Shown: piece after piece, positions 1 through 64,000 of the stretch
Position numbering within the stretch: position 1 is the first letter of the stretch
Layout of the letters: every line of letters begins with the position of its first letter
Assembly (NCBI GenBank): GCA_947625435.1
Contig: CANQOI010000003.1
Location: 1,591 to 65,590, forward strand
Reading direction: 5' to 3'
Source: an uncultured Clostridia bacterium
Lineage (GTDB): Bacteria > Bacillota > Clostridia > UBA1212 > UBA1255
Length of the DNA: 64,000 nucleotides
Made by a program: the position numbers and the translations under genes
The notes under the pieces: generated by a model
Databases searched by the model: none
Seen by the model: the letters and a program-made list of their open reading frames with translations, nothing else
Told to the model about the DNA's origin: nothing

Positions 1-1219
1 TGTTGAAGATGCCCTTTATGACCTCGAGCTGATTGCGCCCGCGCTGCGGCTCCTCTCCCGGTATGGATTTTCTCTCGCGGCAGAACACGAGCGCCTTCCA
101 TCCGTCCATATAGTTCATGCCCTCGCTGAAGTAGACAGGCTCGCCCGTAAAATATGAGGTATACGAGTACTTCGAATATGCCTCTATCCCTCCGAGCGCA
201 TCCACTATTTTCTCAAGAGACGTAAAATTGACTCTTATCCAGTGGTCTATGTGTATCCCCTTGTACACATTCTGCTCAAGGGTGGCGATAGAAACGGAGC
301 AGTCGTTGTTGCCGTATATGCCGGCATGCGTGAGCTTGTCATAAGCGTCGCCCGTAACTCCGGGGAACTGAACGTATGCATCTCTCGGTATGGTAACGAG
401 CAATATCTTGTGAGTGTTCGGATTCACGGCCATCACTATGTTGACATCGCTCCTGCTCTTCTGATTTATGCTGCCGGAAACGTCTATGCCGCTTATATAA
501 AGTACAAACGGCCTTTCCGTAAGGGGCCCGTTGGGCGTCGCACCGGTCTGCCCGCTGTCCTGACCGGGATCGGTCTCTATATTTATTTCGACATCAATGT
601 CGTCCAGTATCCTGACATAGTTATCTATATTGTCACCGTTGTCGGCGTAAAAATCCCTGCGCATTCCGAAGAAATTCGTATCCATGAGTATCGCGCGCGT
701 TTCATCGCTGTTCATGAATGCGTTCCACATATCGTCGTAGCTGTCGTACGCGACAATGTTTATTGTGTGGCTCAGTCTTGCGGCGAGTCCGTCCATAGCT
801 TTCTTTATGGCATCAAAATCGTGATTGTTCTCCACGCCTATCTTATCGTTTGCAATGTCTTCTATCTTCTCTGCGCTGTCGTCAAGCTTGACTACAACGT
901 GATATTTGACAATATATGTCGATCCGGGCGTCGTCACTTTGTCTATGCCGCGGTTAAAAGGATTCACGTACTTAAATGACAGTACCGCAAGTACGACCGA
1001 CATGAGCAGTGAAAATACCATGCCTACCGCAACCAGCGGACGCGATCTTGATATGACGAGCACAGCCGATATTATCAACAAGAGCAGAAGTATGAGCACG
1101 ACAAAAAAGATATAAACGCTCCTGAGTATATCTGTTTTTATTATGCAAACGACAGCTGTTATAGAAAAGATCAGCTGGAGCAGAAAACCTATGATACCTG
1201 TTATCTTGATATTTTTCAT
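1..1219 (-). CDS. LytR-CpsA-Psr (LCP) family envelope glycopolymer transferase; C-terminus runs off the left edge
   Basis: Not in the ORF track (no stop inside window). Own translation from ATG 1219 gives MKNIKITGIIGFLLQLIF (TM anchor). It continues ...NPNTHKILLVTIPRDAYVQFPGVTGDAYDKLTHAGIYG...GMNYMDGWKALVFCRERK, an LCP catalytic-domain pattern. Frame checked at 416-418 and 128-130. Confidence 0.75.
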   Translation of the reverse strand, partial: MKNIKITGIIGFLLQLIFSITAVVCIIKTDILRSVYIFFVVLILLLLLIISAVLVISRSRPLVAVGMVFSLLMSVVLAVLSFKYVNPFNRGIDKVTTPGSTYIVKYHVVVKLDDSAEKIEDIANDKIGVENNHDFDAIKKAMDGLAARLSHTINIVAYDSYDDMWNAFMNSDETRAILMDTNFFGMRRDFYADNGDNIDNYVRILDDIDVEINIETDPGQDSGQTGATPNGPLTERPFVLYISGIDVSGSINQKSRSDVNIVMAVNPNTHKILLVTIPRDAYVQFPGVTGDAYDKLTHAGIYGNNDCSVSIATLEQNVYKGIHIDHWIRVNFTSLEKIVDALGGIEAYSKYSYTSYFTGEPVYFSEGMNYMDGWKALVFCRERKSIPGEEPQRGRNQLEVIKGIFN

Positions 1220-1362
1220 TTGTTATTACCTTCCGTTTCACATCGCGTACACAGGCACGCATGCATAGCTTTGTGCGTGCGTATCAAGACGCAGTGCTTA
1301 GATTAGTCCCATATACATGATTTGTCAAGTTAAAAACAGGTGACGGAAAATCACGATCATGT

Positions 1363-1391
1363 TTGACCTCTTTAATGTTTTATGTTATATT
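1363..1391 (+). promoter_or_regulatory. sigma-A type promoter for the NusG paralogue
   Basis: TTGACC (1363-1368), 17-nt spacer, TATATT (1386-1391), with TG at 1383-1384 (extended -10). It lies about 20 nt upstream of the TTG start at 1411. Confidence 0.5.
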
Positions 1392-1410
1392 TCGCGATGG
1401 AGTGATTTAA

Positions 1411-1926
1411 TTGTATTCAAATTGGTATGTTATACAGGTACTTTCTAATAACGAATACAGGCTGTGCAGCAAGATAAACAACCGCATAGACCGCAGTCTG
1501 TACGCGGAATGTTTTGTTCCGCAGGCCGAGTATGTATATAAGTCGAACGGGAACGTCCATACGCGCGTAAGGCCGCTGTTTCCCGGATACATTTTTGTCA
1601 TAACCGATACGGTGGAGGATTTCTACAATCGACTCAGATTGATAGACGGCTTCAAGCGTTTTCTGAAGGACGGGAATTTTTTTACGTCCATAACAAACGA
1701 GGAGGCCGCATTTATCGCGGGTGTGACGGACAATGAGCACAGCGCCAGCATGTCCGAGGGGTATATACTCGATTCAAAGGTTTACATCACATCGGGTCCT
1801 CTCATGGGCAAGGAGGGCGCCATCAAGAAGATCGACCGTCACAAGAGGATCGCCCTCATCGAATTTTCTTTTATGGGCAATCCCGTCCAGATAAGGATGC
1901 CGCTCGAGATCGTGAGCAAGCTTTGA
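1411..1926 (+). CDS. NusG-family paralogue (LoaP/UpxY-like specialised antiterminator candidate)
   Basis: N-terminus MYSNWYVIQV...EC FVP...RPLFPGYIFV fits a NusG NGN domain. C-terminus GPLMGKEGAIKKIDRHKRIALIEFSFMG fits a KOW motif. TTG start is preceded by GGAG. Confidence 0.7.
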   Translation: MYSNWYVIQVLSNNEYRLCSKINNRIDRSLYAECFVPQAEYVYKSNGNVHTRVRPLFPGYIFVITDTVEDFYNRLRLIDGFKRFLKDGNFFTSITNEEAAFIAGVTDNEHSASMSEGYILDSKVYITSGPLMGKEGAIKKIDRHKRIALIEFSFMGNPVQIRMPLEIVSKL

Positions 1927-2013
1927 TACGATGCTGCGCCCGGCGTGCCTCCCCATGCATTTTCATCATAAAATAATATAAATAATGTATGTGAAATGCA
2001 GGAGGTAAAATGT

Positions 2014-2535
2014 ATGCGCACCACTCGCATCTGTCTTGTTGACAAATTTTTATTGGTCTTTTTGTCGGCACTTTTTATATACACGGCTTTCACACTTTTC
2101 ACGGGTACTATCGTAACGGAGAGCACTAAAACTGTCGACATACTGGTAAGAGCTTCATCGGCATCTATCTTCGGTTATTTTATAAGCAGCAATTTTGTAA
2201 AAAGTCACAGCGACAGCGGCATGGGCAGCCCGGAGGCCGCCGGCACCGATCAGGTTGCCGGCTGCGGCAATGACGGCACGGGCAGCAATGAAGGTACAGG
2301 CGGCACCGGCGCTGCGGAGACAGCAGCGCCTGCGCCGCAGGCGCCCGATCAAGTTAAATGCAATTCTCCGCAGGTGATAATCGTATCGCTGATAGGTCTT
2401 GTATCCATGATACTGATGTTCCTGTCAAACAAATACGCCGATGCCGCGCCGCACGCCGCAGCAACTATCGCGCAGCTCAGAGACTTTGTATCGGCGTGCG
2501 TCGGTTACCTCGTGAGCTGCGGCAAGTCTCACTGA
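2014..2535 (+). CDS. hypothetical multi-pass membrane protein with a G/A/T-rich low-complexity loop
   Basis: ORF-track protein has hydrophobic segments (FLLVFLSALFIYTAFTLF, VIIVSLIGLVSMILMFL). Start moved to ATG 2014, 8 nt after AGGAGG (2000-2005). No recognisable family. Confidence 0.5.
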   Translation: MRTTRICLVDKFLLVFLSALFIYTAFTLFTGTIVTESTKTVDILVRASSASIFGYFISSNFVKSHSDSGMGSPEAAGTDQVAGCGNDGTGSNEGTGGTGAAETAAPAPQAPDQVKCNSPQVIIVSLIGLVSMILMFLSNKYADAAPHAAATIAQLRDFVSACVGYLVSCGKSH

Positions 2536-2617
2536 CATCAGAATGAAATGCATGTAACGAAGCCTTTTGATCGTTCATAGTATAATTAGTGAATTGATTT
2601 TACAAGAGGCTGAGAAA

Positions 2618-3490
2618 ATGGACGCACAAAAGAAATACAGGTTTTCCGTAGCGGGCGGTGATATGAGAAATGCGGATCTTGCGGAGCTGCTCGCGGCGGG
2701 CGGACACGACGCGTACACATTCGCTTTGGGCAATGCCGGTAAAATGAGCGGCCGCTGCTCAAACCTCGGCGAAGCGGCGGCGCTTTGTGATATTTTGATA
2801 TGCCCGATACCTTTTTCGACCGACGGAATATATCTTAACGCTCCTTTTCACACGGAAAAGATCAGTCTTCAGTCCGTTTCAGACATTTTACGTGAGTCCG
2901 GATTCGGAGGATTGCTCATAGGCGGACGCATACCGCAGGAGATCGTATCAACAGGCGTTGATTGCGTTGATATCCTTATGAGAGACGACCTGGCCATACT
3001 GAATTCTGTCCCCACCGCCGAGGGCGCTCTGCAGATCGCCATGGAGGAGCTTCCGTATACTGTTCACGGCATTAAAGCCGTGGTGTGCGGGATGGGGCGC
3101 GTGGGCTCCGCTCTTGCAAGACTGCTCGTAAAAGCGGGCGCGGATGTCACTGTTTCCGTGAGGAGCAGCCGGGACGCGGCTGTCTGCGAAGCGGAATGTA
3201 TCAAAAGTACATCTTATGAGGATCTGGCCGACATTTTGCCGGACGCTATGCTCGTATACAATACGGTGCCGGCAAGGGTGATCGACAGCCGCCTTTTGGA
3301 CGCGGCCAACGAAAATGCTCTTTTTATCGATCTCGCGTCGGCGCCGGGAGGCATCGATTTTGACTATGCCGCTTCCAGACACCTGCGTGTTATACACGCT
3401 CTTTCTCTTCCCGGGAAGGTGGCCCCGGCAGGTGCGGCTCAGATTCTGCAAAAGGTTATATTCAACGTTCTTCGCGAGAAAAATATGTGA
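2618..3490 (+). CDS. dpaA: dipicolinate synthase subunit A (SpoVFA)
   Basis: MDAQKKYRFSVAGGDMRNADLAELL... with an NAD-binding GMGRVG motif. It sits directly upstream of dpaB. Start placed at the ATG after gaggctgag. Confidence 0.85.
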   Translation: MDAQKKYRFSVAGGDMRNADLAELLAAGGHDAYTFALGNAGKMSGRCSNLGEAAALCDILICPIPFSTDGIYLNAPFHTEKISLQSVSDILRESGFGGLLIGGRIPQEIVSTGVDCVDILMRDDLAILNSVPTAEGALQIAMEELPYTVHGIKAVVCGMGRVGSALARLLVKAGADVTVSVRSSRDAAVCEAECIKSTSYEDLADILPDAMLVYNTVPARVIDSRLLDAANENALFIDLASAPGGIDFDYAASRHLRVIHALSLPGKVAPAGAAQILQKVIFNVLREKNM

Positions 3491-3514
3491 TTTTTTATAT
3501 GAGGGGTTGGTAAA

Positions 3515-4099
3515 ATGTTCGAATGTTTCGATGGGCTGCGCGTCGGGCTCGCCGTAACGGGCTCGTTCTGCACTCATAAAAATATTGCCGCCGTTGCTGA
3601 CAATCTTGTTAAGCGCGGCGCCGTTGTTTTTCCGATACTGTCATATGCCTCCTCTGAAACGTCTACGAGATTCATGTCAAGAGAGGAGCTGTATGATACG
3701 CTCGTGAGCATCACGGGGCACGAGCCCATTTGCACTATAAAGGAAGCGGAGCCTATCGGTCCCAAGAAGCTGCTCGATGTGGTGGCCGTCGTGCCCTGCA
3801 CGGGCAATACTATTTCTAAGCTCGCAAATTCCATTACCGACACGCCTGTTCTTATGGCGTGCAAGTCGCATCTGCGAAATAACAGGCCGATCGTCATTGC
3901 GGTCTCTACCAATGACGGTCTGTCAGGCAATGCCAAAAACATAGGTACGCTGCTGGCCATGAAGAATTTCTTTTTTGTTCCCTTCAGGCAGGACGACAGC
4001 GTTAAGAAGCCTTTTTCTCTCATGGCCGATTTTTCGCTTGTGAACGAGACTATCGCCATGGCTCTCGAGGGCTCCCAGCTGCAGCCTATCCTGCTGTAG
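3515..4099 (+). CDS. dpaB: dipicolinate synthase subunit B (SpoVFB, flavoprotein)
   Basis: LRVGLAVTGSFCT...PILSYASSETSTRF...VVPCTGNTISKLANSITDTPV is the typical DpaB flavoprotein pattern. Paired with dpaA. Confidence 0.9.
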   Translation: MFECFDGLRVGLAVTGSFCTHKNIAAVADNLVKRGAVVFPILSYASSETSTRFMSREELYDTLVSITGHEPICTIKEAEPIGPKKLLDVVAVVPCTGNTISKLANSITDTPVLMACKSHLRNNRPIVIAVSTNDGLSGNAKNIGTLLAMKNFFFVPFRQDDSVKKPFSLMADFSLVNETIAMALEGSQLQPILL

Positions 4100-4158
4100 G
4101 CTGTCGCCGCAGGCTGTTCTTCTGCGGGCTGTTCCGCTAGGGCTGTTCCGCTGCGGGC
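4099..4158. repeat. four degenerate tandem copies of a 13-16 bp unit (GGCTGTTCCGCTGCG-like)
   Basis: Read directly: ggctgtcgccgca / ggctgttcttctgcg / ggctgttccgcta / gggctgttccgctgcg. It starts at the dpaB stop codon. Confidence 0.6.
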
Positions 4159-4180
4159 AGGGCGGGGTAAAATGCAATAA

Positions 4181-4206
4181 GGCGGCCGCTCACGCGCGCG
4201 GCCGCC
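4181..4206. terminator. GC-rich hairpin between convergent dpaB and the GDPD gene
   Basis: ggcggccgc (4181-4189) / loop tcacgcgc / gcggccgcc (4198-4206), a 9-bp perfect stem. Flanking T/A runs are weak. Confidence 0.5.
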
Positions 4207-4225
4207 CCGGGGTTTATATAATATT

Positions 4226-4975
4226 TTACTCGTGCATGCCGTTTTTACGCAGCATATCCAGCACTCTGTCGGGAACGTTCGTTATTATTCCGGTTACGCC
4301 GAGCTCCATCGCGCGCTCTATGTCCTGCGGTGCGTCGACTGTCCACACGTTCACGTCTATACCGTTTTCACGGCACTTGTCCACTATTTCTTTATCCATG
4401 CAGTTTATCTCGGGATGTATGATATCCGCCTTATAGCTCCTGACAAATGCCACTGTCTCGTCCGGCGTCATTTTATGCCCGTACAGGAGCGCCGTCCTGA
4501 GATCGGGATGTGCTTCTTTGAGTTCTTTAAGCGACTTGTGGTCAAAGCTCGATATTATGGTGCGCTCCACACATGAATGTTTCACAAGTGAGTCGTACAG
4601 ATGATCAAACGCGAACGGCCTGTCGTCTTTCGGCATGAGCGGCTTTAATTCTATGTTTATCACACGCATGCCGTCCACTATATCGAGGAATTCTTCCAAT
4701 GTGGCTATGTGTGTGCCTTTGTATTTTTCGTCTGTACGTACCCCGAAGTCGTACTGCATGAGCTCTTCGTAGGTCATGTCGCATATCTCGCCCGTACCTG
4801 TCGACATTCTGTTTATATTGCCGTCGTGGCTCAGTACGTATATGTTGTCTTTTGTAAGACGTATATCGTTTTCGACACCGTCGGCTCCCATTTCAACCGC
4901 AAGTCTGAATGACGGCGCAGTGTTTTCCGGCGCGTAAGCCGAAGCGCCTCTGTGCGCCTGTACGTTTATCCTCAT
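4226..4975 (-). CDS. glycerophosphodiester phosphodiesterase (GDPD family)
   Basis: MRINVQAHRGASAYAPENTAPSFRLAVEMGADGVENDIRLTKD... is the canonical GDPD N-terminal HRG...EN...E.D motif. Confidence 0.9.
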   Translation of the reverse strand: MRINVQAHRGASAYAPENTAPSFRLAVEMGADGVENDIRLTKDNIYVLSHDGNINRMSTGTGEICDMTYEELMQYDFGVRTDEKYKGTHIATLEEFLDIVDGMRVINIELKPLMPKDDRPFAFDHLYDSLVKHSCVERTIISSFDHKSLKELKEAHPDLRTALLYGHKMTPDETVAFVRSYKADIIHPEINCMDKEIVDKCRENGIDVNVWTVDAPQDIERAMELGVTGIITNVPDRVLDMLRKNGMHE

Positions 4976-5193
4976 TTCAGCTACCTCCCGTTTAGTTCTT
5001 TTATACGGGACGAATTATAGTCTTTAATACTCATATTATCAAGATTTTTATTCCGCACCGGCGGCGGCGATAAATCAGTTATGGATTTATAAACTAAATA
5101 TTGTAAAATTTTTCTGTGATTTTGCCTTTATAATTTGACAATCCGGTTATAATATGATAGGATAGCAATGTAAAAAAGAGAGGAGATCATTAT

Positions 5194-6402
5194 ATGATCT
5201 GTCAATTTTCATTCAGGAATTTTATGTCATATAAAAATGAGGCTGTATTTGATTTCCAGGCAGCAGCTATTCCCGAGTTGTCCGACAGCGTTATTACGGG
5301 GGATAAGATGTCTGATCTTCTCCCGGCCTGCGTGATATACGGCCCAAACGGAGGCGGAAAGTCTAATCTGCTCAAGGCATTTGCCTGCCTTGTTTGTACT
5401 GTTGTAAAGCCCGTTGCAGATCTCGGAAAGACAAGGGAGGCTTTAATATTGCAGCTTGGGGCAGACTGCATTCCGTTTTTGCTCGATGACAATTCGCGGG
5501 ATGAGAGCACCATGTTCCGAGTTTATTTCCGCACTGACGGCAGCGAATACCGGTACAGCTTGGCTATAAATAAAGACGAGATAGTATCCGAATCTCTTTC
5601 ATGGAGAAATATCGGAGGGAAGAAAACAGGCGTTGTCTTTATAAGAAACTTTAGTGACATAGACCTCGGAGCCAGCATTAATAAGACAAGTGTCAACAAA
5701 CAAGTTAACCCCAAGATGCCTTATCTGTCTTTCCTTGCTATCAATTATGATTTTCCGGTCATAGCAGAGGTAATATCATGGTTTGAATCATGTATTATTC
5801 AAAGTTATGCCAATACGCATGTCGACAGCAGGATATTCTTTACAGATGAGAGCAACAAAAAGTCGATCATCCGAGCTTTGAATGATCTGGATATTGATAT
5901 CGCCGATTACAGATTCAGTGATGACAAGAAGCAAATGTATACTGTCAGAACAGTAAATGAAAAATCATATGAACTGCCTTTCGAATACGAATCCGACGGC
6001 ACAAGAAAGCTGCTTACAGCTCTTCCTATCATACTGATCGCACTTCGTTACGGAAGATTTGTTGTTATAGATGAGCTGGATGCCAAACTTCATCCGAAGC
6101 TCCTTCGTTATATAATCAAGCTCTTTCACAACCCCGAGATCAATAAAAACGGAGCCCAGTTGCTTTACACCTCTCACGATCTGACTACCATGAAGAATGA
6201 TCTGTTCCGCAGAGATGAGATATGGTTTGCATGTGAAAATGATTCTCATGAGAGTGAAATATATTCATTATATGATATTCGCGACGAAAATGACAAACAC
6301 GTCAATAATACCGCCGCATACGATAAGCAGTATATAGAAGGAAGATACGGCGCCGATCCTTACCTGCAGAATATTTTAGGAGGCGAATGGAATGAGTCTT
6401 AA
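5194..6402 (+). CDS. ABC/AAA_21-type P-loop ATPase (AbiLi / AriA-like defence ATPase candidate)
   Basis: Walker A GPNGGGKS (5341-5364), ESDGTRKLL signature-like motif, Walker B FVVIDELDAKLHP (6058-6096), C-terminal RYGADPY. Strong SD agaggag lies before the ATG. AT-rich relative to the flanks. Confidence 0.8.
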   Translation: MICQFSFRNFMSYKNEAVFDFQAAAIPELSDSVITGDKMSDLLPACVIYGPNGGGKSNLLKAFACLVCTVVKPVADLGKTREALILQLGADCIPFLLDDNSRDESTMFRVYFRTDGSEYRYSLAINKDEIVSESLSWRNIGGKKTGVVFIRNFSDIDLGASINKTSVNKQVNPKMPYLSFLAINYDFPVIAEVISWFESCIIQSYANTHVDSRIFFTDESNKKSIIRALNDLDIDIADYRFSDDKKQMYTVRTVNEKSYELPFEYESDGTRKLLTALPIILIALRYGRFVVIDELDAKLHPKLLRYIIKLFHNPEINKNGAQLLYTSHDLTTMKNDLFRRDEIWFACENDSHESEIYSLYDIRDENDKHVNNTAAYDKQYIEGRYGADPYLQNILGGEWNES

Positions 6403-7069
6403 GCCGACTAAAAAAACGGATCTTGGCAAGGACTGGCTTAAAGGCCGTGAGGCGCGGTCAACAAGAGTAAGACTCAATCCCGAATATCATCTTATTGTCA
6501 CTGAAGGAATTGATACAGAGCCGAGATATTTTGAAGCTATAAAAAACGAGATAAATAAGAATTTCAAAGACCGTATCAGCTTCGAAATAATCGGTACGGG
6601 AGATAATACAATCAGTCTTTTCAAAAAAGCTAAGTCCATCGTTGACAAAAGTCCCAATGGATTCAAGCACGTTTGGATCGTATACGATACCGACGACTTT
6701 CCACGGGAAAACATAAATCAAACTTTTGAGTTATGTAAGTCAAGCTCCACCGACGAAACAAAGTATCATGCTTTATGGTCTAATCAATGTATTGAACTCT
6801 GGTTCCTGCTTCACTTTGCCTACTATCATTCGGACATACACAGAACTGAGTATTGGCCGAAATTGACTGAACACCTAAAAAAAATCAATGCCGGAGAGTA
6901 TACAAAGGATCGCGATGATATGTATCTGATTTTGAAGCCGTTTGTTGATACTGCAATAAAAAATGCAAAAAAACTTGCATTTAGAAATCAAGGAAAAACA
7001 CCGGCAGAATCAGCCCCAGGCACTGAGGTATATCAGATCATTGAGATGCTTAAACCGTTTCTAAACTAA
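6392..7069 (+). CDS. RloB-like (TOPRIM-related) protein, AbiLii-like
   Basis: LIVTEGIDTEPRYF (6491-6532), WIVYDTDDF (6674-6700) and SNQCIELWFLLHF match RloB family motifs as I remember them. The start overlaps the ATPase stop by 11 nt. Confidence 0.75.
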   Translation: MSLKPTKKTDLGKDWLKGREARSTRVRLNPEYHLIVTEGIDTEPRYFEAIKNEINKNFKDRISFEIIGTGDNTISLFKKAKSIVDKSPNGFKHVWIVYDTDDFPRENINQTFELCKSSSTDETKYHALWSNQCIELWFLLHFAYYHSDIHRTEYWPKLTEHLKKINAGEYTKDRDDMYLILKPFVDTAIKNAKKLAFRNQGKTPAESAPGTEVYQIIEMLKPFLN

Positions 7070-7087
7070 ATGGATAGGAGATCACAC

Positions 7088-7267
7088 ATGAATGTAACCT
7101 TTGTAAATCCCGGAGTGGATTATATGATTTCGCGGATCATGGAGTCCCAATCCGAAGGTGAGTCCGCATTTTGGTCAGACCCTTTATTTCATTTCTTTCC
7201 TAAACTCGACAAAGCCCATGTCGACAGTCTTCCTTTTTCAACGATCTGCTGTGTAATGTCACTATGA
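7088..7267 (+). CDS. small ORF (59 aa), probably the N-terminal part of a frameshifted gene
   Basis: ATG 7088 lies 7 nt after AGGAG. The stop overlaps the next ATG (ATGA at 7264-7267). The frame of the next ORF is already open from 7204. Confidence 0.4.
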   Translation: MNVTFVNPGVDYMISRIMESQSEGESAFWSDPLFHFFPKLDKAHVDSLPFSTICCVMSL

Positions 7268-7662
7268 ATCCGATCGAACCGCGTTTTCTCAAGGAGCATC
7301 GCTTTGATGTTTTTTATCTGAACAGCGAAAAAGGAGCTATCGGTGAAAGTATACATGAAATCGTGCACTTTATGTGGTTTTATGTATGGAATCAGTTGTT
7401 CGGTGACGATTACGATGAGTACGAGCGACCCTCGCTTAACCGGCTCAGTTCAATCAATCCTTACTTTCCCGGAGAAAACGGAGGATGTATATATCCCTGT
7501 TTCTTTGATATGAAGGTGAACGGTGTGCTGATACCGGATACGCTCAATACCATGTATAAGTCTCAGAGTATTGAAAATTTCATGCGCAACAGTTTTGCTT
7601 ATTGCAAGGAACACGAGACTGAAATCAGAGAGCACATGATCAAATCAAACGGAGCGGTATGA
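7264..7662 (+). CDS. hypothetical protein with an HExxH motif (IHEIVHFMWF)
   Basis: 132-aa ORF in the operon. HEIVH is encoded near 7350-7365. It is followed by a strong terminator. No family recognised. Confidence 0.5.
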   Translation: MNPIEPRFLKEHRFDVFYLNSEKGAIGESIHEIVHFMWFYVWNQLFGDDYDEYERPSLNRLSSINPYFPGENGGCIYPCFFDMKVNGVLIPDTLNTMYKSQSIENFMRNSFAYCKEHETEIREHMIKSNGAV

Positions 7663-7674
7663 TAAATTCCCGTT

Positions 7675-7708
7675 AAGGAACGGCATGACCGAGATCATGC
7701 CGTTCCTT
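7675..7708. terminator. bidirectional rho-independent terminator (14-bp stem)
   Basis: aaggaacggcatga / ccgaga / tcatgccgttcctt, followed by a T-rich tract on the plus strand. It sits between the 7264-7662 ORF and the nifJ stop (7737). Confidence 0.8.
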
Positions 7709-7736
7709 CAGAATTTTATTGATTTTTCTTTACCGT

Positions 7737-10700
7737 TTACGCCTCGTACAGATCTCTCAGCTTGAGCAGATGCTCATACTTAGCCTTGGCGGCATCAGCA
7801 GCCTTGGCAAAGAGCTCCTCTGCCCTCTCCGGGAACGCCTGCTTCAGGCGGCTGTAACGCGTTTCACTCTGTATGAAGTCGATATAGCTCTCCGTAGGAG
7901 CCTTGCAATCGATCGTAAGAGGATTCTTGCCCTCAGCCTTGAGCGCAGGGTTGAAACGGAATGTCTGCCAATATCCGGCGGCAACAGCCTTCTTCATCTC
8001 GGACTGGCAGTTCGTCATGCCGCCCTTGACACCGTGCATTTCACAGGGAGCATATCCTATCACAATGGAAGGACCGTGATAAGCCTCCGCCTCCGTAAGA
8101 GCCTTTATAGTCTGGTTCATATCTGCGCCCATTGCTATCTGAGCCACATAAACGTAACCGTAGGACATGGCGATCTCGGCAAGGTTCTTCTTGCCTATGG
8201 ACTTGCCTGCCGCGGCAAACTGAGCTACCTGACCTATCTGGCTCGCCTTGGACGCCTGTCCGCCGGTATTGGAGTAAACCTCTGTATCAAATACCATCAC
8301 GTTTACATCCTCTCCCGAAGCCAGAACATGGTCGAGTCCGCCGAAGCCTATATCATATGCCCATCCGTCGCCGCCGAATATCCATACGGACTTCTTGGCA
8401 AGATATTCCTTGCTCGCAAGTATCGTCTTGCGCTCCTCACAGTCGCAGTCAAGTGTTTCGAGCTTTGCTATAAGCTTTGCGGCAGGCTCTGCATTCGCCT
8501 TGCCGTCATCCTTTGTATCAAGGAATGCGGTGCAGAGAGCCTTCACTTCATCATCGGAAGTCTTGTCGGCAATACGCTCAACACATGCTATGAGCCTGTC
8601 TCTTATGGCCTTCTGACCTAAGAATATTCCGAGTCCGTGCTCCGCATTGTCCTCAAAGAGGCTGTTGCCCCATGCCGGTCCGCGGCCTGAGTCACGGTTT
8701 ACAGTATAAGGTGTGGCAGGCGCCGAGCCGCCCCATATGGAAGAGCATCCGGTAGCATTTGAAATATACATGCGCTCGCCGAAGAGCTGTGTTATAAGTC
8801 TTGCATATGATGTCTCCGCACAGCCTGCGCAGGAGCCTGAGAATTCAAGCAGCGGCTGGTTGAACTGGCTGCCCTTTACCGAGAAATCGCTGAAGGATGT
8901 GGGCTTCTTCGTGACCGTAGCCACAGTATAATCGAATGCCGCCTGCTGATCCTTCTGAGATTCCTGAGATACCATGCGAAGAGCCTTTTCCTTGGCGGGG
9001 CACACATTTACGCACAGTCCGCATCCCATACAGTCAAGCGGGCTTATCGAAACCGTGAATGTGTATTCCTCGCAGCCCTTGCCCTTCATCTGTACCTTCT
9101 TTGTAGATGCCGGAGCACCGGCTGCCTCCTCCGCGTTCATGACGAACGGACGGATCGTGGCATGCGGGCATACGAAGGAGCACTGGTTACACTGTATACA
9201 ATTCTCGGGTATCCACTCAGGAACGTCCACGGCAACTCCGCGCTTTTCAAATGCGGCGGAGCCCTGCGGGAACGTACCGTCAGCTCTGTCCTTAAATACC
9301 GATACGGGCAGAGAATCGCCCTGCATCATGCCCACGGGCTGAAGTATCTCTTTCACAAATCTGGCAAGCTCCGGAGACTTACTGTTGACATCGCGCTCCT
9401 CTTTTACAACGGGAAGCGTCTTCCATGACTCGGGAACGTCGATCTTAACTATCGCGTCAACGCCCGCGTCTATCGCCTTATAGTTCATTTCAACTACGGC
9501 TTCGCCCTTCTTCATATATGACTTCTTGGCTGCCGCCTTCATATATTCGACCGCCGTATCTATCGGTAAAATGTTAGCGAGCGCGAAGAATGCGGACTGG
9601 AGTATAGTATTCGTCCTCTTGCCCATTCCTATCTCTCTCGCCTTGTCGATAGCATTTACTATATAGAACTTAATGTCGTTTTCCGCGATATATCTCTTGA
9701 CCTCTGCCGGCAGGTGCTTTTCAAGCTCCTCCGGAGTCCACTGACAGTTAAGGAGGAACGTACCGCCCGGCTTAACATCATTTACTATCTTATATCCCTT
9801 GAGCATGTATGACGGATTGTGGCATGCAACGAAGTCGGCCTTTGTTATATAGTACGACGACTTTATGGGCTTATCTCCGAAGCGCAGGTGCGATATAGTA
9901 ACGCCGCCCGTCTTCTTTGAGTCATACTGGAAGTATGCCTGTATGAATTTGTCCGTATGGTCGCCTATTATCTTTATCGAATTCTTGTTCGCGCCCACCG
10001 TTCCGTCTCCGCCGAGACCCCAGAACTTGCAGCTTATTGTGCCTGCGGGAGCCGTATCCGGAGCGGGCTTCTCCGCAAGGGAGTGATGCGTGACATCGTC
10101 CACTATTCCTATGGTGAAATTTCCCTTAGGCTCGTCGGCCTTGAGATTCTCATATACGGCAAATATGCTCGGCGGAGGCGTATCCTTGGAGCCGAGTCCG
10201 TAGCGTCCGCCTACTACCTTGGCATTTACGCCCTTGGAAGCAAGAGCGGCGGCAACATCGAGATAAAGAGGCTCGCCCAAGGAGCCGGGCTCCTTCGTCC
10301 TGTCGAGCACTGCTATCTTCTTAGCTGTTGAAGGTATAGCCTCTATGAGCTTCTCTGCGCTGAAGGGTCTGTAAAGTCTTACCTTAACAAGACCTACCTT
10401 CTCGCCGCGGGCATTCATATAATCTATTACTTCCTCAGCCACATCGCAAATAGAGCCCATGGCAACTATGACCCTGTCGGCATCGGGAGCGCCGTAATAG
10501 TTGAACAGCTTATAATTCGTTCCTATCCTGGCATTTACCTGATTCATATAATCCTCGACCACAGCGGGAAGTGCCTCATAATAGCTGTTGCACGCCTCTC
10601 TGTGCTGGAAGAATATATCTCCGTTCTCTGCGCTGCCTCTTAATACAGGATGCTCGGGATTGAGAGCTCTCTTTCTGAACTCCGCAAGAGCGTCCCTGTC

Positions 10701-11285
10701 TATCATGGAAGCAAGCTCGTCGTAATCCCATGCTTCTATCTTCTGTATCTCATGAGATGTGCGGAATCCGTCGAAGAAATTGATAAAAGGAACTCTGCCC
10801 TTTATCGCGGACAGATGCGCAACGGCGCCCAGATCCATGACCTCCTGAGGATTCGTGCATGCCAGCATCGCAAAGCCTGTCTGACGGCACGCATATATAT
10901 CGGAATGATCTCCGAAAATGTTGAGTGCGTGAGACGCAACGCATCTTGCGGAAACGTGTATAACGCAGGGAAGCAGCTCGCCCGCTATTTTATACATGTT
11001 AGGTATCATAAGAAGCAGTCCCTGGGATGCGGTATATGTCGTTGTAAGAGCGCCCGCCGCAAGGCTTCCGTGAACGGTGCCGGCGGCGCCTGCCTCTGAC
11101 TGCATTTCAATTACTTTAACTTTATCTCCGAAAATATTCTTAAGACCCGTAGCCGACCATGAGTCCGTCAGCTCAGCCATAACACTGGACGGCGTTATAG
11201 GATAAATACTCGCGACCTCTGTAAAAGCATAGCTCACATGAGCGGCGGCTGTATTTCCGTCCATTGATATCTTCTTTCTGGACAT
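7737..11285 (-). CDS. nifJ: pyruvate:ferredoxin (flavodoxin) oxidoreductase
   Basis: 1182-aa protein. MDGNTAAAHVSYAFTEVASIYPITPSS at the N-terminus, two 4Fe-4S CxxCxxCxxxCP motifs, and a GGDGWAYDIGFGG TPP motif. Confidence 0.97.
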   Translation of the reverse strand: MSRKKISMDGNTAAAHVSYAFTEVASIYPITPSSVMAELTDSWSATGLKNIFGDKVKVIEMQSEAGAAGTVHGSLAAGALTTTYTASQGLLLMIPNMYKIAGELLPCVIHVSARCVASHALNIFGDHSDIYACRQTGFAMLACTNPQEVMDLGAVAHLSAIKGRVPFINFFDGFRTSHEIQKIEAWDYDELASMIDRDALAEFRKRALNPEHPVLRGSAENGDIFFQHREACNSYYEALPAVVEDYMNQVNARIGTNYKLFNYYGAPDADRVIVAMGSICDVAEEVIDYMNARGEKVGLVKVRLYRPFSAEKLIEAIPSTAKKIAVLDRTKEPGSLGEPLYLDVAAALASKGVNAKVVGGRYGLGSKDTPPPSIFAVYENLKADEPKGNFTIGIVDDVTHHSLAEKPAPDTAPAGTISCKFWGLGGDGTVGANKNSIKIIGDHTDKFIQAYFQYDSKKTGGVTISHLRFGDKPIKSSYYITKADFVACHNPSYMLKGYKIVNDVKPGGTFLLNCQWTPEELEKHLPAEVKRYIAENDIKFYIVNAIDKAREIGMGKRTNTILQSAFFALANILPIDTAVEYMKAAAKKSYMKKGEAVVEMNYKAIDAGVDAIVKIDVPESWKTLPVVKEERDVNSKSPELARFVKEILQPVGMMQGDSLPVSVFKDRADGTFPQGSAAFEKRGVAVDVPEWIPENCIQCNQCSFVCPHATIRPFVMNAEEAAGAPASTKKVQMKGKGCEEYTFTVSISPLDCMGCGLCVNVCPAKEKALRMVSQESQKDQQAAFDYTVATVTKKPTSFSDFSVKGSQFNQPLLEFSGSCAGCAETSYARLITQLFGERMYISNATGCSSIWGGSAPATPYTVNRDSGRGPAWGNSLFEDNAEHGLGIFLGQKAIRDRLIACVERIADKTSDDEVKALCTAFLDTKDDGKANAEPAAKLIAKLETLDCDCEERKTILASKEYLAKKSVWIFGGDGWAYDIGFGGLDHVLASGEDVNVMVFDTEVYSNTGGQASKASQIGQVAQFAAAGKSIGKKNLAEIAMSYGYVYVAQIAMGADMNQTIKALTEAEAYHGPSIVIGYAPCEMHGVKGGMTNCQSEMKKAVAAGYWQTFRFNPALKAEGKNPLTIDCKAPTESYIDFIQSETRYSRLKQAFPERAEELFAKAADAAKAKYEHLLKLRDLYEA

Positions 11286-11322
11286 AATTACTCCTCCTTT
11301 GTTTATGAGAGTTAAAACGGTA

Positions 11323-12252
11323 TCACGCTCTTGCCTTTATTATCTTCTCGGCTATCGCCTCGGCCGTAAGGCCGTATTTCTCAAGCAGAGCGGCCGGAGT
11401 ACCGGATTTTCCGAATTTTTCCTCAACACCTATCATTTTAACCTTGCAGGGGTAGTTCTCGGAAAGAGCTTCGCATACGGCTCCGCCGAGTCCGCCTGTT
11501 ATATTATGCTCCTCAACCGTTACTATAAAGCCTGTTTCCTTCGCTGCCTTAACGAGTATATCCTTGTCTATGGGCTTTATCGTATGCATATCTATAACTC
11601 TTGCGTTTATTCCCTTTGAAGCGAGTATATCGGCCGCCTTGAGGGATTCCTGAACCATGAGTCCGGTGGCGACTATCGTAAGATCGTTTCCTTCTCTTAT
11701 CTCCACGCCCTTGCCTATCTCAAATTTGAATGTTGCGGGATCGTGGACTGCCTCAACGGCGAGTCTTCCCAGTCTCACATATACCGGTCCGTCATGATCT
11801 ATCGCGGCTTTGATCGCCTGATTGGTCTCCGCTTCATCGCAGGGGCTTAAAACTACCATGTTGGGAAGCGCTCTCATTATGGCAAGATCCTCGAGGCACT
11901 GATGCGAAGCTCCGTCCTCGCCTACGGTAAGTCCCGCATGCGTAGCGCATACCTTTACGTTAAGCTTCGGATAGCATATCGAGTTTCTTATCTGCTCGCA
12001 TGCACGCTCCGATGCGAAAATAGCAAATGTGCTGGCAAATACTATCTTACCTGTCGTTGCCAGTCCCGCTGCCACGCACATCATGTCGGCTTCGGCTATA
12101 CCCATGTTGAAATGTCTCTCCGGATATACCTTCTTGAATGTATCCGTCTTTGTGGACTTTGATAAGTCGGCATCGAGAACCACTATTCTCTCATCTGCGC
12201 CGTACTGCGCCAAAGCCGCTCCGTAAGCTTCTCTTGTTGCTACTTTACCCAT
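11323..12252 (-). CDS. tkt: transketolase, C-terminal (pyrimidine-binding) subunit
   Basis: ATREAYGAALAQYG...FNMGIAEADMM...THAGLTVGEDGASHQ is the split-transketolase subunit B pattern. Confidence 0.92.
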   Translation of the reverse strand: MGKVATREAYGAALAQYGADERIVVLDADLSKSTKTDTFKKVYPERHFNMGIAEADMMCVAAGLATTGKIVFASTFAIFASERACEQIRNSICYPKLNVKVCATHAGLTVGEDGASHQCLEDLAIMRALPNMVVLSPCDEAETNQAIKAAIDHDGPVYVRLGRLAVEAVHDPATFKFEIGKGVEIREGNDLTIVATGLMVQESLKAADILASKGINARVIDMHTIKPIDKDILVKAAKETGFIVTVEEHNITGGLGGAVCEALSENYPCKVKMIGVEEKFGKSGTPAALLEKYGLTAEAIAEKIIKARA

Positions 12253-12257
12253 TTATT

Positions 12258-13118
12258 TCAAGCCTCCTCTGCTATTTCCTTATCTATTTCGGCCATAAGA
12301 GCGTCCAGCTCCGCTATAGCCTGATCGCGCTGCTCCTGATTGGGAGCCGTTCCGTGCCATGCGTAATTGTTTTCCATGAATGAAACGCCCTTGCCCTTTG
12401 TGCACTTGCACACTACCATTGTGGGTTTTCCCTTAACTGTCTTGGCCGTCTCTATGGCGTCCTTTATCTGCTTGTGATCGTGTCCGTCGACAGTTATCAC
12501 ATTCCATCCGAATGCGGCAAATTTATCCGCTATGGGCTCAGGGTTCATTACGTCCGTTATGTTTCCGTCTATCTGGAGTCCGTTATAGTCAACAAAAGCC
12601 GTTAAGTTGTCGAGCTTATAGTGAGCCGCAGCCATGGCCGCTTCCCATACCTGACCTTCTTCAAGCTCTCCGTCTCCCAGTATGGAATAAACTCTGTAAT
12701 CCTTCTTATCTATTTTACCGGCAAGAGCCATGCCTACCGATGTGGATATTCCCTGTCCGAGAGAACCTGTCGACATATCTACGCCCGGCACGTACGTCAT
12801 GCTCGGATGTCCCTCGAGATAGCTGTCGGCTTTACGGAATGTGTAAAGATCCTTCTCCGGGAAAAAGCCCTTGACCGCCAGTGTCGCGTAAAGCGCAGGC
12901 GCGCAGTGTCCCTTTGAAAGCACGAATCTGTCTCTGTTCGGATCCTTCGGGTTCTTGGGATCTACTCTCATCTCGTCGAAATAGAGAACCGTGAAAATAT
13001 CTGTGCACGACAGCGATCCGCCCGGATGCCCTGATTTTGCGGAAAATACTTCTTCAATGATGTATTTTCTGATCTGCGTAGCTTTCTTTCGTAAATCAAG
13101 CTCTTTGCGCTTGTCCAT
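12258..13118 (-). CDS. tkt: transketolase, N-terminal (TPP-binding) subunit
   Basis: SGHPGGSLSCTDIF...LSKGHCAPALYA...GDGELEEGQVWEA is the split-transketolase subunit A pattern. Confidence 0.92.
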   Translation of the reverse strand: MDKRKELDLRKKATQIRKYIIEEVFSAKSGHPGGSLSCTDIFTVLYFDEMRVDPKNPKDPNRDRFVLSKGHCAPALYATLAVKGFFPEKDLYTFRKADSYLEGHPSMTYVPGVDMSTGSLGQGISTSVGMALAGKIDKKDYRVYSILGDGELEEGQVWEAAMAAAHYKLDNLTAFVDYNGLQIDGNITDVMNPEPIADKFAAFGWNVITVDGHDHKQIKDAIETAKTVKGKPTMVVCKCTKGKGVSFMENNYAWHGTAPNQEQRDQAIAELDALMAEIDKEIAEEA

Positions 13119-13193
13119 AATTTAATCTCCTCCATATTTAAAATTTAACTCTTTATATATTGAGAGCTGCCGGAGTAAAATCCTCCCGCAGCT

Positions 13194-13634
13194 TCAATTT
13201 CTGTTTTCTATGGCTGTTATAGTATCAAGCCTCGCCTGATGTCTGCCACCCTCGTATTCCGCGTCGAACCACGCGTCAACTATCATCTTTGCAAGCTCCG
13301 TGCCCACTACGCGCGCTCCGAAGCAAAGTATGTTGGAATTGTTGTGAACCTTGGACATTTTAGCCGAAAAGGGTTCAGAGCAGCATGCCGCTCTTATTCC
13401 GTGCACTTTATTGGCGGCTATCGATATGCCTATGCCCGTCCCGCATATGAGTATTCCTCTCTCGCATTCACCCGAAGCGACGGCATTCGCAACCTCTTCC
13501 GCTTTCTCGGCATAATTGCTCGCTGTCGTGGACTCTGTACCGAAATCCCTGACCTCTACGCCCTTCGACTCGAGATGTGCTTTGATCACTTCTTTGAGCG
13601 CGACTGCGGTATGATCATTTCCGATCGCATACAT
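13194..13634 (-). CDS. rpiB: ribose-5-phosphate isomerase B
   Basis: MYAIGNDHTAVALKEVIKAHL...ILICGTGIGISIAANKVHGIRAA. Start moved to ATG 13634, behind AGGAGGCAGG. Confidence 0.9.
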   Translation of the reverse strand: MYAIGNDHTAVALKEVIKAHLESKGVEVRDFGTESTTASNYAEKAEEVANAVASGECERGILICGTGIGISIAANKVHGIRAACCSEPFSAKMSKVHNNSNILCFGARVVGTELAKMIVDAWFDAEYEGGRHQARLDTITAIENRN

Positions 13635-13716
13635 GTTTATCCTGCCTCCTGTTGTATAATATCGTAAAATATAAGCGGTTATCTCATATCTAACGCGCCG
13701 TATTTCCCATTTGCTT

Positions 13717-13745
13717 ATTATACACTCCCGGCAAGTAAAATTCAA
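13717..13745 (-). promoter_or_regulatory. sigma-A type promoter of the rpiB-tkt operon
   Basis: Minus strand reads TTGAAT (13745-13740), 17-nt spacer, TATAAT (13722-13717). Confidence 0.55.
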
Positions 13746-13829
13746 CATAAATACCGCCGCCCGCGGCGCCGCATGTGCCGCGGAGCCGGTATGCGCCTTG
13801 CCTCTGTTACAGTTCCAAAGAATTTTCGT

Positions 13830-14054
13830 CTAACAGAAATTCATACAGACCAAGATGCAGAATGCCTTCATCATCTGTCCAAGGCTTTGCGGGTGTTTTA
13901 GTGATGATGATCTTTTTGAGTCCTTGTTGATCACAAAGTCAATCTCACATTGTTTTTTTGATCGTTTGCCCTCGCGGCTTTCTGAAATTTCAACAACCCC
14001 TACATCGACGGAATACTCGCGACATAAAAGTTCATTGTATATGATGTTCTCCAT
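13830..14054 (-). pseudogene. remnant of the C-terminal part of a DUF4143-type AAA ATPase
   Basis: MENIIYNELLCREYSVDVGVVEI...QCEIDFVINKDSKR resembles the C-terminal third of the roughly 400-aa ATPases. A different frame near 13830-13880 still reads DDEGILHLGLYEFLL. The ATPase domain is absent. Confidence 0.55.
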
Positions 14055-14130
14055 GATATGAAGCCTCCTTATACCGATAACTTACGGGTAATTACATATC
14101 ATATACATCGGCATTTCTTCATATTATGTT

Positions 14131-15114
14131 ATGAACAACAATAATAAGGCCGTGTATATAATGATGAGAGAAGGTTATTTTTATTTTATTCCCGCTGCGG
14201 GAGAAAACAGAGAGGAAAATAAAGCTCTCGGATATATTTCAATATCGAAAGCGCCCGGCAGATCGGCATATTCAGTTCAATGCAGCCTGAACAGGAATCT
14301 GCTCAAGCCTCGCGGCGTTCCGGAAATATATTTCAGTCCTGCGCCGCATGCCGATTCGCAGTCGATATCAATAGGCAAAGTACGCGCCGTTTCAGGCACA
14401 TCGCGTCTGTTTATAGATTCATACATTTCATATGACGCCGCGGAAGATCTTGACAGCGATATATATGCGGTCGTTTCATGCTCGGGCAGGACTCTATGCT
14501 ACAGCATGATAAATAAAAAAAGTGTTGAGACCGGCCCGGATCCATATGAAGCCCCGATTTCCGCAGCTAAACAAACGAATCCGCACAACGATCTCGGAGG
14601 CAGAGCTTTCGATCCGTTCGGCACAACCAATGACATGTATAAATGGTATATATACGATATTTTCGGCAATAATACGGTCAATAATGTCGATTCTGTCAAA
14701 AATATGCAGCAGATAGATAAGCTTTTCAAACATTATAATATAAATTACAGTGTTTTTGCCCGTCTGAGTGAAGGTATCGAGAACTCCGCATTCCTTAAAA
14801 TGGCGCATTCATCCGTGCAGATTGCCCTGCATCTGTTGAGAGGCGAATACTCGGATGCGCAGACAGGCAGACGATTTACGATCATAGGACTGCCGGGCTG
14901 GAATCCGACATACGGCAGATCTGTAAAACAGCGTGTAAGGCAGCCGCAGATACATCACAGTATATCAGGCGCGTCGGCCATACGCGGATGCTCCAGATGG
15001 ATGTCTGCCGTAAACAGGCCGCGTTTTGCTTATAACAGTAGCTACAACGGCTATTGGCTTTATTACTTCGACTCCGAAAGCGGTCTTCCCGTGAAAGCTG
15101 TTATGAAGGAATGA
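14131..15114 (+). CDS. conserved-looking hypothetical protein (327 aa), function unknown
   Basis: No catalytic motif recognised. The ends (GYISISKAPGRSAYSVQCSL; FTIIGLPGW...NGYWLYYFDSESG) recall an uncharacterised Clostridia-only family (from memory, unverified). Start is uncertain (M1 or M11/M12). Confidence 0.5.
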   Translation: MNNNNKAVYIMMREGYFYFIPAAGENREENKALGYISISKAPGRSAYSVQCSLNRNLLKPRGVPEIYFSPAPHADSQSISIGKVRAVSGTSRLFIDSYISYDAAEDLDSDIYAVVSCSGRTLCYSMINKKSVETGPDPYEAPISAAKQTNPHNDLGGRAFDPFGTTNDMYKWYIYDIFGNNTVNNVDSVKNMQQIDKLFKHYNINYSVFARLSEGIENSAFLKMAHSSVQIALHLLRGEYSDAQTGRRFTIIGLPGWNPTYGRSVKQRVRQPQIHHSISGASAIRGCSRWMSAVNRPRFAYNSSYNGYWLYYFDSESGLPVKAVMKE

Positions 15115-15117
15115 TCT

Positions 15118-15615
15118 CTACGAGCATATCAGGCCGGCAGCGACCGCCGATACTAAATTTGCCGTGAGCGCAGCCGGCAGAACCCCCGGCATTTTACGTA
15201 TGCCGGAGCTTCCCGCATACACAGTCATAGTGTAAAATATCGTTTCAGTCGAGCCCATCATGACACATGCCGCCCGCGCCGCCGGTGAGTCCGCGCCGCA
15301 TTTTACGATTATATCTCTCAGCGTGGCAAGCGAAGCGCTTCCCGATACGGGTCTTATCATTATAAGCGGTAAAATATCGGCGCTCGCCCCTATTTTCTCC
15401 ATTATCGGTCTGAAAAGCTCCACTATTATGTCAAGTGCGCCCGACGCTCTGAAAACGCCGATCGCTACTATGAGCCCTATCAGCGACGGTACCAGACGCA
15501 CTATCGTCATTGCTCCGTTTTGAGCGCCTTTTACAAAACTGTCAAAGCACGGCACACCCTTTATAAATCCCACTGTGATTATGATCAGTAAAAATACCGG
15601 TATGATATATATCAT
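15118..15615 (-). CDS. spmB: spore maturation protein B
   Basis: MIYIIPVFLLIIITVGFIKGV...IMIRPVSGSASLA. The ATG at 15615 shares one nt with the spmA stop (TAATG). Confidence 0.85.
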   Translation of the reverse strand: MIYIIPVFLLIIITVGFIKGVPCFDSFVKGAQNGAMTIVRLVPSLIGLIVAIGVFRASGALDIIVELFRPIMEKIGASADILPLIMIRPVSGSASLATLRDIIVKCGADSPAARAACVMMGSTETIFYTMTVYAGSSGIRKMPGVLPAALTANLVSAVAAGLICS

Positions 15616-16217
15616 TATTGTCCTTCCTTTGCCTTTCGTTTCATTCTGACTGCGCGCATGCAGTAATATGCTCTTCTGTATACGCTGTATATTATAAGTG
15701 CGGACAAAAGCGATATGCCCGATACTATCCATGTGGGTACAAGTATGTCCGACGGATCCGAAGCTCCCAGTTCCGAGCGCATTGCTATCACTGTTGAGGG
15801 TATGAGCTGTATTCCGGCTGAGTTTATGACAAGGAACAGACATATATCCTTTATACTGTTATTCATTTCACGTACAGCCTCTATACCGGACGGCGTGGCT
15901 CCGTTTCCGAGGCCGAGAAAGTTAGCTGATATGTTGGTTATTATCGCCGATTGTGCTTTTTCGTTATTTTTTGTGCCCGGAAACAGCTTTGTTATAACGG
16001 GCTTTAATATTTTAGATGTGACTTTAAGTACTCCCGCGTCTTCCAATATCTGTATCAGACCGCACCAGAGTGCCACTGCTCCTATAAGCCCGAAAGCGAA
16101 TTTGACGGCCTCATCGGCGGAAGTCATGATACTCGCCGCGACCGAATGTATGCGCCCGGTAAAAATACCTGTTATCAATCCTGCTATAAGCAGTGCTGCC
16201 CATATGATATTAAGCAT
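15615..16217 (-). CDS. spmA: spore maturation protein A
   Basis: MLNIIWAALLIAGLITGIFTG...ISANFLGLGNGATP. Start moved to ATG 16217, behind GGAGGAGG. Confidence 0.85.
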   Translation of the reverse strand: MLNIIWAALLIAGLITGIFTGRIHSVAASIMTSADEAVKFAFGLIGAVALWCGLIQILEDAGVLKVTSKILKPVITKLFPGTKNNEKAQSAIITNISANFLGLGNGATPSGIEAVREMNNSIKDICLFLVINSAGIQLIPSTVIAMRSELGASDPSDILVPTWIVSGISLLSALIIYSVYRRAYYCMRAVRMKRKAKEGQ

Positions 16218-16309
16218 GATGCATCCTCCTCCGTACGTATCTGTAAAATTATATGAAGTTGTACCTTGCAGTATGTTCATGCATTTGTCGGGAAATATTT
16301 CCCAAACAT

Positions 16310-16338
16310 TTGACATATCTACATTTTTTATGTATTAT
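16310..16338 (+). promoter_or_regulatory. sigma-A type promoter of abrB
   Basis: TTGACA (16310-16315), 17-nt spacer, TATTAT (16333-16338), with TG directly upstream. Confidence 0.6.
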
Positions 16339-16387
16339 ATATTCGCATTCAATCGAATGATACTTATATATAAAGGAGATAATACGT

Positions 16388-16645
16388 ATGAGATCTACAG
16401 GAATAGTTAGAAAGGTCGACGAATTAGGAAGAATCGTACTTCCGATAGAACTTAGAAGAGTTTTGAATATTTCATACAAAGATTCTCTTGAAATATTCAC
16501 TGACAACAACATGGTAATTCTGAGAAAATATGAACCGTGCTGCATTTTCTGCGGCAGCGCAACGAACGTCGTTACATATAAAGGCAAAAACATATGCCCC
16601 GAATGCATATCCCGTATGCATGATGACATAAAGATCGCTCAATAG
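16388..16645 (+). CDS. abrB: AbrB-family transition-state regulator with a C-terminal Cys4 element
   Basis: MRSTGIVRKVDELGRIVLPIELRRVLNI is a SpoVT/AbrB swapped-hairpin domain. The C-terminus reads CCIFCG...CPEC. Confidence 0.9.
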   Translation: MRSTGIVRKVDELGRIVLPIELRRVLNISYKDSLEIFTDNNMVILRKYEPCCIFCGSATNVVTYKGKNICPECISRMHDDIKIAQ

Positions 16646-16693
16646 TATGTCACACATGCATATATATTAATCTTCCTCGCTTTAGTTAAGTTT

Positions 16694-16722
16694 AATGCCG
16701 CTTTACTGTCCAAAGCGGCATT
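16694..16722 (+). terminator. terminator after abrB
   Basis: aatgccgcttt / actgtcc / aaagcggcatt (11-bp stem), then aaacattttt. Confidence 0.6.
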
Positions 16723-16755
16723 AAACATTTTTCTATCATTGTGAATCATAAATGT

Positions 16756-16814
16756 AAAACAAAACCGCCGCATTTCAAAGCCATACTGTTACATACAGCA
16801 TCTGAAATGCAGCG
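16756..16814 (-). terminator. rho-independent terminator after tuf
   Basis: Minus strand reads ccgctgcatttca...tgaaatgcggcgg, followed by ttttgttt. Confidence 0.65.
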
Positions 16815-16845
16815 GGATTTATTCAGGTCTTATACGATTCCTGTA

Positions 16846-18054
16846 TTATTCTATGATCTTTGTAACCGTACCTGAACCGACAGTTCTGCCGCCTTCACGA
16901 ATAGCGAAACGGAGTCCTTCTTCCATAGCGATAGGAGTAATAAGCTGAACATCCATATCGATGTGGTCGCCCGGCATTACCATTTCCGTTCCCTCAGGAA
17001 GCGTTATAACGCCTGTAACGTCCGTTGTTCTGAAATAGAACTGAGGTCTGTAATTGCTGAAGAAAGGTGAGTGACGTCCGCCCTCTTCCTTTGTCAGTAC
17101 GTAAACCTGACCCTTGAAGTGCGTATGCGGATGGATCGTTCCGGGTTTAACAAGAACCTGTCCTCTTTCCACTTCGTTTCTCTGGATACCTCTGAGAAGC
17201 ACGCCGATGTTGTCGCCTGCTTCTGCCTGATCGAGCTGCTTTCTGAACATCTCAACACCGGTAACAACCGTGCTCTTCTTCTCGTCGCTGAGGCCAACGA
17301 TCTCAGCAGGATCTCCTACCTTTATAACGCCTCTCTCAAGACGACCCGTAGCAACGGTACCGCGTCCTGTGATCGTGAATACGTCTTCAACAGGCATAAG
17401 GAAGGGCTTGTCGATCGGTCTCTCAGGTGTAGGAATGTAACTGTCAACCGCTTCCATAAGCTCATGTATGCACTTATATTCAGGTGCATTAACATCTGTT
17501 GATGTAGATTCAAGAGCTTTAAGAGCAGAACCTCTTATGATCGGGATCTCATCTCCGGGGAATTCATATGAGCTGAGCAGCTCTCTGATCTCCATCTCGG
17601 CAAGGTCAAGTATCTCTTCGTCGCCTTCATCTATCATATCGCACTTGTTCATGAAAACTACGATATAGTGAACGCCAACCTGACGTGCGAGAAGTATATG
17701 CTCTCTTGTCTGAGCCTGCGGGCCGTCAGGACCGGAAACCAGAAGGATAGCACCGTCCATCTGAGCGGCACCGGTGATCATGTTCTTAACATAGTCGGCA
17801 TGTCCGGGGCAGTCAACGTGAGCATAGTGTCTGTTAGCTGTCTGATACTCAACGTGAGCTGTATTGATCGTGATTCCTCTTGCTTTCTCCTCCGGAGCGC
17901 CGTCGATTTCATCGTATGCCTTTACCTCTGCATCACCTGTAAGAGCAAGTACTTTCGTGATCGCAGCTGTAAGAGTTGTCTTACCGTGGTCAACGTGACC
18001 AATGGTACCGATATTTACGTGTGGTTTTGTTCTTACGAACTTAGCTTTTGCCAT
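16846..18054 (-). CDS. tuf: elongation factor Tu
   Basis: [33 protein letters not shown]... Full-length EF-Tu. Confidence 0.99.
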
Positions 18055-18114
18055 TTTAAAATCCTCCTTAACTTAGATATCATAACGAATTAAATGAAAA
18101 CGTATACTTGCACT

Positions 18115-18143
18115 ATATTACACTTTTCACCGTTATTTTGCAA
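18115..18143 (-). promoter_or_regulatory. internal promoter for tuf in the fusA-tuf spacer
   Basis: Minus strand reads TTGCAA (18143-18138), 17-nt spacer, TAATAT (18120-18115), preceded by TG. Confidence 0.5.
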
Positions 18144-18168
18144 GTATATTTTTGTCATGCAACTTTGT

Positions 18169-20253
18169 TTATGCGTTTTGGGCATTTCTCTGTTTTATGA
18201 CAGCATCCTGTACACTCTTCGGAACTTCCTCGTAGTGACTCGGCTCCATTATAAACGAACCTCTTCCCTGTGTTATGGATCGGAGTGTCGTCGTGTATCC
18301 GAACATCTCGGCCAGAGGACAGAAAGCAGATATCACCTTATTTCCCGCAACATCATCCATGCCCTCTATCTTGCCTCTCTTTGAACTGATAGAGCCTATT
18401 ATGTCTCCGAGATATTCCTCGGGAACATTCACGCTGACTTTCATGATAGGTTCGAGCAGCACGGGATCTGCCTTGCGGCATGCATCCTTTATTGCCATCG
18501 AGCCTGCTATCTTGAACGCCATCTCGGAAGAGTCGACCTCGTGATAAGAACCGTCAACAAGTGTAACTTTAACGTCAACAACAGGATATCCGCCGAGCAC
18601 GCCTGTCTGAAGTGCATCCTGAATGCCCTGATCAACAGGTCCGATATACTCCTTGGGGATCACGCCGCCGACGATCTTGTTGACGAACTCATATCCTTTA
18701 CCTCTCTCAAGCGGCTCTACCTCGATCACGCAGTGACCGTACTGGCCGCGTCCGCCCGACTGACGCACGAACTTTCCTTCCTGACGTACAGCCTTACGTA
18801 TGCCTTCTTTATACGCAACCTGCGGATTACCTACATTAGCCTCGACCTTGAACTCACGCAGGAGTCTGTCTACTATGATTTCAAGATGGAGCTCGCCCAT
18901 TCCCGAAATAATGGTCTGTCCGGTCTCAGAATCAGTATGAACTCTGAATGTAGGATCTTCTTCGGCAAGCTTCTGAAGAGCTATGCTCATCTTCTCCTGA
19001 CCTGCTTTTGTCTTAGGTTCAACGGCTACCGAAATAACGGGATCCGGAAATTCCATTTTTTCAAGAACGATCGGATTCGTTTCATCGCAAAGCGTGTCGC
19101 CCGTCGTAGTATCCTTAAGTCCCACGGCAGCGGCTATATCACCCGCATATACACAGTTGATCTCTTCTCTGTGATTCGCGTGCATCTGAACTATACGTCC
19201 GATCCTCTCCTTCTTACCCTTTGTTGCATTATAAACATATGAACCTGCTTCAAGCGTTCCCGAATACACACGGAAGAAGCAAAGCTTTCCGACAAAAGGA
19301 TCGGTCACAATCTTGAACGCAAGCGCGGAAAACGGCTCACTGTCGCTGGAGTGTCTGAAGGATTCCTCTTCTTCTCCGGGAACGACGCCTTTGATCGAAG
19401 GAATATCAGTCGGCGCCGGCATAAAGTCTACGATCGCATCGAGGAGCTGCTGCACTCCCTTATTTCTGTAAGACGATCCGCAGAGTATGGGTATCATCTT
19501 AACCGATATCGTAGCCTTTCTGATGGCTCTCTTAAGCTCTTCTACAGTGATCTCCTCTCCTTCAAGATATTTCGCCATTACGTCATCGTCCTGATCCGCA
19601 ACAGCCTCGAGAAGCTTATCCCTGTATTCGGCAGCAAGATCGGCCATATCATCGGGTATAGGCTCGATCTCCACTTTTGTTCCGAGTTCATCTTTATAAA
19701 CGTGAGCATCCATGTTTATAAGATCCACAATTCCTACAAACGAATCCTCTTTGCCTATAGGGAGCTGTATCGGAACGGCGTTTGCGCCGAGGCGAGTGCG
19801 TATCATATCAACGCAACGGTAAAAATCCGCACCCATGATATCCATTTTGTTTACATAGCCCATACGGGGAACACCATATTTATCCGCCTGTCTCCAAACT
19901 GTCTCCGACTGCGGTTCAACGCCTCCTTTGGCGCAGAACAGCGTAACACTTCCGTCAAGGACTCTCAGAGAGCGTTCAACTTCAACGGTAAAATCCACAT
20001 GTCCGGGAGTATCGATTATATTTATTCTCGTATTCTTCCACTGAGCCGTCGTGGCAGCGGAAGTGATCGTAATACCTCTCTCCTGCTCCTGTACCATATA
20101 GTCCATTGTAGCCGCGCCATCGTGTACCTCGCCGATCTTATGAGTACGTCCCGTGTAGAAAAGTATTCTTTCCGTCGTTGTCGTCTTACCGGCGTCTATA
20201 TGAGCCATAATTCCTATATTTCTGGTATTCTCCAAACTAAACTTTCTAGGCAT
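18169..20253 (-). CDS. fusA: elongation factor G
   Basis: [24 protein letters not shown]... 694 aa. Confidence 0.99.
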
Positions 20254-20306
20254 ATTTTCTCCATTCTTTCGTAAATAACTATTGCCTTTATGCTCCGTTC
20301 AGTAAA

Positions 20307-20777
20307 TTACCAACGGAAATGAGCAAAAGCTCTGTTGGCCTCTGCCATTTTATGCATATCTTCTTTTCTTCTTACGGCTCCGCCCGCATTGTTAAGAGCA
20401 TCCATGAGCTCGCCCGCAAGACGCTCGGCCATAGTCTTCTCGCTGCGCTTACGTGCAAAGAAAACGATCCAGCGCAATCCGAGTGCCTGACGGCGTTCCG
20501 GCCTTACTTCCATAGGAACCTGATATGTTGCACCGCCGACACGGCGCGCCTTAACCTCTAATTGGGGCATGATATTATTGAGAGCTTCTTTGAAAGCTTC
20601 AAGGGGTTCTTTGCCGGTCTTCTCACGTACGATATCAAAAGCGTCATAGCATATCTTCTGTGCTACGCCCTTCTTGCCGTCGAGCATGATATTATTTATG
20701 AGTTTTGTAACGATCTGATCGTTATATATCGGATCGGGCAGAACCTCTCTCTTCGCAATATATCCCTTTCTAGGCAT
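20307..20777 (-). CDS. rpsG: 30S ribosomal protein S7
   Basis: [18 protein letters not shown]...[14 protein letters not shown]. Confidence 0.98.
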
Positions 20778-20918
20778 TTAACTTCCCTCCTTACTAATGA
20801 TAATCGATCATCTGGTACTCTGCTCTGCTTCAGAGCAGTACATGCCGGTAAAATTCATAAGATATATCACGTTCATGAAATAAAATCTATATGAAACACC
20901 GGCGATCCCGGTATAAAA

Positions 20919-21341
20919 TTATTTTTTCGAACTCTTCGGCACTTTAGCGCCATACTTGGATCTTCCCTGCATACGGTTGTTTACTCCCGCCGTATCAAGC
21001 GTACCTCTTATGATGTGATACCTCACACCGGGGAGATCCTTAACTCTTCCGCCTCTTATAAGAACAACACTGTGCTCCTGAAGGTTATGTCCGATACCCG
21101 GTATATAAGCGGTAACTTCCATACCGTTTGTCAGACGTACCCTCGCTATCTTACGCAGCGCGGAATTAGGTTTCTTAGGGGTAGTTGTTCTTACGACAGA
21201 GCACACACCTCTCTTCTGTGGACTGCTTATGTCTGTGCTTCTCTTTGCAAGGCTGTTAAAACCTTTCTGGAGCGCAGGAGAAGTGGATTTCTTCTCTACC
21301 GTCTGTCTGCCCTTACGAACCAACTGGTTAAATGTCGGCAT
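20919..21341 (-). CDS. rpsL: 30S ribosomal protein S12
   Basis: [12 protein letters not shown]...[11 protein letters not shown]...VRYHIIRG. Confidence 0.98.
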
Positions 21342-21394
21342 TCAATTTCACCTCCGTCTATAAATTAAGATAAATATGATATAACACACAAACA

Positions 21395-21423
21395 CGATTT
21401 GGACGATAAAATCGTCCAAATCG
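21395..21423 (-). promoter_or_regulatory. perfect 12-bp stem-loop at the 5' end of the rpsL leader
   Basis: cgatttggacga / 5-nt loop / tcgtccaaatcg. It begins about 10 nt after the predicted transcription start. Confidence 0.6.
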
Positions 21424-21436
21424 CATAAGCGTTGCT

Positions 21437-21465
21437 ATTTTACAATAATGAATCACGCTTGTCAA
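21437..21465 (-). promoter_or_regulatory. sigma-A type promoter of the rpsL-rpsG-fusA-tuf (str) operon
   Basis: Minus strand reads TTGACA (21465-21460), 17-nt spacer, TAAAAT (21442-21437). Confidence 0.65.
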
Positions 21466-21514
21466 TAAGACTCATTCCGTAATTTCCCTTCATCTTGCCC
21501 GGATTCCGACTGCT

Positions 21515-24500
21515 CTATTCCTCATCGGGATCACTGTCGTCGTCAAGATAGATATCTCCGTCGATTATATCGTAATCATTTTCATCGATCTCACCGAGAT
21601 CTTCATCCTCGAGCGTTTCGAGAAGCTCCTCGTCTTCATCCGGAGCCACTGCATCTTCGGCTGCATCTTCATCGGAAGCATCTGTCTGCACAGTGCCCGG
21701 AGCTTCCCCAGGTTTACGCTTAAGTGCCTCTACATTTATATCAATATCCTTGTAGCGGCTCATTCCCGTACCTGCGGGTATGAGCTTTCCGATTATAACG
21801 TTTTCTTTAAGTCCGAGGAGCGGATCGCGCTTACTCTTTATCGCAGCCTCGGTAAGCACACGCGTTGTTTCCTGGAATGAAGCTGCGGACAGGAATGATT
21901 CGGTGGCAAGAGATGCCTTTGTTATTCCGAGCAGCGCTCTGCTTCCCGTAGCCTCCTGCTTGCCTTCCTCTCTCATTTTTGCATTTTCGGCTTTGAATGT
22001 TGAAATATCGACCACGCTTCCCGGGAGAAGTGTCGTATCTCCGGCATCGTCTACCTTGATCTTCCTGAGCATCTGCCTTACTATGACCTCAATATGCCTG
22101 TCATTGATCTTAACGCCCTGCATATTGTAGACCTTCTGCACTTCTTCGATTATATAGTTCTGAACACCGGTAACGCCTATTATGCGCAATATGTCATGCG
22201 GATTGACAGATCCGCTCACTATCATATCGCCCTTTTTAACGGTATCCCCGTCCTGAACCTTTATATTCGTGCCTGTCACAAAAGAATAAGAAACACTTTC
22301 TCCGGTTTCGGACGTTACGGTAACTTCCTTCTTCTTTCCTGCATCATTAATTGACACTGTTCCGTCAAGCTCGGATATCGTGGCGTTTCCTTTGGGCTTT
22401 CGTGCTTCGAAAAGCTCTTCTACTCTCGGAAGGCCCTGGGTGATATCGTCGGCTGTGGCAACACCGCCGGTATGGAACGTACGCATCGTAAGCTGTGTAC
22501 CGGGCTCTCCTATCGACTGAGCCGCTATTATTCCGACTGCATCTCCTATATTGCACTCCTCATTGGTCGCCAGGTTCGAACCGTAGCACTTGGCGCATAC
22601 GCCGTGGGCGCACTGACATGTAAGTACCGATCTGATCTTAACCTTTGTATATCCGGCAGCCACTATTTTTTCAGCAAGCTCTTCGGTTATGAGAGTATCG
22701 CGATCGGCAAGGAGCTCACCCGTAACGGGATCTACTATATCCTCCGCAGGATAACGTCCCGAAATACGCGCTTCGAGCGGAACTATGGGTCCCTGCTCCT
22801 TAGCATCACTGTTCTCGATCGCGGATATTTCTATATATTCGTCTGTTCCGCAGTCCGCCTCGCGTATTATCACTTCCTGGCTCACATCCACAAGCCTTCT
22901 TGTAAGATATCCGGAGTCGGCGGTCCTGAGAGCAGTGTCGGAAAGTGTCTTTCTCGTTCCGTGGCTCGATATGAAGAATTCGAGTACGTCAAGACCTTCA
23001 CGGAAGTTGGCCTTTATAGGTATCTCTATCGATTTACCCGATGTATCCGTCATAAGTCCGCGCATTCCGGCGAGCTGCTTTATCTGGTTGATATTACCTC
23101 TTGCTCCCGAGTCGCTCATCATGTTTATAGGATTGTACTCTCCCATGTTCTTCTTGAGAATCGCGGTGAGCTTATCGATCGTTTCGGTCCATGCCTTTAT
23201 AACATTGTTATAACGCTCTTCCTCGGTTATAAGACCTCTTCTGTACTGTTTTACTATTTTATCGACGAGCTTGTCGGTCTCTTCAATGAGCTGCTGCTTC
23301 TCGGGAGGAACTATTATATCCTCTATTCCGACGGTTATGGCGCCCTTTGTCGAATACTTATATCCGAGTGACTTTATCTTATCCAGTACAACGGCCGTTT
23401 CGGTAAGCCCGTGTACCTTTATGCATTTGTCAAGTATCTCTCCTAAGGTTCCCTTCTTGACGAGCATATCGATCTCAAGGACGAGCGCATTTTCGCGTTT
23501 TGTTCTGTCTACGAAACCGAGATCCTGAGGTATCGCCTCGTTAAAGATGAGCTTTCCGATCGTCGTATTTATTATCTGACTTATCGGTTCGCCCTCGAAT
23601 TCTCCGAACCGACGCACCTTTATGGCTGTATGAAGGTCTATGCGTCCCGTGTCATATGCGAGCTTTGCCTCATCGAACGATCCGAAAACAGGCGCGTTCG
23701 TATAATCCTTGTTCTTGTAAAGCGTAAGATAATAGCTTCCGAGTACCATGTCCTGAGTCGGGACCGTTATAGGCTTGCCGTCTTTGGGAGCGAGAAGGTT
23801 ATTCGCAGACAGCATGAGCACCCTCGCCTCAGCCTGAGCCTCCGCGGAAAGCGGCACATGCACTGCCATCTGGTCTCCGTCAAAGTCGGCATTGTATGCC
23901 GTACATACGAGCGGGTGCAGTCTGAGTGCGCGTCCCTCAACAAGCACGGGTTCAAATGCCTGTATGCCGAGTCTGTGCAGCGTAGGCGCTCTGTTGAGCA
24001 GGACAGGGTGTTCCTTTATTATGTCCTCAAGTATATCCCATACTTCCGGACGGACTCTGTCCACCATTTTACGGGCGCTCTTTATATTCTGGGCTTTGCC
24101 GTCATTAACGAGCTTTCTCATAACGAACGGCTTAAACAGCTCAAGTGCCATTTCCTTCGGAAGACCGCACTGATATATTTTAAGCTCAGGTCCGACAACT
24201 ATAACGCTTCGTCCGGAATAATCGACTCTCTTTCCGAGCAGATTCTGGCGGAAGCGTCCCTGCTTGCCGCGGAGCATATCGGAAAGAGATTTAAGAGGTC
24301 TGGTGTTAGGTCCCGTCACCGGGCGTCCGCGGCGTCCGTTGTCGAGGAGCGCGTCCACAGCTTCCTGGAGCATTCTTTTCTCGTTTCTGACAATGATATC
24401 CGGGGCCCTCAGCTCCTGAAGTCTTCTCAGTCTGTTGTTTCTGTTAATCACGCGCCTGTACAGATCATTGAGGTCCGATGTGGCGAATCTGCCGCCGTCG

Positions 24501-25267
24501 AGCTGTACCATAGGACGAAGGTCCGGAGGTATTACCGGTATGACGGAAAGTATCATCCATTCAGGTTTGTTGTGTGACTGTCTGAAAGCTTCAACGACCT
24601 CAAGTCTCTTAACAAGACGCATTTTCTTCTGGCTTATCGTCTGTCCGCCTTTTTCCTTTTCTTTCTGAGTGAGGCGGTCTACCTCTTCCCTGAGTTCTGC
24701 GGAAAGCTCATCGAGATCGACGTCGTGGAGGAGCTTCTGTATCGCCTCGGCGCCCATCTGAGCCTGAAAACGCTGATACCCGTATGTTTCGATCGCCTCT
24801 CTGTACTCACGCTCGGTAAGAACCTGCTTATACGCAAGAGCAGTCGTTCCGGGATCGATGACAACGTATGCGGCAAAATACAATATCTTTTCCAGCGCTC
24901 TCGGAGCCATATCGAGTATGAGTCCCATTCGGCTGGGTATACCTCTGAAAAACCATATGTGGGATACGGGAGCCGCCAGTTCAATATGTCCCATACGTGT
25001 ACGTCTGACCTTTGAGCTTGTTACTTCAACTCCGCATTTGTCACATACGATACCTCTGTATCTGTTTTTCTTATATTTACCGCAGTGGCACTCTCCGTCC
25101 TTTGTAGGTCCGAATATTCTTTCGCAGAAAAGTCCGTCCTTTTCAGGCTTAAGAGTCCTGTAATTTATGGTTTCAGGCTTTTTGACTTCTCCGTGAGACC
25201 ATTTGAGTATGGTTTCAGGCGAGGCAAGACCTATCTGTATTGAATCAAAATTATTAAAATCTGTCAT
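21515..25267 (-). CDS. rpoC: RNA polymerase beta' subunit with an acidic C-terminal tail
   Basis: 1250 aa. Contains NADFDGDQM (catalytic) and zinc-binding Cys motifs. 30 of the last 55 residues are D/E. Confidence 0.99.
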
Positions 25268-25288
25268 TCTGTCCGCACTCCTTTACAA

Positions 25289-28200
25289 TCACTCCGAATC
25301 GGTCGTATCTGAAATATTGTCAAATACGTCTGCGTCAAGTTCTGCCTCTCCCTCTTCAAAATCAGATATTTCCGGCTCATCCGTGTCGTCAAAATCGTCA
25401 TCGTGAAGTATATCGTCCGACGGATCGGACTCGGCCGAAGCATCGCCCGACATGAATATTCCGCCCGAATCATCCGTAAATGACTGAAAATCGGGATTGT
25501 ATACGTCCTTCTTGGTCCTGTATTTATCGGGATTCTTTATATAATCCTCTTCCGCCTCTTTAAGCGGTATCTCCGTATTGTCTTCCGTAAAGATACGCAC
25601 GTCGAGAGCAAGGCTCTGCAGCTCTTTAACAAGCACCTTGAACGACTCCGGTATGCCGGGTTCGGGAACATTCTCACCCTTTACAATGGCTTCATAAGTC
25701 TTTACGCGTCCTATGGTATCATCGGACTTGATAGTGAGTATCTCCTGAAGTGTATACGCGGCTCCGTAAGCTTCGAGCGCCCATACTTCCATTTCACCGA
25801 AGCGCTGTCCTCCGAACTGTGCCTTTCCTCCGAGAGGCTGCTGTGTAACGAGCGAGTACGGTCCGGTCGAGCGCGCGTGTATCTTATCGTCAACAAGATG
25901 ATGAAGCTTAAGATAATACATATATCCGACTGTTACCGGGTTATCGAAGGGTTCTCCCGTACGGCCGTCGTAAAGTATCGTCTTTCCGTCCGGACTCTTG
26001 CCCGCAAGCTTGAGCGTGTCTATAATGTCATGCTCCGACGCCCCGTCGAATACAGGGGTCGCTATCTTCCATCCCAGTGCTTTTGCAGCGTATCCGAGAT
26101 GCACCTCTAGCACCTGACCTATGTTCATTCGGGAAGGAACGCCGAGAGGATTGAGCACTATTTCAAGCGGCGTACCGTCCGGCAGGAACGGCATATCCTC
26201 TTCCGGTAAAATCCTCGATATAACGCCCTTATTTCCGTGACGACCTGCCATTTTATCTCCGACGGAGAGCTTTCTCTTCTGAGCTATATAAACTCTTACC
26301 ATGCGGTTTACTCCGGGTGCCAGTTCATCGTCATTTTCTCTTGTAAATTCTTTAACGTCAACGACTATTCCGGATTCGCCGTGAGGAACCTTGAGTGATG
26401 TATCTCTTACATCTCTTGATTTCTCGCCGAATATGGCCCTCAGCAGTCTTTCCTCCGCAGTGAGCTCTGTCTCGCCCTTAGGAGTCACCTTGCCTACCAG
26501 TATATCTCCGGCATGAACCTCAGAGCCTACGATTATCACGCCGTTCTGGTCGAGCATGCGGAGCGCGTCCTCTCCCACATGGGGTATCTCGGCCGTTATC
26601 TCTTCCGGTCCGAGCTTTGTGTCTCTTGCCTCGCACTCATATTCTTCTATGTGTATCGAGGTGTATATGTCTTCTTTAACAAGCTTCTCGCTTATGAGGA
26701 CCGCGTCCTCGTAGTTGTAGCCTTCCCATGTCATAAAGCCTATGAGAGCGTTTCTTCCGAGAGCTATCTCTCCTTTGTCGGTGGACGGACCGTCCGCTAT
26801 CACATCGCCCTCTTCCACTCTCTGATCAAATGTCACGACAGGCTTCTGATTTATGCATGTGCCCTGATTGGAGCGCAGGAACTTGAGCAGATTGTACGTA
26901 TCAAACGTACCGTCATCGCGCTGAATGATTATATATTTGCCGGTGACGTCCTTGACTGTTCCGGAATGCTTCGCAAGCACAACGGCGCCCGAATCCTTGG
27001 CCGCTTTATACTCTATTCCCGTTGCTACGATAGGAGATTCGGCACAGAGCAGCGGAACAGCCTGGCGCTGCATGTTCGATCCCATGAGCGCACGGCTCGC
27101 GTCATCGTTCTCAAGGAACGGTATCATGGCCGCAGCCACGGACACTACCTGTTTCGGTGAAACGTCCATATAGTCGACACGTTCGCCTTCAACTTCTATA
27201 AATTCATCTCTGTATCTGCAGACGACCTTACGGTTCTTGAAATGTCCTTCCTCGTCGAGGGGCTCGTTTGCCTGAGCAATTATATATTTGTCCTCTTCAT
27301 CGGCCATGAGGTAGTCGATGTGATCGGTCACGATTTTCTTTTCGGGATCGTATTTTCTATATGGAGCTTCAATGAATCCGTATTCATTGATCCTCGCATA
27401 TGTACTCAGCGAGCCTATCAAACCTATATTCGGACCTTCCGGTGTTTCTATAGGACACATGCGTCCGTAATGCGAATAGTGTACGTCACGTACGTCGAAT
27501 GTCGCCCTTTCTCTGTTGAGTCCTCCCGGTCCCAGAGCGCTGAGCCTTCTCTTGTTGGCGAGCTCCGCCAGCGGATTCGTCTGATCCATGAACTGCGACA
27601 GCTGGCTCGAACCGAAGAATTCTTTGATCGCTGCCGTCACGGGTCTTGTGTTTATGAGCGCCTGAGGCGTTATCACGTCTTTCTCCTGCATCGCCATACG
27701 TTCGCGCACGATTCTTTCCATTCTCGAAAGTCCGATCCTGAACTGATTCTGGAGCAGTTCGCCTACGGAACGTATCCTTCTGTTCCCGAGATGGTCTATA
27801 TCATCCGTGAAGCCTATATCGTACTGCAGGTTCAGTATATAGCTGAAGGACGCTATTATATCGTCAAGCGTCAGATGCTTCGGCTGAAGATCGGGCACTC
27901 TGTTCTGTATCTCCTTCTCGAGCGCCTCGGTATCATCACCGACACGGTCAAGTATGTCTTTGAGCACTGTGTAATTTACACGTTCGGTTATGCCGTATTG
28001 TCTTACATTGAAAGGCACGTACTTCGTGATGTCCACAGTATTGTTTCCGATGATCTTAACAGGTCTGTACGATGTGTTTATGATTACGGTATTTATACCG
28101 CGATCCTGTATATCAACGGCCTTCTCCTCAGTCAGCGTCTCTCCGGCCTGTGCGATCACCTCTCCCGTTTCGGTGTCGATGACATCGGCCGCCAATGTCT

Positions 28201-29116
28201 TTCCTTCTATCTGTGAAAACAGTGAAAGCTTTTTGTTGAATTTATAACGGCCGACCTTGGCAAGGTCGTATCTCTTGGCGTCAAAGAACATTCCGTAAAG
28301 CAGAGAGCGGGCATTCTCAACGAGAGCCGGCTCACCGGGACGGAGCTTCTTGTATATCTCAATAAGCGCTTCGTCCGTATTCTGTGTCGAATCCTTCTGG
28401 AGTGTGTTCAGAAGGCGTTCGTCTACGATGGTATCCTCAACGTTCTCGGCATATGAAGGCGCGAGTTCATCCTTAGACACGGAGAAAAGGCCCAGTATGC
28501 TGCTGCTGTCGCTGTAGCCGAGGGCTCTCAGTAAGATCGTAGCGGGGATCTTTCTGTTTCTGTCTATCCTCACGTATACGATATCGCTGAAATCTATTTC
28601 CGTTTCAAGCCATGCTCCTCTGTTGGGGATGAGAGTTGATGCGGTTATATGCTTACCTTTGATCTTATCGTAATTCTTTTCAAAATATGCTCCGGGGGAA
28701 CGCACCAGCTGACTTACGATAACACGTTCGGCTCCGTTCATTATGAATGTTCCGTTATCCGTCATGAGAGGAAACTCTCCGAAGTATATAACGTCCTCCT
28801 TCATAAGTCCCGTTTCTTTATCTACAACACGTACGCGAACCTTAAGAGGAGATGCGTATGTCGCGTCTCTTTCCTTGCATTCCTCTATTGAATAATTGGT
28901 TTTGTTTTCGAGATAATAATCTACGAATTCCAGCATCAGATTTCCCGAATAATCGGTGATCGGGGAAATATCCTTAAAGACTTCTTTCAGGCCCTCGTCC
29001 AGGAACTGCTTATATGAGCTCTTCTGAACTGCTATGAGATTAGGCATTTCCAATATTTCCTGTATACGGGAATAGCTCTGTCTCTCATTCTGACCGTACA
29101 TTACCGAATGCACCAT
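25289..29116 (-). CDS. rpoB: RNA polymerase beta subunit with an acidic C-terminal tail
   Basis: 1275 aa. Contains GRHGNKGV and the rifampicin-cluster region [12 protein letters not shown]. 24 of the last 51 residues are D/E. Confidence 0.99.
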
Positions 29117-29312
29117 TGATAATCACCTCATGTTTTCTTCCTGCAAAGCTGTCTCAGCAAGGCTTGTCCTGAAACTATTGCGCACCGTATGATTTCATGC
29201 TATAATCCGCACATCAGGACGGGCAACAGTTGATATTGGTACTACGCACGGCGCGTTTTGCGTGCGCCAATGCACCGTTGTAATCAATCAGGCGATTACA
29301 ACGCAGTTTGTT

Positions 29313-29341
29313 ATTGTATCACGAAGCAGTCAACGCGTCAA
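29313..29341 (-). promoter_or_regulatory. sigma-A type promoter of rpoB-rpoC
   Basis: Minus strand reads TTGACG (29341-29336), 17-nt spacer, TACAAT (29318-29313). This leaves a roughly 190-nt leader containing a 10-bp hairpin (29276-29303). Confidence 0.55.
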
Positions 29342-29516
29342 GACGGTGATAAGGTATCTCATAAAATTAATAATTTTCACATTTTGGTTATATTGGCGGC
29401 GGTGCGATCCGGCGTTTTATATGAGAATTCGTCGAATTATATATCTTCGTATTTTATATCTTCCTATTTCATTTCAATGATGTATAATACTACCCGTGAA
29501 GGAAGGAGCGGCAGTA

Positions 29517-30221
29517 ATGAACACAGCATTGATCCTGGCCGGCGGGAAAGGCACGCGCATGGGGGCTTCCGTGCCCAAACAATATATTTTACACAACGGT
29601 AAGCCCATACTCATACACACGTTGGAAGCATTTGCCGGACATGACGGTATAGATGACATATATATAGTATGTCCGCGGGACAGTATAGATCTGACGAGAG
29701 AAATGACCGTAAAATATAACGTGTCTAAGATAGCGGGCATTTTACCGGGAGGCGCGACGAGACGCGAATCGTCTCTTGCGGGCATACGCGCCATATCGGA
29801 GGATCACGGACGCGGTGACATAGTGCTCATACACGATGCGGCAAGACCGAATGTGTCCGCACGCATCATCTCGGAGAATATATCTGCGGCGGGCAGGTAC
29901 GGCGCGTGTGAAACGGCAGTAGCCGTATGCGACACGATAGCGGTATCCGAGGACGGGCTCAGGATAAAAAATATACCCGACAGAAGGTGCCTGTACAACG
30001 TGCAGACTCCTCAGTCGTTCAGGCTCGGGGTTATATATGACGCTCACACGGCGCTTGACGATAAACTCACGGAAAGCCCCGACGCCGCAAAAGACGTAAC
30101 GGACGATGCCGCTCTCATTTTACGGAACGGCGGCGATGTTTTTATTGTGGAGGGCGACAAATTGAACATCAAGATCACAACGGAGGAGGACCTCAGAATA
30201 TTATACAATATAATGATTTGA
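29517..30221 (+). CDS. ispD: 2-C-methyl-D-erythritol 4-phosphate cytidylyltransferase
   Basis: MNTALILAGGKGTRMGASVPKQY...HDAARP. The ATG lies 8 nt after AAGGAG. Confidence 0.9.
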   Translation: MNTALILAGGKGTRMGASVPKQYILHNGKPILIHTLEAFAGHDGIDDIYIVCPRDSIDLTREMTVKYNVSKIAGILPGGATRRESSLAGIRAISEDHGRGDIVLIHDAARPNVSARIISENISAAGRYGACETAVAVCDTIAVSEDGLRIKNIPDRRCLYNVQTPQSFRLGVIYDAHTALDDKLTESPDAAKDVTDDAALILRNGGDVFIVEGDKLNIKITTEEDLRILYNIMI

Positions 30222-30241
30222 TATTCGGGAGGTGTTGTGAA

Positions 30242-30463
30242 ATGTCCGGATGCTTGTGTATAGCAGGTTCTCAGAATCAGGCTTCGGCTATCGTTTCGAT
30301 GCTCAGGCGCGCGGGCGTAAGAAGTGAGATCGTTCCGACGCCGCGCCGCCTCGCGGAAGGCGAAGGCTGCTCGTACAGCGTGGAAATACCGCAAAAATAT
30401 GTTTCTGCCGCAATGGACATGCTGCGCCGTTCAGGCATGGACAACAGGATAGTGTGCCCGTAA
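30242..30463 (+). CDS. small DUF3343-like protein
   Basis: 73 aa. Pattern ...SQNQASAIVSMLRRAGV...VPTPRRL..GCSYSVEI...A..ML resembles DUF3343 (from memory). GGGAGG lies before the ATG. Confidence 0.55.
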   Translation: MSGCLCIAGSQNQASAIVSMLRRAGVRSEIVPTPRRLAEGEGCSYSVEIPQKYVSAAMDMLRRSGMDNRIVCP

Positions 30464-30479
30464 CGGAAAAATTTTACAC

Positions 30480-30508
30480 TTGCTTTTTGTACGGTAAAAA
30501 TATATAAT
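30480..30508 (+). promoter_or_regulatory. near-consensus sigma-A promoter with no downstream ORF
   Basis: TTGCTT (30480-30485), 17-nt spacer, TATAAT (30503-30508). Confidence 0.6.
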
Positions 30509-30514
30509 CCCGCC

Positions 30515-30736
30515 ATGGAATGTCCGGGTGTATTCCTGGGGTGTTCGACAAGAACCTGTATTTTGAACCTACATCACAAACACGGGAATCCCATGCAAGA
30601 TGTTTTTAGACCGGGCCGCAAGCTAATTCCGGACTTTTGTCCGGCAGCGGAAGGTCGATATTACACGCAGGATACCCACCTAGCTCGGCTAGGTGTCAAA
30701 ATATTGGGGCGGCATCCCGGGTATCCCGGATTTTTT
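30515..30736 (+). ncRNA. candidate structured small RNA (about 220 nt), family unknown
   Basis: Runs from promoter to terminator with no credible ORF or SD. Long-range helix 30530-30549 pairs with 30654-30675. Hairpins at 30629-30644 and 30677-30695. It ends with ccggg-tat-cccgg (30717-30729) plus T6 (30731-30736). Confidence 0.5.
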
Positions 30737-30766
30737 GCAGCAGCAACCGGAGACAGTTGCTGCTGC
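30737..30766. terminator. 11-bp perfect GC-rich hairpin between the RNA candidate and the copA 3' end
   Basis: gcagcagcaac / cggagaca / gttgctgctgc. It lies 30 nt downstream of the copA stop on the minus strand. No U-tract follows it on either strand. Confidence 0.5.
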
Positions 30767-30796
30767 GTTCATTTGACGCCCCTCAGCGTCCGCCGT

Positions 30797-33274
30797 TTAT
30801 CTCACGGCCTTTACCTTGTAATCCTGAGCTTCTACTGCCTTCCTGAGGATATCGTCCCCGACTTCCTTTTCGAGTGTTACGACAGCGGTGCCGTCCGTGT
30901 GGCTTACGATTGCCTCTTTCACTCCGTCAAGCGCTTCAAGCGCCTTTTTTACGCGTGCTTCGCAGTGACCGCACATCATACCTTCGATCTCAAGAGTTCT
31001 TTTCATTCCGACAACTTCCTTTCCTTTCTTTTTTTTCATGTTGTTTTTGCGTTTTATTCTGTGATCCTTTCCGGGATCATGTATGCGTACAAAATTGAGT
31101 CTCAGAGCATTCGTAACGACACAGAAGCTTGAAAGGCTCATGGCAGCCGCGCCGAACATGGGGTTCATCTGCCACCCGAACAGATTTATAAAAACGCCGG
31201 CCGCGATAGGTATTCCTATAGTATTATATATGAACGCCCAAAACAGGTTCTCGTGTATGTTCCTGAGGGCCGCGCGGCTCAGCCTTATGGCCGCGGGCAC
31301 ATCGGACAGGCGGCTCTTCATCAGAACTACGTCTGCGGCGTCTATGGCAACGTCCGTTCCGGCGCCTATGGCAATGCCTATGTCCGCGGCGGTGAGCGCC
31401 GGAGCGTCATTTATCCCGTCTCCCACCATCACCACGGTGCCTTCCCGCCCAAGCTCACGTATCGCGCGTTCCTTGCCTTCCGGAAGCACGCCGGCTATCA
31501 CGGTGTCGGCTCCCGCCTGAGCCGCTATGGCATCTGCGGTGCGTTTATTGTCTCCCGTAAGCATCACGACGCGTATGCCCATATTTTTCAGCTCGTTTAC
31601 GGCCTCCCGACTGTCGGGTTTTATCACGTCCGCCACTGCGATTATACCGCAGAGCTCCCCTCCCCGTGAAAAATACAGGGGCGTCTTCCCTTCTCCCGAG
31701 AGGGCATCGGCTTTAAGCCTCATCTCTTCGGGTATTTCGGCAGTGCTCTTTATAAAGCTCTCGTTCCCGCCGCACAGCCGTATTCCGCCCGCGTCCGCCG
31801 TGAGGCCGTTTCCGGGGAGCGCTTTAAAACCGGTGACATCCTCCGCCTCAATGCCGCGTTCCTCCGCGCGCATGTTCACTGCTCCCGCGAGGGGATGTTC
31901 GCTCCTTTTCTCAAGCGTGTAAGCAATGCCCAGCAGTGCTTCCTCAGTATATCCTTCCGCCGGTAAAATGTCGGTGACCTGCGGTCTTCCCTCAGTGACT
32001 GTGCCCGTTTTGTCAAGTACGACAGTCTGCGCCCTGCCTGTCTTTTCAAGAGAAGCGGCAGTTTTAAACAGTATCCCGTTTCTCGCGCCCACTCCGCTTC
32101 CCACCATTATGGCGACAGGCGTGGCAAGTCCCAATGCGCACGGGCAGCTTATTACCAGCACGGATATGCCCCTTGCCAGTGCGAATCCCACCGTCCTGCC
32201 TGCTATGAGCCATATCAATGTCGTTAAAACGGCGATCGCCATCACAGCGGGAACAAATATTCCGGATACCTTATCCGCTACCTTAGCTATAGGCGCTTTT
32301 GTAGCCGCGGCATCGCTCACGAGGCGTATTATATTGGAAAGGGTCGTGTCCTCTCCGACTTTTAGTGCCTCGCAGCGTATAAAGCCCGATCGGTTCAGTG
32401 TTCCCGCGGAAACAGTCGAGCCCTCAGCTTTATCCGCAGGTATGCTCTCTCCCGTAAGAGCCGATTCATCCACCGCGCTGCTTCCTTCTGTTACCACTCC
32501 GTCAACGGGTATGTGTTCCCCCGGGCGCACGACAAATATATCGCCCTTTACGATCTGTTCTGCGGGCACCGTTATCTCGACGCCGTCCCTGATCACTGTG
32601 GCTGTTTCGGGCGCGAGCTTCATAAGGCTCTTAAGCGCGTCGGTCGTTTTACCCTTTGAGCGAGCCTCGAGCATTTTACCCAGAGTGATGAGCGTAAGTA
32701 TCATGGCCGCGGACTCAAAATAAAATTCGTGCATGTGCTCATCCGGCTGCATGCCCGTCATGGCAAACAGCGAGACTGTGCTGTATATGAATGCCGCCGA
32801 TGAACCGAGCGCCACGAGCGCATCCATATTGGGAGCACGATTTATGATGCTTTTGAAGCCGCTTATGAAAAACTTTCTGTTTATCACCATTATGATCTCG
32901 CACAAAAGCAGCTGCGCAAGTCCTGTCGCCATGTGATTTCCGCTGAAAAACGGCGGCAGCGGCCATCCCCACATGGCATTACCCATCGAGATGTACATGA
33001 GGGCGGCGAGGAATACGAGAGATATTATGAGACGCCGCCTGAGCGCGGGCGTTTCACGGTCTTTGAGCGTATCCCCTCCTTTAACGGACGCGCCGTAGCC
33101 TGCCCCCTGTACGGCGGATATCACGGCTTCATCCGTCGCGCTGCCCTCTACTCCCATTGAGTTTGTGAGCAGGCTTACGGAGCATGATCTCACTCCGGGC
33201 ACCTTTGATACTGCCTTCTCTATGCGCGCACTGCACGCGGCGCAGCTCATTCCCGTAATATTATACTGTCTCAT
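30797..33274 (-). CDS. copA: copper-translocating P1B-type ATPase with N-terminal and fused C-terminal HMA domains
   Basis: N-terminal GMSCAACSARIE, CPC (SCPCALGLATP), DKTGT, GDGINDAP. The C-terminal 69 aa read MKRTLEIEGMMCGHCEARVKKAL (CopZ-like). Confidence 0.95.
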   Translation of the reverse strand: MRQYNITGMSCAACSARIEKAVSKVPGVRSCSVSLLTNSMGVEGSATDEAVISAVQGAGYGASVKGGDTLKDRETPALRRRLIISLVFLAALMYISMGNAMWGWPLPPFFSGNHMATGLAQLLLCEIIMVINRKFFISGFKSIINRAPNMDALVALGSSAAFIYSTVSLFAMTGMQPDEHMHEFYFESAAMILTLITLGKMLEARSKGKTTDALKSLMKLAPETATVIRDGVEITVPAEQIVKGDIFVVRPGEHIPVDGVVTEGSSAVDESALTGESIPADKAEGSTVSAGTLNRSGFIRCEALKVGEDTTLSNIIRLVSDAAATKAPIAKVADKVSGIFVPAVMAIAVLTTLIWLIAGRTVGFALARGISVLVISCPCALGLATPVAIMVGSGVGARNGILFKTAASLEKTGRAQTVVLDKTGTVTEGRPQVTDILPAEGYTEEALLGIAYTLEKRSEHPLAGAVNMRAEERGIEAEDVTGFKALPGNGLTADAGGIRLCGGNESFIKSTAEIPEEMRLKADALSGEGKTPLYFSRGGELCGIIAVADVIKPDSREAVNELKNMGIRVVMLTGDNKRTADAIAAQAGADTVIAGVLPEGKERAIRELGREGTVVMVGDGINDAPALTAADIGIAIGAGTDVAIDAADVVLMKSRLSDVPAAIRLSRAALRNIHENLFWAFIYNTIGIPIAAGVFINLFGWQMNPMFGAAAMSLSSFCVVTNALRLNFVRIHDPGKDHRIKRKNNMKKKKGKEVVGMKRTLEIEGMMCGHCEARVKKALEALDGVKEAIVSHTDGTAVVTLEKEVGDDILRKAVEAQDYKVKAVR

Positions 33275-33287
33275 ATGGAACGCTCCT

Positions 33288-33596
33288 TTATTTCATAAGC
33301 TTCTGAAGTATGGCAACAAGCTCGTCGATCACGTCGTCCTTTCCCTCTCTTATATCGCGCACGACGCACGTGCGAAGGTGGCTTGCTATAAGATCCTTAT
33401 TAAATGAATTCACAGCCGCGTTTACGGCCGCTGACTGAACAAGTATGTCGGCACAGTACGCATTTTTCTCTATCATACCTTTTATGCCCCGTATCTGGCC
33501 TTCTATGCGGCTGAGTCTGTTCATGAGCTTTTTTTGTTCTTCTCCGCTTCGCACCGTTGTCTTTGCGCAGCACTCACATTTTTCCTTTTTTGCCAT
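33288..33596 (-). CDS. csoR: copper-sensing repressor CsoR
   Basis: LMNRLSRIEGQIRGIKGMIEKNAYCADILVQSAAV..A is the CsoR/DUF156 pattern. Start moved to ATG 33596. Confidence 0.9.
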   Translation of the reverse strand: MAKKEKCECCAKTTVRSGEEQKKLMNRLSRIEGQIRGIKGMIEKNAYCADILVQSAAVNAAVNSFNKDLIASHLRTCVVRDIREGKDDVIDELVAILQKLMK

Positions 33597-33642
33597 GTTT
33601 TTATCTCCCGGTGTTACATGATCTGTTTTATTATATGTTAAA

Positions 33643-33692
33643 ATACCCCCATAGGGTATACATATTGTATACCCTATGGGGGTATCGGTCAA
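33643..33692 (-). promoter_or_regulatory. csoR-copA promoter overlapped by a double CsoR-type operator
   Basis: Perfect inverted repeat ATACCCCCATAGGGTATAC / ATATT / GTATACCCTATGGGGGTAT (33643-33685). Minus-strand TTGACC (33692-33687), 17-nt spacer, TACAAT (33669-33664). Confidence 0.7.
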
Positions 33693-33728
33693 GAGCTTTT
33701 TTAAAAACTTCTCAAAATTTTTAAGCGG

Positions 33729-35405
33729 TCACTTGCCCTTGTTCATTTTCTTCCAGCTGTCTTTGAGTGAAACTGTCCTGTTGAATACGGGCTTTTCTCT
33801 CGTATGGTCGTCGTCGGCGCTGAAGAAACCGTTCCTTAAGAACTGGAAATGAGCGTTTTTATCGCAGTTTGCGACATACGGCTCCACAAAAGCATTTTTG
33901 CAGACCGTAAGCGAATCGGGGTTCAGCTTCTCCGTGAAATCCCTTCCGTCCGAGTCATCCATGGGATCCGGGTCGGCAAAAAGCTGATCGTAGAGCCTTA
34001 TTTCCGCAGGGACTGCGTCACGCGCCGAGACCCAGTGTATTGTGCCCTTTACTTTTCTGTCCGGCAGCCAGCCGCCCCTCGATGCCGGGTCATACGTGCA
34101 GTGAACGACGGTCACATTGCCGTTTTCATCTGTCTCATAGGACGTTGCCCTTACGTAGTACGCATATTTGAGGCGCACCTCGTTGCCCGGGAACAGGCGG
34201 AAATATCCCTTTACGGGCTCCGCCATGAAGTCCTCTCTTTCTATATACAGCTCTCTCGAAAAGCTTACCTTGCGCATTCCCATTTCGGGATTTTCGGGAT
34301 TTACCTCCGCATCGAATTCCTCCGTGGTATCCTTGTCATAGTTATCTATAACAAGTTTTATGGGATCCAATACGGCCATGCCGCGGGGCGCGATCTTATT
34401 AAGATCCTCGCGTATACAGTATTCCAGCAGACCGTAATCCGCCACACTGTTGCTCGTTGAAACGCCCACCGCATCTATAAAATTCCTTATTGATGCCGGC
34501 GTATAGCCTCTGCGTCTGAGCCCGCAGAGGGTCGGCATGCGCGGATCGTCCCAGCCGCTCACCGTGCCCGACTCAACCATTTTACGGAGATATCTCTTGC
34601 TCATCATGGTATACGTTATATTGAGCCGCGCGAATTCGTTCTGACAGGGCGCGGGATCGAACGGCCCGCATTTTTCAACAACCCAATCGTAAAGCGGTCT
34701 GTGATCCTTAAAGCCGAGATCGCACAGTGAATGCGTTATACCTTCAAATGCGTCCTCGAGCGGGTGCGCGAAATCGTACATGGGGTAGATGCACCACGCG
34801 TCGCCCGAATGGTGATGTGTCGCGTGGACTATCCTGTATATGACAGGGTCTCTCATGTTTATATTAGGCGACGCCATGTCTATCTTCGCCCTCAGCACGC
34901 GGCTCCCGTCCGTGAACTCTCCCGCTTTCATCCTGCGGAACAGATCGAGATTGTCATCTATGCTGCGCTCCCTGTAGGGGCTGTTTATACCCGGCTCCGT
35001 GAGCGTGCCGCGGTAATCTCTTATTTCGTCCGCGTTAAGGTCGCACACATACGCAAGGCCCTTCTTTATGAGCTTTTCCGCACATTCATACATGCGCGGG
35101 AAATAATCCGACGCGTAAAATACATTTTTCCACGAGTAGCCGAGCCATTTCACGTCATTCATTATGGCGTCCACATACTCTGTGTCCTCCTTGCTCGGAT
35201 TGGTGTCGTCGAACCGCAGATTGCAGTACCCGCCGTATTTTTCAGCCGTGCCGAAGTCGATGCATATGGCCTTTGCATGTCCTATGTGGAGATAGCCGTT
35301 CGGCTCGGGAGGGAAACGCGTATATACCGTCTTGCCGTAATATCTTCCGCCTTCTTTTATATCGTTTTCTACTATATCGTGAATAAAATTGCTGCTCGCT
35401 TCCAT
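33729..35405 (-). CDS. glnS: glutaminyl-tRNA synthetase
   Basis: [26 protein letters not shown]...NLRFDDTNP...MSKR (HIGH/KMSK class I, GlnRS-type C-terminus). Confidence 0.93.
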
Positions 35406-35423
35406 TATATGTCAGCTCCTTTC

Positions 35424-36890
35424 TCAGCCCTCAAGCTCTTTTTCAAGCTTTGATATTCCCGCTTCTATCCTTTTCATCGTCTCGCCTCGCCCCAATATCT
35501 CCGCAAGCTCCGTGGCGCCTCCGGGGCTTACTTCCCTTCCGCTGAGAGCCGTTCTCACGGGCCAGAGTATCTGACTGTTCTTCATTTCGTTTTCCGATGC
35601 GAGCAGGCAGAACGCCTCGTAGAGTTTGGGAGACGTCCATTCATGCTCAAGCTCATCATTCCGTAAAATGAGGTCGCGTGTCAGTTTAAGGGCTCTTAGC
35701 GATATCTCGCGGTCGGTCTTCATTTTCTTATGGCAGTATATCTCGCTGCTGTATTCGGGAAGCTCCCTGAAGAAGCTTATCTTATCCGGTATGTCGGTGA
35801 GTATCTCTGTTCTCTGCTGTATCAGCGCCGATATTTTACCGATATCGCAGGCGCTGTTTCCGAGCGCCTCCTCTATATACGGCCTTGCAAGGGCTGTGAA
35901 ATCCTCCGGGGAGAGCTTCCTTATATATTCGGCGTTCATCCACTTGAGCTTCTCCGTGTCGAAAATGGAAGGGGATTTGTTGAGCCCTTCTATCGTAAAA
36001 TCCTCCTCGAGCTCTTTAAGGGTGTAAAACTCTCTCGTCCCTCCCGGACTCCATCCGAGGAGCGCTATATAATTCAGTATCGCCTCCGGCAGATAGCCTT
36101 TCTTTACGAGATCCTGGAAGGATGCGTCGCCGTTTCTCTTGGAGAGCTTGTTGTGAGCGTCCTTCATTATGCTCGGAAGATGGATGTATACCGGTATGTC
36201 CCATCCGAACGACTGATAGAGTATATTGTATTTCGGAGTGGAAGAAAGGTATTCGTTGCCTCTTACCACATGCGTTATCTTCATGAGATGGTCGTCTACG
36301 ACGTTCGCGAAATTATACGTAGGCATTCCGTCGGATTTTATGAGTATCTGGTCGTCAAGTGTGTCATTGTCGACCGTTATGTCCCCGTATACCACATCGG
36401 TAAATGTCGTTCTGCCCTCGCGCGGCACCTTCTGTCTTATCACGAACGGCTTGCCTTCGGCGAGGTTCCTCTCCACCTCCTCTTTTGTAAGGGAAAGGCA
36501 GTGTCTGTCGTATGTGAAGGATGCGCCCTCGGATTCTCTTAATGAATCAAGACGTTCCTTCGTGCAAAAGCAGTAATACGCGGCGCCTTTTTCTATCAAT
36601 TGTCGGGCATATTCCATATATATGCCGCGTCTTTCGCTCTGTATATACGGGCCGTAGTCTCCTCCCACGCCGGGGCCTTCGTCATATGATATCCCGGTTG
36701 CTTTAAGCGTATCGTATACGACGTCCATAGCGCCCTCTACGTAGCGCTCCTGATCCGTGTCTTCGATCCTCAATATAAATTTACCGCCCTGAGATCTTGC
36801 TATCAGGTACTCATATAAAGCTGTTCTTAAATTTCCGATATGCATAAAGCCCGTCGGGCTCGGAGCAAACCTTGTTCTGACTTCTCCCAT
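35424..36890 (-). CDS. gltX: glutamyl-tRNA synthetase
   Basis: [28 protein letters not shown]...KLSKR. Start moved to ATG 36890. Confidence 0.93.
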
Positions 36891-37039
36891 ACGTCTTGTC
36901 CTTTCTCTGCAGTGCAGTATGATGATCATGTAAAGGCAAAAACCTTTGTAAATAATAAAGCCAAAAATGAATAAAGTCAATAATACGCACTGTTCATGCG
37001 CAATATTATACGTTGACACAGCGGGCGCGATACATTATC

Positions 37040-37600
37040 ATGGCAGGAGCGAAGGTGCTTCTGATATATGTATTTTACAGGCGGGACGGGAATCGGTCAT
37101 GGACATTAAACATAGTATATGCCGTCGATACGCGAGGTCACGGCGGCACGCCCCGCGGCAGCGCGCCGTTTACAATACGCGTATTTGCACACGATCTTTA
37201 TGAATTCATGAATGAGCATGAGATCCGGAAGGCACATATACCGGGGTTTTCGGACGGTGCGAATACGGCCATGATATTTGCGTTAAAATATCCCGATATG
37301 GTAAATAAGCTCATTTTAAACGGAGGGAATCTGTACCCCGCCGGTTTGAGATTCGGGGTCAGGCTTCAGATCGAACTCGGTTACTTTATAGCGAAGCGCT
37401 TTGATACTATGAAGCGCCGTGCCGAAATGCTGAGACTCATGGTAAAGGATCCTGACATAAGGCCCGAGGAGCTCATAGCGGGCAGCATACCGGGCTCTGT
37501 TCTCGTTTTCGTAAAAGGCTCGCATTTTGCGGCAAATGAGAATCCGGAGGATTTCAACAAAGCGGTGCTGGACTTTCTCGCGCAAGACCCTCTGTCTTAA
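37040..37600 (+). CDS. alpha/beta hydrolase-fold protein, shortened and possibly degenerate
   Basis: AVDTRGHG, nucleophile elbow GFSDGA, C-terminal GSHFAANENPEDFN. The N-terminal HG region and the Asp-bearing segment look missing. Start is uncertain (ATG 37040 or GTG 37052 after AGGAG). TTGACA-17-TATCAT lies at 37013-37041. Confidence 0.5.
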   Translation: MAGAKVLLIYVFYRRDGNRSWTLNIVYAVDTRGHGGTPRGSAPFTIRVFAHDLYEFMNEHEIRKAHIPGFSDGANTAMIFALKYPDMVNKLILNGGNLYPAGLRFGVRLQIELGYFIAKRFDTMKRRAEMLRLMVKDPDIRPEELIAGSIPGSVLVFVKGSHFAANENPEDFNKAVLDFLAQDPLS

Positions 37601-37610
37601 GTCTCTTATA

Positions 37611-37892
37611 TCAGAGATACATGTTTTTGTATTCCATCCTCTTTTTTATCTCGCTTCTTTTTTTAAAATCCGAGATCGAACGTATGTTATATTTATAGCA
37701 GCAGTCGCGGCATATGGATATGTCGCCCTTTCTCGTAAGGCGCATGCTTACGGGCGTATGGTATCTGAAATATGTACGGAATTTTACCCTGCCGCAGCAG
37801 CCGCATCTCGGGAAAATGAGTGGTTTGAATATCACGGCGCCGAGCGCGGCGGATGCCGATATGAAAATGAGTATTTTGATCGCTGCGGTCAT
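37611..37892 (-). CDS. small membrane-anchored Cys-rich protein (93 aa)
   Basis: N-terminal TM IKILIFISASAALGAVIF, then CGCCGR...CRDCC and a basic tail. GAGGT lies 6 nt before the ATG. Confidence 0.5.
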   Translation of the reverse strand: MTAAIKILIFISASAALGAVIFKPLIFPRCGCCGRVKFRTYFRYHTPVSMRLTRKGDISICRDCCYKYNIRSISDFKKRSEIKKRMEYKNMYL

Positions 37893-38009
37893 AATGTTAC
37901 CTCTTCTTTGTCATAATGTTTCTCCGTATCTGTTCTTTATATGATATGCGCCCGGCGCAGGATATATTCATAAGCCGTGCTCCGGGCGCAGGATGCTAAA
38001 CAACCTTTA

Positions 38010-38207
38010 TCACTGATTCTGTGAACCTGTATAATAGTTGTTTCCTGTATAGCTTTCAAATACCTTACGGACTATATTTCCGCCGATCGTTCCCGCTTCT
38101 TTCGAAGTCAGATCGCCGTTATAGCCATCCTTAAGGTTTACGCCTGTTTCTTTTGCTATTTCATATTTAAGCTTATCAAAAGATGTTTTACTTTTACTGT
38201 TAGACAT
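38010..38207 (-). CDS. alpha/beta-type small acid-soluble spore protein
   Basis: KLKYEIAKETGVNL...GDLTSKEAGTIGGNIVRKV is the SASP alpha/beta signature. GAGGAGG lies before the ATG. Confidence 0.9.
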   Translation of the reverse strand: MSNSKSKTSFDKLKYEIAKETGVNLKDGYNGDLTSKEAGTIGGNIVRKVFESYTGNNYYTGSQNQ

Positions 38208-38313
38208 AACTGTTACCTCCTCATCCGTATTTTACCGCAGTCGGAAGGAATACGGCGCCGCGCCATGCGCGGCAATATTATTATTATTCATATCCGATTA
38301 TATATTCCGGTAA

Positions 38314-38529
38314 TTATTCCCTTATTGCTTCGTGATTTCTGAAAAGCAGACTTATCGAATAAATTCCCGCGACTCCTACCAGTGAATATATTATCCTGCT
38401 CACTGTAGAAGAAGCGCCGCCGAACAATGCGGCAACAAAGTCAAATCGGAACAAACCGACAGAAAGCCAGACTATCGCGCCTACTATCACAAGTATGAGC
38501 GCTATCCTGTCCAAACCGTTTCTTGCCAT
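38314..38529 (-). CDS. DUF378-type small membrane protein
   Basis: LDRIALILVIVGAIVWLSVGLFRFDFVAALFGG...SRIIYSLVGVAGIY. Confidence 0.75.
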   Translation of the reverse strand: MARNGLDRIALILVIVGAIVWLSVGLFRFDFVAALFGGASSTVSRIIYSLVGVAGIYSISLLFRNHEAIRE

Positions 38530-38663
38530 AGGGATTCAGCTCCTTTCCGCATTTTTGCCGAACATAACAGTTTCACAACTGTCGGTATTAGGGTGACCAA
38601 AAAAATAAAAATTATTACACGGTATTGCAAATTAAAAAATTTTAGATTAGTATTCAGTCCGCT

Positions 38664-39398
38664 ATGAAGACATATATCTTAAACGGAAGCAACGACATAT
38701 CCTGCACGCAAGCCTGTGAAAATCTTTCCGGGAACATTTCACCTGGTTCGTACGTCCTGCGTCTGCCGCCGTGCAGCCATCTTCCCGAGCCCGAGCAATA
38801 TCACGCGGACATGCGTTTCTGCAAGATATCGGAGGATCTTCTCGTCTGTTCTCCGGAGGATTTTAAAAGTGATATTACGCGTCAGCTTGAGCGGCGCGGC
38901 ATACGCGTCGTGTCCGGCGTCACTGACATTAAAGGTCCGTACCCGCACAATATCGCGTACAATGTACTCCGTGCGGGCAGCGTTTCTTTTCACAATACGA
39001 GATATACGGATCCCCGTCTTAAGGAATTCCTGTGCGCCTCTTCGTATTCTTTATTGCACGTAAATCAGGGCTATGCCGGCTGCTCGTCCGTGGCCGTGCC
39101 CGTAAGTGCGGGCGGCATGCTTGTGATATCGTCGGATATGGGGATCGTGTCCGCAATAAAAAAGGCGGATATCCCCGCCCTTTATACCGAATATTTTACC
39201 GATACGGACAGCATTTTACTCGAAGGCCTCGATCACGGCTTTATAGGCGGCTGCTGCGGCTACGACCCGGACGCCGGTCTTCTCGTGTGCGGTAAAATAA
39301 ACGGACAGTTCAGGAAGCTGTCCGCGGTCTACGGTTTTGATGTTGTTTCTGTTTATGACGGTCCTCTTACCGATATAGGCGGCATACTTATTATGTAG
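38664..39398 (+). CDS. hypothetical protein (244 aa), no family recognised
   Basis: ORF-track protein with a weak SD. Motifs [32 protein letters not shown]. Its 3' end overlaps the convergent mazF by 8 nt. Confidence 0.5.
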
Positions 39399-39759
39399 CG
39401 CCTGTTCCCATATCTATGAGCCCCAAGCTTATTTTGAGCGCATAGTCTATTTTACCCATGCTCTGCGGCCCTATATGGCACACCTTTTCTCTCAGGCGCC
39501 GTTTATCTATCGTGCGGAGCTGTTCGAGAAGTATTACTGAATCCTTGGCTATACCGAATTTATCGGCGTTTATTTCAAGATGTGTGGGGAGCTTCGATTT
39601 ATTTATCTGCGATGTTATTGCCGCTACTATCACAGTCGGACTGTATTTATTTCCTATATCGTTCTGAATTATCAGCACCGGCCGTATGCCGCCCTGCTCC
39701 GAGCCGACTACGGGGCTGAGATCGGCATAATATATATCGCCACGCTTTACTGAAAGCAC
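39391..39759 (-). CDS. mazF: MazF/EndoA (PemK-family) mRNA interferase toxin
   Basis: [50 protein letters not shown] 39759 lies 7 nt after GGAG. Classic alr-antitoxin-toxin synteny. Confidence 0.92.
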
Positions 39760-39786
39760 AAAACCACTCCGTTTCAATTCATTCTG

Positions 39787-40050
39787 TCATTCTGCAAACC
39801 AGAGCTCCTGTTCGGCTGCGTAAAATTCTTCTGATATTTTCAGGTTTATATCAGCCATTTCACGATATCCGCCTATCATCTGCTCGCGCAGCTTTCTCTT
39901 TTCGGCGTCGCTTAAGGCGCAGTCCCGCGATCTGTCAGCGGCATCGCTTCCGGTTTTGCTTTTTTTATTTTTTACGGTATTCGCCGTATTATCCTGTTTA
40001 CGGCGGTCATCCGCGGGAATAGGCCCGACTCTTCTGTCTGCCGCTGCCAT
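39787..40050 (-). CDS. mazE: MazE/EndoAI-like antitoxin with a divergent N-terminal half
   Basis: The C-terminal half REQMIGGYREMADINLKISEEFYAAEQE resembles the B. subtilis EndoAI toxin-binding tail. The N-terminal 50 aa are basic and low-complexity. AGGAGGG lies before the ATG. Confidence 0.75.
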   Translation of the reverse strand: MAAADRRVGPIPADDRRKQDNTANTVKNKKSKTGSDAADRSRDCALSDAEKRKLREQMIGGYREMADINLKISEEFYAAEQELWFAE

Positions 40051-40164
40051 ATAAACCCTCCTATCACATTGTATCCATTTTTCCGAAGTAAATTCACCTG
40101 ATATCGCCGACTTTGTAAAATAAATTTTACACCGCCCCGTACTGCCCTGCGCCGATCTACACTC

Positions 40165-41361
40165 CTATACTAACCTGTTCATTGTTTCTATTATGCTCCC
40201 GTCTTTTATGTAAAGGCGCGGCACACGTCTCCCTACCGCGCATATGACTTCATAATTCACTGTCCCCGCGATCGATGCTATCTCATCTGCGTCCGGGACT
40301 CCTTCTCCTTTGCCGAACAGTATCACGGTATCTCCTACCGAAACCTCCCCGTGTTTTCCCGCGTCCGTTACGTCTATCATCATCTGATCCATGCATACTC
40401 TGCCTGTGATGCGCGCCCGCATGTGCGTTTTCTCATGGCACACGGAAGCGCCGTTTCCGAGTACTCTGAAATAGCCGTCCGCATACCCCGCCGGCACCGT
40501 GGCTATAAGCTTTCTTCCGTCTGACCGATATGTGCGGCCGTAGCTTATGAAACAGCCTTCTTCAACTGTTTTCAGGTATGAGATTGCCGATCTGAGCGTC
40601 ATGGCCGGCACGAGCTCCGTGCCCGCGCTCATTTTACGCACTTCCTCCGAGGGCCAGAGCCCGTACATTATTATACCGGCGCGCACCATGTCCATGTGCA
40701 TATCCGGAAAACGTATTATCGCGGCGCTGTTTGCGGCATGTCTGTAGGGCACGCGGCGCCCGGTCGCTTCTTCGATCAGTCTGCATGTTTCGCAAAATTC
40801 TCTGTATTGCATTTTCGTATATTCATCCGCGTCCTCCGTGCATTCGTCGGCGGAGGCGAAATGCGTAAAAATACCTTCTGTTTCTATTCCTTTGAGCGAC
40901 GCTATTTTTGCGGCCTCCGCAGGCGCGTTTTTACGCGTAAAACCTATACGCCCCATTCCCGTGTCTATTTTCAGGTGTATTTTTGCTTTTGTGTTCAGCC
41001 TTTCGGCGGCTTCCGACAGGGTGCGCGCCATTTCATACGAGTATACGGACTGCCTTATGTCGTTTTTAACGATCGCTTCAGCGTATTCCGGTTCATTGTC
41101 GCTCAGTATCAGTATGGGCGCGCTTATGCCTGCGTTCCTGAGCTCGAGCGCCTCCTCGAGCATTGACACTCCGAGCCATGATGCTCCGTTTTCGAGAGCT
41201 GTTTTCGCCGCCTGCACCGCTCCGTGCCCGTAAGCATCTGCCTTTACGACGCTCATCACGCACGCCGATCTTTCGGTCATTGCCCGTATCCTGCGCATAT
41301 TGAGGGCTATCGCGTCAAGATCTATTTCAGCCCACGTCCTGCGCGTATATTCACATCCCAT
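40165..41361 (-). CDS. alr: alanine racemase
   Basis: VVKADAYGHG PLP-lysine motif; 398 aa. Confidence 0.95.
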   Translation of the reverse strand: MGCEYTRRTWAEIDLDAIALNMRRIRAMTERSACVMSVVKADAYGHGAVQAAKTALENGASWLGVSMLEEALELRNAGISAPILILSDNEPEYAEAIVKNDIRQSVYSYEMARTLSEAAERLNTKAKIHLKIDTGMGRIGFTRKNAPAEAAKIASLKGIETEGIFTHFASADECTEDADEYTKMQYREFCETCRLIEEATGRRVPYRHAANSAAIIRFPDMHMDMVRAGIIMYGLWPSEEVRKMSAGTELVPAMTLRSAISYLKTVEEGCFISYGRTYRSDGRKLIATVPAGYADGYFRVLGNGASVCHEKTHMRARITGRVCMDQMMIDVTDAGKHGEVSVGDTVILFGKGEGVPDADEIASIAGTVNYEVICAVGRRVPRLYIKDGSIIETMNRLV

Positions 41362-42337
41362 ATCTGTGTACCTCTTTCAGCATTTCGATCAGATCTCCGG
41401 CAGTTACGGCTCTCTGACCGTATCTTTGCGCTGCGATATCTCCGCATAAGCCGTGTATGTACGCACCGCACCGTGCCATGTCGTACAGCGGCGTTCCCGA
41501 TCTGTCCGACGCCGCTATGCCCGCTATGATGCCTGCCAGAACATCTCCGCTTCCGCCCGTAGCCATTCCCGGATTACCGCTCGTGTTCACGTGGCATATT
41601 TTATCCCCCGTATGTAAAATCTCCGCTGTCAGCGTTCTGTTTCCTTTGAGCAGTGTCACGGCTCCCGTCATGCCGCAGGCCTTAAACGCGGCTTCTTCTC
41701 TGTTTTCGTTTATATATTTTATATTCATTCCGGTAAGGCGTGAAAGCTCCGCAGCGTGCGGCGTTATCACGAGACGCGCCCTGTTATCGGGCGCGCCGGA
41801 TACAAGGCCGCACGCGTACCTTTTTAGTGCAGCGCTGTCGCCCGTAAATGCATTCAGTCCGTCTGCATCGAGAACTACTGTCACTCCGCTTCCTTCAAGC
41901 TCCGAAAGCACCTCATACACGAACTGCTTTGTCTGTATGCGACGCCCTATTCCGGGGCCTATCACGGCGACGCTTTTGGCCGCCGCTCCCGCGCGCGCCC
42001 CTTCAAGATCGGCTCTTATCATATCTGCCGCGCGCGCCGCATGCTCTTCTGTAAAATATTCCGATTCTCTGTCAAGTTCTGTTTTGACTGCCTCCGGGCA
42101 GAGTATTTCGTACGTGCTCATGAGCTTCCCGGGTGCGAGCATATACACAAGCCCCGCTCCGGCCCTCAGCGCCGCTCTTGCACACATGACTGCGGCGCCG
42201 GTCATTCCGTATGAGCCCGCAAGAATATATACGCGGCCATAGTCGCCTTTATGAGTATCGGGCTTCCTGGCCGCATTGTAATAGGCAAGCATCTCTGCCT
42301 GTCCCGTATATTCCATGTCAGCGTCTTCTCCAATCAT
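41351..42337 (-). CDS. nnrD: ADP-dependent NAD(P)H-hydrate dehydratase (YjeF C-terminal domain only)
   Basis: HKGDYGRVYILAGSYGMTGAAVM...GNPGMATGGSGDVLAGII. Start is uncertain (42337 or 42316). Confidence 0.85.
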   Translation of the reverse strand: MIGEDADMEYTGQAEMLAYYNAARKPDTHKGDYGRVYILAGSYGMTGAAVMCARAALRAGAGLVYMLAPGKLMSTYEILCPEAVKTELDRESEYFTEEHAARAADMIRADLEGARAGAAAKSVAVIGPGIGRRIQTKQFVYEVLSELEGSGVTVVLDADGLNAFTGDSAALKRYACGLVSGAPDNRARLVITPHAAELSRLTGMNIKYINENREEAAFKACGMTGAVTLLKGNRTLTAEILHTGDKICHVNTSGNPGMATGGSGDVLAGIIAGIAASDRSGTPLYDMARCGAYIHGLCGDIAAQRYGQRAVTAGDLIEMLKEVHRYGM

Positions 42338-42791
42338 CTTCCGGATTTACATATGTCTGTTTTTTCTTTCTGAGCCAATGAACGATCCCTTCTATGATAA
42401 AGAAAAGACATACGAGAAATATTATGAGCATAAATGCTATCTGTCCGCCGCTGTTGCCTGTTCCGTCGGGCGTTGCATCGAATGCCTGCGCGTTGTCATC
42501 GTGTGGCGTGGGCGCAGGCGTTTCACCGTCTGAAGGCGACGGAACCGCATCCGTGCCTGATATTTCCTCCGTCGGTGATATGACAGACGGCGTTGTAACA
42601 GGGACTGTGCTGCCTTCGTCGGCGCTGTCATGCGCAGCAGACGGCGCCGCAGCCGCGATCGACGCGGAAACAGATGTCATTACAAGTGCGAATGCTATTA
42701 TGAACAGTATAAATATTTTACAGTATGATCTTCGCAAGGGATCACCGCTTTCTGAGATTATTGTGTGTATTTTACACGAATTTATTTGCAA
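42318..42791 (-). CDS. hypothetical secreted/anchored protein with a T/P/S/D-rich linker
   Basis: Signal-like FILFIIAFALVMTSVSASIAAA, an acidic P/T-rich middle, and a C-terminal TM plus basic tail. Start is uncertain (TTG 42791 or TTG 42737). Confidence 0.45.
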   Translation of the reverse strand: MQINSCKIHTIISESGDPLRRSYCKIFILFIIAFALVMTSVSASIAAAAPSAAHDSADEGSTVPVTTPSVISPTEEISGTDAVPSPSDGETPAPTPHDDNAQAFDATPDGTGNSGGQIAFMLIIFLVCLFFIIEGIVHWLRKKKQTYVNPEDDWRRR

Positions 42792-43569
42792 TTACAACTG
42801 CGGCAAGCAGCGCGCAGGTTATCACGGACAGCACGGCATCTATATATGTGAATCTGAGCATCCTGTATTTCGTACGGCCTTCCCCGCCTCTGTAACACCT
42901 TGCATTCATTGCCATTGCGAGCTCATCGGCCTTTCTCCAGGCGCCCACGAACATAGGCACTATTATCGGTATATAGCTTTTTATTTTTTTTATTATATTT
43001 TTGCTGTCAAAATCGGCTCCCCGCGCTGTCTGAGCTTTTATTATACGTTCTGTTTCTTCCGAGAATGTTGGTATGAATCTGAGTGCGATGCTCATTATCA
43101 TGGCTATCTCATGCGCCGGAAAATGTATTTTTTTCAGCGGCGACATAAGACTTTCCAAGCCGTCCGTCATCATAACGGATGTTGTCGTATACGTGAGTAC
43201 GGACGATGCCAACACGAGCAATATCACTCTGAGCAGCATTTTCAGCGCAAAATACACTGATTCTTTATAAACGGTTATCTTCCAAAAGCTGACAAGCACC
43301 GTGGTGCCTCCGTAGAAAAAAATATTCAGCACGACGGTCATCGCCATCATTATGATGAGCGGTCTGAGGCTTCTGAGTATCTTGCATATATTTATATGCG
43401 CGCATATAAATGCTGCCGCCAGAAGGGCTGCGGATGCAATGTACGACACATAGCTTTTCGACATGAGCACCGCGACCATATAGACAAGTGTTAAAATAAA
43501 TTTTGTGCGCGGATCCGCTTTATGGAGCGCAGAGTTTCCGGGAACGTACTGTCCTATCGCTATCTTCAT
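42772..43569 (-). CDS. ecfT: ECF transporter transmembrane component
   Basis: MKIAIGQYVPGNSALHKADPRTK...ARGADF. ATG 43569 lies behind GGAGG. Confidence 0.9.
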   Translation of the reverse strand: MKIAIGQYVPGNSALHKADPRTKFILTLVYMVAVLMSKSYVSYIASAALLAAAFICAHINICKILRSLRPLIIMMAMTVVLNIFFYGGTTVLVSFWKITVYKESVYFALKMLLRVILLVLASSVLTYTTTSVMMTDGLESLMSPLKKIHFPAHEIAMIMSIALRFIPTFSEETERIIKAQTARGADFDSKNIIKKIKSYIPIIVPMFVGAWRKADELAMAMNARCYRGGEGRTKYRMLRFTYIDAVLSVITCALLAAVVIANKFV

Positions 43570-44453
43570 TTTTCCGCCTCCGCCGCTTGTCCGCATGCGG
43601 TTCCTTTATCGATCACGCGCAGCACCTCGCACGCCGCTTCTTCCACTGTAAGTATGTCCCTGCGTATGCCTGCTTCGGGGAAACGTTCCGCAAGGCGGCT
43701 GAATACATCTGTCATCAGAGGTACATCAAGACATATTTCTCTGAGCCTTTTCACATTTTTGAATATTTCACGCGGCGTCCCCGTCATTTCGACGCCTCCG
43801 TCATTCATGACTATTATATTATCCGCAAGCTCCGCTATATCCTCCATGCTGTGTGACACAAGTATCACCGTCACTCCGTTTTTATCGCACAGATCTTTTG
43901 TGAGCTTCAATATCTCCTTCCTTCCCTCCGGATCAAGACCGGCGGCCGGTTCGTCGAGCACAAGTATGTCGGGATTCATTACCGTTATTCCCGCTATTGC
44001 CACGCGCCTTTTCTGTCCTCCCGAGAGCTCGTAAACAGATCTGTCAAGCGTATCATGCGTAAGTCCCGTTTTTCGTGCCGCATCTTCTACGCGCCTGCGT
44101 TCCTCTTCTTCGGTAAGCTTTTCGCCCCTCAGCCCGAAGGCTATATCACGGTAAACGGTTGATTCAAACAGCTGATATTCGGGATACTGGAAAACGAGTC
44201 CTACCTTTTTTCTCATTTCCTTCACATCGCTGCCTTCGGTAAGCTTCCCGTTTATATATATCTTGCCGCTGTCAGGGCGCAGAAGTCCGTTAAAATGCTG
44301 TATAAGTGTCGATTTGCCGCATCCCGTATGACCTATAATTCCCGTAAAAGTTCCCGCCTCTATCTGAAAGCTCACGTTATCCAGGGCTTTTTTCTCAAAC
44401 GGCGTTTTTTTCATATATGTGTATGATATGTTCTCAACCTTAAGTGCAGTCAT
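43566..44453 (-). CDS. ecfA2: ECF transporter ATPase A2
   Basis: GHTGCGKSTL (Walker A), LSGGQKRRVAIAG, ILVLDEP. Start placed at ATG 44453 (GAGGTG 6 nt upstream). Confidence 0.9.
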   Translation of the reverse strand: MTALKVENISYTYMKKTPFEKKALDNVSFQIEAGTFTGIIGHTGCGKSTLIQHFNGLLRPDSGKIYINGKLTEGSDVKEMRKKVGLVFQYPEYQLFESTVYRDIAFGLRGEKLTEEEERRRVEDAARKTGLTHDTLDRSVYELSGGQKRRVAIAGITVMNPDILVLDEPAAGLDPEGRKEILKLTKDLCDKNGVTVILVSHSMEDIAELADNIIVMNDGGVEMTGTPREIFKNVKRLREICLDVPLMTDVFSRLAERFPEAGIRRDILTVEEAACEVLRVIDKGTACGQAAEAEK

Positions 44454-44463
44454 ACGCATCACC

Positions 44464-45339
44464 TCACGCAAAGCTTTCCCCGGTAAAATGCAAGTCAGAC
44501 AGCAGTTCCGACAATGCTTCGAAGCATTCATCGCCGGTCAATACCGTGCCGCGTACAGGAACACCCTTATCTCTTAATACCTCTGCCAGCTCCGCTGCCT
44601 TAGGCAATTCAAGACCGGCTTCTTCCACAAGCCTTCTGTTCCTGAAAAGCTCTGACGGAGCCGTATCGGCAATGATTTTACCGCTTTCGATCAATATGAC
44701 CCTGTCTGCGCAGCATACCTCTTCCATATGGTGTGTTATATCGACTATCGTTATGCCGTTTTCTTTATTGAGTCTGTGCGCGAGCTCCATGACCTCTCTG
44801 CGCCCGGACGGATCCAGCATGGCCGTAGCTTCGTCAAATACGATACACTCCGGCCGCATGGCAGTTATTCCGGCTATCGCGCATCTTTGTTTCTGCCCTC
44901 CTGACAGTAAATGAGGCTGCGTACTTCTTTCTTTTTCAAGCCTCACAGTCAGAAGCGCTCTGTCAATTCTCTCATGCATTTCATCACGCGAAAGTCCGAT
45001 ATTCTCAAGTCCGAATGCTATATCATCTTCTACTGTGGCTCCTACGATCTGACTGTCCGGATTCTGGAATACCATGCCTACCGTTCTTCTTATATCCCAC
45101 ACTTCAGATTCATCCGATGTATCTTTGCCGTTTACATATACTTTACCGTATGTGGGTATAAGAAGTGCATTCATCAGTTTCGCGAGAGTGGATTTACCGG
45201 AACCGTTTCTTCCTGCTATCGCCGTGAATTCACCTTTTTTTATTGTTAAATCCGCGTTTTCTATTGCATATTTTATATTATCCGCGTCACTCGTATAGCT
45301 GTACGAAACATTTTCAAATCTGATAAAATCATCCGTCAT
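44464..45339 (-). CDS. ecfA1: ECF transporter ATPase A1
   Basis: GRNGSGKSTL, LSGGQKQRCAIAG, IVFDEAT. First gene after rplQ, as in other Firmicutes. Confidence 0.9.
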   Translation of the reverse strand: MTDDFIRFENVSYSYTSDADNIKYAIENADLTIKKGEFTAIAGRNGSGKSTLAKLMNALLIPTYGKVYVNGKDTSDESEVWDIRRTVGMVFQNPDSQIVGATVEDDIAFGLENIGLSRDEMHERIDRALLTVRLEKERSTQPHLLSGGQKQRCAIAGITAMRPECIVFDEATAMLDPSGRREVMELAHRLNKENGITIVDITHHMEEVCCADRVILIESGKIIADTAPSELFRNRRLVEEAGLELPKAAELAEVLRDKGVPVRGTVLTGDECFEALSELLSDLHFTGESFA

Positions 45340-45374
45340 TGCCGTGCTTACCCCAAAAATATTTATGTGCCTTG

Positions 45375-45412
45375 TCAAAAGCGGGAACCATCAGTAAAGA
45401 CGGTCCCCGCTT
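45375..45412 (-). terminator. terminator/attenuator hairpin after rplQ
   Basis: Minus strand reads aagcggggacc...ggttcccgctt (one mismatch), followed by tttt. Confidence 0.5.
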
Positions 45413-45463
45413 TAAAATCTCTTAATATTTACCTGCTCACATCATATGCATCATGCAATATGG

Positions 45464-45988
45464 TCATACAAGCTCGATTATGGCCATCGGCGCAGCATCG
45501 CCGCGTCTTGCACCGGTCTTGTATATACGTGTATAACCGCCCTTGCGTTCCTTATATTTCGGAGCTATCTCATCAAAGAGTTTGTTGACAACGTTTACAT
45601 TATTGCCTTCGACATCTTTTACTTTATACACCCACTCGATCACCTGTTTTCTGGCAGCAAGTCTCGACGGATTATCTATACGCACAAGCTCCGTCTTGAT
45701 CTCACGGTCAGCAAACTTTGTATATTTCTTACCGTTTTTGGATGTAACGACTGTCGTATTTCGCTTACCCTTTGAATCTGTAGGTACCTTACTGACTTTA
45801 GCCTGCTTCGTTGTGAAATTATCGGCTTCACGCACAGCTTTGGCTATTATTCTTTCTGCAATACTCTGCACTTCTTTTGCTCTTGTCTCCGTTGTTACAA
45901 CAGAGCCGTTCTGCAAAAGTGCCGTAACAAGACCTCTGAGCATTGCCTTTCTTTGGTCCGATGTCCGGCCAAGCTTTCTATATGCCAT
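45464..45988 (-). CDS. rplQ: 50S ribosomal protein L17 (long form, about 55-aa internal insertion)
   Basis: [20 protein letters not shown]...[25 protein letters not shown]. Confidence 0.97.
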
Positions 45989-46030
45989 TTCAATTATCCT
46001 CCTGTCTAATACTGTTATCGCGTATGAACA

Positions 46031-46990
46031 TCATACATCATCTTTTTTGAGAGAGAGTCCCAGTGATTCCAGCTTTTGAATTACCTCTTCAAGAGACTTT
46101 CTTCCGAGATTCCGAACCTTCATCATTTCTTCTTCCGTCTTGTCTGCAAGGTCGCCTACTGTATTTACCGCAGCACGCTTAAGACAATTGTAAGAACGCA
46201 CTGAAAGATCCAGATCTTCAATATTCATCTCCAATACTTTTTCGGTCTTACAAGGATTGTCCTTCTCGATAACAACCGGCTTTTCTTCTTCCTCTTCATC
46301 AAGATTCAGGAAGAGAGAGAAATGATCTATCAATATTTTTGCACTCTCACTGATAGCCTCTTTAGGAGTCAGCGCACCGTTTGTCCAGACCTCGATCGTG
46401 AGCTTGTCATAGTCCGTAACATTGCCGACACGCGTATTCTCCACCTGATAATTCGCCTTTTTTATAGGTGAGAAAAGCGAATCTACGGGAATTACGCTGA
46501 AAGGCATATTCGGGGTTTTATTCTTGTCTGCAGATCTCCATCCTCTTGACGTGCCGACTTCGATCTCAACGGAAAATTCAGCATCGCCGTTAAGCGTCGC
46601 TATATGCTGTTCCGGATTCAGAACCTCTATATCGGAATCGCATATAATATCGGCAGCTGTAACCTCACCTTTGTCCGATTTGTTTATCATCACGACTTTA
46701 GTCACATCCGGGTCGTCATCATAAATCTTAAATGCAACAGACTTTATATTTAATATAATCTCCGTAACATCTTCTACGACACCGGGTATTGCAGTAAATT
46801 CATGACACGCGCCCTTAACTTTAATACTGGTAGCGGCCGAACCGGGCAAAGACGAAAGAAGAATTCTCCTGAGTGAATTTCCTAACGTAGTTCCGTATCC
46901 TCTTTCAAGGGGTTCTATGACGAATTTTCCGTATCTTTCGGATTCGTCTGTTTCCACGCATTCTATCCTCGGCTTTTCAATTTCAATCAC
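46031..46990 (-). CDS. rpoA: RNA polymerase alpha subunit
   Basis: [31 protein letters not shown]...[12 protein letters not shown]. Confidence 0.98.
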
Positions 46991-47028
46991 GGTAATCCCT
47001 CCTTAGACTTCCGATACACTCAACGAAA

Positions 47029-47661
47029 TTACTTACTGTACAACTCAACGATCAAGTGCTCCTGTATCGGCAGATCAATGTCTTCACGTTTCGGAATCGC
47101 AAGCACTGTGCCTTCCATCGTCTCTTCATTTAACGAAAGCCACTCCGGTCTTGTACGTCCTCCCGTTACCTCAAGTATCTGTCCTATTCTTTCATTCGAC
47201 CTGCTCTTCTGGCATACAGCGATCACGTCATTTGCGGATACGAGATAGGACGGAATATTAACCCGCTTTCCGTTTACCGTAAAATGTCCGTGCAATACCA
47301 GCTGTCTCGCTTCGGCTCTCGATGTTCCGAGTCCGAGGCGGTATGCCACATTGTCAAGTCTTCTTTCAAGAAGAGTAAGCAGATTTTCACCCGTAACGCC
47401 CTTCTTTTTATTGGCAAGCTCATAATATGTGTGGAACTGCTTTTCAAGCAGACCGTAATATCTCTTTACCTTTTGCTTTTCTCTGAGCTGCAAACAATAC
47501 TCAGACTGTTTCTTCCTTCCCTGTCCGTGCTGTCCGGGAGCATACGCTCTCTTGGGCTTAGACACGGGGCATTTTTCTGTATAACACTTTGTGCCTTTGA
47601 GAAAAAGCTTTTCACCCTCTCTTCTGCAAAGTCTGCACGATGCGTCATTATATCTCGCCAT
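47029..47661 (-). CDS. rpsD: 30S ribosomal protein S4
   Basis: [23 protein letters not shown].. ATG 47661 lies behind GGAGGTG. Confidence 0.97.
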
Positions 47662-47678
47662 CTGATTACACCTCCGAA

Positions 47679-48077
47679 TTAAACTCTTCTTCTCTTGGGC
47701 GGCCTGCATCCGTTGTGCGGTATCGGGGTCTCGTCCTTAATGAGAGTAACGTCAAGTCCTGCAACCTGCAGTGCTCGTATAGCTGACTCTCTACCTGCTC
47801 CGGGACCTCTTACATATACTTCAACAGATTTAAGTCCGTGTTCCATCGCTGCCTTTGCTGCAGTCTCTGCGGCTGACTGTGCCGCAAACGGCGTACTCTT
47901 TTTTGAACCTCTGAATCCGAGTCCGCCCGCACTTGCCCATGAGATCGCGTTTCCGGATTTATCTGTTATTGTTACGATCGTATTATTAAAAGTGGAACGA
48001 ATATGTGCCTGACCGTATTCAATGTATTTACGTTCTTTTCTCTTACCTTTGACAGTCCTTTTGGTCTTAACAGCCAT
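47679..48077 (-). CDS. rpsK: 30S ribosomal protein S11
   Basis: [18 protein letters not shown]...[14 protein letters not shown]. Confidence 0.97.
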
Positions 48078-48089
48078 AATCAAACCTCC

Positions 48090-48458
48090 TTATTTCTTCT
48101 TGCCTGCTACAGTTTTGCTCGGGCCTTTTCTCGTACGGGCATTGGTCTTAGTCCTCTGTCCTCTTACCGGAAGTCCCATCTTATGGCGTCTGCCCCTGTA
48201 GCAGCCAATTTCCATCAGACGTTTGATATTGAGTGAAACCTCTCTGCGTACGTCTCCCTCAACTACATATTCTCTGTCTATTATATCTCTCAACTTTCCG
48301 ACCTCGTCGTCAGTCAGATCTCTGACTCTTGTATCCGGATTGATACCGGTTTTGGAAAGTATCTCATTTGATTTTGATCTGCCTATACCGTAAATGTATG
48401 TCAGTCCGATCTCTACACGTTTTTCTCTCGGCAAGTCCACACCTGCAATTCGAGCCAT
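48090..48458 (-). CDS. rpsM: 30S ribosomal protein S13
   Basis: [26 protein letters not shown]. Confidence 0.97.
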
Positions 48459-48607
48459 TCGCAAAAACACCTCCGTAAAATGTTCATTCTAATTTTTGCT
48501 TTATAGTAAATAAAATATATATCAACATTCCGAAGCTCATGTTATACATGCAGCCGCACTCCGAAACGATAATGATCTATGCTTCTCAAAGAGAAGCAGT
48601 ACAACAC

Positions 48608-48724
48608 TTATCCTTGCTTTTGCTTGTGCTTCGGATAAGCATCACATATAACCATCACTTTACCTTTTCTCTTTATAACCTTGCATTTATCGCATATCGG
48701 CTTTACTGACGGTCTTACTTTCAT
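48608..48724 (-). CDS. rpmJ: 50S ribosomal protein L36
   Basis: Too short for the ORF track. Own translation: [43 protein letters not shown] lies 8 nt upstream. Confidence 0.95.
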
Positions 48725-48738
48725 GGCACAAACCTCCT

Positions 48739-48954
48739 TCACTTTCTCCATACGATCCGACCGCGATCGAGATCATACGGTGACAATTCCAGGGTGACAT
48801 GGTCACCCTTAACTATCTTGATATAATTAGTCCTGAGCTTACCGGATATATGAGCGATCACTATATGTCCGTTGGCAAGCTCAACCTTAAAAACACAGTT
48901 CGGAAGCACTTCGGCTATAACGCCTTCAACTTCAATCAGGTCTTCTTTAGACAA
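48739..48954 (-). CDS. infA: translation initiation factor IF-1
   Basis: [30 protein letters not shown]... Confidence 0.97.
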
Positions 48955-48974
48955 GCTTTCATCCTCCCTAAATC

Positions 48975-49736
48975 CTAAATCGTTAAGATCTGAGGCTCAT
49001 CATCCGTCACGATAACAGTGTTCTCATAATGTGCGGACAATTTGCCGTCTTTTGTATATACAGTCCACTTGTTCGCAGCGATCTTCACTGCATACGAGCC
49101 TTCGTTGATCATCGGCTCTATGGCAAGCGCCATTCCTGCGACAAGACGGTGACCGCGCCTGTTTGTGCGAAAATTCGGTATCTCCGGATCCTCATGCAGA
49201 TCACGGCCGACACCATGACCTGTATAATCGCGAACAACAGAATAACCAAACGATTCTGCATAGTCCTGAATGGCTCCTGATATATCGGATATGCGACAAT
49301 TCGGCTTAACGAATTTCAGTCCTTCAAAAAAGCTCTGCCGAGTCACATCGATGAGCTTTCTCGCTTCTGCGGAAATGCTGCCTACCGGGAAGGTCCTCGC
49401 AGCATCACTGTGAAATCCTTCGTAATAGACACCCGCATCAATACTTACAATATCGCCGTTTCTGAGTTTTCGCTCATCCGGTATACCGTGGATCACTTCA
49501 CTGTTTACAGAGGCACATATCGCTCCGGGGAATTTAATTCCGCCGTAATAATTGGGAACTCCCAGGAAAGACGGCGAAGCGCCACTCTTTATTATATATT
49601 CTGAAGCAATTCTGTCAAGTTCTTTTGTCGTTATACCCGGTAAAATATTCTCTTCTATCTTCCTCAGCACTTCTGATAATATCTTACCCGAATCCCGCAT
49701 CTTTTCTATTTCGGATTTTGATTTTATATTTATCAT
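48975..49736 (-). CDS. map: type I methionine aminopeptidase
   Basis: [14 protein letters not shown]...DIVSIDAG...[10 protein letters not shown]. Confidence 0.95.
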
Positions 49737-49742
49737 AACAAA

Positions 49743-50390
49743 TCAAATACCTTTCAGACCGAGAGCGTACAATGTATTCTGTAAGGATTCGGAAATAGAA
49801 TTCTCACTGCGTACATTAAGAAGCTTTCCCCTGTGTCTGTAAAATTCCACGAGCGGTTCCGTTGTTTTGTGGTATTCCTCGATCCTATGCCTGATCACAT
49901 CTGCCCTGTCATCATTACGCTGAACAAGCTGTGAACCGCATTTACACATATTCCCTTCAGCCGGATTGAATTTCAGATGATAAGTATCTCCGCAAGCAGG
50001 ACAAACTCTTCTGTAGGAAAGGCGTTCAACGATTATGTCATCATCTACGACGATATTTATTATCCAATCGATCTTACGCCCGGATTCCCCGAGCATCCTT
50101 TCAAGCGCTTCCGCCTGAGGGATAGAACGGGGAAATCCGTCTAATATAAAGCCTTTATCGCAATCTGCCTGTGACAGACGATCTCTGACGATACCGATCG
50201 TTATTTCATCGGGAACAAGCTCTCCCTTTGAAATATATGAATTCGCTATCGCTCCGAGTTCAGTATTACGCTTGATATTATCTCTGAAAATATCACCGGT
50301 GGAGATGTGAGGAATCTGCAATATTTTTGAAAGTTCAAATGCCTGCGTGCCTTTGCCGGCTCCCGGCGCTCCCAATAATATTAAATTCAT
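49743..50390 (-). CDS. adk: adenylate kinase (Zn-lid type)
   Basis: MNLILLGAPGAGKGTQA. The lid reads CPACG...CKCG. Confidence 0.96.
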   Translation of the reverse strand: MNLILLGAPGAGKGTQAFELSKILQIPHISTGDIFRDNIKRNTELGAIANSYISKGELVPDEITIGIVRDRLSQADCDKGFILDGFPRSIPQAEALERMLGESGRKIDWIINIVVDDDIIVERLSYRRVCPACGDTYHLKFNPAEGNMCKCGSQLVQRNDDRADVIRHRIEEYHKTTEPLVEFYRHRGKLLNVRSENSISESLQNTLYALGLKGI

Positions 50391-50410
50391 CATAACCTCC
50401 GACAGACCGA

Positions 50411-51742
50411 TCAATCCAGGAATCCCTTGTAGTTTCTCATGAGGAGCTGGGATTCGAGCTGTCTTACAGTCTCAAGCGCAACACCCACGAGGATCAAAAC
50501 GGTCGTACCGCCGAACCACAGATTAACATTGCCTATGTCTTCCTGAATGTAGGAAGCGATCTTCTGAAGCAAGGACGGTCCGACGGCGAGGATCGCAAGG
50601 AATATAGCACCGAACCATGTGATCCTGTGCGATGTCTTTTTGATGTAATCCGCTGTAGGCGCGCCCGGCCTCAATCCGGGGACGAATCCTCCGTTTTTCT
50701 TAAGGTTATTTGCTATATCTACCGGATCAAAATATACTATGTTATAGAAGAATGTGAATCCTACTATAAGAAGAGCATATATTATAATGTACAGCCATCC
50801 GCTTCCGTTAGAAAAAGATGTTATCGCCTTTGATATACTGCCGTTCGTACCTATAAATGATACTATCGTGACAGGGAACTGCAGCATTGACATAGCAAAT
50901 ATTATAGGAAGCACTCCCGATGAGTTTACTTTGATCGGAATATTTGTGCTCTGTCCGCCATATATCTTTCTGCCGACTACGCGCTTTGCATACTGAACCG
51001 GAATACGTCTTTCACCGCTTTCCATCCAGACAACTGCAACTATTACAGCGAGGAAAACGAGAAGCACTGCAACCACAAATATAATTCTTATATACAAAGC
51101 TATATTCATGGCCTCGCCTGTCAGTATGGCGTAAAGCGATACCGCGGCACTGGGCGCTCCTGCAACAATACCGGCAAAAATGATTATCGAAATTCCGTTT
51201 CCTATTCCGAGTTCCGTTATTTTGTCACCCAACCACATAAGGACCATAGTACCGGCCATAAAAGACAAAATAGCGAGCAGGAATGAAAATACATCAAAGC
51301 TGCCGGGATCGGCAAAGAGATTTATCATCATGCCGCTGTTGTTTATATTAAGGTACATCATTACCGACTGGAAAAGAGCCAGACCGAGCGTTATGAAACG
51401 CGTGATCTTTGTGAGCTTTTTTCTGCCCTCGGGGCCCTCTTTCTGCATTCTCTCGAGTGCCGGGATAGCCACCGTCAGGAGCTGAACAATAATGGACGCA
51501 TTGATATACGGACTTATTGTCATTGCAAAAAGTGATACATTCTTAAATGCGCCGCCTGAAAACATATTGTATACATTGAATATGCCGTTTTGCGCAAAAC
51601 TGTCAAATGCACCCGAAGAAAGTCCGGGAACCGGTACAAAACATCCTATTCTGAAGATGAGAACGAGCATGAGCGTCATAAACATTTTCTTTCTTAAGTC
51701 TTTGACTTTAAAAGCGTTAATGACAATGTCCTTAAAGTTCAT
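50411..51742 (-). CDS. secY: preprotein translocase SecY
   Basis: 443-aa 10-TM protein between rplO and adk, with typical SecY motifs. Confidence 0.97.
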   Translation of the reverse strand: MNFKDIVINAFKVKDLRKKMFMTLMLVLIFRIGCFVPVPGLSSGAFDSFAQNGIFNVYNMFSGGAFKNVSLFAMTISPYINASIIVQLLTVAIPALERMQKEGPEGRKKLTKITRFITLGLALFQSVMMYLNINNSGMMINLFADPGSFDVFSFLLAILSFMAGTMVLMWLGDKITELGIGNGISIIIFAGIVAGAPSAAVSLYAILTGEAMNIALYIRIIFVVAVLLVFLAVIVAVVWMESGERRIPVQYAKRVVGRKIYGGQSTNIPIKVNSSGVLPIIFAMSMLQFPVTIVSFIGTNGSISKAITSFSNGSGWLYIIIYALLIVGFTFFYNIVYFDPVDIANNLKKNGGFVPGLRPGAPTADYIKKTSHRITWFGAIFLAILAVGPSLLQKIASYIQEDIGNVNLWFGGTTVLILVGVALETVRQLESQLLMRNYKGFLD

Positions 51743-51743
51743 C

Positions 51744-52187
51744 TCAGATCACCTCTGCCTTTCCTCCTGCATTTTCAATCTTTTCAGCTGCACTTTTTGT
51801 AAAACGCGTAGCTTTAACTGTTAATTTCTTGTTCAAGTCACCGTTGCCGAGAATTTTAACACCGTCATACAGCTTCCTGATAAGTCTCGCGTTCACAAGT
51901 GCCGCTGCATCGATAACAGCGCCGTCTTCGAAAATATTGAGATCCGAAACATTTACTTCGGCATATACATCTGCAAATATCTTATTGTTAAAACCTCTTT
52001 TAGGCATTCTTCTGTATAAAGGTGTCTGTCCACCTTCAAAGCCGGGTCTTACCCCGCCACCTGAACGCGCCTTCTGTCCTTTGTGTCCTCTGCCGGCGGT
52101 TTTACCGTTCCCGGATCCGTGGCCTCTGCCCTTTCTGTATGCTTCACGGCTTGAACCCGCCGCGGGACGTAATTCATCAAGCTTCAT
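51744..52187 (-). CDS. rplO: 50S ribosomal protein L15
   Basis: [12 protein letters not shown]...[24 protein letters not shown]. Confidence 0.97.
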
Positions 52188-52201
52188 GGAAACACCTCCT
52201 G

Positions 52202-52381
52202 TTATATTTCTTCTACTTTAACCAGATGTGCGACTGTTCTGATCATTCCTCTTATCTGAGGGTTGTCGCTGTGCTCTACAGTGCTGCCTATCTTTTTAAG
52301 ACCAAGCGCCTGAACTGTAGCCTTCTGTCTCTGAACAACTTTATTGGTACTTCTTATAAGAGTTATCTTCAATTTTGACAT
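52202..52381 (-). CDS. rpmD: 50S ribosomal protein L30
   Basis: Below the ORF-track cutoff. Own translation: [59 protein letters not shown]. Confidence 0.93.
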
Positions 52382-52393
52382 TGCGCTTCCCCC

Positions 52394-52894
52394 TTATTCC
52401 AGTATCTCTTCAACAGTCTTACCGCGAAGCTTTGAAACTTTCTCGGCAGTCATAAGTGAAGTAAGTCCGTCTATTGTGGCACGCACCATATTTATAGGAT
52501 TATTTGACCTGAGTGATTTTGTTCTTATGTCACGTATTCCGGAAAGCTCAATGACCGCTCTTACAGGTCCGCCTGCTATAACTCCGGTACCTTCGGCAGC
52601 CGGCTTAAGGAGAACTTCGCCTGCACCGTACTTGCCTATTATCTCGTGAGGAATCGTAGTGCCCACCATAGGAACATTTATGATGTTCTTTTTGGCGTCT
52701 TCCACACCTTTTCTTATTGCCTCTGTCACTTCGGCGGCTTTGCCGAGTCCTACGCCAACCTGACCGTTTTCATTGCCTACAACAACCAAAGCGCTCCATC
52801 TGAAATTACGTCCGCCCTTTACAACTTTAGTAACTTTGCCGAGGTTAACGACTTTCTCTTTAAATTCTGATGTATTGGAATTATTATGATCCAT
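52394..52894 (-). CDS. rpsE: 30S ribosomal protein S5
   Basis: [28 protein letters not shown]. Confidence 0.97.
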
Positions 52895-52913
52895 GTTATA
52901 TCCTCCTTACGCC

Positions 52914-53282
52914 TTAGAAGTTAAGACCGGCTTCACGGGCAGCGTCTGCGAGCTCTTTTACTCTTCCGTGGTACACATACCCGCCGCGATCGAACACAAC
53001 CTCTGTTATCCCTGCGGCAGCAGCTCTCTCGGCTATAAGCTTTCCGACTTCCTTTGCCGCCTCAATATTGCCACCGTAGCTTAACTTCTCGCGTATTGCT
53101 TTATCAAGCGTTGATGCAGATACGAGCGTATTACCGGTTGTATCATCTATTACCTGTGCATAAATATTGGAAAGGCTCCTGAATACATTAAGTCTCGGAC
53201 GTTCAGGTGTTCCGCTGATATGCTTTCTTACACGTACGTGTCTTCTCTGACGAATCTGATTCTTACTTAATTTTTTTGCCAT
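52914..53282 (-). CDS. rplR: 50S ribosomal protein L18
   Basis: [20 protein letters not shown]...[27 protein letters not shown]. Confidence 0.97.
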
Positions 53283-53300
53283 ATTGCGTCACTCCCTTTC

Positions 53301-53852
53301 TTATTTCTTGCCTGCGCCGCCTGTTTTACCTTCTTTACGGCGTACAAATTCATCAACATATTTAATGCCTTTGCCCTTATACGGCTCGGGAGGCTTCTTG
53401 CTTCTGACTTTTGCGGCAAATTCTCCGACCATCTGTTTATCGGTTCCTTTAATTATTATCTTGTTCTGAGCAGGTACTTCTATCGTTATTCCTTCCGGCG
53501 GATCCATATTGATCTGATGTGAAAAGCCGACATTCAGGACCAACATCTTGCCCTGAAGCGCAGCTCTGTAACCTACGCCGTTAATCTCAAGCTCTTTAAC
53601 ATATCCCTTCGTTACCCCGTCCACCATATTCTGTATGAGAGAACGTGTAAGTCCGTGAAGCGAACGATCCTCTTTATCATCGCTCTTCCTTGTAACTACT
53701 ATAGAACCGCCATCTATGTTTATGTCGATCCTTGAATGAAACTGCTCAGTGAGCGTTCCTTTTGGTCCCTTCACCTGCAGCTTATGACCGTCTAAAAGCT
53801 CTACTGTTACGCCTTCAGGAATCACAACAGGTTTTTTACCTATTCTGGACAT
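53301..53852 (-). CDS. rplF: 50S ribosomal protein L6
   Basis: [17 protein letters not shown]...[11 protein letters not shown]. Confidence 0.97.
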
Positions 53853-53944
53853 TTTACTATTTCCTCCAATCTTAAAATTCTGTACTGCCTCTCATATCCG
53901 GCAATACTTTTCAGATCATTTATATATTTCTGTTGGCATACCGA

Positions 53945-54343
53945 TCACCAAACGTAGGCCATTACTTCTCCGCCGATGCCGAGGCTTCTCGCCTTTTTAT
54001 CGGTCATTATACCGCTCGATGTCGATATGATAGCCACACCGAGTCCGCCGAGAACCTTCGGGAGCTCATCTTTTGATGCGTACACGCGGAGTCCCGGCTT
54101 TGATATACGCTTAATGCCGGATATTACAGGCCTCTTGCCCTCAGTATATTTAAGATACAGTCTGAGGACACCCTGCTTGCCGTCATCTATCGTCTGAACT
54201 TCCTTGACATATCCTTCTTCTTCCAAAATACGCGCGATAGCACTCTTCACATTCGAAGCAGGCACATCAACCGTTTCGTGTTTTGCTGTTCCCGCATTTC
54301 TTATACGCGTCAACATATCGGCTACAACATCAGTAATTTGCAT
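53945..54343 (-). CDS. rpsH: 30S ribosomal protein S8
   Basis: [13 protein letters not shown]...GGEVMAYVW. Confidence 0.97.
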
Positions 54344-54370
54344 AATGCTAACCTCCTTTACTCTTATCTG

Positions 54371-54556
54371 TTACCAGCTGGCTTTCTTGACACCGGGTAT
54401 CTGTCCCTTATAAGCCAATTCTCTGAAACAAATACGGCAGATGCCATACTTTCTGATATATGCATGAGGACGTCCGCAGATCTTACATCTGTTGTATGCT
54501 CTCGTAGAATACTTAGGTGTCCTTTGTTGTTTTATTTTCATTGAAACCTTTGCCAT
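54371..54556 (-). CDS. rpsZ: 30S ribosomal protein S14 type Z (zinc form)
   Basis: 61 aa; [20 protein letters not shown]. Confidence 0.96.
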
Positions 54557-54570
54557 GGTCTACCTCCTTA

Positions 54571-55110
54571 TTACGAGTCAAACGGCATACCCATCATCTT
54601 GAGCAGCGCTTTTGCTTCTTCATCAGTCTTTGCCGTTGTGACAAAGATGATATCCATGCCTCTGACTTTATCAATCTTATCATATTCTATTTCAGGGAAA
54701 ATGATCTGCTCTTTAAGTCCGAGTGCGTAATTTCCGCGGCCGTCAAATGAATTTCCGGGTATTCCGTGAAAATCTCGAATACGGGGCAATGTAATGTTTA
54801 TAAGCTTATCCGCGAATGCATACATCCTTACGCCTCTGAGCGTTACCTTGCAGCCTATGTTCATTCCCTCACGTACCTTAAATGCGGCAACGGATTTTTT
54901 TGCCTTAGTTACGACCGGCTTTTGTCCGGTGATAAGAGAAAGATCGCTCACTGCGGATTCGATAGCCTTCGGGTTCTCCTTTACCTCTCCGAGTCCCATG
55001 TTTATGACTATCTTCTCAAGCTTAGGTATTTCCATTACATTCTTGTATTTGAACTGCTCCTGAAGAGCCGGCGCTATTTCTTTTTCATATTTTTCTTTAA
55101 GCCTTAACAT
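54571..55110 (-). CDS. rplE: 50S ribosomal protein L5
   Basis: [42 protein letters not shown]. Confidence 0.97.
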
Positions 55111-55130
55111 TTATTATCCTCCATTCGAAA

Positions 55131-55505
55131 TCACTTCGTATAATCGGTGGTAGGAATTACGGCTCCGCAACCCTTCCTCTTACAAACACGCACCTTGATC
55201 TGCTTACCGTTTTCTTCTATGACCTTGTGTCCGGTCCTCGTAGGTTCTCCGCACTTAGGGCAGATCACCATGACATTAGACACATGTACGGGAGATTCCT
55301 TCTTTATGATTCCTCCCTGTTCCGTACGGCCCTTCGGCTTCTGGTGCTTGCTCACCATATTGTAGCCTTCAACGATTACCTGCTCCTTATCCGGAATAAC
55401 CGCGAGTACTTTGCCTGTAACGGTTCTGGGCTTGCCGTTTTTATCTTTCTGACGACGTGTGTTCAGAACTACTACTTTATCGCCCTTCTTAATATTCATA
55501 CTCAT
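55131..55505 (-). CDS. rplX: 50S ribosomal protein L24 (Cys4-containing long form)
   Basis: IKKGDKVVVL...GGIIKKESPVHVSNVMVICPKCGEPTR...VCKRKGC. Confidence 0.95.
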   Translation of the reverse strand: MSMNIKKGDKVVVLNTRRQKDKNGKPRTVTGKVLAVIPDKEQVIVEGYNMVSKHQKPKGRTEQGGIIKKESPVHVSNVMVICPKCGEPTRTGHKVIEENGKQIKVRVCKRKGCGAVIPTTDYTK

Positions 55506-55520
55506 AATATTATCCTCCGA

Positions 55521-55889
55521 TCAAATAACTTCGGGAGCAAGCGAGACGATCTTCATAAAATCATTCTCTCTGAGCTCTCTTGCTACAGGTCCGAAAATAC
55601 GTGTTCCTCTCGGATTCATGTCATCCTTTATAAGAACAGCAGCGTTCTCGTCAAATCTTATATATGTTCCGTCTTCACGGCGAACTCCGCGCTTCGTGCG
55701 AACTATCACGCATTTAACGACATCGCCCTTCTTGACCATACCGCCCGGAGCGGCAGCTTTAACAGAGCATACTATTATATCTCCTATATTCGCATAACGG
55801 CGCCTGCTTCCGCCTATAACTTTGATGCACATCAATTCTTTAGCGCCGGTATTGTCTGCAACTTTAAGCCTAGTCTGTACTTGTACCAT
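55521..55889 (-). CDS. rplN: 50S ribosomal protein L14
   Basis: [28 protein letters not shown]. Confidence 0.98.
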
Positions 55890-55910
55890 AACTTTTGCCT
55901 CCTATATTCG

Positions 55911-56168
55911 TTAGCGAGCCTTCTCTATGATAGAAGCCAGTCTCCACCGTTTGTCTTTACTGAGAGGCCGGGTTTCCATTACCTCAACGGTATCCCCCAC
56001 CTTCGCCTCGTTTGCTTCGTCATGGGCCTTTAATTTATATGTGGTCTTAACGACCTTCTTGTAGAGCGGATGCTTCACACTGTCGACCACCGCAACTACG
56101 ATAGTCTTATCCATCTTATCGCTGATAACCTTACCAACTCTTGTTTTTCTTAAATTTCTGTCTGCCAA
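55911..56168 (-). CDS. rpsQ: 30S ribosomal protein S17
   Basis: [21 protein letters not shown]...HPLYKK...AHDE. Confidence 0.97.
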
Positions 56169-56194
56169 ATTAAACTACCTCCTTCCGAAGCTTC

Positions 56195-56410
56195 TCATTT
56201 CTGCTCAGAAGCAAGTTCTCTTGCTCTGATGGCAGTCTTCACACGCGCGATGTCACGCTTTAAAAACTTTAATTTCATAGGGTTATCTATCGGGCTGGTA
56301 GCATTCTTGAAACGGAGCTTAAAAAGCTCTTCTTTCAGGGATGCTTCTTCCTTTTTCAATTCTTCAATCGACATTTTACTTAAATTATCATTGAAATCCT
56401 TAGCCTTCAT
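56195..56410 (-). CDS. rpmC: 50S ribosomal protein L29
   Basis: [15 protein letters not shown]...[16 protein letters not shown]. Overlaps the rplP stop. Confidence 0.93.
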
Positions 56411-56840
56411 TTACATCACCCTCCGTTTCTGTCTGTTCGCGAGCGATTATCTTGCATTTTACGGGAAGCTTATGCATCGCAAGGCGCAGTGCTTCTCTGC
56501 AAAGATCTTCGCTTACGCCTGCCACCTCGAAAAGAACTCTGCCGGGTTTAACTACAGCTACCCAATACTCGGGATTACCTTTACCGGAACCCATTCGTAC
56601 TTCCGCAGGTTTCTTTGTAACAGGTTTATCGGGGAATATTTTGATCCAAACCTTACCGCCTCTTTTGATAGAACGCGTCAGTGCGATACGGGCAGCTTCT
56701 ATCTGATTGCTTGTTATCCAACCGCACTCGGTGGACTGGAGGCCGAACTCACCCTGAGAAACAACATTGCCTCTCGAGGCTACGCCTTTCATTCTGCCTC
56801 TCTGCACTTTTCTGTGCTTGACTCTTTTAGGCATTAACAT
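56400..56840 (-). CDS. rplP: 50S ribosomal protein L16
   Basis: [19 protein letters not shown]. Confidence 0.97.
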
Positions 56841-56842
56841 AA

Positions 56843-57517
56843 TTATTCCTCGCTCCCTTCTGAATTCGCCGCACCTGCGTTTTTAGCTGCAGGCAGGACT
56901 TCTCCTTTGTAAATCCAGACTTTAACACCGATCTTGCCGTATGTGGTATTAGCTTCCGCAAATCCGTAATCTATATCGGCTCTCAGTGTCTGAAGCGGTA
57001 TCGTACCCTCGTGATAATGTTCGCTGCGTGCGATCTCGGCGCCGCCGAGTCTTCCGCTGCATGCGGTCTTGATACCGAGTGCTCCCGCGCGCATTGTTCT
57101 GAGCATTACCTGCTTCATCGCTCTTCTGAATGTTATACGCTTTTCAAGCTGAGCTGCTATGTTCTCGGCGCAGAGCTGCGCATCGAGATCGGGATTCTTC
57201 ACTTGGAAAACATTTATCGAAACTATCTTGCCCGTCATTTTCTCGAGCTCATTCTTAAGCTCATCTTTTATCGCGCCGTTCTTGCCGATAACGAAGCCGG
57301 GCTTTGCGGTTTCTATATTTACGAGAACTTTATTCGCCGTTCTCTCTATCTTTATCCTTGATATTTCAGCCGTATAAAGCTTCTTCTTGACATAAGTCCT
57401 TATCTTGTTATCTTCCACGAGGAAATCCGCAAAATTCTTTTTATTTGCGTACCATTTGGAATCCCAGTCCTTTATTACTCCCACTCTGAGTCCGTGAGGA
57501 TTAACCTTCTGTCCCAT
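56843..57517 (-). CDS. rpsC: 30S ribosomal protein S3
   Basis: [25 protein letters not shown] 57517 lies 6 nt after GGAGGAGG. Confidence 0.97.
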
Positions 57518-57532
57518 ACTCAACCTCCTCCA

Positions 57533-58009
57533 TTAGTCTCTTTCTTTCAGTACCACGGTAATGTGGCTTGTTCTCTTGTTTATACGCGTTCCGCGCCCTC
57601 TGGCTACCGCGCGCATACGTTTGAGAGTCGGTCCCTGATTTGCGTAGCAATCGGCAACATATAACTTATCGCTGTCAAGTTCAAAATTATTTACCGCATT
57701 TGCTTCAGCCGAATGCAGAAGCTTGTATATAAGCTCGGAGGCGGCCTTAGGCGTAAATCTTACGATAGCGTATGCTTCTTGAAGATCCTTACCTTTGATA
57801 AGATCAAGCACGATCTTAACCTTCCTGGCTGAAATCCTCGCATAATTCAGCGTTGCCTTACCCTGATCTCTGCCGATACCCAGCACCTTACGTTCACGCT
57901 TTGAAAGAATGAAAGGTTTGTTGTTCTTGCCCGACTGAGAGTTATATTGTTTTATCAGTTCTTCTCTTCTTGACAGAAGTTCAGATTCGCTCAAAATTTT
58001 TCTTTCCAA
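57533..58009 (-). CDS. rplV: 50S ribosomal protein L22 with a roughly 45-aa N-terminal extension
   Basis: Core reads ATLNYARISARKVKIVLDLIKGK...RINKRTSHITVVL. TTG 58009 lies 7 nt after AAAGGAGG, directly after the rpsS stop. Confidence 0.9.
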   Translation of the reverse strand: MERKILSESELLSRREELIKQYNSQSGKNNKPFILSKRERKVLGIGRDQGKATLNYARISARKVKIVLDLIKGKDLQEAYAIVRFTPKAASELIYKLLHSAEANAVNNFELDSDKLYVADCYANQGPTLKRMRAVARGRGTRINKRTSHITVVLKERD

Positions 58010-58027
58010 AGAAATTCCTCCTTTACA

Positions 58028-58315
58028 TCAGCGCTTTACGGAGCTGGATTTTTCACTCTTGTTTGCATGGCCTCTGTAAGTTCTCGTAGGAGCAAATTCA
58101 CCAAGCTTATGTCCGACCATTTCTTCTGTTATATATACAGGCACATGCTTGCGTCCGTCATGAACAGCTATCGTGTGACCTACCATCTGCGGGAAGATCG
58201 TAGATGCTCTCGACCACGTTTTGATGACGATCTTCTCGTTCTTTTCATTCATAGCTTCTATTCGCTTTAAAAGTTTCTCCTGTACAAAAGGCCCTTTCTT
58301 AACAGATCTACTCAT
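58028..58315 (-). CDS. rpsS: 30S ribosomal protein S19
   Basis: [11 protein letters not shown]...[30 protein letters not shown]. Confidence 0.98.
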
Positions 58316-58333
58316 GCTGCAACCTCCTTAAGA

Positions 58334-59167
58334 TTACTTACTGTTCCTTCTTCTGACGATATACTTATCAGAAGCTTTATTCTTCTTCCTTGTCTTGTAT
58401 CCGAGGGTTGGCTTACCCCAAGGAGTAACAGGACTCGGCATACCGACAGGAGACTTGCCTTCGCCGCCGCCGTGAGGGTGGTCGCACGGGTTCATTACTA
58501 CACCGCGTACCGTAGGACGTATTCCCATCCATCTTTTTCTTCCGGCTTTACCTATCGTAATATTCTCGTGGTCAAGGTTGCCTACCTGCCCGATCGTTGC
58601 CTTGCAGAGCTGCGGTATGAGACGAACCTCTCCGGAGCCGAGGCGGACCTGCGCAAATCCGTTTTCCTTAGCCATGAGCTGAGCGGACGAGCCTGCGGAT
58701 CTTACAAGCTGAGCTCCCTTTCCGGGCTTCATTTCTATGTTGTGGATTATAGTACCTATCGGTATATCCTTAAGTGCGAGAGCATTTCCCGGTAAAATGT
58801 CGGCTCCTTCTCCCGACAGTACCTTATCTCCCACTTTAAGTCCGTCCGGATGAAGTATATATCTCTTCTCTCCGTCGGCATAAACGAGCAATGCTATGTT
58901 GGCGGATCTGTTAGGATCGTACTCCACAGATACAACCTTTGCGGGTATACCCTCTTTATCTCTCTTGAAGTCAATTATTCTGTACTGTCTCTTAGTGCCG
59001 CCGCCCTGATGACGAACGGTAATCCTTCCGTATGAGTTTCTGCCTGCGTTCTTCTTGACAGGAGTCATGAGCGACTTAACGCTGCTCTTAGCGGTTATCT
59101 CCTCAAAAGTCGAGACCGTCATCGTTCTTCTGGAAGGTGTTGTCGGATTATATTTCTTAATACCCAT
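58334..59167 (-). CDS. rplB: 50S ribosomal protein L2
   Basis: [14 protein letters not shown]...[17 protein letters not shown]. Confidence 0.98.
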
Positions 59168-59185
59168 TTCACTGTCCTCCTAAGC

Positions 59186-59539
59186 TTACTGAGCGAATCC
59201 GAAGTCTTCGATCGAATTCTTATACTTCTTTGTTTTCTTCTCTCCGCCGACAGTATATTCAACAGCCTGGGGATCGGTATCGATCGTAATGACTGCCTTC
59301 TTCCACTTCGGAGTATATCCTACTGCCATTCCCGAATTCTGCCTGCGGCTTCTTTTCTTACCGTCATAGCGCATCGTGTTCACTGCCAGCACTTTGACTT
59401 CAAAGATCTTCTCTGCGGCTTTCTTTATGTCGATCTTTGTGGCGTTTACATCAACAACAAAAGTATATCTGCCCTCTGCCGCGGCTTCGGTGCTTTTTTC
59501 TGTTATGTGGGGACGAATAATTATATCATATGCGTTCAT
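59186..59539 (-). CDS. rplW: 50S ribosomal protein L23 (extended form)
   Basis: [13 protein letters not shown]...[12 protein letters not shown]. 117 aa, with an internal and a C-terminal extension. Confidence 0.93.
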
Positions 59540-60174
59540 GCGTACACCTCCGAAATTTTACTTAAAGCGTCTTTGGTTACGATGAATTTGCCGTGACGCA
59601 GTATGTCGTATACGTTGATTGTATTTACGTATGCCGTATCCACACCCTTGATATTGCTCGCCGATTTAACAACATTGATATCCTTCTCCGGTATTACCAC
59701 GAGAGCGCTTCCGTTAGTGCGTCCGTCGGAAACTCCGAGATTCCTGAGAACTTCCACCATGTTCTTTGTCTTGATTCCTTCAAATCCGAGCGTATCGAGA
59801 ACTATTATGTCGCCGTCATTCGCCTTGCTTGTAAGTGACGACTTGATCGCCAGTCTCTTTACTTTCTTAGGTATGGTATAACTGTAATCTCTCGGTTTGG
59901 GTCCGAACACGATACCGCCGTGTATCCACTGCGCGGATCTCGTACTTCCCTGTCTCGCACGGCCTGTGCCCTTCTGTCTGTAAGGCTTCTTGCCGCCTCC
60001 GCTCACTTCGCTCTTTACGAGCGTTGAGTGCGTTCCCTGACGCTTATTCGCAAGATTGTTCACAACCGCAGCGTGCATGCAGTATGTGTTGACCTCCACG
60101 CCGAATATATTGCTGTCGAGTTCTATCTCCTCAACAACTTCTCCCTTCATATTATAAACATTTACTTTTGGCAT
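59536..60174 (-). CDS. rplD: 50S ribosomal protein L4
   Basis: [20 protein letters not shown]...[19 protein letters not shown]. Confidence 0.97.
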
Positions 60175-60194
60175 GATTTCTTCCTCCTTCCGCG

Positions 60195-60827
60195 TCACGC
60201 TTTAACCGATTCTCTTATCTCAAGGAGTCCGCCCTTGGGGCCCGGAATTGCGCCTTTTATAAGAAGAAGATTCCTGTCACCGTCAACCTTAACGACAGTC
60301 AGGTTTTGTACTGTCACTCTCTCTGCTCCCATATGTCCCGGCATGTTCTTTCCTTTGAAGACCTTGCCCGGATCCGTGTTGGCGCCCATGGAACCTACAC
60401 CTCTGTGATACTTGGAACCGTGAGACTTCGGTCCTATCTTCTGTCCGTGTCTCTTGATGGCACCCTGGTATCCTTTACCTTTTGATGTGCCGCTCACGTC
60501 TACGCTGTCTCCGTCCTTGAACATGTCCGTTACGGTGATCGTCTGTCCGAGCTCATACGTATCGGCATTCTCGGGTTTGAATTCTCTGAGATACTTGAAG
60601 CCGCTCATTTCGAGCTTATCGAAAAGGCCCTTCTCGGGTTTGTTGAGCTTCTTCTTGTCTACTTCGCCGTAAGCTATCTTAACAGCGCTATAGCTGTCTG
60701 TTTCTTCAGTCTTCTTCTGCACGACAGTGCAGGGACCTGCAAGCACTACAGTGATCGGCGTACATTTGCCGTCAGCGTCAAAAATCTGAGTCATTCCGAT
60801 TTTTGTTCCTAAAATAAAATTCTTCAT
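60195..60827 (-). CDS. rplC: 50S ribosomal protein L3
   Basis: [13 protein letters not shown]...[12 protein letters not shown]. Confidence 0.98.
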
Positions 60828-60856
60828 TTACTGCTTTACCTCCTGATTGGTTATTG

Positions 60857-60902
60857 GTTCCCGAGGGAACTTGACCGGTTCCACGCCCTGCAGGGCGGAA
60901 CC
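60857..60902 (-). other. two adjacent GC-rich hairpins in the 95-nt rpsJ-rplC spacer
   Basis: Plus-strand reading: gttcc-cgag-ggaac (60857-60870) and ggttccacgccc-tgca-gggcggaacc (60877-60902, one bulge). Both share a GGTTCC/GGAACC core. Confidence 0.55.
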
Positions 60903-60922
60903 CGGGTAACGCGATCAAAGTA

Positions 60923-61240
60923 TCACTGTTTAACTTTGATCTCTATATCCACGCCTGCCGGCAGATCGAGACGCATGAGTGCGTCAACAGTCTTGGGCGA
61001 AGGCATAAGGATGTCTATGAGCCTCTTGTGTGTCCTCATTTCAAACTGTTCGCGCGAATCTTTATATTTATGAGGAGCACGAAGTATCGTTACGACTTCT
61101 CTGTCTGTCGGGAGCGGTATCGGACCTGAAACCACGGCATCCGTGCGTTTTGCAGTGTCGACGATCTTCTGAGCCGCCTGATCGAGCAGCTGGAAATCGT
61201 AAGCCTTTAATTTGATTCTGATTTTCTGTTTGTTTGCCAT
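60923..61240 (-). CDS. rpsJ: 30S ribosomal protein S10
   Basis: [29 protein letters not shown]... Confidence 0.98.
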
Positions 61241-61559
61241 ACATAATCCTCTTTCTTTAGATGTTTTGTTACGTATAACAGCTTGCGCACCTTTTCTGTT
61301 TTTCTGTCACCGTGCCGTGTGTTTCACGTTTTGGGCAATAAAAAAACCAAATTGAAATATCCTTCTTCGGAAGGATTCCAAGTTGGGCATAAAATCTGAA
61401 ACATACAGCAGAATAACATCTATACAGTATTCAGTGCATGACTTGTCGCCCGGTTTCACGAATCGGACATTCTCCACATGAGTTACCTGCCCATGCACGG
61501 TTGATCATCCGCGCGGCAGCAATCTCCTGCTTCATCGTCTGTCAAGTCGCAACAGGCGA

Positions 61560-61588
61560 ATTATACTCTATACGATATGAGATGGCAA
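61560..61588 (-). promoter_or_regulatory. candidate sigma-A promoter of the S10 operon (implies a roughly 310-nt leader)
   Basis: Minus strand reads TTGCCA (61588-61583), 17-nt spacer, TATAAT (61565-61560). Confidence 0.5.
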
Positions 61589-61828
61589 GCCCTTTTTACC
61601 GGGCGCAGCGGGCTTTGGATTGTAAACTTTTTGTGAACAAACGGCGTTTCAAAATAAAGAAAGGGAGCGGCACCCTCACGTGAATTATTAGGGGAGAGAT
61701 TCACAATCGATAAAAAAGAGGTATGCACGAACTCCCATGGGCGTATGATACATCACGAATATGAATTAAAAACACTTATTAAGCTAACGAAATGTTAACT
61801 AAAACCGCTCTGTTTACGGGCATTATAT

Positions 61829-62689
61829 TCAGTCGTGCAGTCCCTTCGTTTCCCTGACCTCATTTACTATTATGAAAGCGTTCGGGTCGCACTTATCTAC
61901 TATCTTCCTTATCTGCGGGAGCTGCCTGTTATATACGATGCACCAGAGTATAGAAACGGATTTTCCTGTGTACATTCCCTCTCCCGTGAGCTTTGTGACG
62001 CCTCTTTTCATATGTTCGAGTATCTCCTGCGCCATTTCGTCCGGGTTCTCGGTGACTATATAAAGCTCCTTTGCGTAGTTGACGCCCGCTTCCACCACAT
62101 CTATTATTTTCGAAGATACGAACACTGCTATCCCGCTGTACAGCGCCGCTATGGCCGATCTGAACGTCACTGTGACTATCACGAGGAAAAGTATGTCAAA
62201 AAACAGCACGAGCTGTCCGAGAGTGAGCCAGCTCATTTTACGTTGGAGGAGACGCGCACCTATATCGGTTCCTCCCGTCGTGGCGCCGCCCCTGAATATC
62301 ATGCCGTAGCCTATCCCTATGAAAAGTCCTCCCCATATCGCGTACAGCATCGTATGTGATTCTCCCTCCGCGTAAAATATTTTATAAACACTCCGGGGAA
62401 GGTGCGTGCACAGATCTACCATGACGGAGAAGAGGAATGTGCCCACGAAGCTTTTTATCGTAAACTCCTTGCCGAGAACTTTATAGCCAAGAATAAAAAG
62501 CGGCACATTGAGTACGAGCGTCATGAGACCTACAGGGAGCAGTCCTTTCGATACGGTGTTTATTATAACGGCAAGTCCGGATATGCCTCCCGGCGCTATG
62601 TTGTTTGGCTCCAGGAACAGATTGAGCCCTACGGCCGATATAAAAGAGCCGAACAGTATCATGGCTGTTTTCATTATCTTTTTTTTCAA
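61829..62689 (-). CDS. YitT-family membrane protein (DUF2179 C-terminal domain)
   Basis: FGSFISAVGLNLFLEPNNIAPGGISGLAVII...TGGTDI...IIVNEVRETKG. Confidence 0.85.
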   Translation of the reverse strand: MKKKIMKTAMILFGSFISAVGLNLFLEPNNIAPGGISGLAVIINTVSKGLLPVGLMTLVLNVPLFILGYKVLGKEFTIKSFVGTFLFSVMVDLCTHLPRSVYKIFYAEGESHTMLYAIWGGLFIGIGYGMIFRGGATTGGTDIGARLLQRKMSWLTLGQLVLFFDILFLVIVTVTFRSAIAALYSGIAVFVSSKIIDVVEAGVNYAKELYIVTENPDEMAQEILEHMKRGVTKLTGEGMYTGKSVSILWCIVYNRQLPQIRKIVDKCDPNAFIIVNEVRETKGLHD

Positions 62690-62847
62690 AAAAACGCCTC
62701 CCGGTACATCATCTTTTCATTCTCTATTATACATCGCGGTAAAATGCAATATGCCGCGTACGCTGTGTTATATTTTACATTAAGCGGGAGCATTTTTAAA
62801 GTAAAAATTTATTCATCAAACTGCTTTTTATTTTGCCAAAAGACAAG

Positions 62848-62876
62848 TTGCAATTAAAGTAAAACTATGCTATAAA
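62848..62876 (+). promoter_or_regulatory. candidate promoter of the glycosidase gene
   Basis: TTGCAA (62848-62853), 17-nt spacer, TATAAA (62871-62876). Confidence 0.45.
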
Positions 62877-62916
62877 AAGACCGTTGTAAAAATACTCCGA
62901 AGGATGGTAAACCCAT

Positions 62917-64000
62917 ATGATCACGAAACGAGTTACCCATGTGTGTACGACCGATAAAGAAAAGCAGCTTGCAAAGGACCGTCTGTCCGAGCTGTTCGGA
63001 TCGTACGACAGACTTCCGTTTTCCTTTAAAATAGGTGATAAGGCCTATCACGGTTTCGATGACGATTTCACCTATGTTTCACGAGAGACATCGGAAGAAC
63101 ATATTACGAAAAAGCACGCATCATACTCTGTAAAGAAAACGCTTATCACCGCGCGGCACACGAGCGGCACGGAGGTAACCTGCGAATGCTCCTACTATCA
63201 TGATTATGCTGTTTTTGAATGGGTGCTGCATTTCAGGAACACGGCGGACGTGAATTCTCCCTATATAAGCTGCGTGAATGCGGCGGATACGGATTTTACG
63301 GGAGCGTCGCCTGTGCTCGAATACTTCTTCGGAGATGACTGTTCCGATCAGAAGGCTATGAAGCCCTGCACTGCCGACCTTAATACGGGTCTTGCGATGG
63401 AATTTGAGCCCTTCGGAGGACGCCCCACCAATTTTCAGCTGCCGTTTTACCGCCTTTACTGCGGCGACACGGGTGCTGTCATTTCTGTGGGCTGGGCAGG
63501 CCAGTGGAGAGCCTGTTTTGATGCCCGGAACAGGATGGGAAGCGTTCATTTTACCGCCGGTCAGGCCGAGCTCTGCGGTTATCTGAAGCCGGGTGAGGAT
63601 ATACGCACGCCACTTATAACCGTGCTGAATTTTACGAGCTGTCCGGGATACAAGGTGACTGAGATGCGCGCGCTGAACCTCTGGAGAAGATGGCTTATAG
63701 ACTGCAATCTCAAAACGATAAACGGTGAGCTGTTCCCGCCCCGCTGCGCTGCGAGCACTTCATGGATATACGGTGAAATGCGCGATGCTACAGACCGCAA
63801 TCAGGTAGAGGCGTTTGATACATATATAAACAACGGACTCGATCTCGACTTCTGGTGGATGGACGCCGGATGGTATGTGAAGGACCCTGACGGCACGCCT
63901 ATCTCAAGCTGGGTGGAAACGGGCTCGTGGTACATCGATAAGAACCGGTTCCCTAGTGAAATGTCGGATGTTTCGAAGCACTGCGCGGAGCATAACGCAA
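62917..64000 (+). CDS. alpha-galactosidase-like glycoside hydrolase (GH36/clan GH-D-like), runs off the right edge
   Basis: Not in the ORF track (no stop in window). Own translation: MITKRVTHVCTTDKEKQLAKDRL...FEWVLHFRNTADVNSP...GLDLDFWWMDAGWY... The family call is from memory of the DxWWxDAGW barrel-start motif. Confidence 0.5.
   Translation, partial: MITKRVTHVCTTDKEKQLAKDRLSELFGSYDRLPFSFKIGDKAYHGFDDDFTYVSRETSEEHITKKHASYSVKKTLITARHTSGTEVTCECSYYHDYAVFEWVLHFRNTADVNSPYISCVNAADTDFTGASPVLEYFFGDDCSDQKAMKPCTADLNTGLAMEFEPFGGRPTNFQLPFYRLYCGDTGAVISVGWAGQWRACFDARNRMGSVHFTAGQAELCGYLKPGEDIRTPLITVLNFTSCPGYKVTEMRALNLWRRWLIDCNLKTINGELFPPRCAASTSWIYGEMRDATDRNQVEAFDTYINNGLDLDFWWMDAGWYVKDPDGTPISSWVETGSWYIDKNRFPSEMSDVSKHCAEHNA

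What the first reader, a model, noticed from the sequence alone, without database searches (positions are those of the whole stretch)
5194..7708. AT-rich operon inserted between core genes: ABC-type ATPase + RloB/TOPRIM-like protein + an extra HExxH module (candidate antiphage system)
The ORFs are packed as one transcription unit. A strong SD precedes 5194, the 6392 start overlaps the 6402 stop by 11 nt, 7069 is followed by 7088, ATGA overlaps at 7264-7267, and a 14-bp-stem terminator sits at 7675-7708. Gene 1 has Walker A GPNGGGKS (5341-5364) and Walker B FVVIDELD (6058-6096). Gene 2 has LIVTEGIDTEPRYF (6491-6532) and WIVYDTDDF (6674-6700), motifs I associate with the RloB family. A separate ATPase plus TOPRIM-like partner is the architecture of lactococcal AbiL (AbiLi/AbiLii) and, more distantly, PARIS (AriA/AriB) and OLD/Gabija nucleases. 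Composition is foreign. Hand counts of 60-nt lines give 23/60 (5221-5280) and 21/60 (6541-6600) G+C inside, against 34/60 (4261-4320, GDPD) and 39/60 (7801-7860, nifJ) outside. No integrase or transposase accompanies it. The downstream module (7088-7662) is not part of any described AbiL/PARIS system that I know.
Basis: partly seen in the sequence, partly recalled or inferred. Interest (0 to 1): 0.8.

Follow-up and report, generated by a model that had tools for sequence, protein, structure and literature searches.

The report
AbiL defence pair plus dead neighbour gene
This is an ordinary two-gene AbiL-type (ATPase plus RloB nuclease-like) anti-phage cassette that landed between housekeeping genes of a gut Clostridia bacterium, and the "extra HExxH module" behind it is the broken remnant of an unrelated gene, not a third component.

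Summary
Genes 1 and 2 form a typical AbiL/RloAB-type pair. Gene 1 matches Pfam AAA_21 (2.6e-29) and PADLOC AbiLi (1.5e-79). Gene 2 matches Pfam RloB (3.7e-40) and PADLOC AbiLii (5.9e-27). Walker motifs and the conserved acidic residues are intact. The pair carries its own promoter, which is conserved in related cassettes. It lies in the lowest-G+C 2.5 kb of the 64-kb window, between GDPD and pyruvate:ferredoxin oxidoreductase.

The closest relatives (68-79% identity) are two-gene cassettes on mobile elements: inside a conjugation gene cluster, next to serine recombinases, and in an island of mostly uncharacterised genes. None has a third gene.

The "HExxH module" (7088-7662) is a pseudogene of a conserved ~260-aa lone-gene family with a zincin-like fold and no Pfam family. 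The window copy has a 166-nt frameshifting deletion and a 45-nt in-frame deletion, and so lacks 70 of 260 residues. In 11 distinct contexts from other organisms (seven different kinds of neighbourhood) the intact gene never sits beside AbiL. The three-component reading is therefore not supported.

Verdict: a new member of a known kind, of low interest. The one side observation worth a look is the lone-gene family itself, which behaves like a mobile, AT-rich, single-gene unit.

The parts
5086..5193 (+). Leader of the AbiL cassette. It holds a promoter-like site (-35 TTGACA at 5135-5140, 17-nt spacer, TG-extended -10 TAGGAT at 5158-5163) and the SD GAGAGGAG 8 nt before the start codon.
   Evidence: The promoter scan gives 10 of 12 matches with TG. 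The same -35, spacer and TG-extended -10 layout, plus about 50 nt of upstream sequence, aligns with the cassettes in L100, L101 and L104, whose homology to the window begins near 5086.
5194..6402 (+). abiLi-like gene: a 402-aa ABC/SMC-type ATPase (RloA-like). Walker A G50-S57, Walker B F289-D296, TSHD at 326.
   Evidence: Pfam AAA_21 2.6e-29, covering profile positions 3-302 of 304. PADLOC AbiLi PDLC02335 1.5e-79 and AriA 1.8e-34. Motifs confirmed. Full-length 72-79% identity to the ATPases of other cassettes.
6392..7069 (+). abiLii-like gene: a 225-aa RloB-family protein, the putative TOPRIM-like effector nuclease. It overlaps gene 1 by 11 nt.
7073..7678 (+). Pseudogene remnant of a ~260-aa lone HExxH (zincin-like) gene. 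It comprises residual ORFs 7088-7267 and 7264-7662, the HEIVH motif at 7354-7368, a 166-nt frameshifting deletion with its junction within 7232-7240, and a 45-nt in-frame deletion with its junction at 7437/7438.
   Evidence: The concatenated ORFs hit 586 proteins of about 259-261 aa. The DNA alignment with intact copies maps both deletions. The deleted parts include invariant residues K173-M185. Homology with L113 spans 7073-7678. Three independent contigs carry the same broken structure.
7675..7708 (.). Perfect 14-bp hairpin between the convergent cassette and the PFOR gene. It is a probable bidirectional terminator.
   Evidence: Inverted repeat I2 is 100% complementary. Fold energy -25.1 kcal/mol, z -5.5.

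Best explanation
**What it is.** Window 5086-7069 is a self-contained AbiL/RloAB-type two-gene defence cassette with its own promoter, an ABC-type ATPase gene and an overlapping RloB-family gene. It was acquired horizontally and now lies between core genes (GDPD and pyruvate:ferredoxin oxidoreductase) of an uncultured spore-forming gut Clostridia bacterium.

**How it probably works (inferred).** By analogy with PARIS and with the toxin-antitoxin behaviour reported for AAA/TOPRIM_OLD pairs, the ATPase oligomer holds the RloB nuclease-like effector inactive and acts as the infection sensor. A phage trigger would release or activate the effector, which would then cut nucleic acid and abort the infection. 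This mechanism is not shown here.

**The downstream stretch.** Window 7073-7678 is not part of the system. It is the dead remnant of a separate, AT-rich, ~260-aa zincin-like lone gene. The AbiL cassette's 3' end is joined about 18 nt before that gene's start codon. The remnant is probably just transcribed as a 3' tail of the operon, up to the hairpin at 7675-7708.
For: **Family assignment.**
- Gene 1 matches AAA_21 (2.6e-29) and PADLOC AbiLi (1.5e-79). Gene 2 matches RloB (3.7e-40) and PADLOC AbiLii (5.9e-27).
- Both genes are full length relative to 68-79% identical homologues.
- Walker A and B and the TOPRIM-type acidic residues E38, D99xD101 and E135 are conserved.
- The promoter layout is conserved among cassettes.

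**Horizontal origin.**
- The cassette lies in the lowest-G+C stretch of the window.
- The closest cassettes sit inside a T4SS/conjugation cluster (L104), beside serine recombinases (L100) and in an island of mostly uncharacterised genes (L101). All are two-gene units.
- More distant pairs occur on 179 plasmid records and in prophages, including a lactococcal prophage pair annotated as abortive phage resistance proteins.

**Pseudogene.**
- Homologues are 259-261 aa and cover both residual ORFs.
- Two deletions, of 166 nt and 45 nt, were mapped. They remove invariant residues.
- The same broken structure appears in three separate assemblies.
- AbiL and this family do not co-occur anywhere else that was examined.

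**Mechanistic analogy from the literature.** Sources are PMC11464382 (the ATPase tree groups AbiL with ATPase plus TOPRIM systems), PMC10440598 (AAA antitoxins paired with TOPRIM_OLD toxins) and PMC13064643 (AbiLii predicted to be OLD/TOPRIM-like; mode of action still open).
Against: - No phenotype, transcript or biochemical data exist for this locus or for any close relative.
- The mode of action of AbiL itself is unknown (PMC13064643).
- No sequence-level match to any solved structure was found.
- An empty site in a close relative could not be found, so insertion is inferred from composition and from the mobile contexts of relatives.
- The order of events cannot be decided. Either AbiL inserted next to a resident lone gene, or both arrived together.
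Confidence: 0.85

Rival explanations
1. This is the first reader's model: a three-part system in which the HExxH ORFs (7088-7267 and 7264-7662) are a functional accessory, such as a protease-like sensor or regulator, of the ATPase/RloB pair.
For: The ORFs are tightly packed on the same strand with no terminator between gene 2 and 7088. An SD precedes 7088. The HEIVH motif and the candidate third ligand, E168 in family numbering, are retained. The broken arrangement is stable in three assemblies.
Against: Both ORFs are fragments of one 260-aa protein, and 70 residues are missing, including invariant positions and most of the long helix 50-98. The ATGA overlap arises from the frameshift plus a conserved internal Met codon. 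No other AbiL cassette examined has this gene, and no other copy of the gene has AbiL beside it. Neither fragment has a defence-library hit, apart from a GajA match on the 65-aa ORF at E = 0.046 that is not significant.
Confidence: 0.03
2. The pair is real, but its main role is not phage defence. It could act as a toxin-antitoxin-like addiction module that stabilised the mobile element it came from. It could also be a restriction-linked RloAB-type accessory that is now orphaned.
For: Close relatives are cargo of conjugative or integrative elements. AAA plus TOPRIM_OLD pairs behave as toxin-antitoxin pairs in assays (PMC10440598). RloA and RloB were first named as genes linked to type I R-M loci (cited in PMC10440598 and PMC13064643).
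Against: No R-M genes and no mobile-element backbone are present here. The prototype AbiL gives abortive-infection phage resistance (Deng et al. 1999, as summarised in PMC13064643). TA-like behaviour and defence are not mutually exclusive.
Confidence: 0.1
3. The apparent break in the third gene is an assembly or sequencing artefact, and the organism really has an intact 260-aa gene.
For: The source is probably a metagenome-assembled genome. The supporting contigs have low coverage, about 2x by their names.
Against: The differences are clean deletions of 166 nt and 45 nt, not homopolymer errors. One is flanked by a CCTTTT(T)CAA direct repeat in intact copies, as expected for a real slippage or microhomology deletion. 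The identical structure occurs in three independently assembled samples.
Confidence: 0.02

Closest known systems
Lactococcal AbiL (AbiLi/AbiLii; Deng, Liu & Dunn 1999) and AbiL as defined by PADLOC/DefenseFinder
   Same: It has the same two adjacent co-oriented genes, an ABC-type ATPase followed by an RloB-family protein. It gives strong matches to the AbiLi and AbiLii profiles. It shares the conserved acidic residues with a lactococcal prophage Abi pair. It travels as mobile cargo.
   Different: It is only about 27-32% identical to the lactococcal prophage pair. It is chromosomal, lies between core genes and has no mobile backbone. The host is an uncultured gut Clostridia bacterium. No phenotype is known.
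Campylobacter RloA/RloB (restriction-linked ORFs) and the Pfam RloB family PF13707
   Same: Gene 2 is a full-length RloB-family member matching profile positions 2-195 of 195. Gene 1 is of the RloA-type AAA_21 class, and one plasmid homologue is annotated RloA.
   Different: It is not embedded in a type I restriction-modification locus. No hsd genes are nearby.
PARIS (AriA/AriB)
   Same: The architecture is a separate ABC ATPase plus a TOPRIM-class partner. Gene 1 also matches an AriA profile at 1.8e-34. The likely logic, a sensor ATPase restraining a nuclease effector, is borrowed from PARIS (PMC11464382).
   Different: Gene 2 has no DUF4435 or AriB match. The AbiLi profile fits far better than AriA. 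No tRNA-cleavage or Ocr-type trigger evidence exists for AbiL.
OLD-family nucleases and Gabija GajA
   Different: The domains are on two proteins rather than one. There is no GajB-like helicase. The structural similarity is weak and not discriminating.
Gluzincin (MA clan) metallopeptidases, for the intact relatives of the 7073-7678 remnant
   Different: No Pfam, NCBIfam, PHROG or PADLOC family matches. The fold score is low. The protein is small, has a single domain and has no known function. The window copy is a pseudogene.

Membership tests
AbiL (AbiLi/AbiLii) defence system | First component is an ABC/SMC-type ATPase that matches the AbiLi profile | tested here: met
   PADLOC PDLC02335 AbiLi 1.5e-79. 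Pfam AAA_21 2.6e-29 at 103.7 bits against a cut-off of 27.
AbiL (AbiLi/AbiLii) defence system | Second component is an RloB-family protein that matches the AbiLii profile | tested here: met
   Pfam RloB 3.7e-40 at 138.6 bits against a cut-off of 31.5, full profile length. PADLOC AbiLii 5.9e-27.
AbiL (AbiLi/AbiLii) defence system | The two genes are adjacent, co-oriented and form one transcription unit | tested here: met
   The genes overlap by 11 nt at 6392-6402. A single conserved promoter lies upstream. Transcription itself was not measured.
AbiL (AbiLi/AbiLii) defence system | Intact nucleotide-binding motifs in the ATPase | tested here: met
   Walker A GPNGGGKS (residues 50-57), Walker B FVVIDELD (289-296) and TSHD (326-329) are present.
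AbiL (AbiLi/AbiLii) defence system | TOPRIM-type acidic residues (Glu, then DxD) conserved in the second component | tested here: met
   E38, E43, D99, D101 and E135 are invariant in 20 sequences, including a lactococcal prophage Abi partner and a plasmid RloB. In the 35-sequence alignment of closer relatives, E43, D99, D101 and E135 are invariant and E38 is at least 90% conserved.
AbiL (AbiLi/AbiLii) defence system | TOPRIM/OLD-like fold of the second component | tested here: inconclusive
AbiL (AbiLi/AbiLii) defence system | Confers abortive-infection-type phage resistance | not testable with these tools
   This needs expression and phage challenge.
PARIS (AriA/AriB) | Effector AriB carries the DUF4435 TOPRIM domain | tested here: not met
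   Gene 2 matches only RloB in Pfam and only AbiLii in PADLOC, apart from a 0.013 hit to PDC-M12B. There is no DUF4435 or AriB hit.
OLD class 1 / Gabija | ATPase and TOPRIM on one polypeptide (with a GajB helicase partner in Gabija) | tested here: not met
   The two domains are on two separate proteins, and no helicase gene is adjacent.
Restriction-linked RloAB | Located within or beside a type I R-M (hsd) locus | tested here: not met
   The flanking genes are DpaA, DpaB, GDPD, PFOR, transketolase and RpiB.
Zincin/gluzincin metallopeptidase (for 7088-7662) | HExxH plus a downstream Glu ligand within a complete catalytic domain | tested here: not met

The most novel reading that the evidence does not exclude
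The ~260-aa HExxH lone gene, whose remnant lies behind AbiL, may itself be an undescribed mobile single-gene unit.
- It is highly conserved.
- It is 9-15 points lower in G+C than every host flank examined.
- It occupies a different housekeeping neighbourhood in each species.
- Copies of about 850 nt with 92-95% identity (within aligned blocks) and sharp boundaries sit in three unrelated contexts.

On this reading the window would record turnover at an insertion hot spot, with one accessory gene being displaced and eroded as a defence cassette arrives. The family could be a new kind of accessory function, either defence or counter-defence.
Probability: 0.12. Interest if true: 0.5.

Novelty: new member of a known kind. 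Interest (0 to 1): 0.2.

Why it matters
It adds one more AbiL/RloAB-type cassette to the catalogue, this time in an uncultured gut Clostridia genome. It also shows that such cassettes can persist as orphan, promoter-carrying two-gene units between core genes, away from the conjugative and integrative elements that carry their closest relatives.

The practical value is mostly negative. The apparent "three-component AbiL variant" is an annotation trap, created by a decayed neighbouring gene whose frameshift mimics translational coupling.

AbiL's mechanism is still unknown. Any tractable homologue could help, but this one offers nothing special. The lone zincin-like gene family is the only item here that might repay a separate study.

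Tried and rejected
1. **Family searches on the two downstream ORFs.** Pfam, NCBIfam, PHROGs and PADLOC gave nothing. Pfam at E up to 10 on intact relatives also gave nothing. One distant multidomain member has a separate Peptidase_MA_2 domain outside the matched region, so it is not informative.
2. **Presence/absence at the GDPD-PFOR junction.**
   - The genome contigs and metagenome-contig scans with GDPD found only one related species, at 74-75% identity (L018, L114, L115). It keeps dpaA-dpaB-GDPD but has different genes beyond GDPD.
   - The exact-protein look-up of GDPD returned only two short contigs of the same organism. One reaches far enough to show AbiLi adjacent.
   - No empty site was recovered.
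3. **Target-site duplication.** The 14-nt direct repeat TTT[A/C]TAAACTAAAT at 5086 and 7058 brackets the cassette. About 1.4 such pairs are expected by chance in this stretch, and both copies lie in cassette sequence that is also seen in relatives. It is not accepted as evidence.
4. **Sequence search of PDB.** Gene 1, the gene 2 profile and the 260-aa profile gave no meaningful hit.
5. **Viral structure library.** The 260-aa model found nothing. The afdb50 library was unavailable.
6. **Rfam and tRNA scans of the region.** The only result was a sub-threshold Gut-1 hit inside gene 1. No tRNA gene was found that could serve as an integration site.
7. **Sequencing-artefact explanation for the frameshift.** This was rejected.
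Full report
**Observation.**
- The ORFs are 5194-6402 (402 aa), 6392-7069 (225 aa, overlapping the first by 11 nt), 7070/7088-7267 and 7264-7662.
- The Walker A motif (GPNGGGKS, 5341-5364, K56), the Walker B motif (FVVIDELD from 6058) and the two gene 2 motifs (6491-6532 and 6674-6700) translate as stated.
- Shine-Dalgarno sequences precede 5194 and 7088.
- The arms 7675-7688 and 7695-7708 form a perfect 14-bp hairpin. It folds at -25.1 kcal/mol, z = -5.5 against shuffles.
- The hairpin has no T-run directly after the stem, so the simple terminator scan missed it.
- G+C is 0.39-0.42 inside the block and 0.50-0.53 in the flanking genes. The 2.5-kb window starting at 5001 is the lowest of the whole 64 kb, at 0.403 against a mean of 0.475 (sd 0.029).

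**The flanks.** The neighbouring genes are core metabolism and sporulation genes. They are DpaA and DpaB, a GDPD phosphodiesterase, pyruvate:ferredoxin oxidoreductase, the two transketolase halves and RpiB, and further on EF-Tu and EF-G. There is no recombinase, transposase or tRNA gene nearby.

**Genes 1 and 2.**
- Gene 1 matches Pfam AAA_21 over essentially the whole profile (2.6e-29). It matches the PADLOC AbiLi model at 1.5e-79 and an AriA model at 1.8e-34.
- Gene 2 matches Pfam RloB end to end (3.7e-40; 138.6 bits against a cut-off of 31.5) and PADLOC AbiLii at 5.9e-27. It has no DUF4435 or AriB hit.
- More than 1,300 RloB relatives were found. The best non-self hits are 81-59% identical and about the same length.
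- In an alignment that also includes a C. beijerinckii plasmid RloB and the second gene of a lactococcal prophage pair annotated "abortive phage resistance protein", E38, E43, D99, D101 and E135 are invariant. These are the Glu and DxD positions expected of a TOPRIM-type site.
- No solved structure is related at the sequence level.

**The cassette as a unit.**
- Four other distinct cassettes were retrieved through close RloB homologues: L100, L101/L102, L103 and L104. Their ATPases are 73-79% identical to gene 1 and their RloB genes 68-74% identical to gene 2.
- All are two-gene units with the same short overlap.
- L104 lies inside a conjugation cluster, between TrbL-like and PrgI/VirB4-like genes and near TraG and ArdC. 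L100 lies next to two large serine recombinases. L101 lies in an island of mostly uncharacterised genes.
- Homology between these cassettes and the window begins about 110 nt upstream of the ATPase start, near 5086. It includes a conserved -35 TTGACA, a 17-nt spacer and a TG-extended -10.
- The homology ends at the gene 2 stop codon.
- The unit therefore spans about 5086-7069 and carries its own promoter.
- More distant pairs occur on 179 plasmid records and in a few phages and prophages.

**The "extra HExxH module".**
- A search with the two downstream ORFs joined found 586 proteins, almost all 259-261 aa, that cover both ORFs in a single chain.
- The window copy therefore consists of fragments of one gene.
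- DNA alignment with intact copies (L012, L014, L113) shows a 166-nt deletion with its junction within 7232-7240. In intact copies the deleted segment is flanked by the direct repeat CCTTTT(T)CAA. Because 166 is not a multiple of three, the frame shifts.
- The apparent ATGA coupling at 7264-7267 is the new stop of the shifted frame overlapping a conserved internal Met codon.
- A second, in-frame deletion of 45 nt at 7437/7438 removes 15 residues, including the invariant K173, W174, L176, S177, E178, M179, V181, E182 and M185.
- In all, 70 of 260 residues are missing, and the first 51 are in another frame.
- The same broken structure is present in three independently assembled contigs, so it is not an assembly error.
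- This stretch is a pseudogene.

**What the intact gene is, and whether it belongs with AbiL.**
- The family has no Pfam, NCBIfam, PHROG or PADLOC model.
- It comprises 614 clusters at 50% identity.
- An AF2 model of the intact relative P0001 is confident (pLDDT 87.6, pTM 0.85).
- This agrees with the invariant H145-E146-x-x-H149 and E168, which follows the second His by 18 residues.
- Intact or near-intact members from other organisms were seen in 11 distinct contexts, covering seven different kinds of neighbourhood. The gene is alone among housekeeping genes in each case and never beside an AbiL pair.
- Conversely, none of the other AbiL cassettes has it.
- The two co-occur only in this organism. 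The three-component reading is therefore not supported.

**Junction and history.**
- The remnant's homology with other copies starts at 7073, about 15 nt before its ATG. It ends at 7678, inside the hairpin.
- The cassette's homology ends at about 7069.
- The two are therefore joined within a few bases, and the lone gene's normal 5' leader has been replaced.
- The data do not show whether AbiL inserted beside a resident lone gene or the two arrived together.
- The only related species found, at 74-75% GDPD identity, retains dpaA-dpaB-GDPD but has other genes beyond GDPD. It has no AbiL or lone gene there.
- Foreign origin therefore rests on composition and on the mobile contexts of relatives, not on an observed empty site.

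**Mechanism (inferred, not shown).**
- The literature groups AbiL with ATPase plus TOPRIM systems (PMC11464382).
- It reports AAA antitoxins paired with TOPRIM_OLD toxins, and calls AbiLii the toxic effector (PMC10440598).
- It states that the mode of action of AbiL and RloAB remains to be determined (PMC13064643).
- The most likely model is an ATPase oligomer that senses infection and restrains or licenses the RloB nuclease-like effector, leading to abortive infection.
- I give the family assignment and the pseudogene call about 0.85 confidence. I give the specific sensor-and-release mechanism about 0.5.

**Verdict.** This is a new member of a known kind, the AbiL/RloAB type, and the apparent novelty is explained by a decayed neighbouring gene. 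Interest is low. The side observation with some potential is the lone zincin-like gene family, which looks like a mobile, AT-rich, single-gene unit of unknown function.

Noticed in passing
window 7073-7678; L113:375-1220; L017:1602-2446; also L001, L012, L014, L107, L110: The ~260-aa HExxH family is a lone gene in a different housekeeping neighbourhood in each species. Its G+C is 9-15 points below its flanks (0.44 vs 0.58, 0.50 vs 0.65, 0.52 vs 0.62, 0.42 vs 0.51). Copies of about 850 nt with sharp boundaries, roughly -45 to +20 around the ORF, sit in three unrelated contexts. L113 and L017 are 94.6% identical. The window remnant is 92% identical to L113 in its 5' block and higher than the 83% gapped figure in its 3' block. 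The family behaves like a mobile single-gene unit with no obvious mobility mechanism.
   Followed up: partly
L017:1646-2427: A second copy of the lone gene, 93% identical in protein to P0001, carries a 1-nt deletion near codon 35. It was therefore called as a truncated 232-aa protein, P0103. Decay of this gene is not unique to the window.
   Followed up: no
window 5086-5099 and 7058-7071: The 14-nt direct repeat TTT[A/C]TAAACTAAAT (13 of 14 identical) brackets the AbiL cassette exactly as delimited by homology with other cassettes. About 1.4 such pairs are expected by chance in this 2.9-kb stretch, so it may mean nothing.
   Followed up: partly
window 5086-5134; L100, L101 and L104 upstream of their ATPase genes: About 50 nt upstream of the -35 is conserved among otherwise diverged AbiL cassettes. 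The motif is roughly TATAAAnnnAAnATTGTAAAAnnTTTTnnnnAAAATnGC. In L100 it contains an inverted repeat, TTGTAAA...TTACAAA. It may be an operator or UP element for autoregulation.
   Followed up: no
L104:3803-5681; L100:253-2134: A close AbiL cassette is inserted in the middle of a type IV secretion/conjugation gene cluster, between TrbL-like and PrgI/VirB4-like genes. Another lies directly upstream of two large serine recombinases. AbiL thus travels as cargo of conjugative or integrative elements in gut Clostridia.
   Followed up: partly
window 6213-6283 (+): A sub-threshold Rfam match to Gut-1 RNA (27.4 bits against a gathering score of 50; E 0.026) lies inside the ATPase coding sequence. It is most likely chance.
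   Followed up: no
window about 15600-18500, 44300-47700, 47800-52100 and 53100-55600: Other stretches with 2.5-kb G+C below 0.44 exist in the window, though none is as low as 5001-7500. Their content was not examined, apart from a nucleoside-recognition 'Gate' membrane protein at 15118-15843.
   Followed up: no
L018 (reverse complement) 9250-10098: In the nearest relative, a 282-aa ORF lies between dpaB and GDPD and overlaps the 3' end of the GDPD ORF, where the window has only a 126-nt spacer. Synteny beyond GDPD is lost there, with no PFOR. This neighbourhood is rearrangement-prone.
   Followed up: no

Follow-up and report, generated by a model that had tools for sequence, protein, structure and literature searches.

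Two short overlapping reading frames, ORF1 and ORF2, were found downstream of an AbiL gene pair in the window, by which we mean the whole stretch of 64,000 nucleotides of uncultured Clostridia DNA that was analyzed (Table 1). ORF1 ends in a TGA stop at 7265 to 7267 and has a product of 59 amino acids, while ORF2, with its stop at 7660 to 7662, has a product of 132 amino acids. The two share the 4-nt overlap ATGA, and the ORF2 frame, which is homologous to a protein family and has a stop at 7201 to 7203, is open from 7204 onward. A run of five thymines (T5) at 7234 to 7238 lies within the overlap of the two frames, and one T added to it in silico yields a fused product of 191 amino acids that contains HEIVH. 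The ORF coordinates, the ATGA overlap, the frame open from 7204, and the T5 run given in the original prediction were all confirmed, as was its proposal that one added T would produce an HExxH protein of about 190 amino acids.

A further ATG lies upstream of ORF1, in frame, at 7070. The position of the AGGAG ribosome-binding site and the N termini of the homologues (MNVTF...) identify 7088 as the ancestral start. Intact genes have an internal Met codon (..NVTMNPIEP..) where ORF2 has its ATG, and no Shine-Dalgarno sequence precedes this ATG. The minus strand of the gene contains ORFs at 7189 to 7368 and at 7450 to 7635, and an antisense ORF of about 130 amino acids recurs in 70 loci; we attribute it to the conservation of the sense strand. 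No second, intact copy of the gene was found in the window.

Table 1. Features at and around the two reading frames (positions in the window)
Feature	Position	Strand	Basis or remark
GDPD gene, divergent	4226-4975	-	Flank of the AbiL pair opposite the presumptive pseudogene
Promoter-like TTGACA-17-TAGGAT with TG extension	5135-5163	+	Upstream of AbiLi
AbiLi, AAA_21 ABC-type ATPase	5194-6402	+	AAA_21; PADLOC AbiLi, 1.5e-79
AbiLii, RloB domain	6392-7069	+	RloB, 3.7e-40; PADLOC AbiLii, 5.9e-27
AGGAG, ribosome-binding site of the ancestral gene	7076-7080	+	7 nt before ATG 7088
ORF1, N-terminal remnant	7088-7267	+	ORF scan and alignment with the family
Junction of deletion 1, single retained TTTTCAA	7235-7241	+	DNA alignment with L010, L014, and L009
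ORF2, C-terminal remnant	7264-7662	+	ORF scan and alignment with the family
HEIVH (HExxH motif)	7354-7368	+	H/E/H invariant in the family
Candidate third-ligand Glu codon (HExxH-x18-E)	7423-7425	+	Spacing in the alignment
Junction of deletion 2, net in-frame 45-nt loss	7438-7441	+	DNA alignment
Hairpin, perfect 14-bp stem	7675-7708		About -25 kcal/mol; z = -5.5
Pyruvate:ferredoxin oxidoreductase gene, convergent	7737-11285	-	Downstream of the presumptive pseudogene

The AbiLi and AbiLii genes overlap by 11 nt, and the pair is apparently intact. A terminator scan found none between AbiLii and ORF1 and did not call the hairpin downstream of ORF2, whose T tail is weak; the hairpin is nevertheless likely to terminate the transcript of the AbiL genes and the two frames. 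With no terminator after AbiLii and a strong hairpin after ORF2, the region is probably transcribed together with the pair and would now serve only as a 3' untranslated end of the AbiL mRNA. An Rfam scan of 4900 to 7800 returned only subthreshold chance matches, among them a match to Gut-1 RNA at 6213 to 6283 within the AbiLi coding sequence (27 bits, where the gathering score is 50), which is most likely due to chance. The window also contains genes for the dipicolinate synthase subunits DpaA (2567 to 3490) and a DpaB-like flavoprotein (3515 to 4099), which indicate an endospore-forming Firmicute as the host.

The parent family of HExxH proteins

A protein search with the fused sequence revealed 589 homologous proteins. 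The homologues are single ORFs, typically of about 255 to 265 amino acids, and the full-length matches measure 257 to 271. In a scan of one genome per species, 223 loci encode a relative. In the best 80 of these 223, one unbroken match covers query residues 1 to 253-260, with 64 to 93% amino acid identity, and these loci belong to Oscillospiraceae, Lachnospiraceae, Christensenellaceae, and other Clostridia. HMMER searches of 1.84 billion cluster representatives placed 598 clusters in the family. Judged from these searches, the family is real, widespread in gut Clostridia, and always encoded by a single gene.

Every source names the homologues only "hypothetical protein," with no precomputed Pfam domain. 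Neither Pfam nor NCBIfam has a family for the fused protein, for the intact member P0001, or for distant members, and no family or model of PADLOC or PHROGs matches the HExxH protein. A sequence-profile search of the PDB gave nothing below E = 0.09, and tblastn found no copy of the family in plasmid and phage collections. Matches to curated peptidase HMMs are absent from these proteins, the sole exception being a separate C-terminal domain in the distant member P0249 (488 amino acids). In this protein the family domain (residues 32 to 251) is fused to a C-terminal Peptidase_MA_2 domain (361 to 455), so that two HExxH-type modules are present in a single protein.

An AlphaFold2 model of intact P0001 (pLDDT, 85.7; pTM, 0.84) consists of three short strands, a 49-residue helix (50 to 98), a long helix at 136 to 160 that bears HExxH at 145 to 149, and further helices. 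H145, E146, and H149 are invariant among 31 diverse members, as they are in a 13-sequence alignment, and E166 and E168 are likewise invariant in the 31 members. E168 stands 18 residues past H149, the M1-type HExxH-x18-E spacing. Structural comparison of the P0001 model gave moderate scores with ERAP1 (M1 aminopeptidase; 7.3), lugdulysin (M30; 6.9), 3cmn (6.7), YbeY (6.5), Wss1 (6.4), selecase (5.2), and thermolysin (4.9), while Foldseek found no significant match for the intact-family model in the PDB. The fused product with one added T was predicted poorly (pLDDT, 44.9; pTM, 0.47), from an alignment shallower than that used for P0001 (13 versus 31 sequences). Structure prediction, which the original prediction had proposed for the fused protein, gave that product low confidence, and for the intact family it supports the guess that the HExxH is zincin-like. 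In our reading, the intact family comprises compact cytoplasmic gluzincin-like metallohydrolases; the motif and the resemblance in fold are seen in the sequences and the model, and metal binding and activity are predicted.

Neither of the two findings that the original prediction had named as speaking against it, homologues consistently split into two overlapping ORFs or a poorly conserved HExxH, was encountered, since the homologues are single ORFs and the motif is invariant among them.

A Pfam census of the flanking genes found no conserved operon partner of the intact copies. There is only a mild excess of GNAT acetyltransferases (7/78 on each side) and DUF6061 (5/78), and the other flanking genes are a heterogeneous assortment of enzymes. 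In a single abundant species (L001-L008:5651-6978), the intact gene has a gene for a 79-amino-acid DUF6061 protein upstream and a gene for a 64-amino-acid NikA-like (mobilization-type) protein downstream, and such flanks were noted at a few other loci too. As upstream neighbor the DUF6061 ORF cluster recurs in 14 loci, and as downstream neighbor the NikA-like cluster recurs in 12; a mobile element may once have stood here. With identities of 64 to 93% across Oscillospiraceae, Lachnospiraceae, and Christensenellaceae, the members at L014 to L093 sit in unrelated genomic contexts, and the family also occurs in metagenome-assembled genomes (MAGs) labeled Bacteroidales and Bacteroides (L045 and L059). 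Together these observations point to horizontal transfer or to misbinning.

The original prediction had placed the two frames at the distal end of a putative defense operon and had asked whether homologues are linked to ATPase/RloB pairs. Neither AbiLi nor AbiLii was found within about 6 kb of the intact copies (0 of approximately 90 loci), and tblastn with the window's AbiLi and AbiLii over 93 loci gave matches only in L011 to L013, which belong to the window's own lineage. DNA homology between the window and other loci is limited to 7072 to 7678 and begins 2 to 3 nt past the AbiLii stop codon, so only in this lineage does the gene adjoin AbiL. AbiLi and AbiLii are a self-sufficient two-gene defense module that abuts the HExxH gene only in the window lineage, and the HExxH gene is not a component of that module.

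Two internal deletions in the window copy

In the protein alignment, ...SLPF is joined directly to FNDL... in the window copy, with the 55 residues of columns 51 to 105 missing, and past ...ERPSL another 15 residues (KWILSEMVVESVMKE) are absent. DNA alignment with the closest intact copies, L010 and L009, shows the corresponding gaps of 166 and 45 columns.

The first gap is bounded by a short direct repeat. L010, L014, and L009 each have two copies of TTTTCAA at a distance of exactly 166 nt, and the window copy has one. In the intact genes the upstream copy is read as CCT TTT TCA A (Pro-Phe-Ser-Lys) and the downstream copy as AGC CTT TTC AAC (Ser-Leu-Phe-Asn). The repeat is exact over 7 bp, with 9 of 10 positions matching when the CC prefix is included. 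The missing 166 nt correspond to family residues 51 to 105 plus 1 nt, and the reading frame changes because 166 = 3 x 55 + 1. Most likely, deletion 1 arose between the two TTTTCAA copies by replication slippage or illegitimate recombination; it took 55 codons, including those for the long helix 50 to 98 of the P0001 model and the turn that follows it, and shifted the frame by one base. ORF1 matches family residues 1 to 50 with its codons 1 to 50 (7088 to 7237) and, past the junction, continues with nine out-of-frame codons (STICCVMSL) to the first stop, and ORF2 covers family residues from about 115 to 260, minus 15. The ATGA overlap is an accident, in which the first out-of-frame stop past the junction coincides with the internal Met codon.

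Deletion 2 leaves 12 nt in place of 57 between fixed anchors, a loss of 45 nt that removes family residues KWILSEMVVESVMKE, and its microhomology is only 1 to 2 nt. A substitution beside it changes a near-invariant (99% conserved) Lys to Asn. Deletion 2 takes, in frame, helix 172 to 185 of the P0001 model, the helix following the putative zinc-binding Glu.

Conservation was counted against 82 intact genes. The deletions cost the window copy 70 columns, 31 of them with a conservation of at least 90% and 8 invariant. In the part that is left, the window copy departs from the consensus at 13 columns with at least 90% conservation, a number that has a median of 2 in intact genes and never exceeds 9 there, and two of its changes, R129G and L150P, fall in invariant columns at which no intact gene deviates. 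Branch-specific changes, although small in number, comprise 15 synonymous and 19 nonsynonymous substitutions in the window copy, 9 and 3 in L010, and 12 and 10 in L014. Pairwise dN/dS between the window and intact copies (0.09 to 0.17) is not elevated over that among intact copies (0.06 to 0.18), and dS to the nearest intact copies is about 0.3. The window copy had therefore diverged for the most part before it was inactivated, and its decay is young compared with the split from the nearest intact copies. Pairwise dN/dS failed to set the window copy apart from intact genes, and the branch counts and the deviations at conserved sites were more informative.

Damaged copies are found elsewhere in the family. 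P0122, P0134, P0174, P0178, P0128, P0142, and P0133 have large internal deletions or frameshift-like C-terminal tails, and some of the deleted cluster representatives also lack HExxH. L009:1640-2430, which is 88% identical to the window copy and lies on a contig of 4.4x coverage, has a 1-nt loss of its own in a CATTTCTT stretch near codon 36 and is called as the 232-amino-acid P0061 from an internal start; this lesion could be a frameshift of separate origin or an error due to low coverage. As far as these sequences tell, the family gene appears dispensable, and they suggest that it is often lost or degraded in other lineages too.

All family members of full length are uninterrupted, and the window copy is frameshifted and lacks 70 of about 260 residues. 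We conclude that 7088 to 7662 is very probably the nonfunctional relic of a single HExxH gene of about 260 codons, destroyed by two internal deletions. Of the three possibilities raised in the original prediction, a recently inactivated gene was the right one. Its cause was placed in the wrong event, since the frame is shifted by the 166-nt deletion between the TTTTCAA copies and the T run itself has kept its length.

Alternative explanations for the two frames

A functional, translationally coupled two-ORF module would yield ORF2 as a minimal zincin, translated by termination-reinitiation at ATGA and possibly acting with AbiL. ORF2 does keep HExxH and the Glu, and with its start overlapping the ORF1 stop, some translation by termination-reinitiation is possible. 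However, that start is an internal Met codon without a Shine-Dalgarno sequence, and ORF2 lacks strand 109 to 114 and helix 172 to 185 of the model, while two invariant positions are altered in it (R129G and L150P). In the fused model, the ORF2 part is mostly below a pLDDT of 50 up to residue 135. The architecture and the linkage to AbiL are both absent from all homologues elsewhere, and we regard a coupled module as quite improbable. A bolder proposal, that the intact family represents new compact cytoplasmic gluzincin-like hydrolases, spread horizontally through variable, GNAT-rich neighborhoods, and that ORF2 was kept, in coupled form, as a minimal zincin modulating AbiL, is a slightly longer shot still.

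Two further explanations center on the T5 run, in which the original prediction saw either a sequencing error or a slippage-prone switch. In intact genes this run is part of CCT TTT TCA (Pro-Phe-Ser), with the same CCTTTTTCAA as in the window. It is T5 in the window, in L011 to L013, and in the intact homologues L010, L014, and L009, and no base has been gained or lost inside it relative to intact genes. The exact arrangement of 59 and 132 amino acids was recovered in three independently assembled metagenome samples (ERZ27249386, ERZ27249389, and ERZ27249684), whose contigs, L011 to L013, share with the window both the AbiL genes and the gene downstream. These contigs are 99.7 to 100% identical to the window overall, with a few SNPs elsewhere, so that some stem from slightly different strains, and they are identical to it across 7060 to 7690, including T5. 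The identical allele in three further assemblies rules out a homopolymer error private to the window and shows no variation in the length of the tract.

A homopolymer sequencing or assembly error, with T6 and a single ORF in the real genome, would suit data of the MAG type and contigs of low coverage (about 2x for L011 to L013), homopolymers being classic sites of error. Against it, four assemblies agree base for base at the T run, intact homologues are also T5, and the 166-nt deletion accounts fully for the change of frame. Nor would one extra T restore the gene as had been proposed, for the T6 product still lacks the 55 and 15 residues and models poorly; an error of this kind is very unlikely. 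The same low probability attaches to a phase-variable switch, in which slipped-strand mispairing in the T run would toggle a distal gene. Such a switch would agree with the position of T5 exactly within the overlap of both frames. T5 is short for a contingency tract, which as a rule has at least 7 nt. The four assemblies, of slightly different strains, show no length polymorphism, the run belongs to the normal, conserved coding sequence of intact genes, and the "ON" state would be a crippled protein, 70 residues short, with a pLDDT of 45.

There is hardly any chance of a programmed -1 ribosomal frameshift on CCU UUU U: a slip of tRNA-Phe from UUU 7235-7237 to UUU 7234-7236 would indeed read ...LPFFNDL..., the exact fused sequence, but the base before CCU is U and no canonical X XXY YYZ heptamer is formed, the two-frame layout arose by deletion and is conserved in no homologue, all of these being single-frame ORFs, and the product would be truncated and poorly modeled.

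The relic of a deleted HExxH gene thus remains our preferred explanation. Public annotation lists the 132-amino-acid ORF as a protein (P0006); an entry as a pseudogene fragment would be correct, and neither a third AbiL component nor a phase-variable gene should be read into it. Independent of the window locus, the parent family, an unannotated and highly conserved HExxH protein in hundreds of gut Clostridia species, merits a family definition and a biochemical look.

Comparison with AbiL, zincins, and deletion pseudogenes

The AbiL abortive-infection system is related to PARIS and other OLD-family systems. [quoted passage not shown] The presumptive pseudogene lies directly 3' of the pair and shares its strand, and no terminator separates the two. 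In contrast to AbiLi and AbiLii, the HExxH family has no PADLOC model, and in none of its approximately 90 other loci does it lie next to AbiL.

The nearest known counterparts of the intact family are zincins and gluzincins (clan MA), such as the catalytic domain of M1 aminopeptidases (ERAP1 or LTA4 hydrolase), M30 lugdulysin, and the minimal zincins YbeY, Wss1/SprT, and selecase. The family differs from these in its length of about 260 amino acids without a signal peptide or accessory domains and in its 49-residue helix. The window copy differs further in that, frameshifted and with two helices missing, it is probably not a working member.

The window copy is an ordinary example of the pseudogenes that form by deletion between short direct repeats: the lost segment was bounded by a 7-bp repeat of which one copy is left, and a frameshift, a premature stop, and added nonconservative substitutions are all found in what remains.

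Follow-up and report, generated by a model that had tools for sequence, protein, structure and literature searches.

A 6S RNA gene downstream of ispD in an uncultured gut Clostridia bacterium

The locus, its Rfam match and its relatives

Two plus-strand genes, encoding IspD (29496-30221) and a PF11823 Se_S_carrier protein of the family formerly named DUF3343 (30242-30463), precede a gap in the window, by which we mean the whole 64,000-nt stretch of DNA analysed here, and the far side of this gap is formed by copA, a convergent gene for a P-type ATPase with HMA domains (30797-33274, minus strand). A first reading, made from the sequence only, had put the gap at about 330 bp; it measures 333 bp from the Se_S_carrier stop (30463) to the copA stop (30797). 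Upstream of copA lies a gene for a CsoR-type metal-sensing repressor (33288-33692), and the minus-strand segment 30797-33692 is an apparent copper-resistance operon. On the other side of the locus, rpoB (25289-29116, minus strand, 1275 aa) is divergent from ispD across a gap of some 380 bp (29117-29495).

The content of the gap was identified by searching Rfam 15, at its gathering thresholds, with the whole 64,000-nt window, which returned two matches, RF00013 and RF03136. The first of these, to the 6S/SsrS family, covers 30530-30727 on the plus strand and reaches 56.7 bits where the gathering score is 46.4 (E = 1.4e-8 for the whole window), with an untruncated alignment that extends over model positions 1-187 of 187, demonstrating membership of the family. 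The sequence-only reading had described an orphan RNA that could not be matched to 6S, a description that is overturned by a full-length match above the gathering score. Its broader proposal, that this is an independent, strongly structured and non-coding RNA gene, about 220 nt long and equipped with a promoter and terminator of its own, proved correct. It had also foreseen what a clear Rfam match would mean, and the outcome is as it anticipated: the novelty is lowered, whereas the reality of the RNA gene is kept. A permissive Rfam rescan of 30400-30850 gave, beyond 6S, only one sub-threshold microRNA match, to MIR5387 on the hairpin at 30734-30768, which we rejected as noise (21 bits; gathering score 69). 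Neither a tRNA nor a tmRNA was found in a scan of the window for both. The second Rfam match, an S10-Clostridia ribosomal protein leader at 61443-61544 on the minus strand (RF03136, 39.4 bits; gathering score 35.1), is consistent with the Clostridia origin of the window. The features of the RNA gene are collected in Table 1.

Table 1. Positions of the 6S RNA gene's features in the window
Feature	Coordinates	Strand	Description and basis
Putative 6S promoter	30480-30508	+	-35 TTGCTT (30480-30485), 17-nt spacer, -10 TATAAT (30503-30508)
Predicted primary 6S transcript	30515-30736	+	about 222 nt; RF00013 core 30530-30727; predicted ends
Closing stem, 5' arm	30518-30545	+	partners 30711-30735; MFE fold and pair list; 11 of 24 pairs with compensatory changes
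P2 ('downstream' helix), 5' strand	30552-30566	+	partners 30696-30710; 100% paired, almost invariant
Central bubble, 5' strand	30567-30583	+	17 nt; unpaired in MFE and consensus fold
Apical (terminal) arm	30584-30677	+	helices 3-7 paired 95-100%
Apical hairpin	30629-30644	+	CCGGAC-UUUU-GUCCGG; within the apical arm
Hairpin of the 3' bubble strand	30678-30694	+	ACCUAGC-UCG-GCUAGGU; stem invariant, loop variable
3' strands of P2 and closing stem	30696-30735	+	P2 30696-30710, closing stem 30711-30735; MFE, consensus fold, pair probabilities
U6 run	30731-30736	+	directly past the closing stem; likely first termination site, from the sequence
Second, stronger hairpin	30736-30774	+	hairpin 30736-30767 (12 pairs), then UUCAUUU; terminator scan

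Relatives of the locus were collected in two ways. A genome scan with IspD identified four close relatives (IspD approximately 62% identical), Candidatus Egerieisoma faecipullorum and three metagenome-assembled genomes of uncultured Clostridia or Ruminococcaceae, all of the Bacillota, class Clostridia. The gene order ispD, Se/S-carrier gene, 6S is retained in all three of those with enough downstream sequence (L001-L003), each with a 6S match above threshold; L004, whose contig ends before the RNA, and the distant IspD homologues L005-L007 were left out. Nine further loci, all with RF00013 matches, came from searching metagenomes for a conserved pattern of 26 nt taken from the RNA, and all 12 related loci, which belong to uncultured gut Clostridia, pass the gathering score of this family, at 56-67 bits. 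A contig identical to the window in both the Se/S-carrier protein and the 6S region (L008) turned up as well, and removal of duplicates left an alignment set of seven distinct sequences.

The surroundings of the RNA in these relatives provided some further observations. In five independent assemblies (L002, L003, L010, L011 and L014) the locus ends 129-150 nt past the 6S match, and such near-equal contig ends suggest a repeat or a strain-variable boundary. An rRNA-operon-like repeat was rejected as the cause, as the tail of L001 holds a promoter and an ORF from 4461, and L012 a 304-aa ORF. The promoter in question, TTGATT-16-TATAAT with an extended -10 TG, lies on the same strand as 6S in both loci (L001 4399-4426, plus strand; L012 1371-1344, minus strand), approximately 170 nt past the 6S terminator in L001 and 325 nt in L012, and is presumably the promoter of the gene that follows. 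The window lacks such a promoter and has the convergent copA in its place.

Promoter and transcript ends

The promoter of the RNA gene had been called near-consensus in the sequence-only reading. Its coordinates and its perfect -10 element hold, but the description is generous for a -35 element that matches TTGACA at only three of six positions, and it is because of this element that a consensus scan does not list the site in the window. Conservation of the promoter is demonstrated by the relatives: the motif TTG(C/A)TT-17-TATAAT is kept in all homologues, in L012 and L009 the consensus scan does list the corresponding site, and A30515, located 7 nt past the -10 element, is invariant across the seven homologues.

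At the 3' end, CCGGG-UAU-CCCGG with its U6 run (30717-30736) is present as first described, and a terminator scan lists the hairpin 30717-30729 together with the T-run. The layout in L009 is that of the window, a closing stem and then a U-run. The hairpin that follows, originally given as 11 bp at 30737-30766, is also present and measures 12 pairs at 30736-30767. We retain it as a terminator of the 6S gene because relatives carry positional analogues, in the form of an unrelated GC hairpin with a T-run that lies 20-30 nt downstream on the 6S strand (L001 4237-4261; L012 1688-1668). It would act in tandem with the U6 run, as either the back-up or the primary terminator of the gene. The same hairpin was rejected as a canonical terminator of copA, since what follows it on the minus strand is A6 and not a U-run, and no canonical intrinsic terminator was seen when the minus strand past the copA stop was read.

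Fold, covariation and alternative readings

6S RNA is recognized as a rod of about 160-220 nt with a closing stem, a large central bubble and an apical stem. It is an abundant and stable RNA that accumulates in stationary phase, and it binds and inhibits the housekeeping (sigma-A/sigma-70) holoenzyme. The window RNA folds into this shape. Its single-sequence MFE is -82.6 kcal/mol (z = -3.67 against dinucleotide shuffles), and the RNAalifold consensus of the seven homologues is the 6S rod, with 69 pairs. Counted on the alignment, 97.7% of cells in the consensus structure are paired and compensatory changes on both sides occur at 14 pairs, 11 in the closing stem and three in the apical arm (alignment columns 96-143, 98-141 and 119-128), in a sample of seven distinct but fairly close sequences (mean column identity 90%) whose signal comes mostly from the closing stem. 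The observed pairing and covariation values were reached by 0 of 500 shuffles on every measure, and controls in which the 3' partner was slid by one to three columns were only 38-45% paired. The helices flanking the bubble are invariant and consequently uninformative for covariation. These data demonstrate both the fold and its covariation.

The closing stem is particularly well defined, with a duplex energy of -31.6 kcal/mol and a mean pair probability of 0.86. It includes the pairing of UCCGGG (30523-30528) with CCCGGA (30725-30730), which had been noted by eye as an alternative and which belongs in fact to this covarying stem; it follows that the GC hairpin at 30717-30729 competes with the stem as a local fold, and in the alignment this hairpin is not kept in the relatives. 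Both of the local hairpins that had been picked out, at 30629-30644 and 30677-30695, occur exactly where they were placed.

The sequence-only reading had also proposed a long-range helix between 30530-30549 and 30654-30675. The complementarity exists, with a duplex energy of -17.2 kcal/mol; most of the helix nucleotides are invariant in the relatives, with 86.6% of cells paired, and the invariant blocks behind it (CCUG/CAGG, GUGU/ACAC and UCGA/UYGA) set the 5' arm of the closing stem against the 3' strand of the apical arm. As a structure, however, it is supported neither by shuffles nor by covariation or pair probability. A duplex as good or better arises in 26% of shuffles, the ensemble probability of the pairs is below 1e-5, and covariation is absent among the seven homologues, with 419 of 500 shuffles reaching the observed values. 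Moreover, five of the seven homologues break the pairs at alignment columns 17-161, 18-160 and 35-141, and 3' columns of the helix covary with their 6S partners instead (96-143 and 98-141). The real partner of the 5' arm is 30711-30735, and covariation, broken pairs and ensemble probability together refute the long-range helix as the ground-state fold.

Two readings would nevertheless give this complementarity a role. It could belong to a functional alternative conformer of the 6S RNA of this clade, with the closing stem doubling as the first intrinsic terminator hairpin, an idea to which we assign only a small chance; if true, the conformer might represent an intermediate of folding, or else a state that is released or prone to decay. 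Alternatively, the helix could form the core of a novel, unclassified structured RNA. The strength of the complementarity and the invariance of its nucleotides speak for such an RNA, but Rfam assigns 6S above the gathering score and all of the evidence against the helix counts equally against an RNA built on it, which makes this very improbable.

A mainly cis-acting role, in which the RNA would either serve the Se/S-carrier gene as its 3' UTR or terminator region or modulate copA as a convergent antisense transcript, is suggested by the position of the RNA, 52 nt past the stop of the upstream gene and converging on copA, and by a modest first terminator that makes read-through into the 3' end of copA conceivable. 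Against this, the RNA has its own conserved promoter, two terminators in tandem precede copA, and the RNA is conserved in the presence of other downstream neighbours, such as the ORF on the same strand in L001. As the RNA is kept while its downstream neighbour changes, copA is not its partner, and we regard the cis-acting explanation as very unlikely. Protein coding, by the ORF at 30515-31132 (205 aa) or by a small peptide in the gap, has a practically negligible probability: although the frame is open from the ATG at 30515 across the RNA into the antisense strand of copA, the ORF lacks a Pfam match and is mostly antisense to the well-supported copA, no Shine-Dalgarno sequence was seen upstream of the ATG on reading the sequence, the ATG is unconserved, the same frame contains three to four stops in six of six relatives, none of the relatives has an open frame across the region on either strand, and homologues are separated by 1-nt indels, such that the ORF exists but is spurious and the original judgement of no credible ORF is upheld.

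We are thus left highly confident that the locus is ssrS, the gene for 6S RNA, in an uncultured gut bacterium of the Clostridia, with a sigma-A-type promoter and the canonical rod. The gene is real, but its kind is already known: it encodes a textbook 6S RNA.

Comparison with known 6S RNAs and the predicted product RNA

The window RNA shares with RF00013 the same rod of closing stem, central bubble and apical arm along a full-length match, and its conserved GUGUUCG and CCCACCU blocks align to the family consensus. The closing stem is some 12 pairs longer than the ends of the model (30518-30529 with 30725-30735) and 27 nt are inserted in the apical loop region relative to the consensus; the RNA differs from the family in nothing of substance. 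Within the family, RNAs of the B. subtilis 6S-1 type have a preformed hairpin on the 3' side of the bubble (PMC8876501). The window RNA shares this hairpin, together with an open 5' strand, with the 6S-1 (BsrA) type, and on the basis of the hairpin we group it tentatively with that type and not with the E. coli type.

The likeness extends to the site at which a product RNA would start. The template UAUUUUGAACCUAC, followed by A, is conserved in the seven homologues at the site that corresponds by homology to the start in B. subtilis 6S-1, a demonstrated conservation, and in the window it reads UGUAUUUUGAACCUAC, then A30573. The B. subtilis 6S-1 product RNA is 5'-GUUCGGUCAAAACUA (PMC12005410), and the window template is close to its complement. 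From the sequence, the window template predicts a G-initiated product, 5'-GUAGGUUCAAAAUACA, with template start at C30572 and the predicted 5' end 5'-GUAGGUUCAAAA; the B. subtilis product is G-initiated too, and 9 of 15 positions are common to both. Positions 4/5 of the predicted product would be GG and positions 9/10 AA, and the start site has an A beside it; conservation of these features across the 6S RNAs of Firmicutes has been reported (PMC8414754). The A beside the start site is likewise found in the 6S-1 type, from which the window product differs in having GG at 4/5 and not at 5/6. A further difference is that no convincing helix for collapse of the central bubble, of the B. subtilis kind, was found for the window RNA; constrained folds with the template blocked gave none that was consistent across the homologues.

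6S RNAs are open-promoter mimics that bind the housekeeping holoenzyme, and the synthesis of short product RNAs templated by them unwinds the downstream helix and frees the enzyme (PMC8876501; PMC8414754). By homology, we infer that the window RNA is expressed, binds polymerase and serves as a template for product-RNA synthesis. In this model, transcription from the gene's own sigma-A-type promoter would start at about A30515 and end at about 30736, at the U-run, or at about 30774, past the hairpin. The resulting rod would mimic an open promoter and occupy the active site of the housekeeping holoenzyme, so damping sigma-A transcription under nutrient scarcity. During outgrowth, polymerase would copy the 5' strand of the bubble from a predicted start opposite C30572, giving the product 5'-GUAGGUUCAAAAUA; the body of the template is predicted to be the 5' strand of P2 (30552-30566), as in B. 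subtilis 6S-1 (PMC8876501), and product synthesis would unwind P2 and release the enzyme.

In gene layout, the nearest descriptions are those of C. difficile and C. acetobutylicum, where 6S RNAs of approximately 175-200 nt that co-sediment with RNA polymerase are encoded by stand-alone genes with their own promoter and rho-independent terminator (PMC10117727; PMC3879012). These species share both the bacterial class and the gene layout of the window, a likeness drawn from their descriptions. In the Lactobacillales, by comparison, the 6S context is rarA/uspA (PMC8414754), whereas in the window it is ispD and the Se/S-carrier gene. The 6S gene also lies approximately 1.4 kb from rpoB, a subunit gene of the polymerase that 6S is expected to bind, although this proximity is probably coincidental.

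More generally, a promoter, a terminator and a missing coding signal were enough to spot a real non-coding RNA gene at this locus, while helices drawn by eye were unreliable. The main value of the finding lies in correct annotation of the locus as ssrS in a lineage of uncultured gut Clostridia. For this lineage, a conserved neighbourhood of ispD, Se/S-carrier gene and 6S has been shown, and the predicted product-RNA sequence gives a target to seek in small-RNA data.
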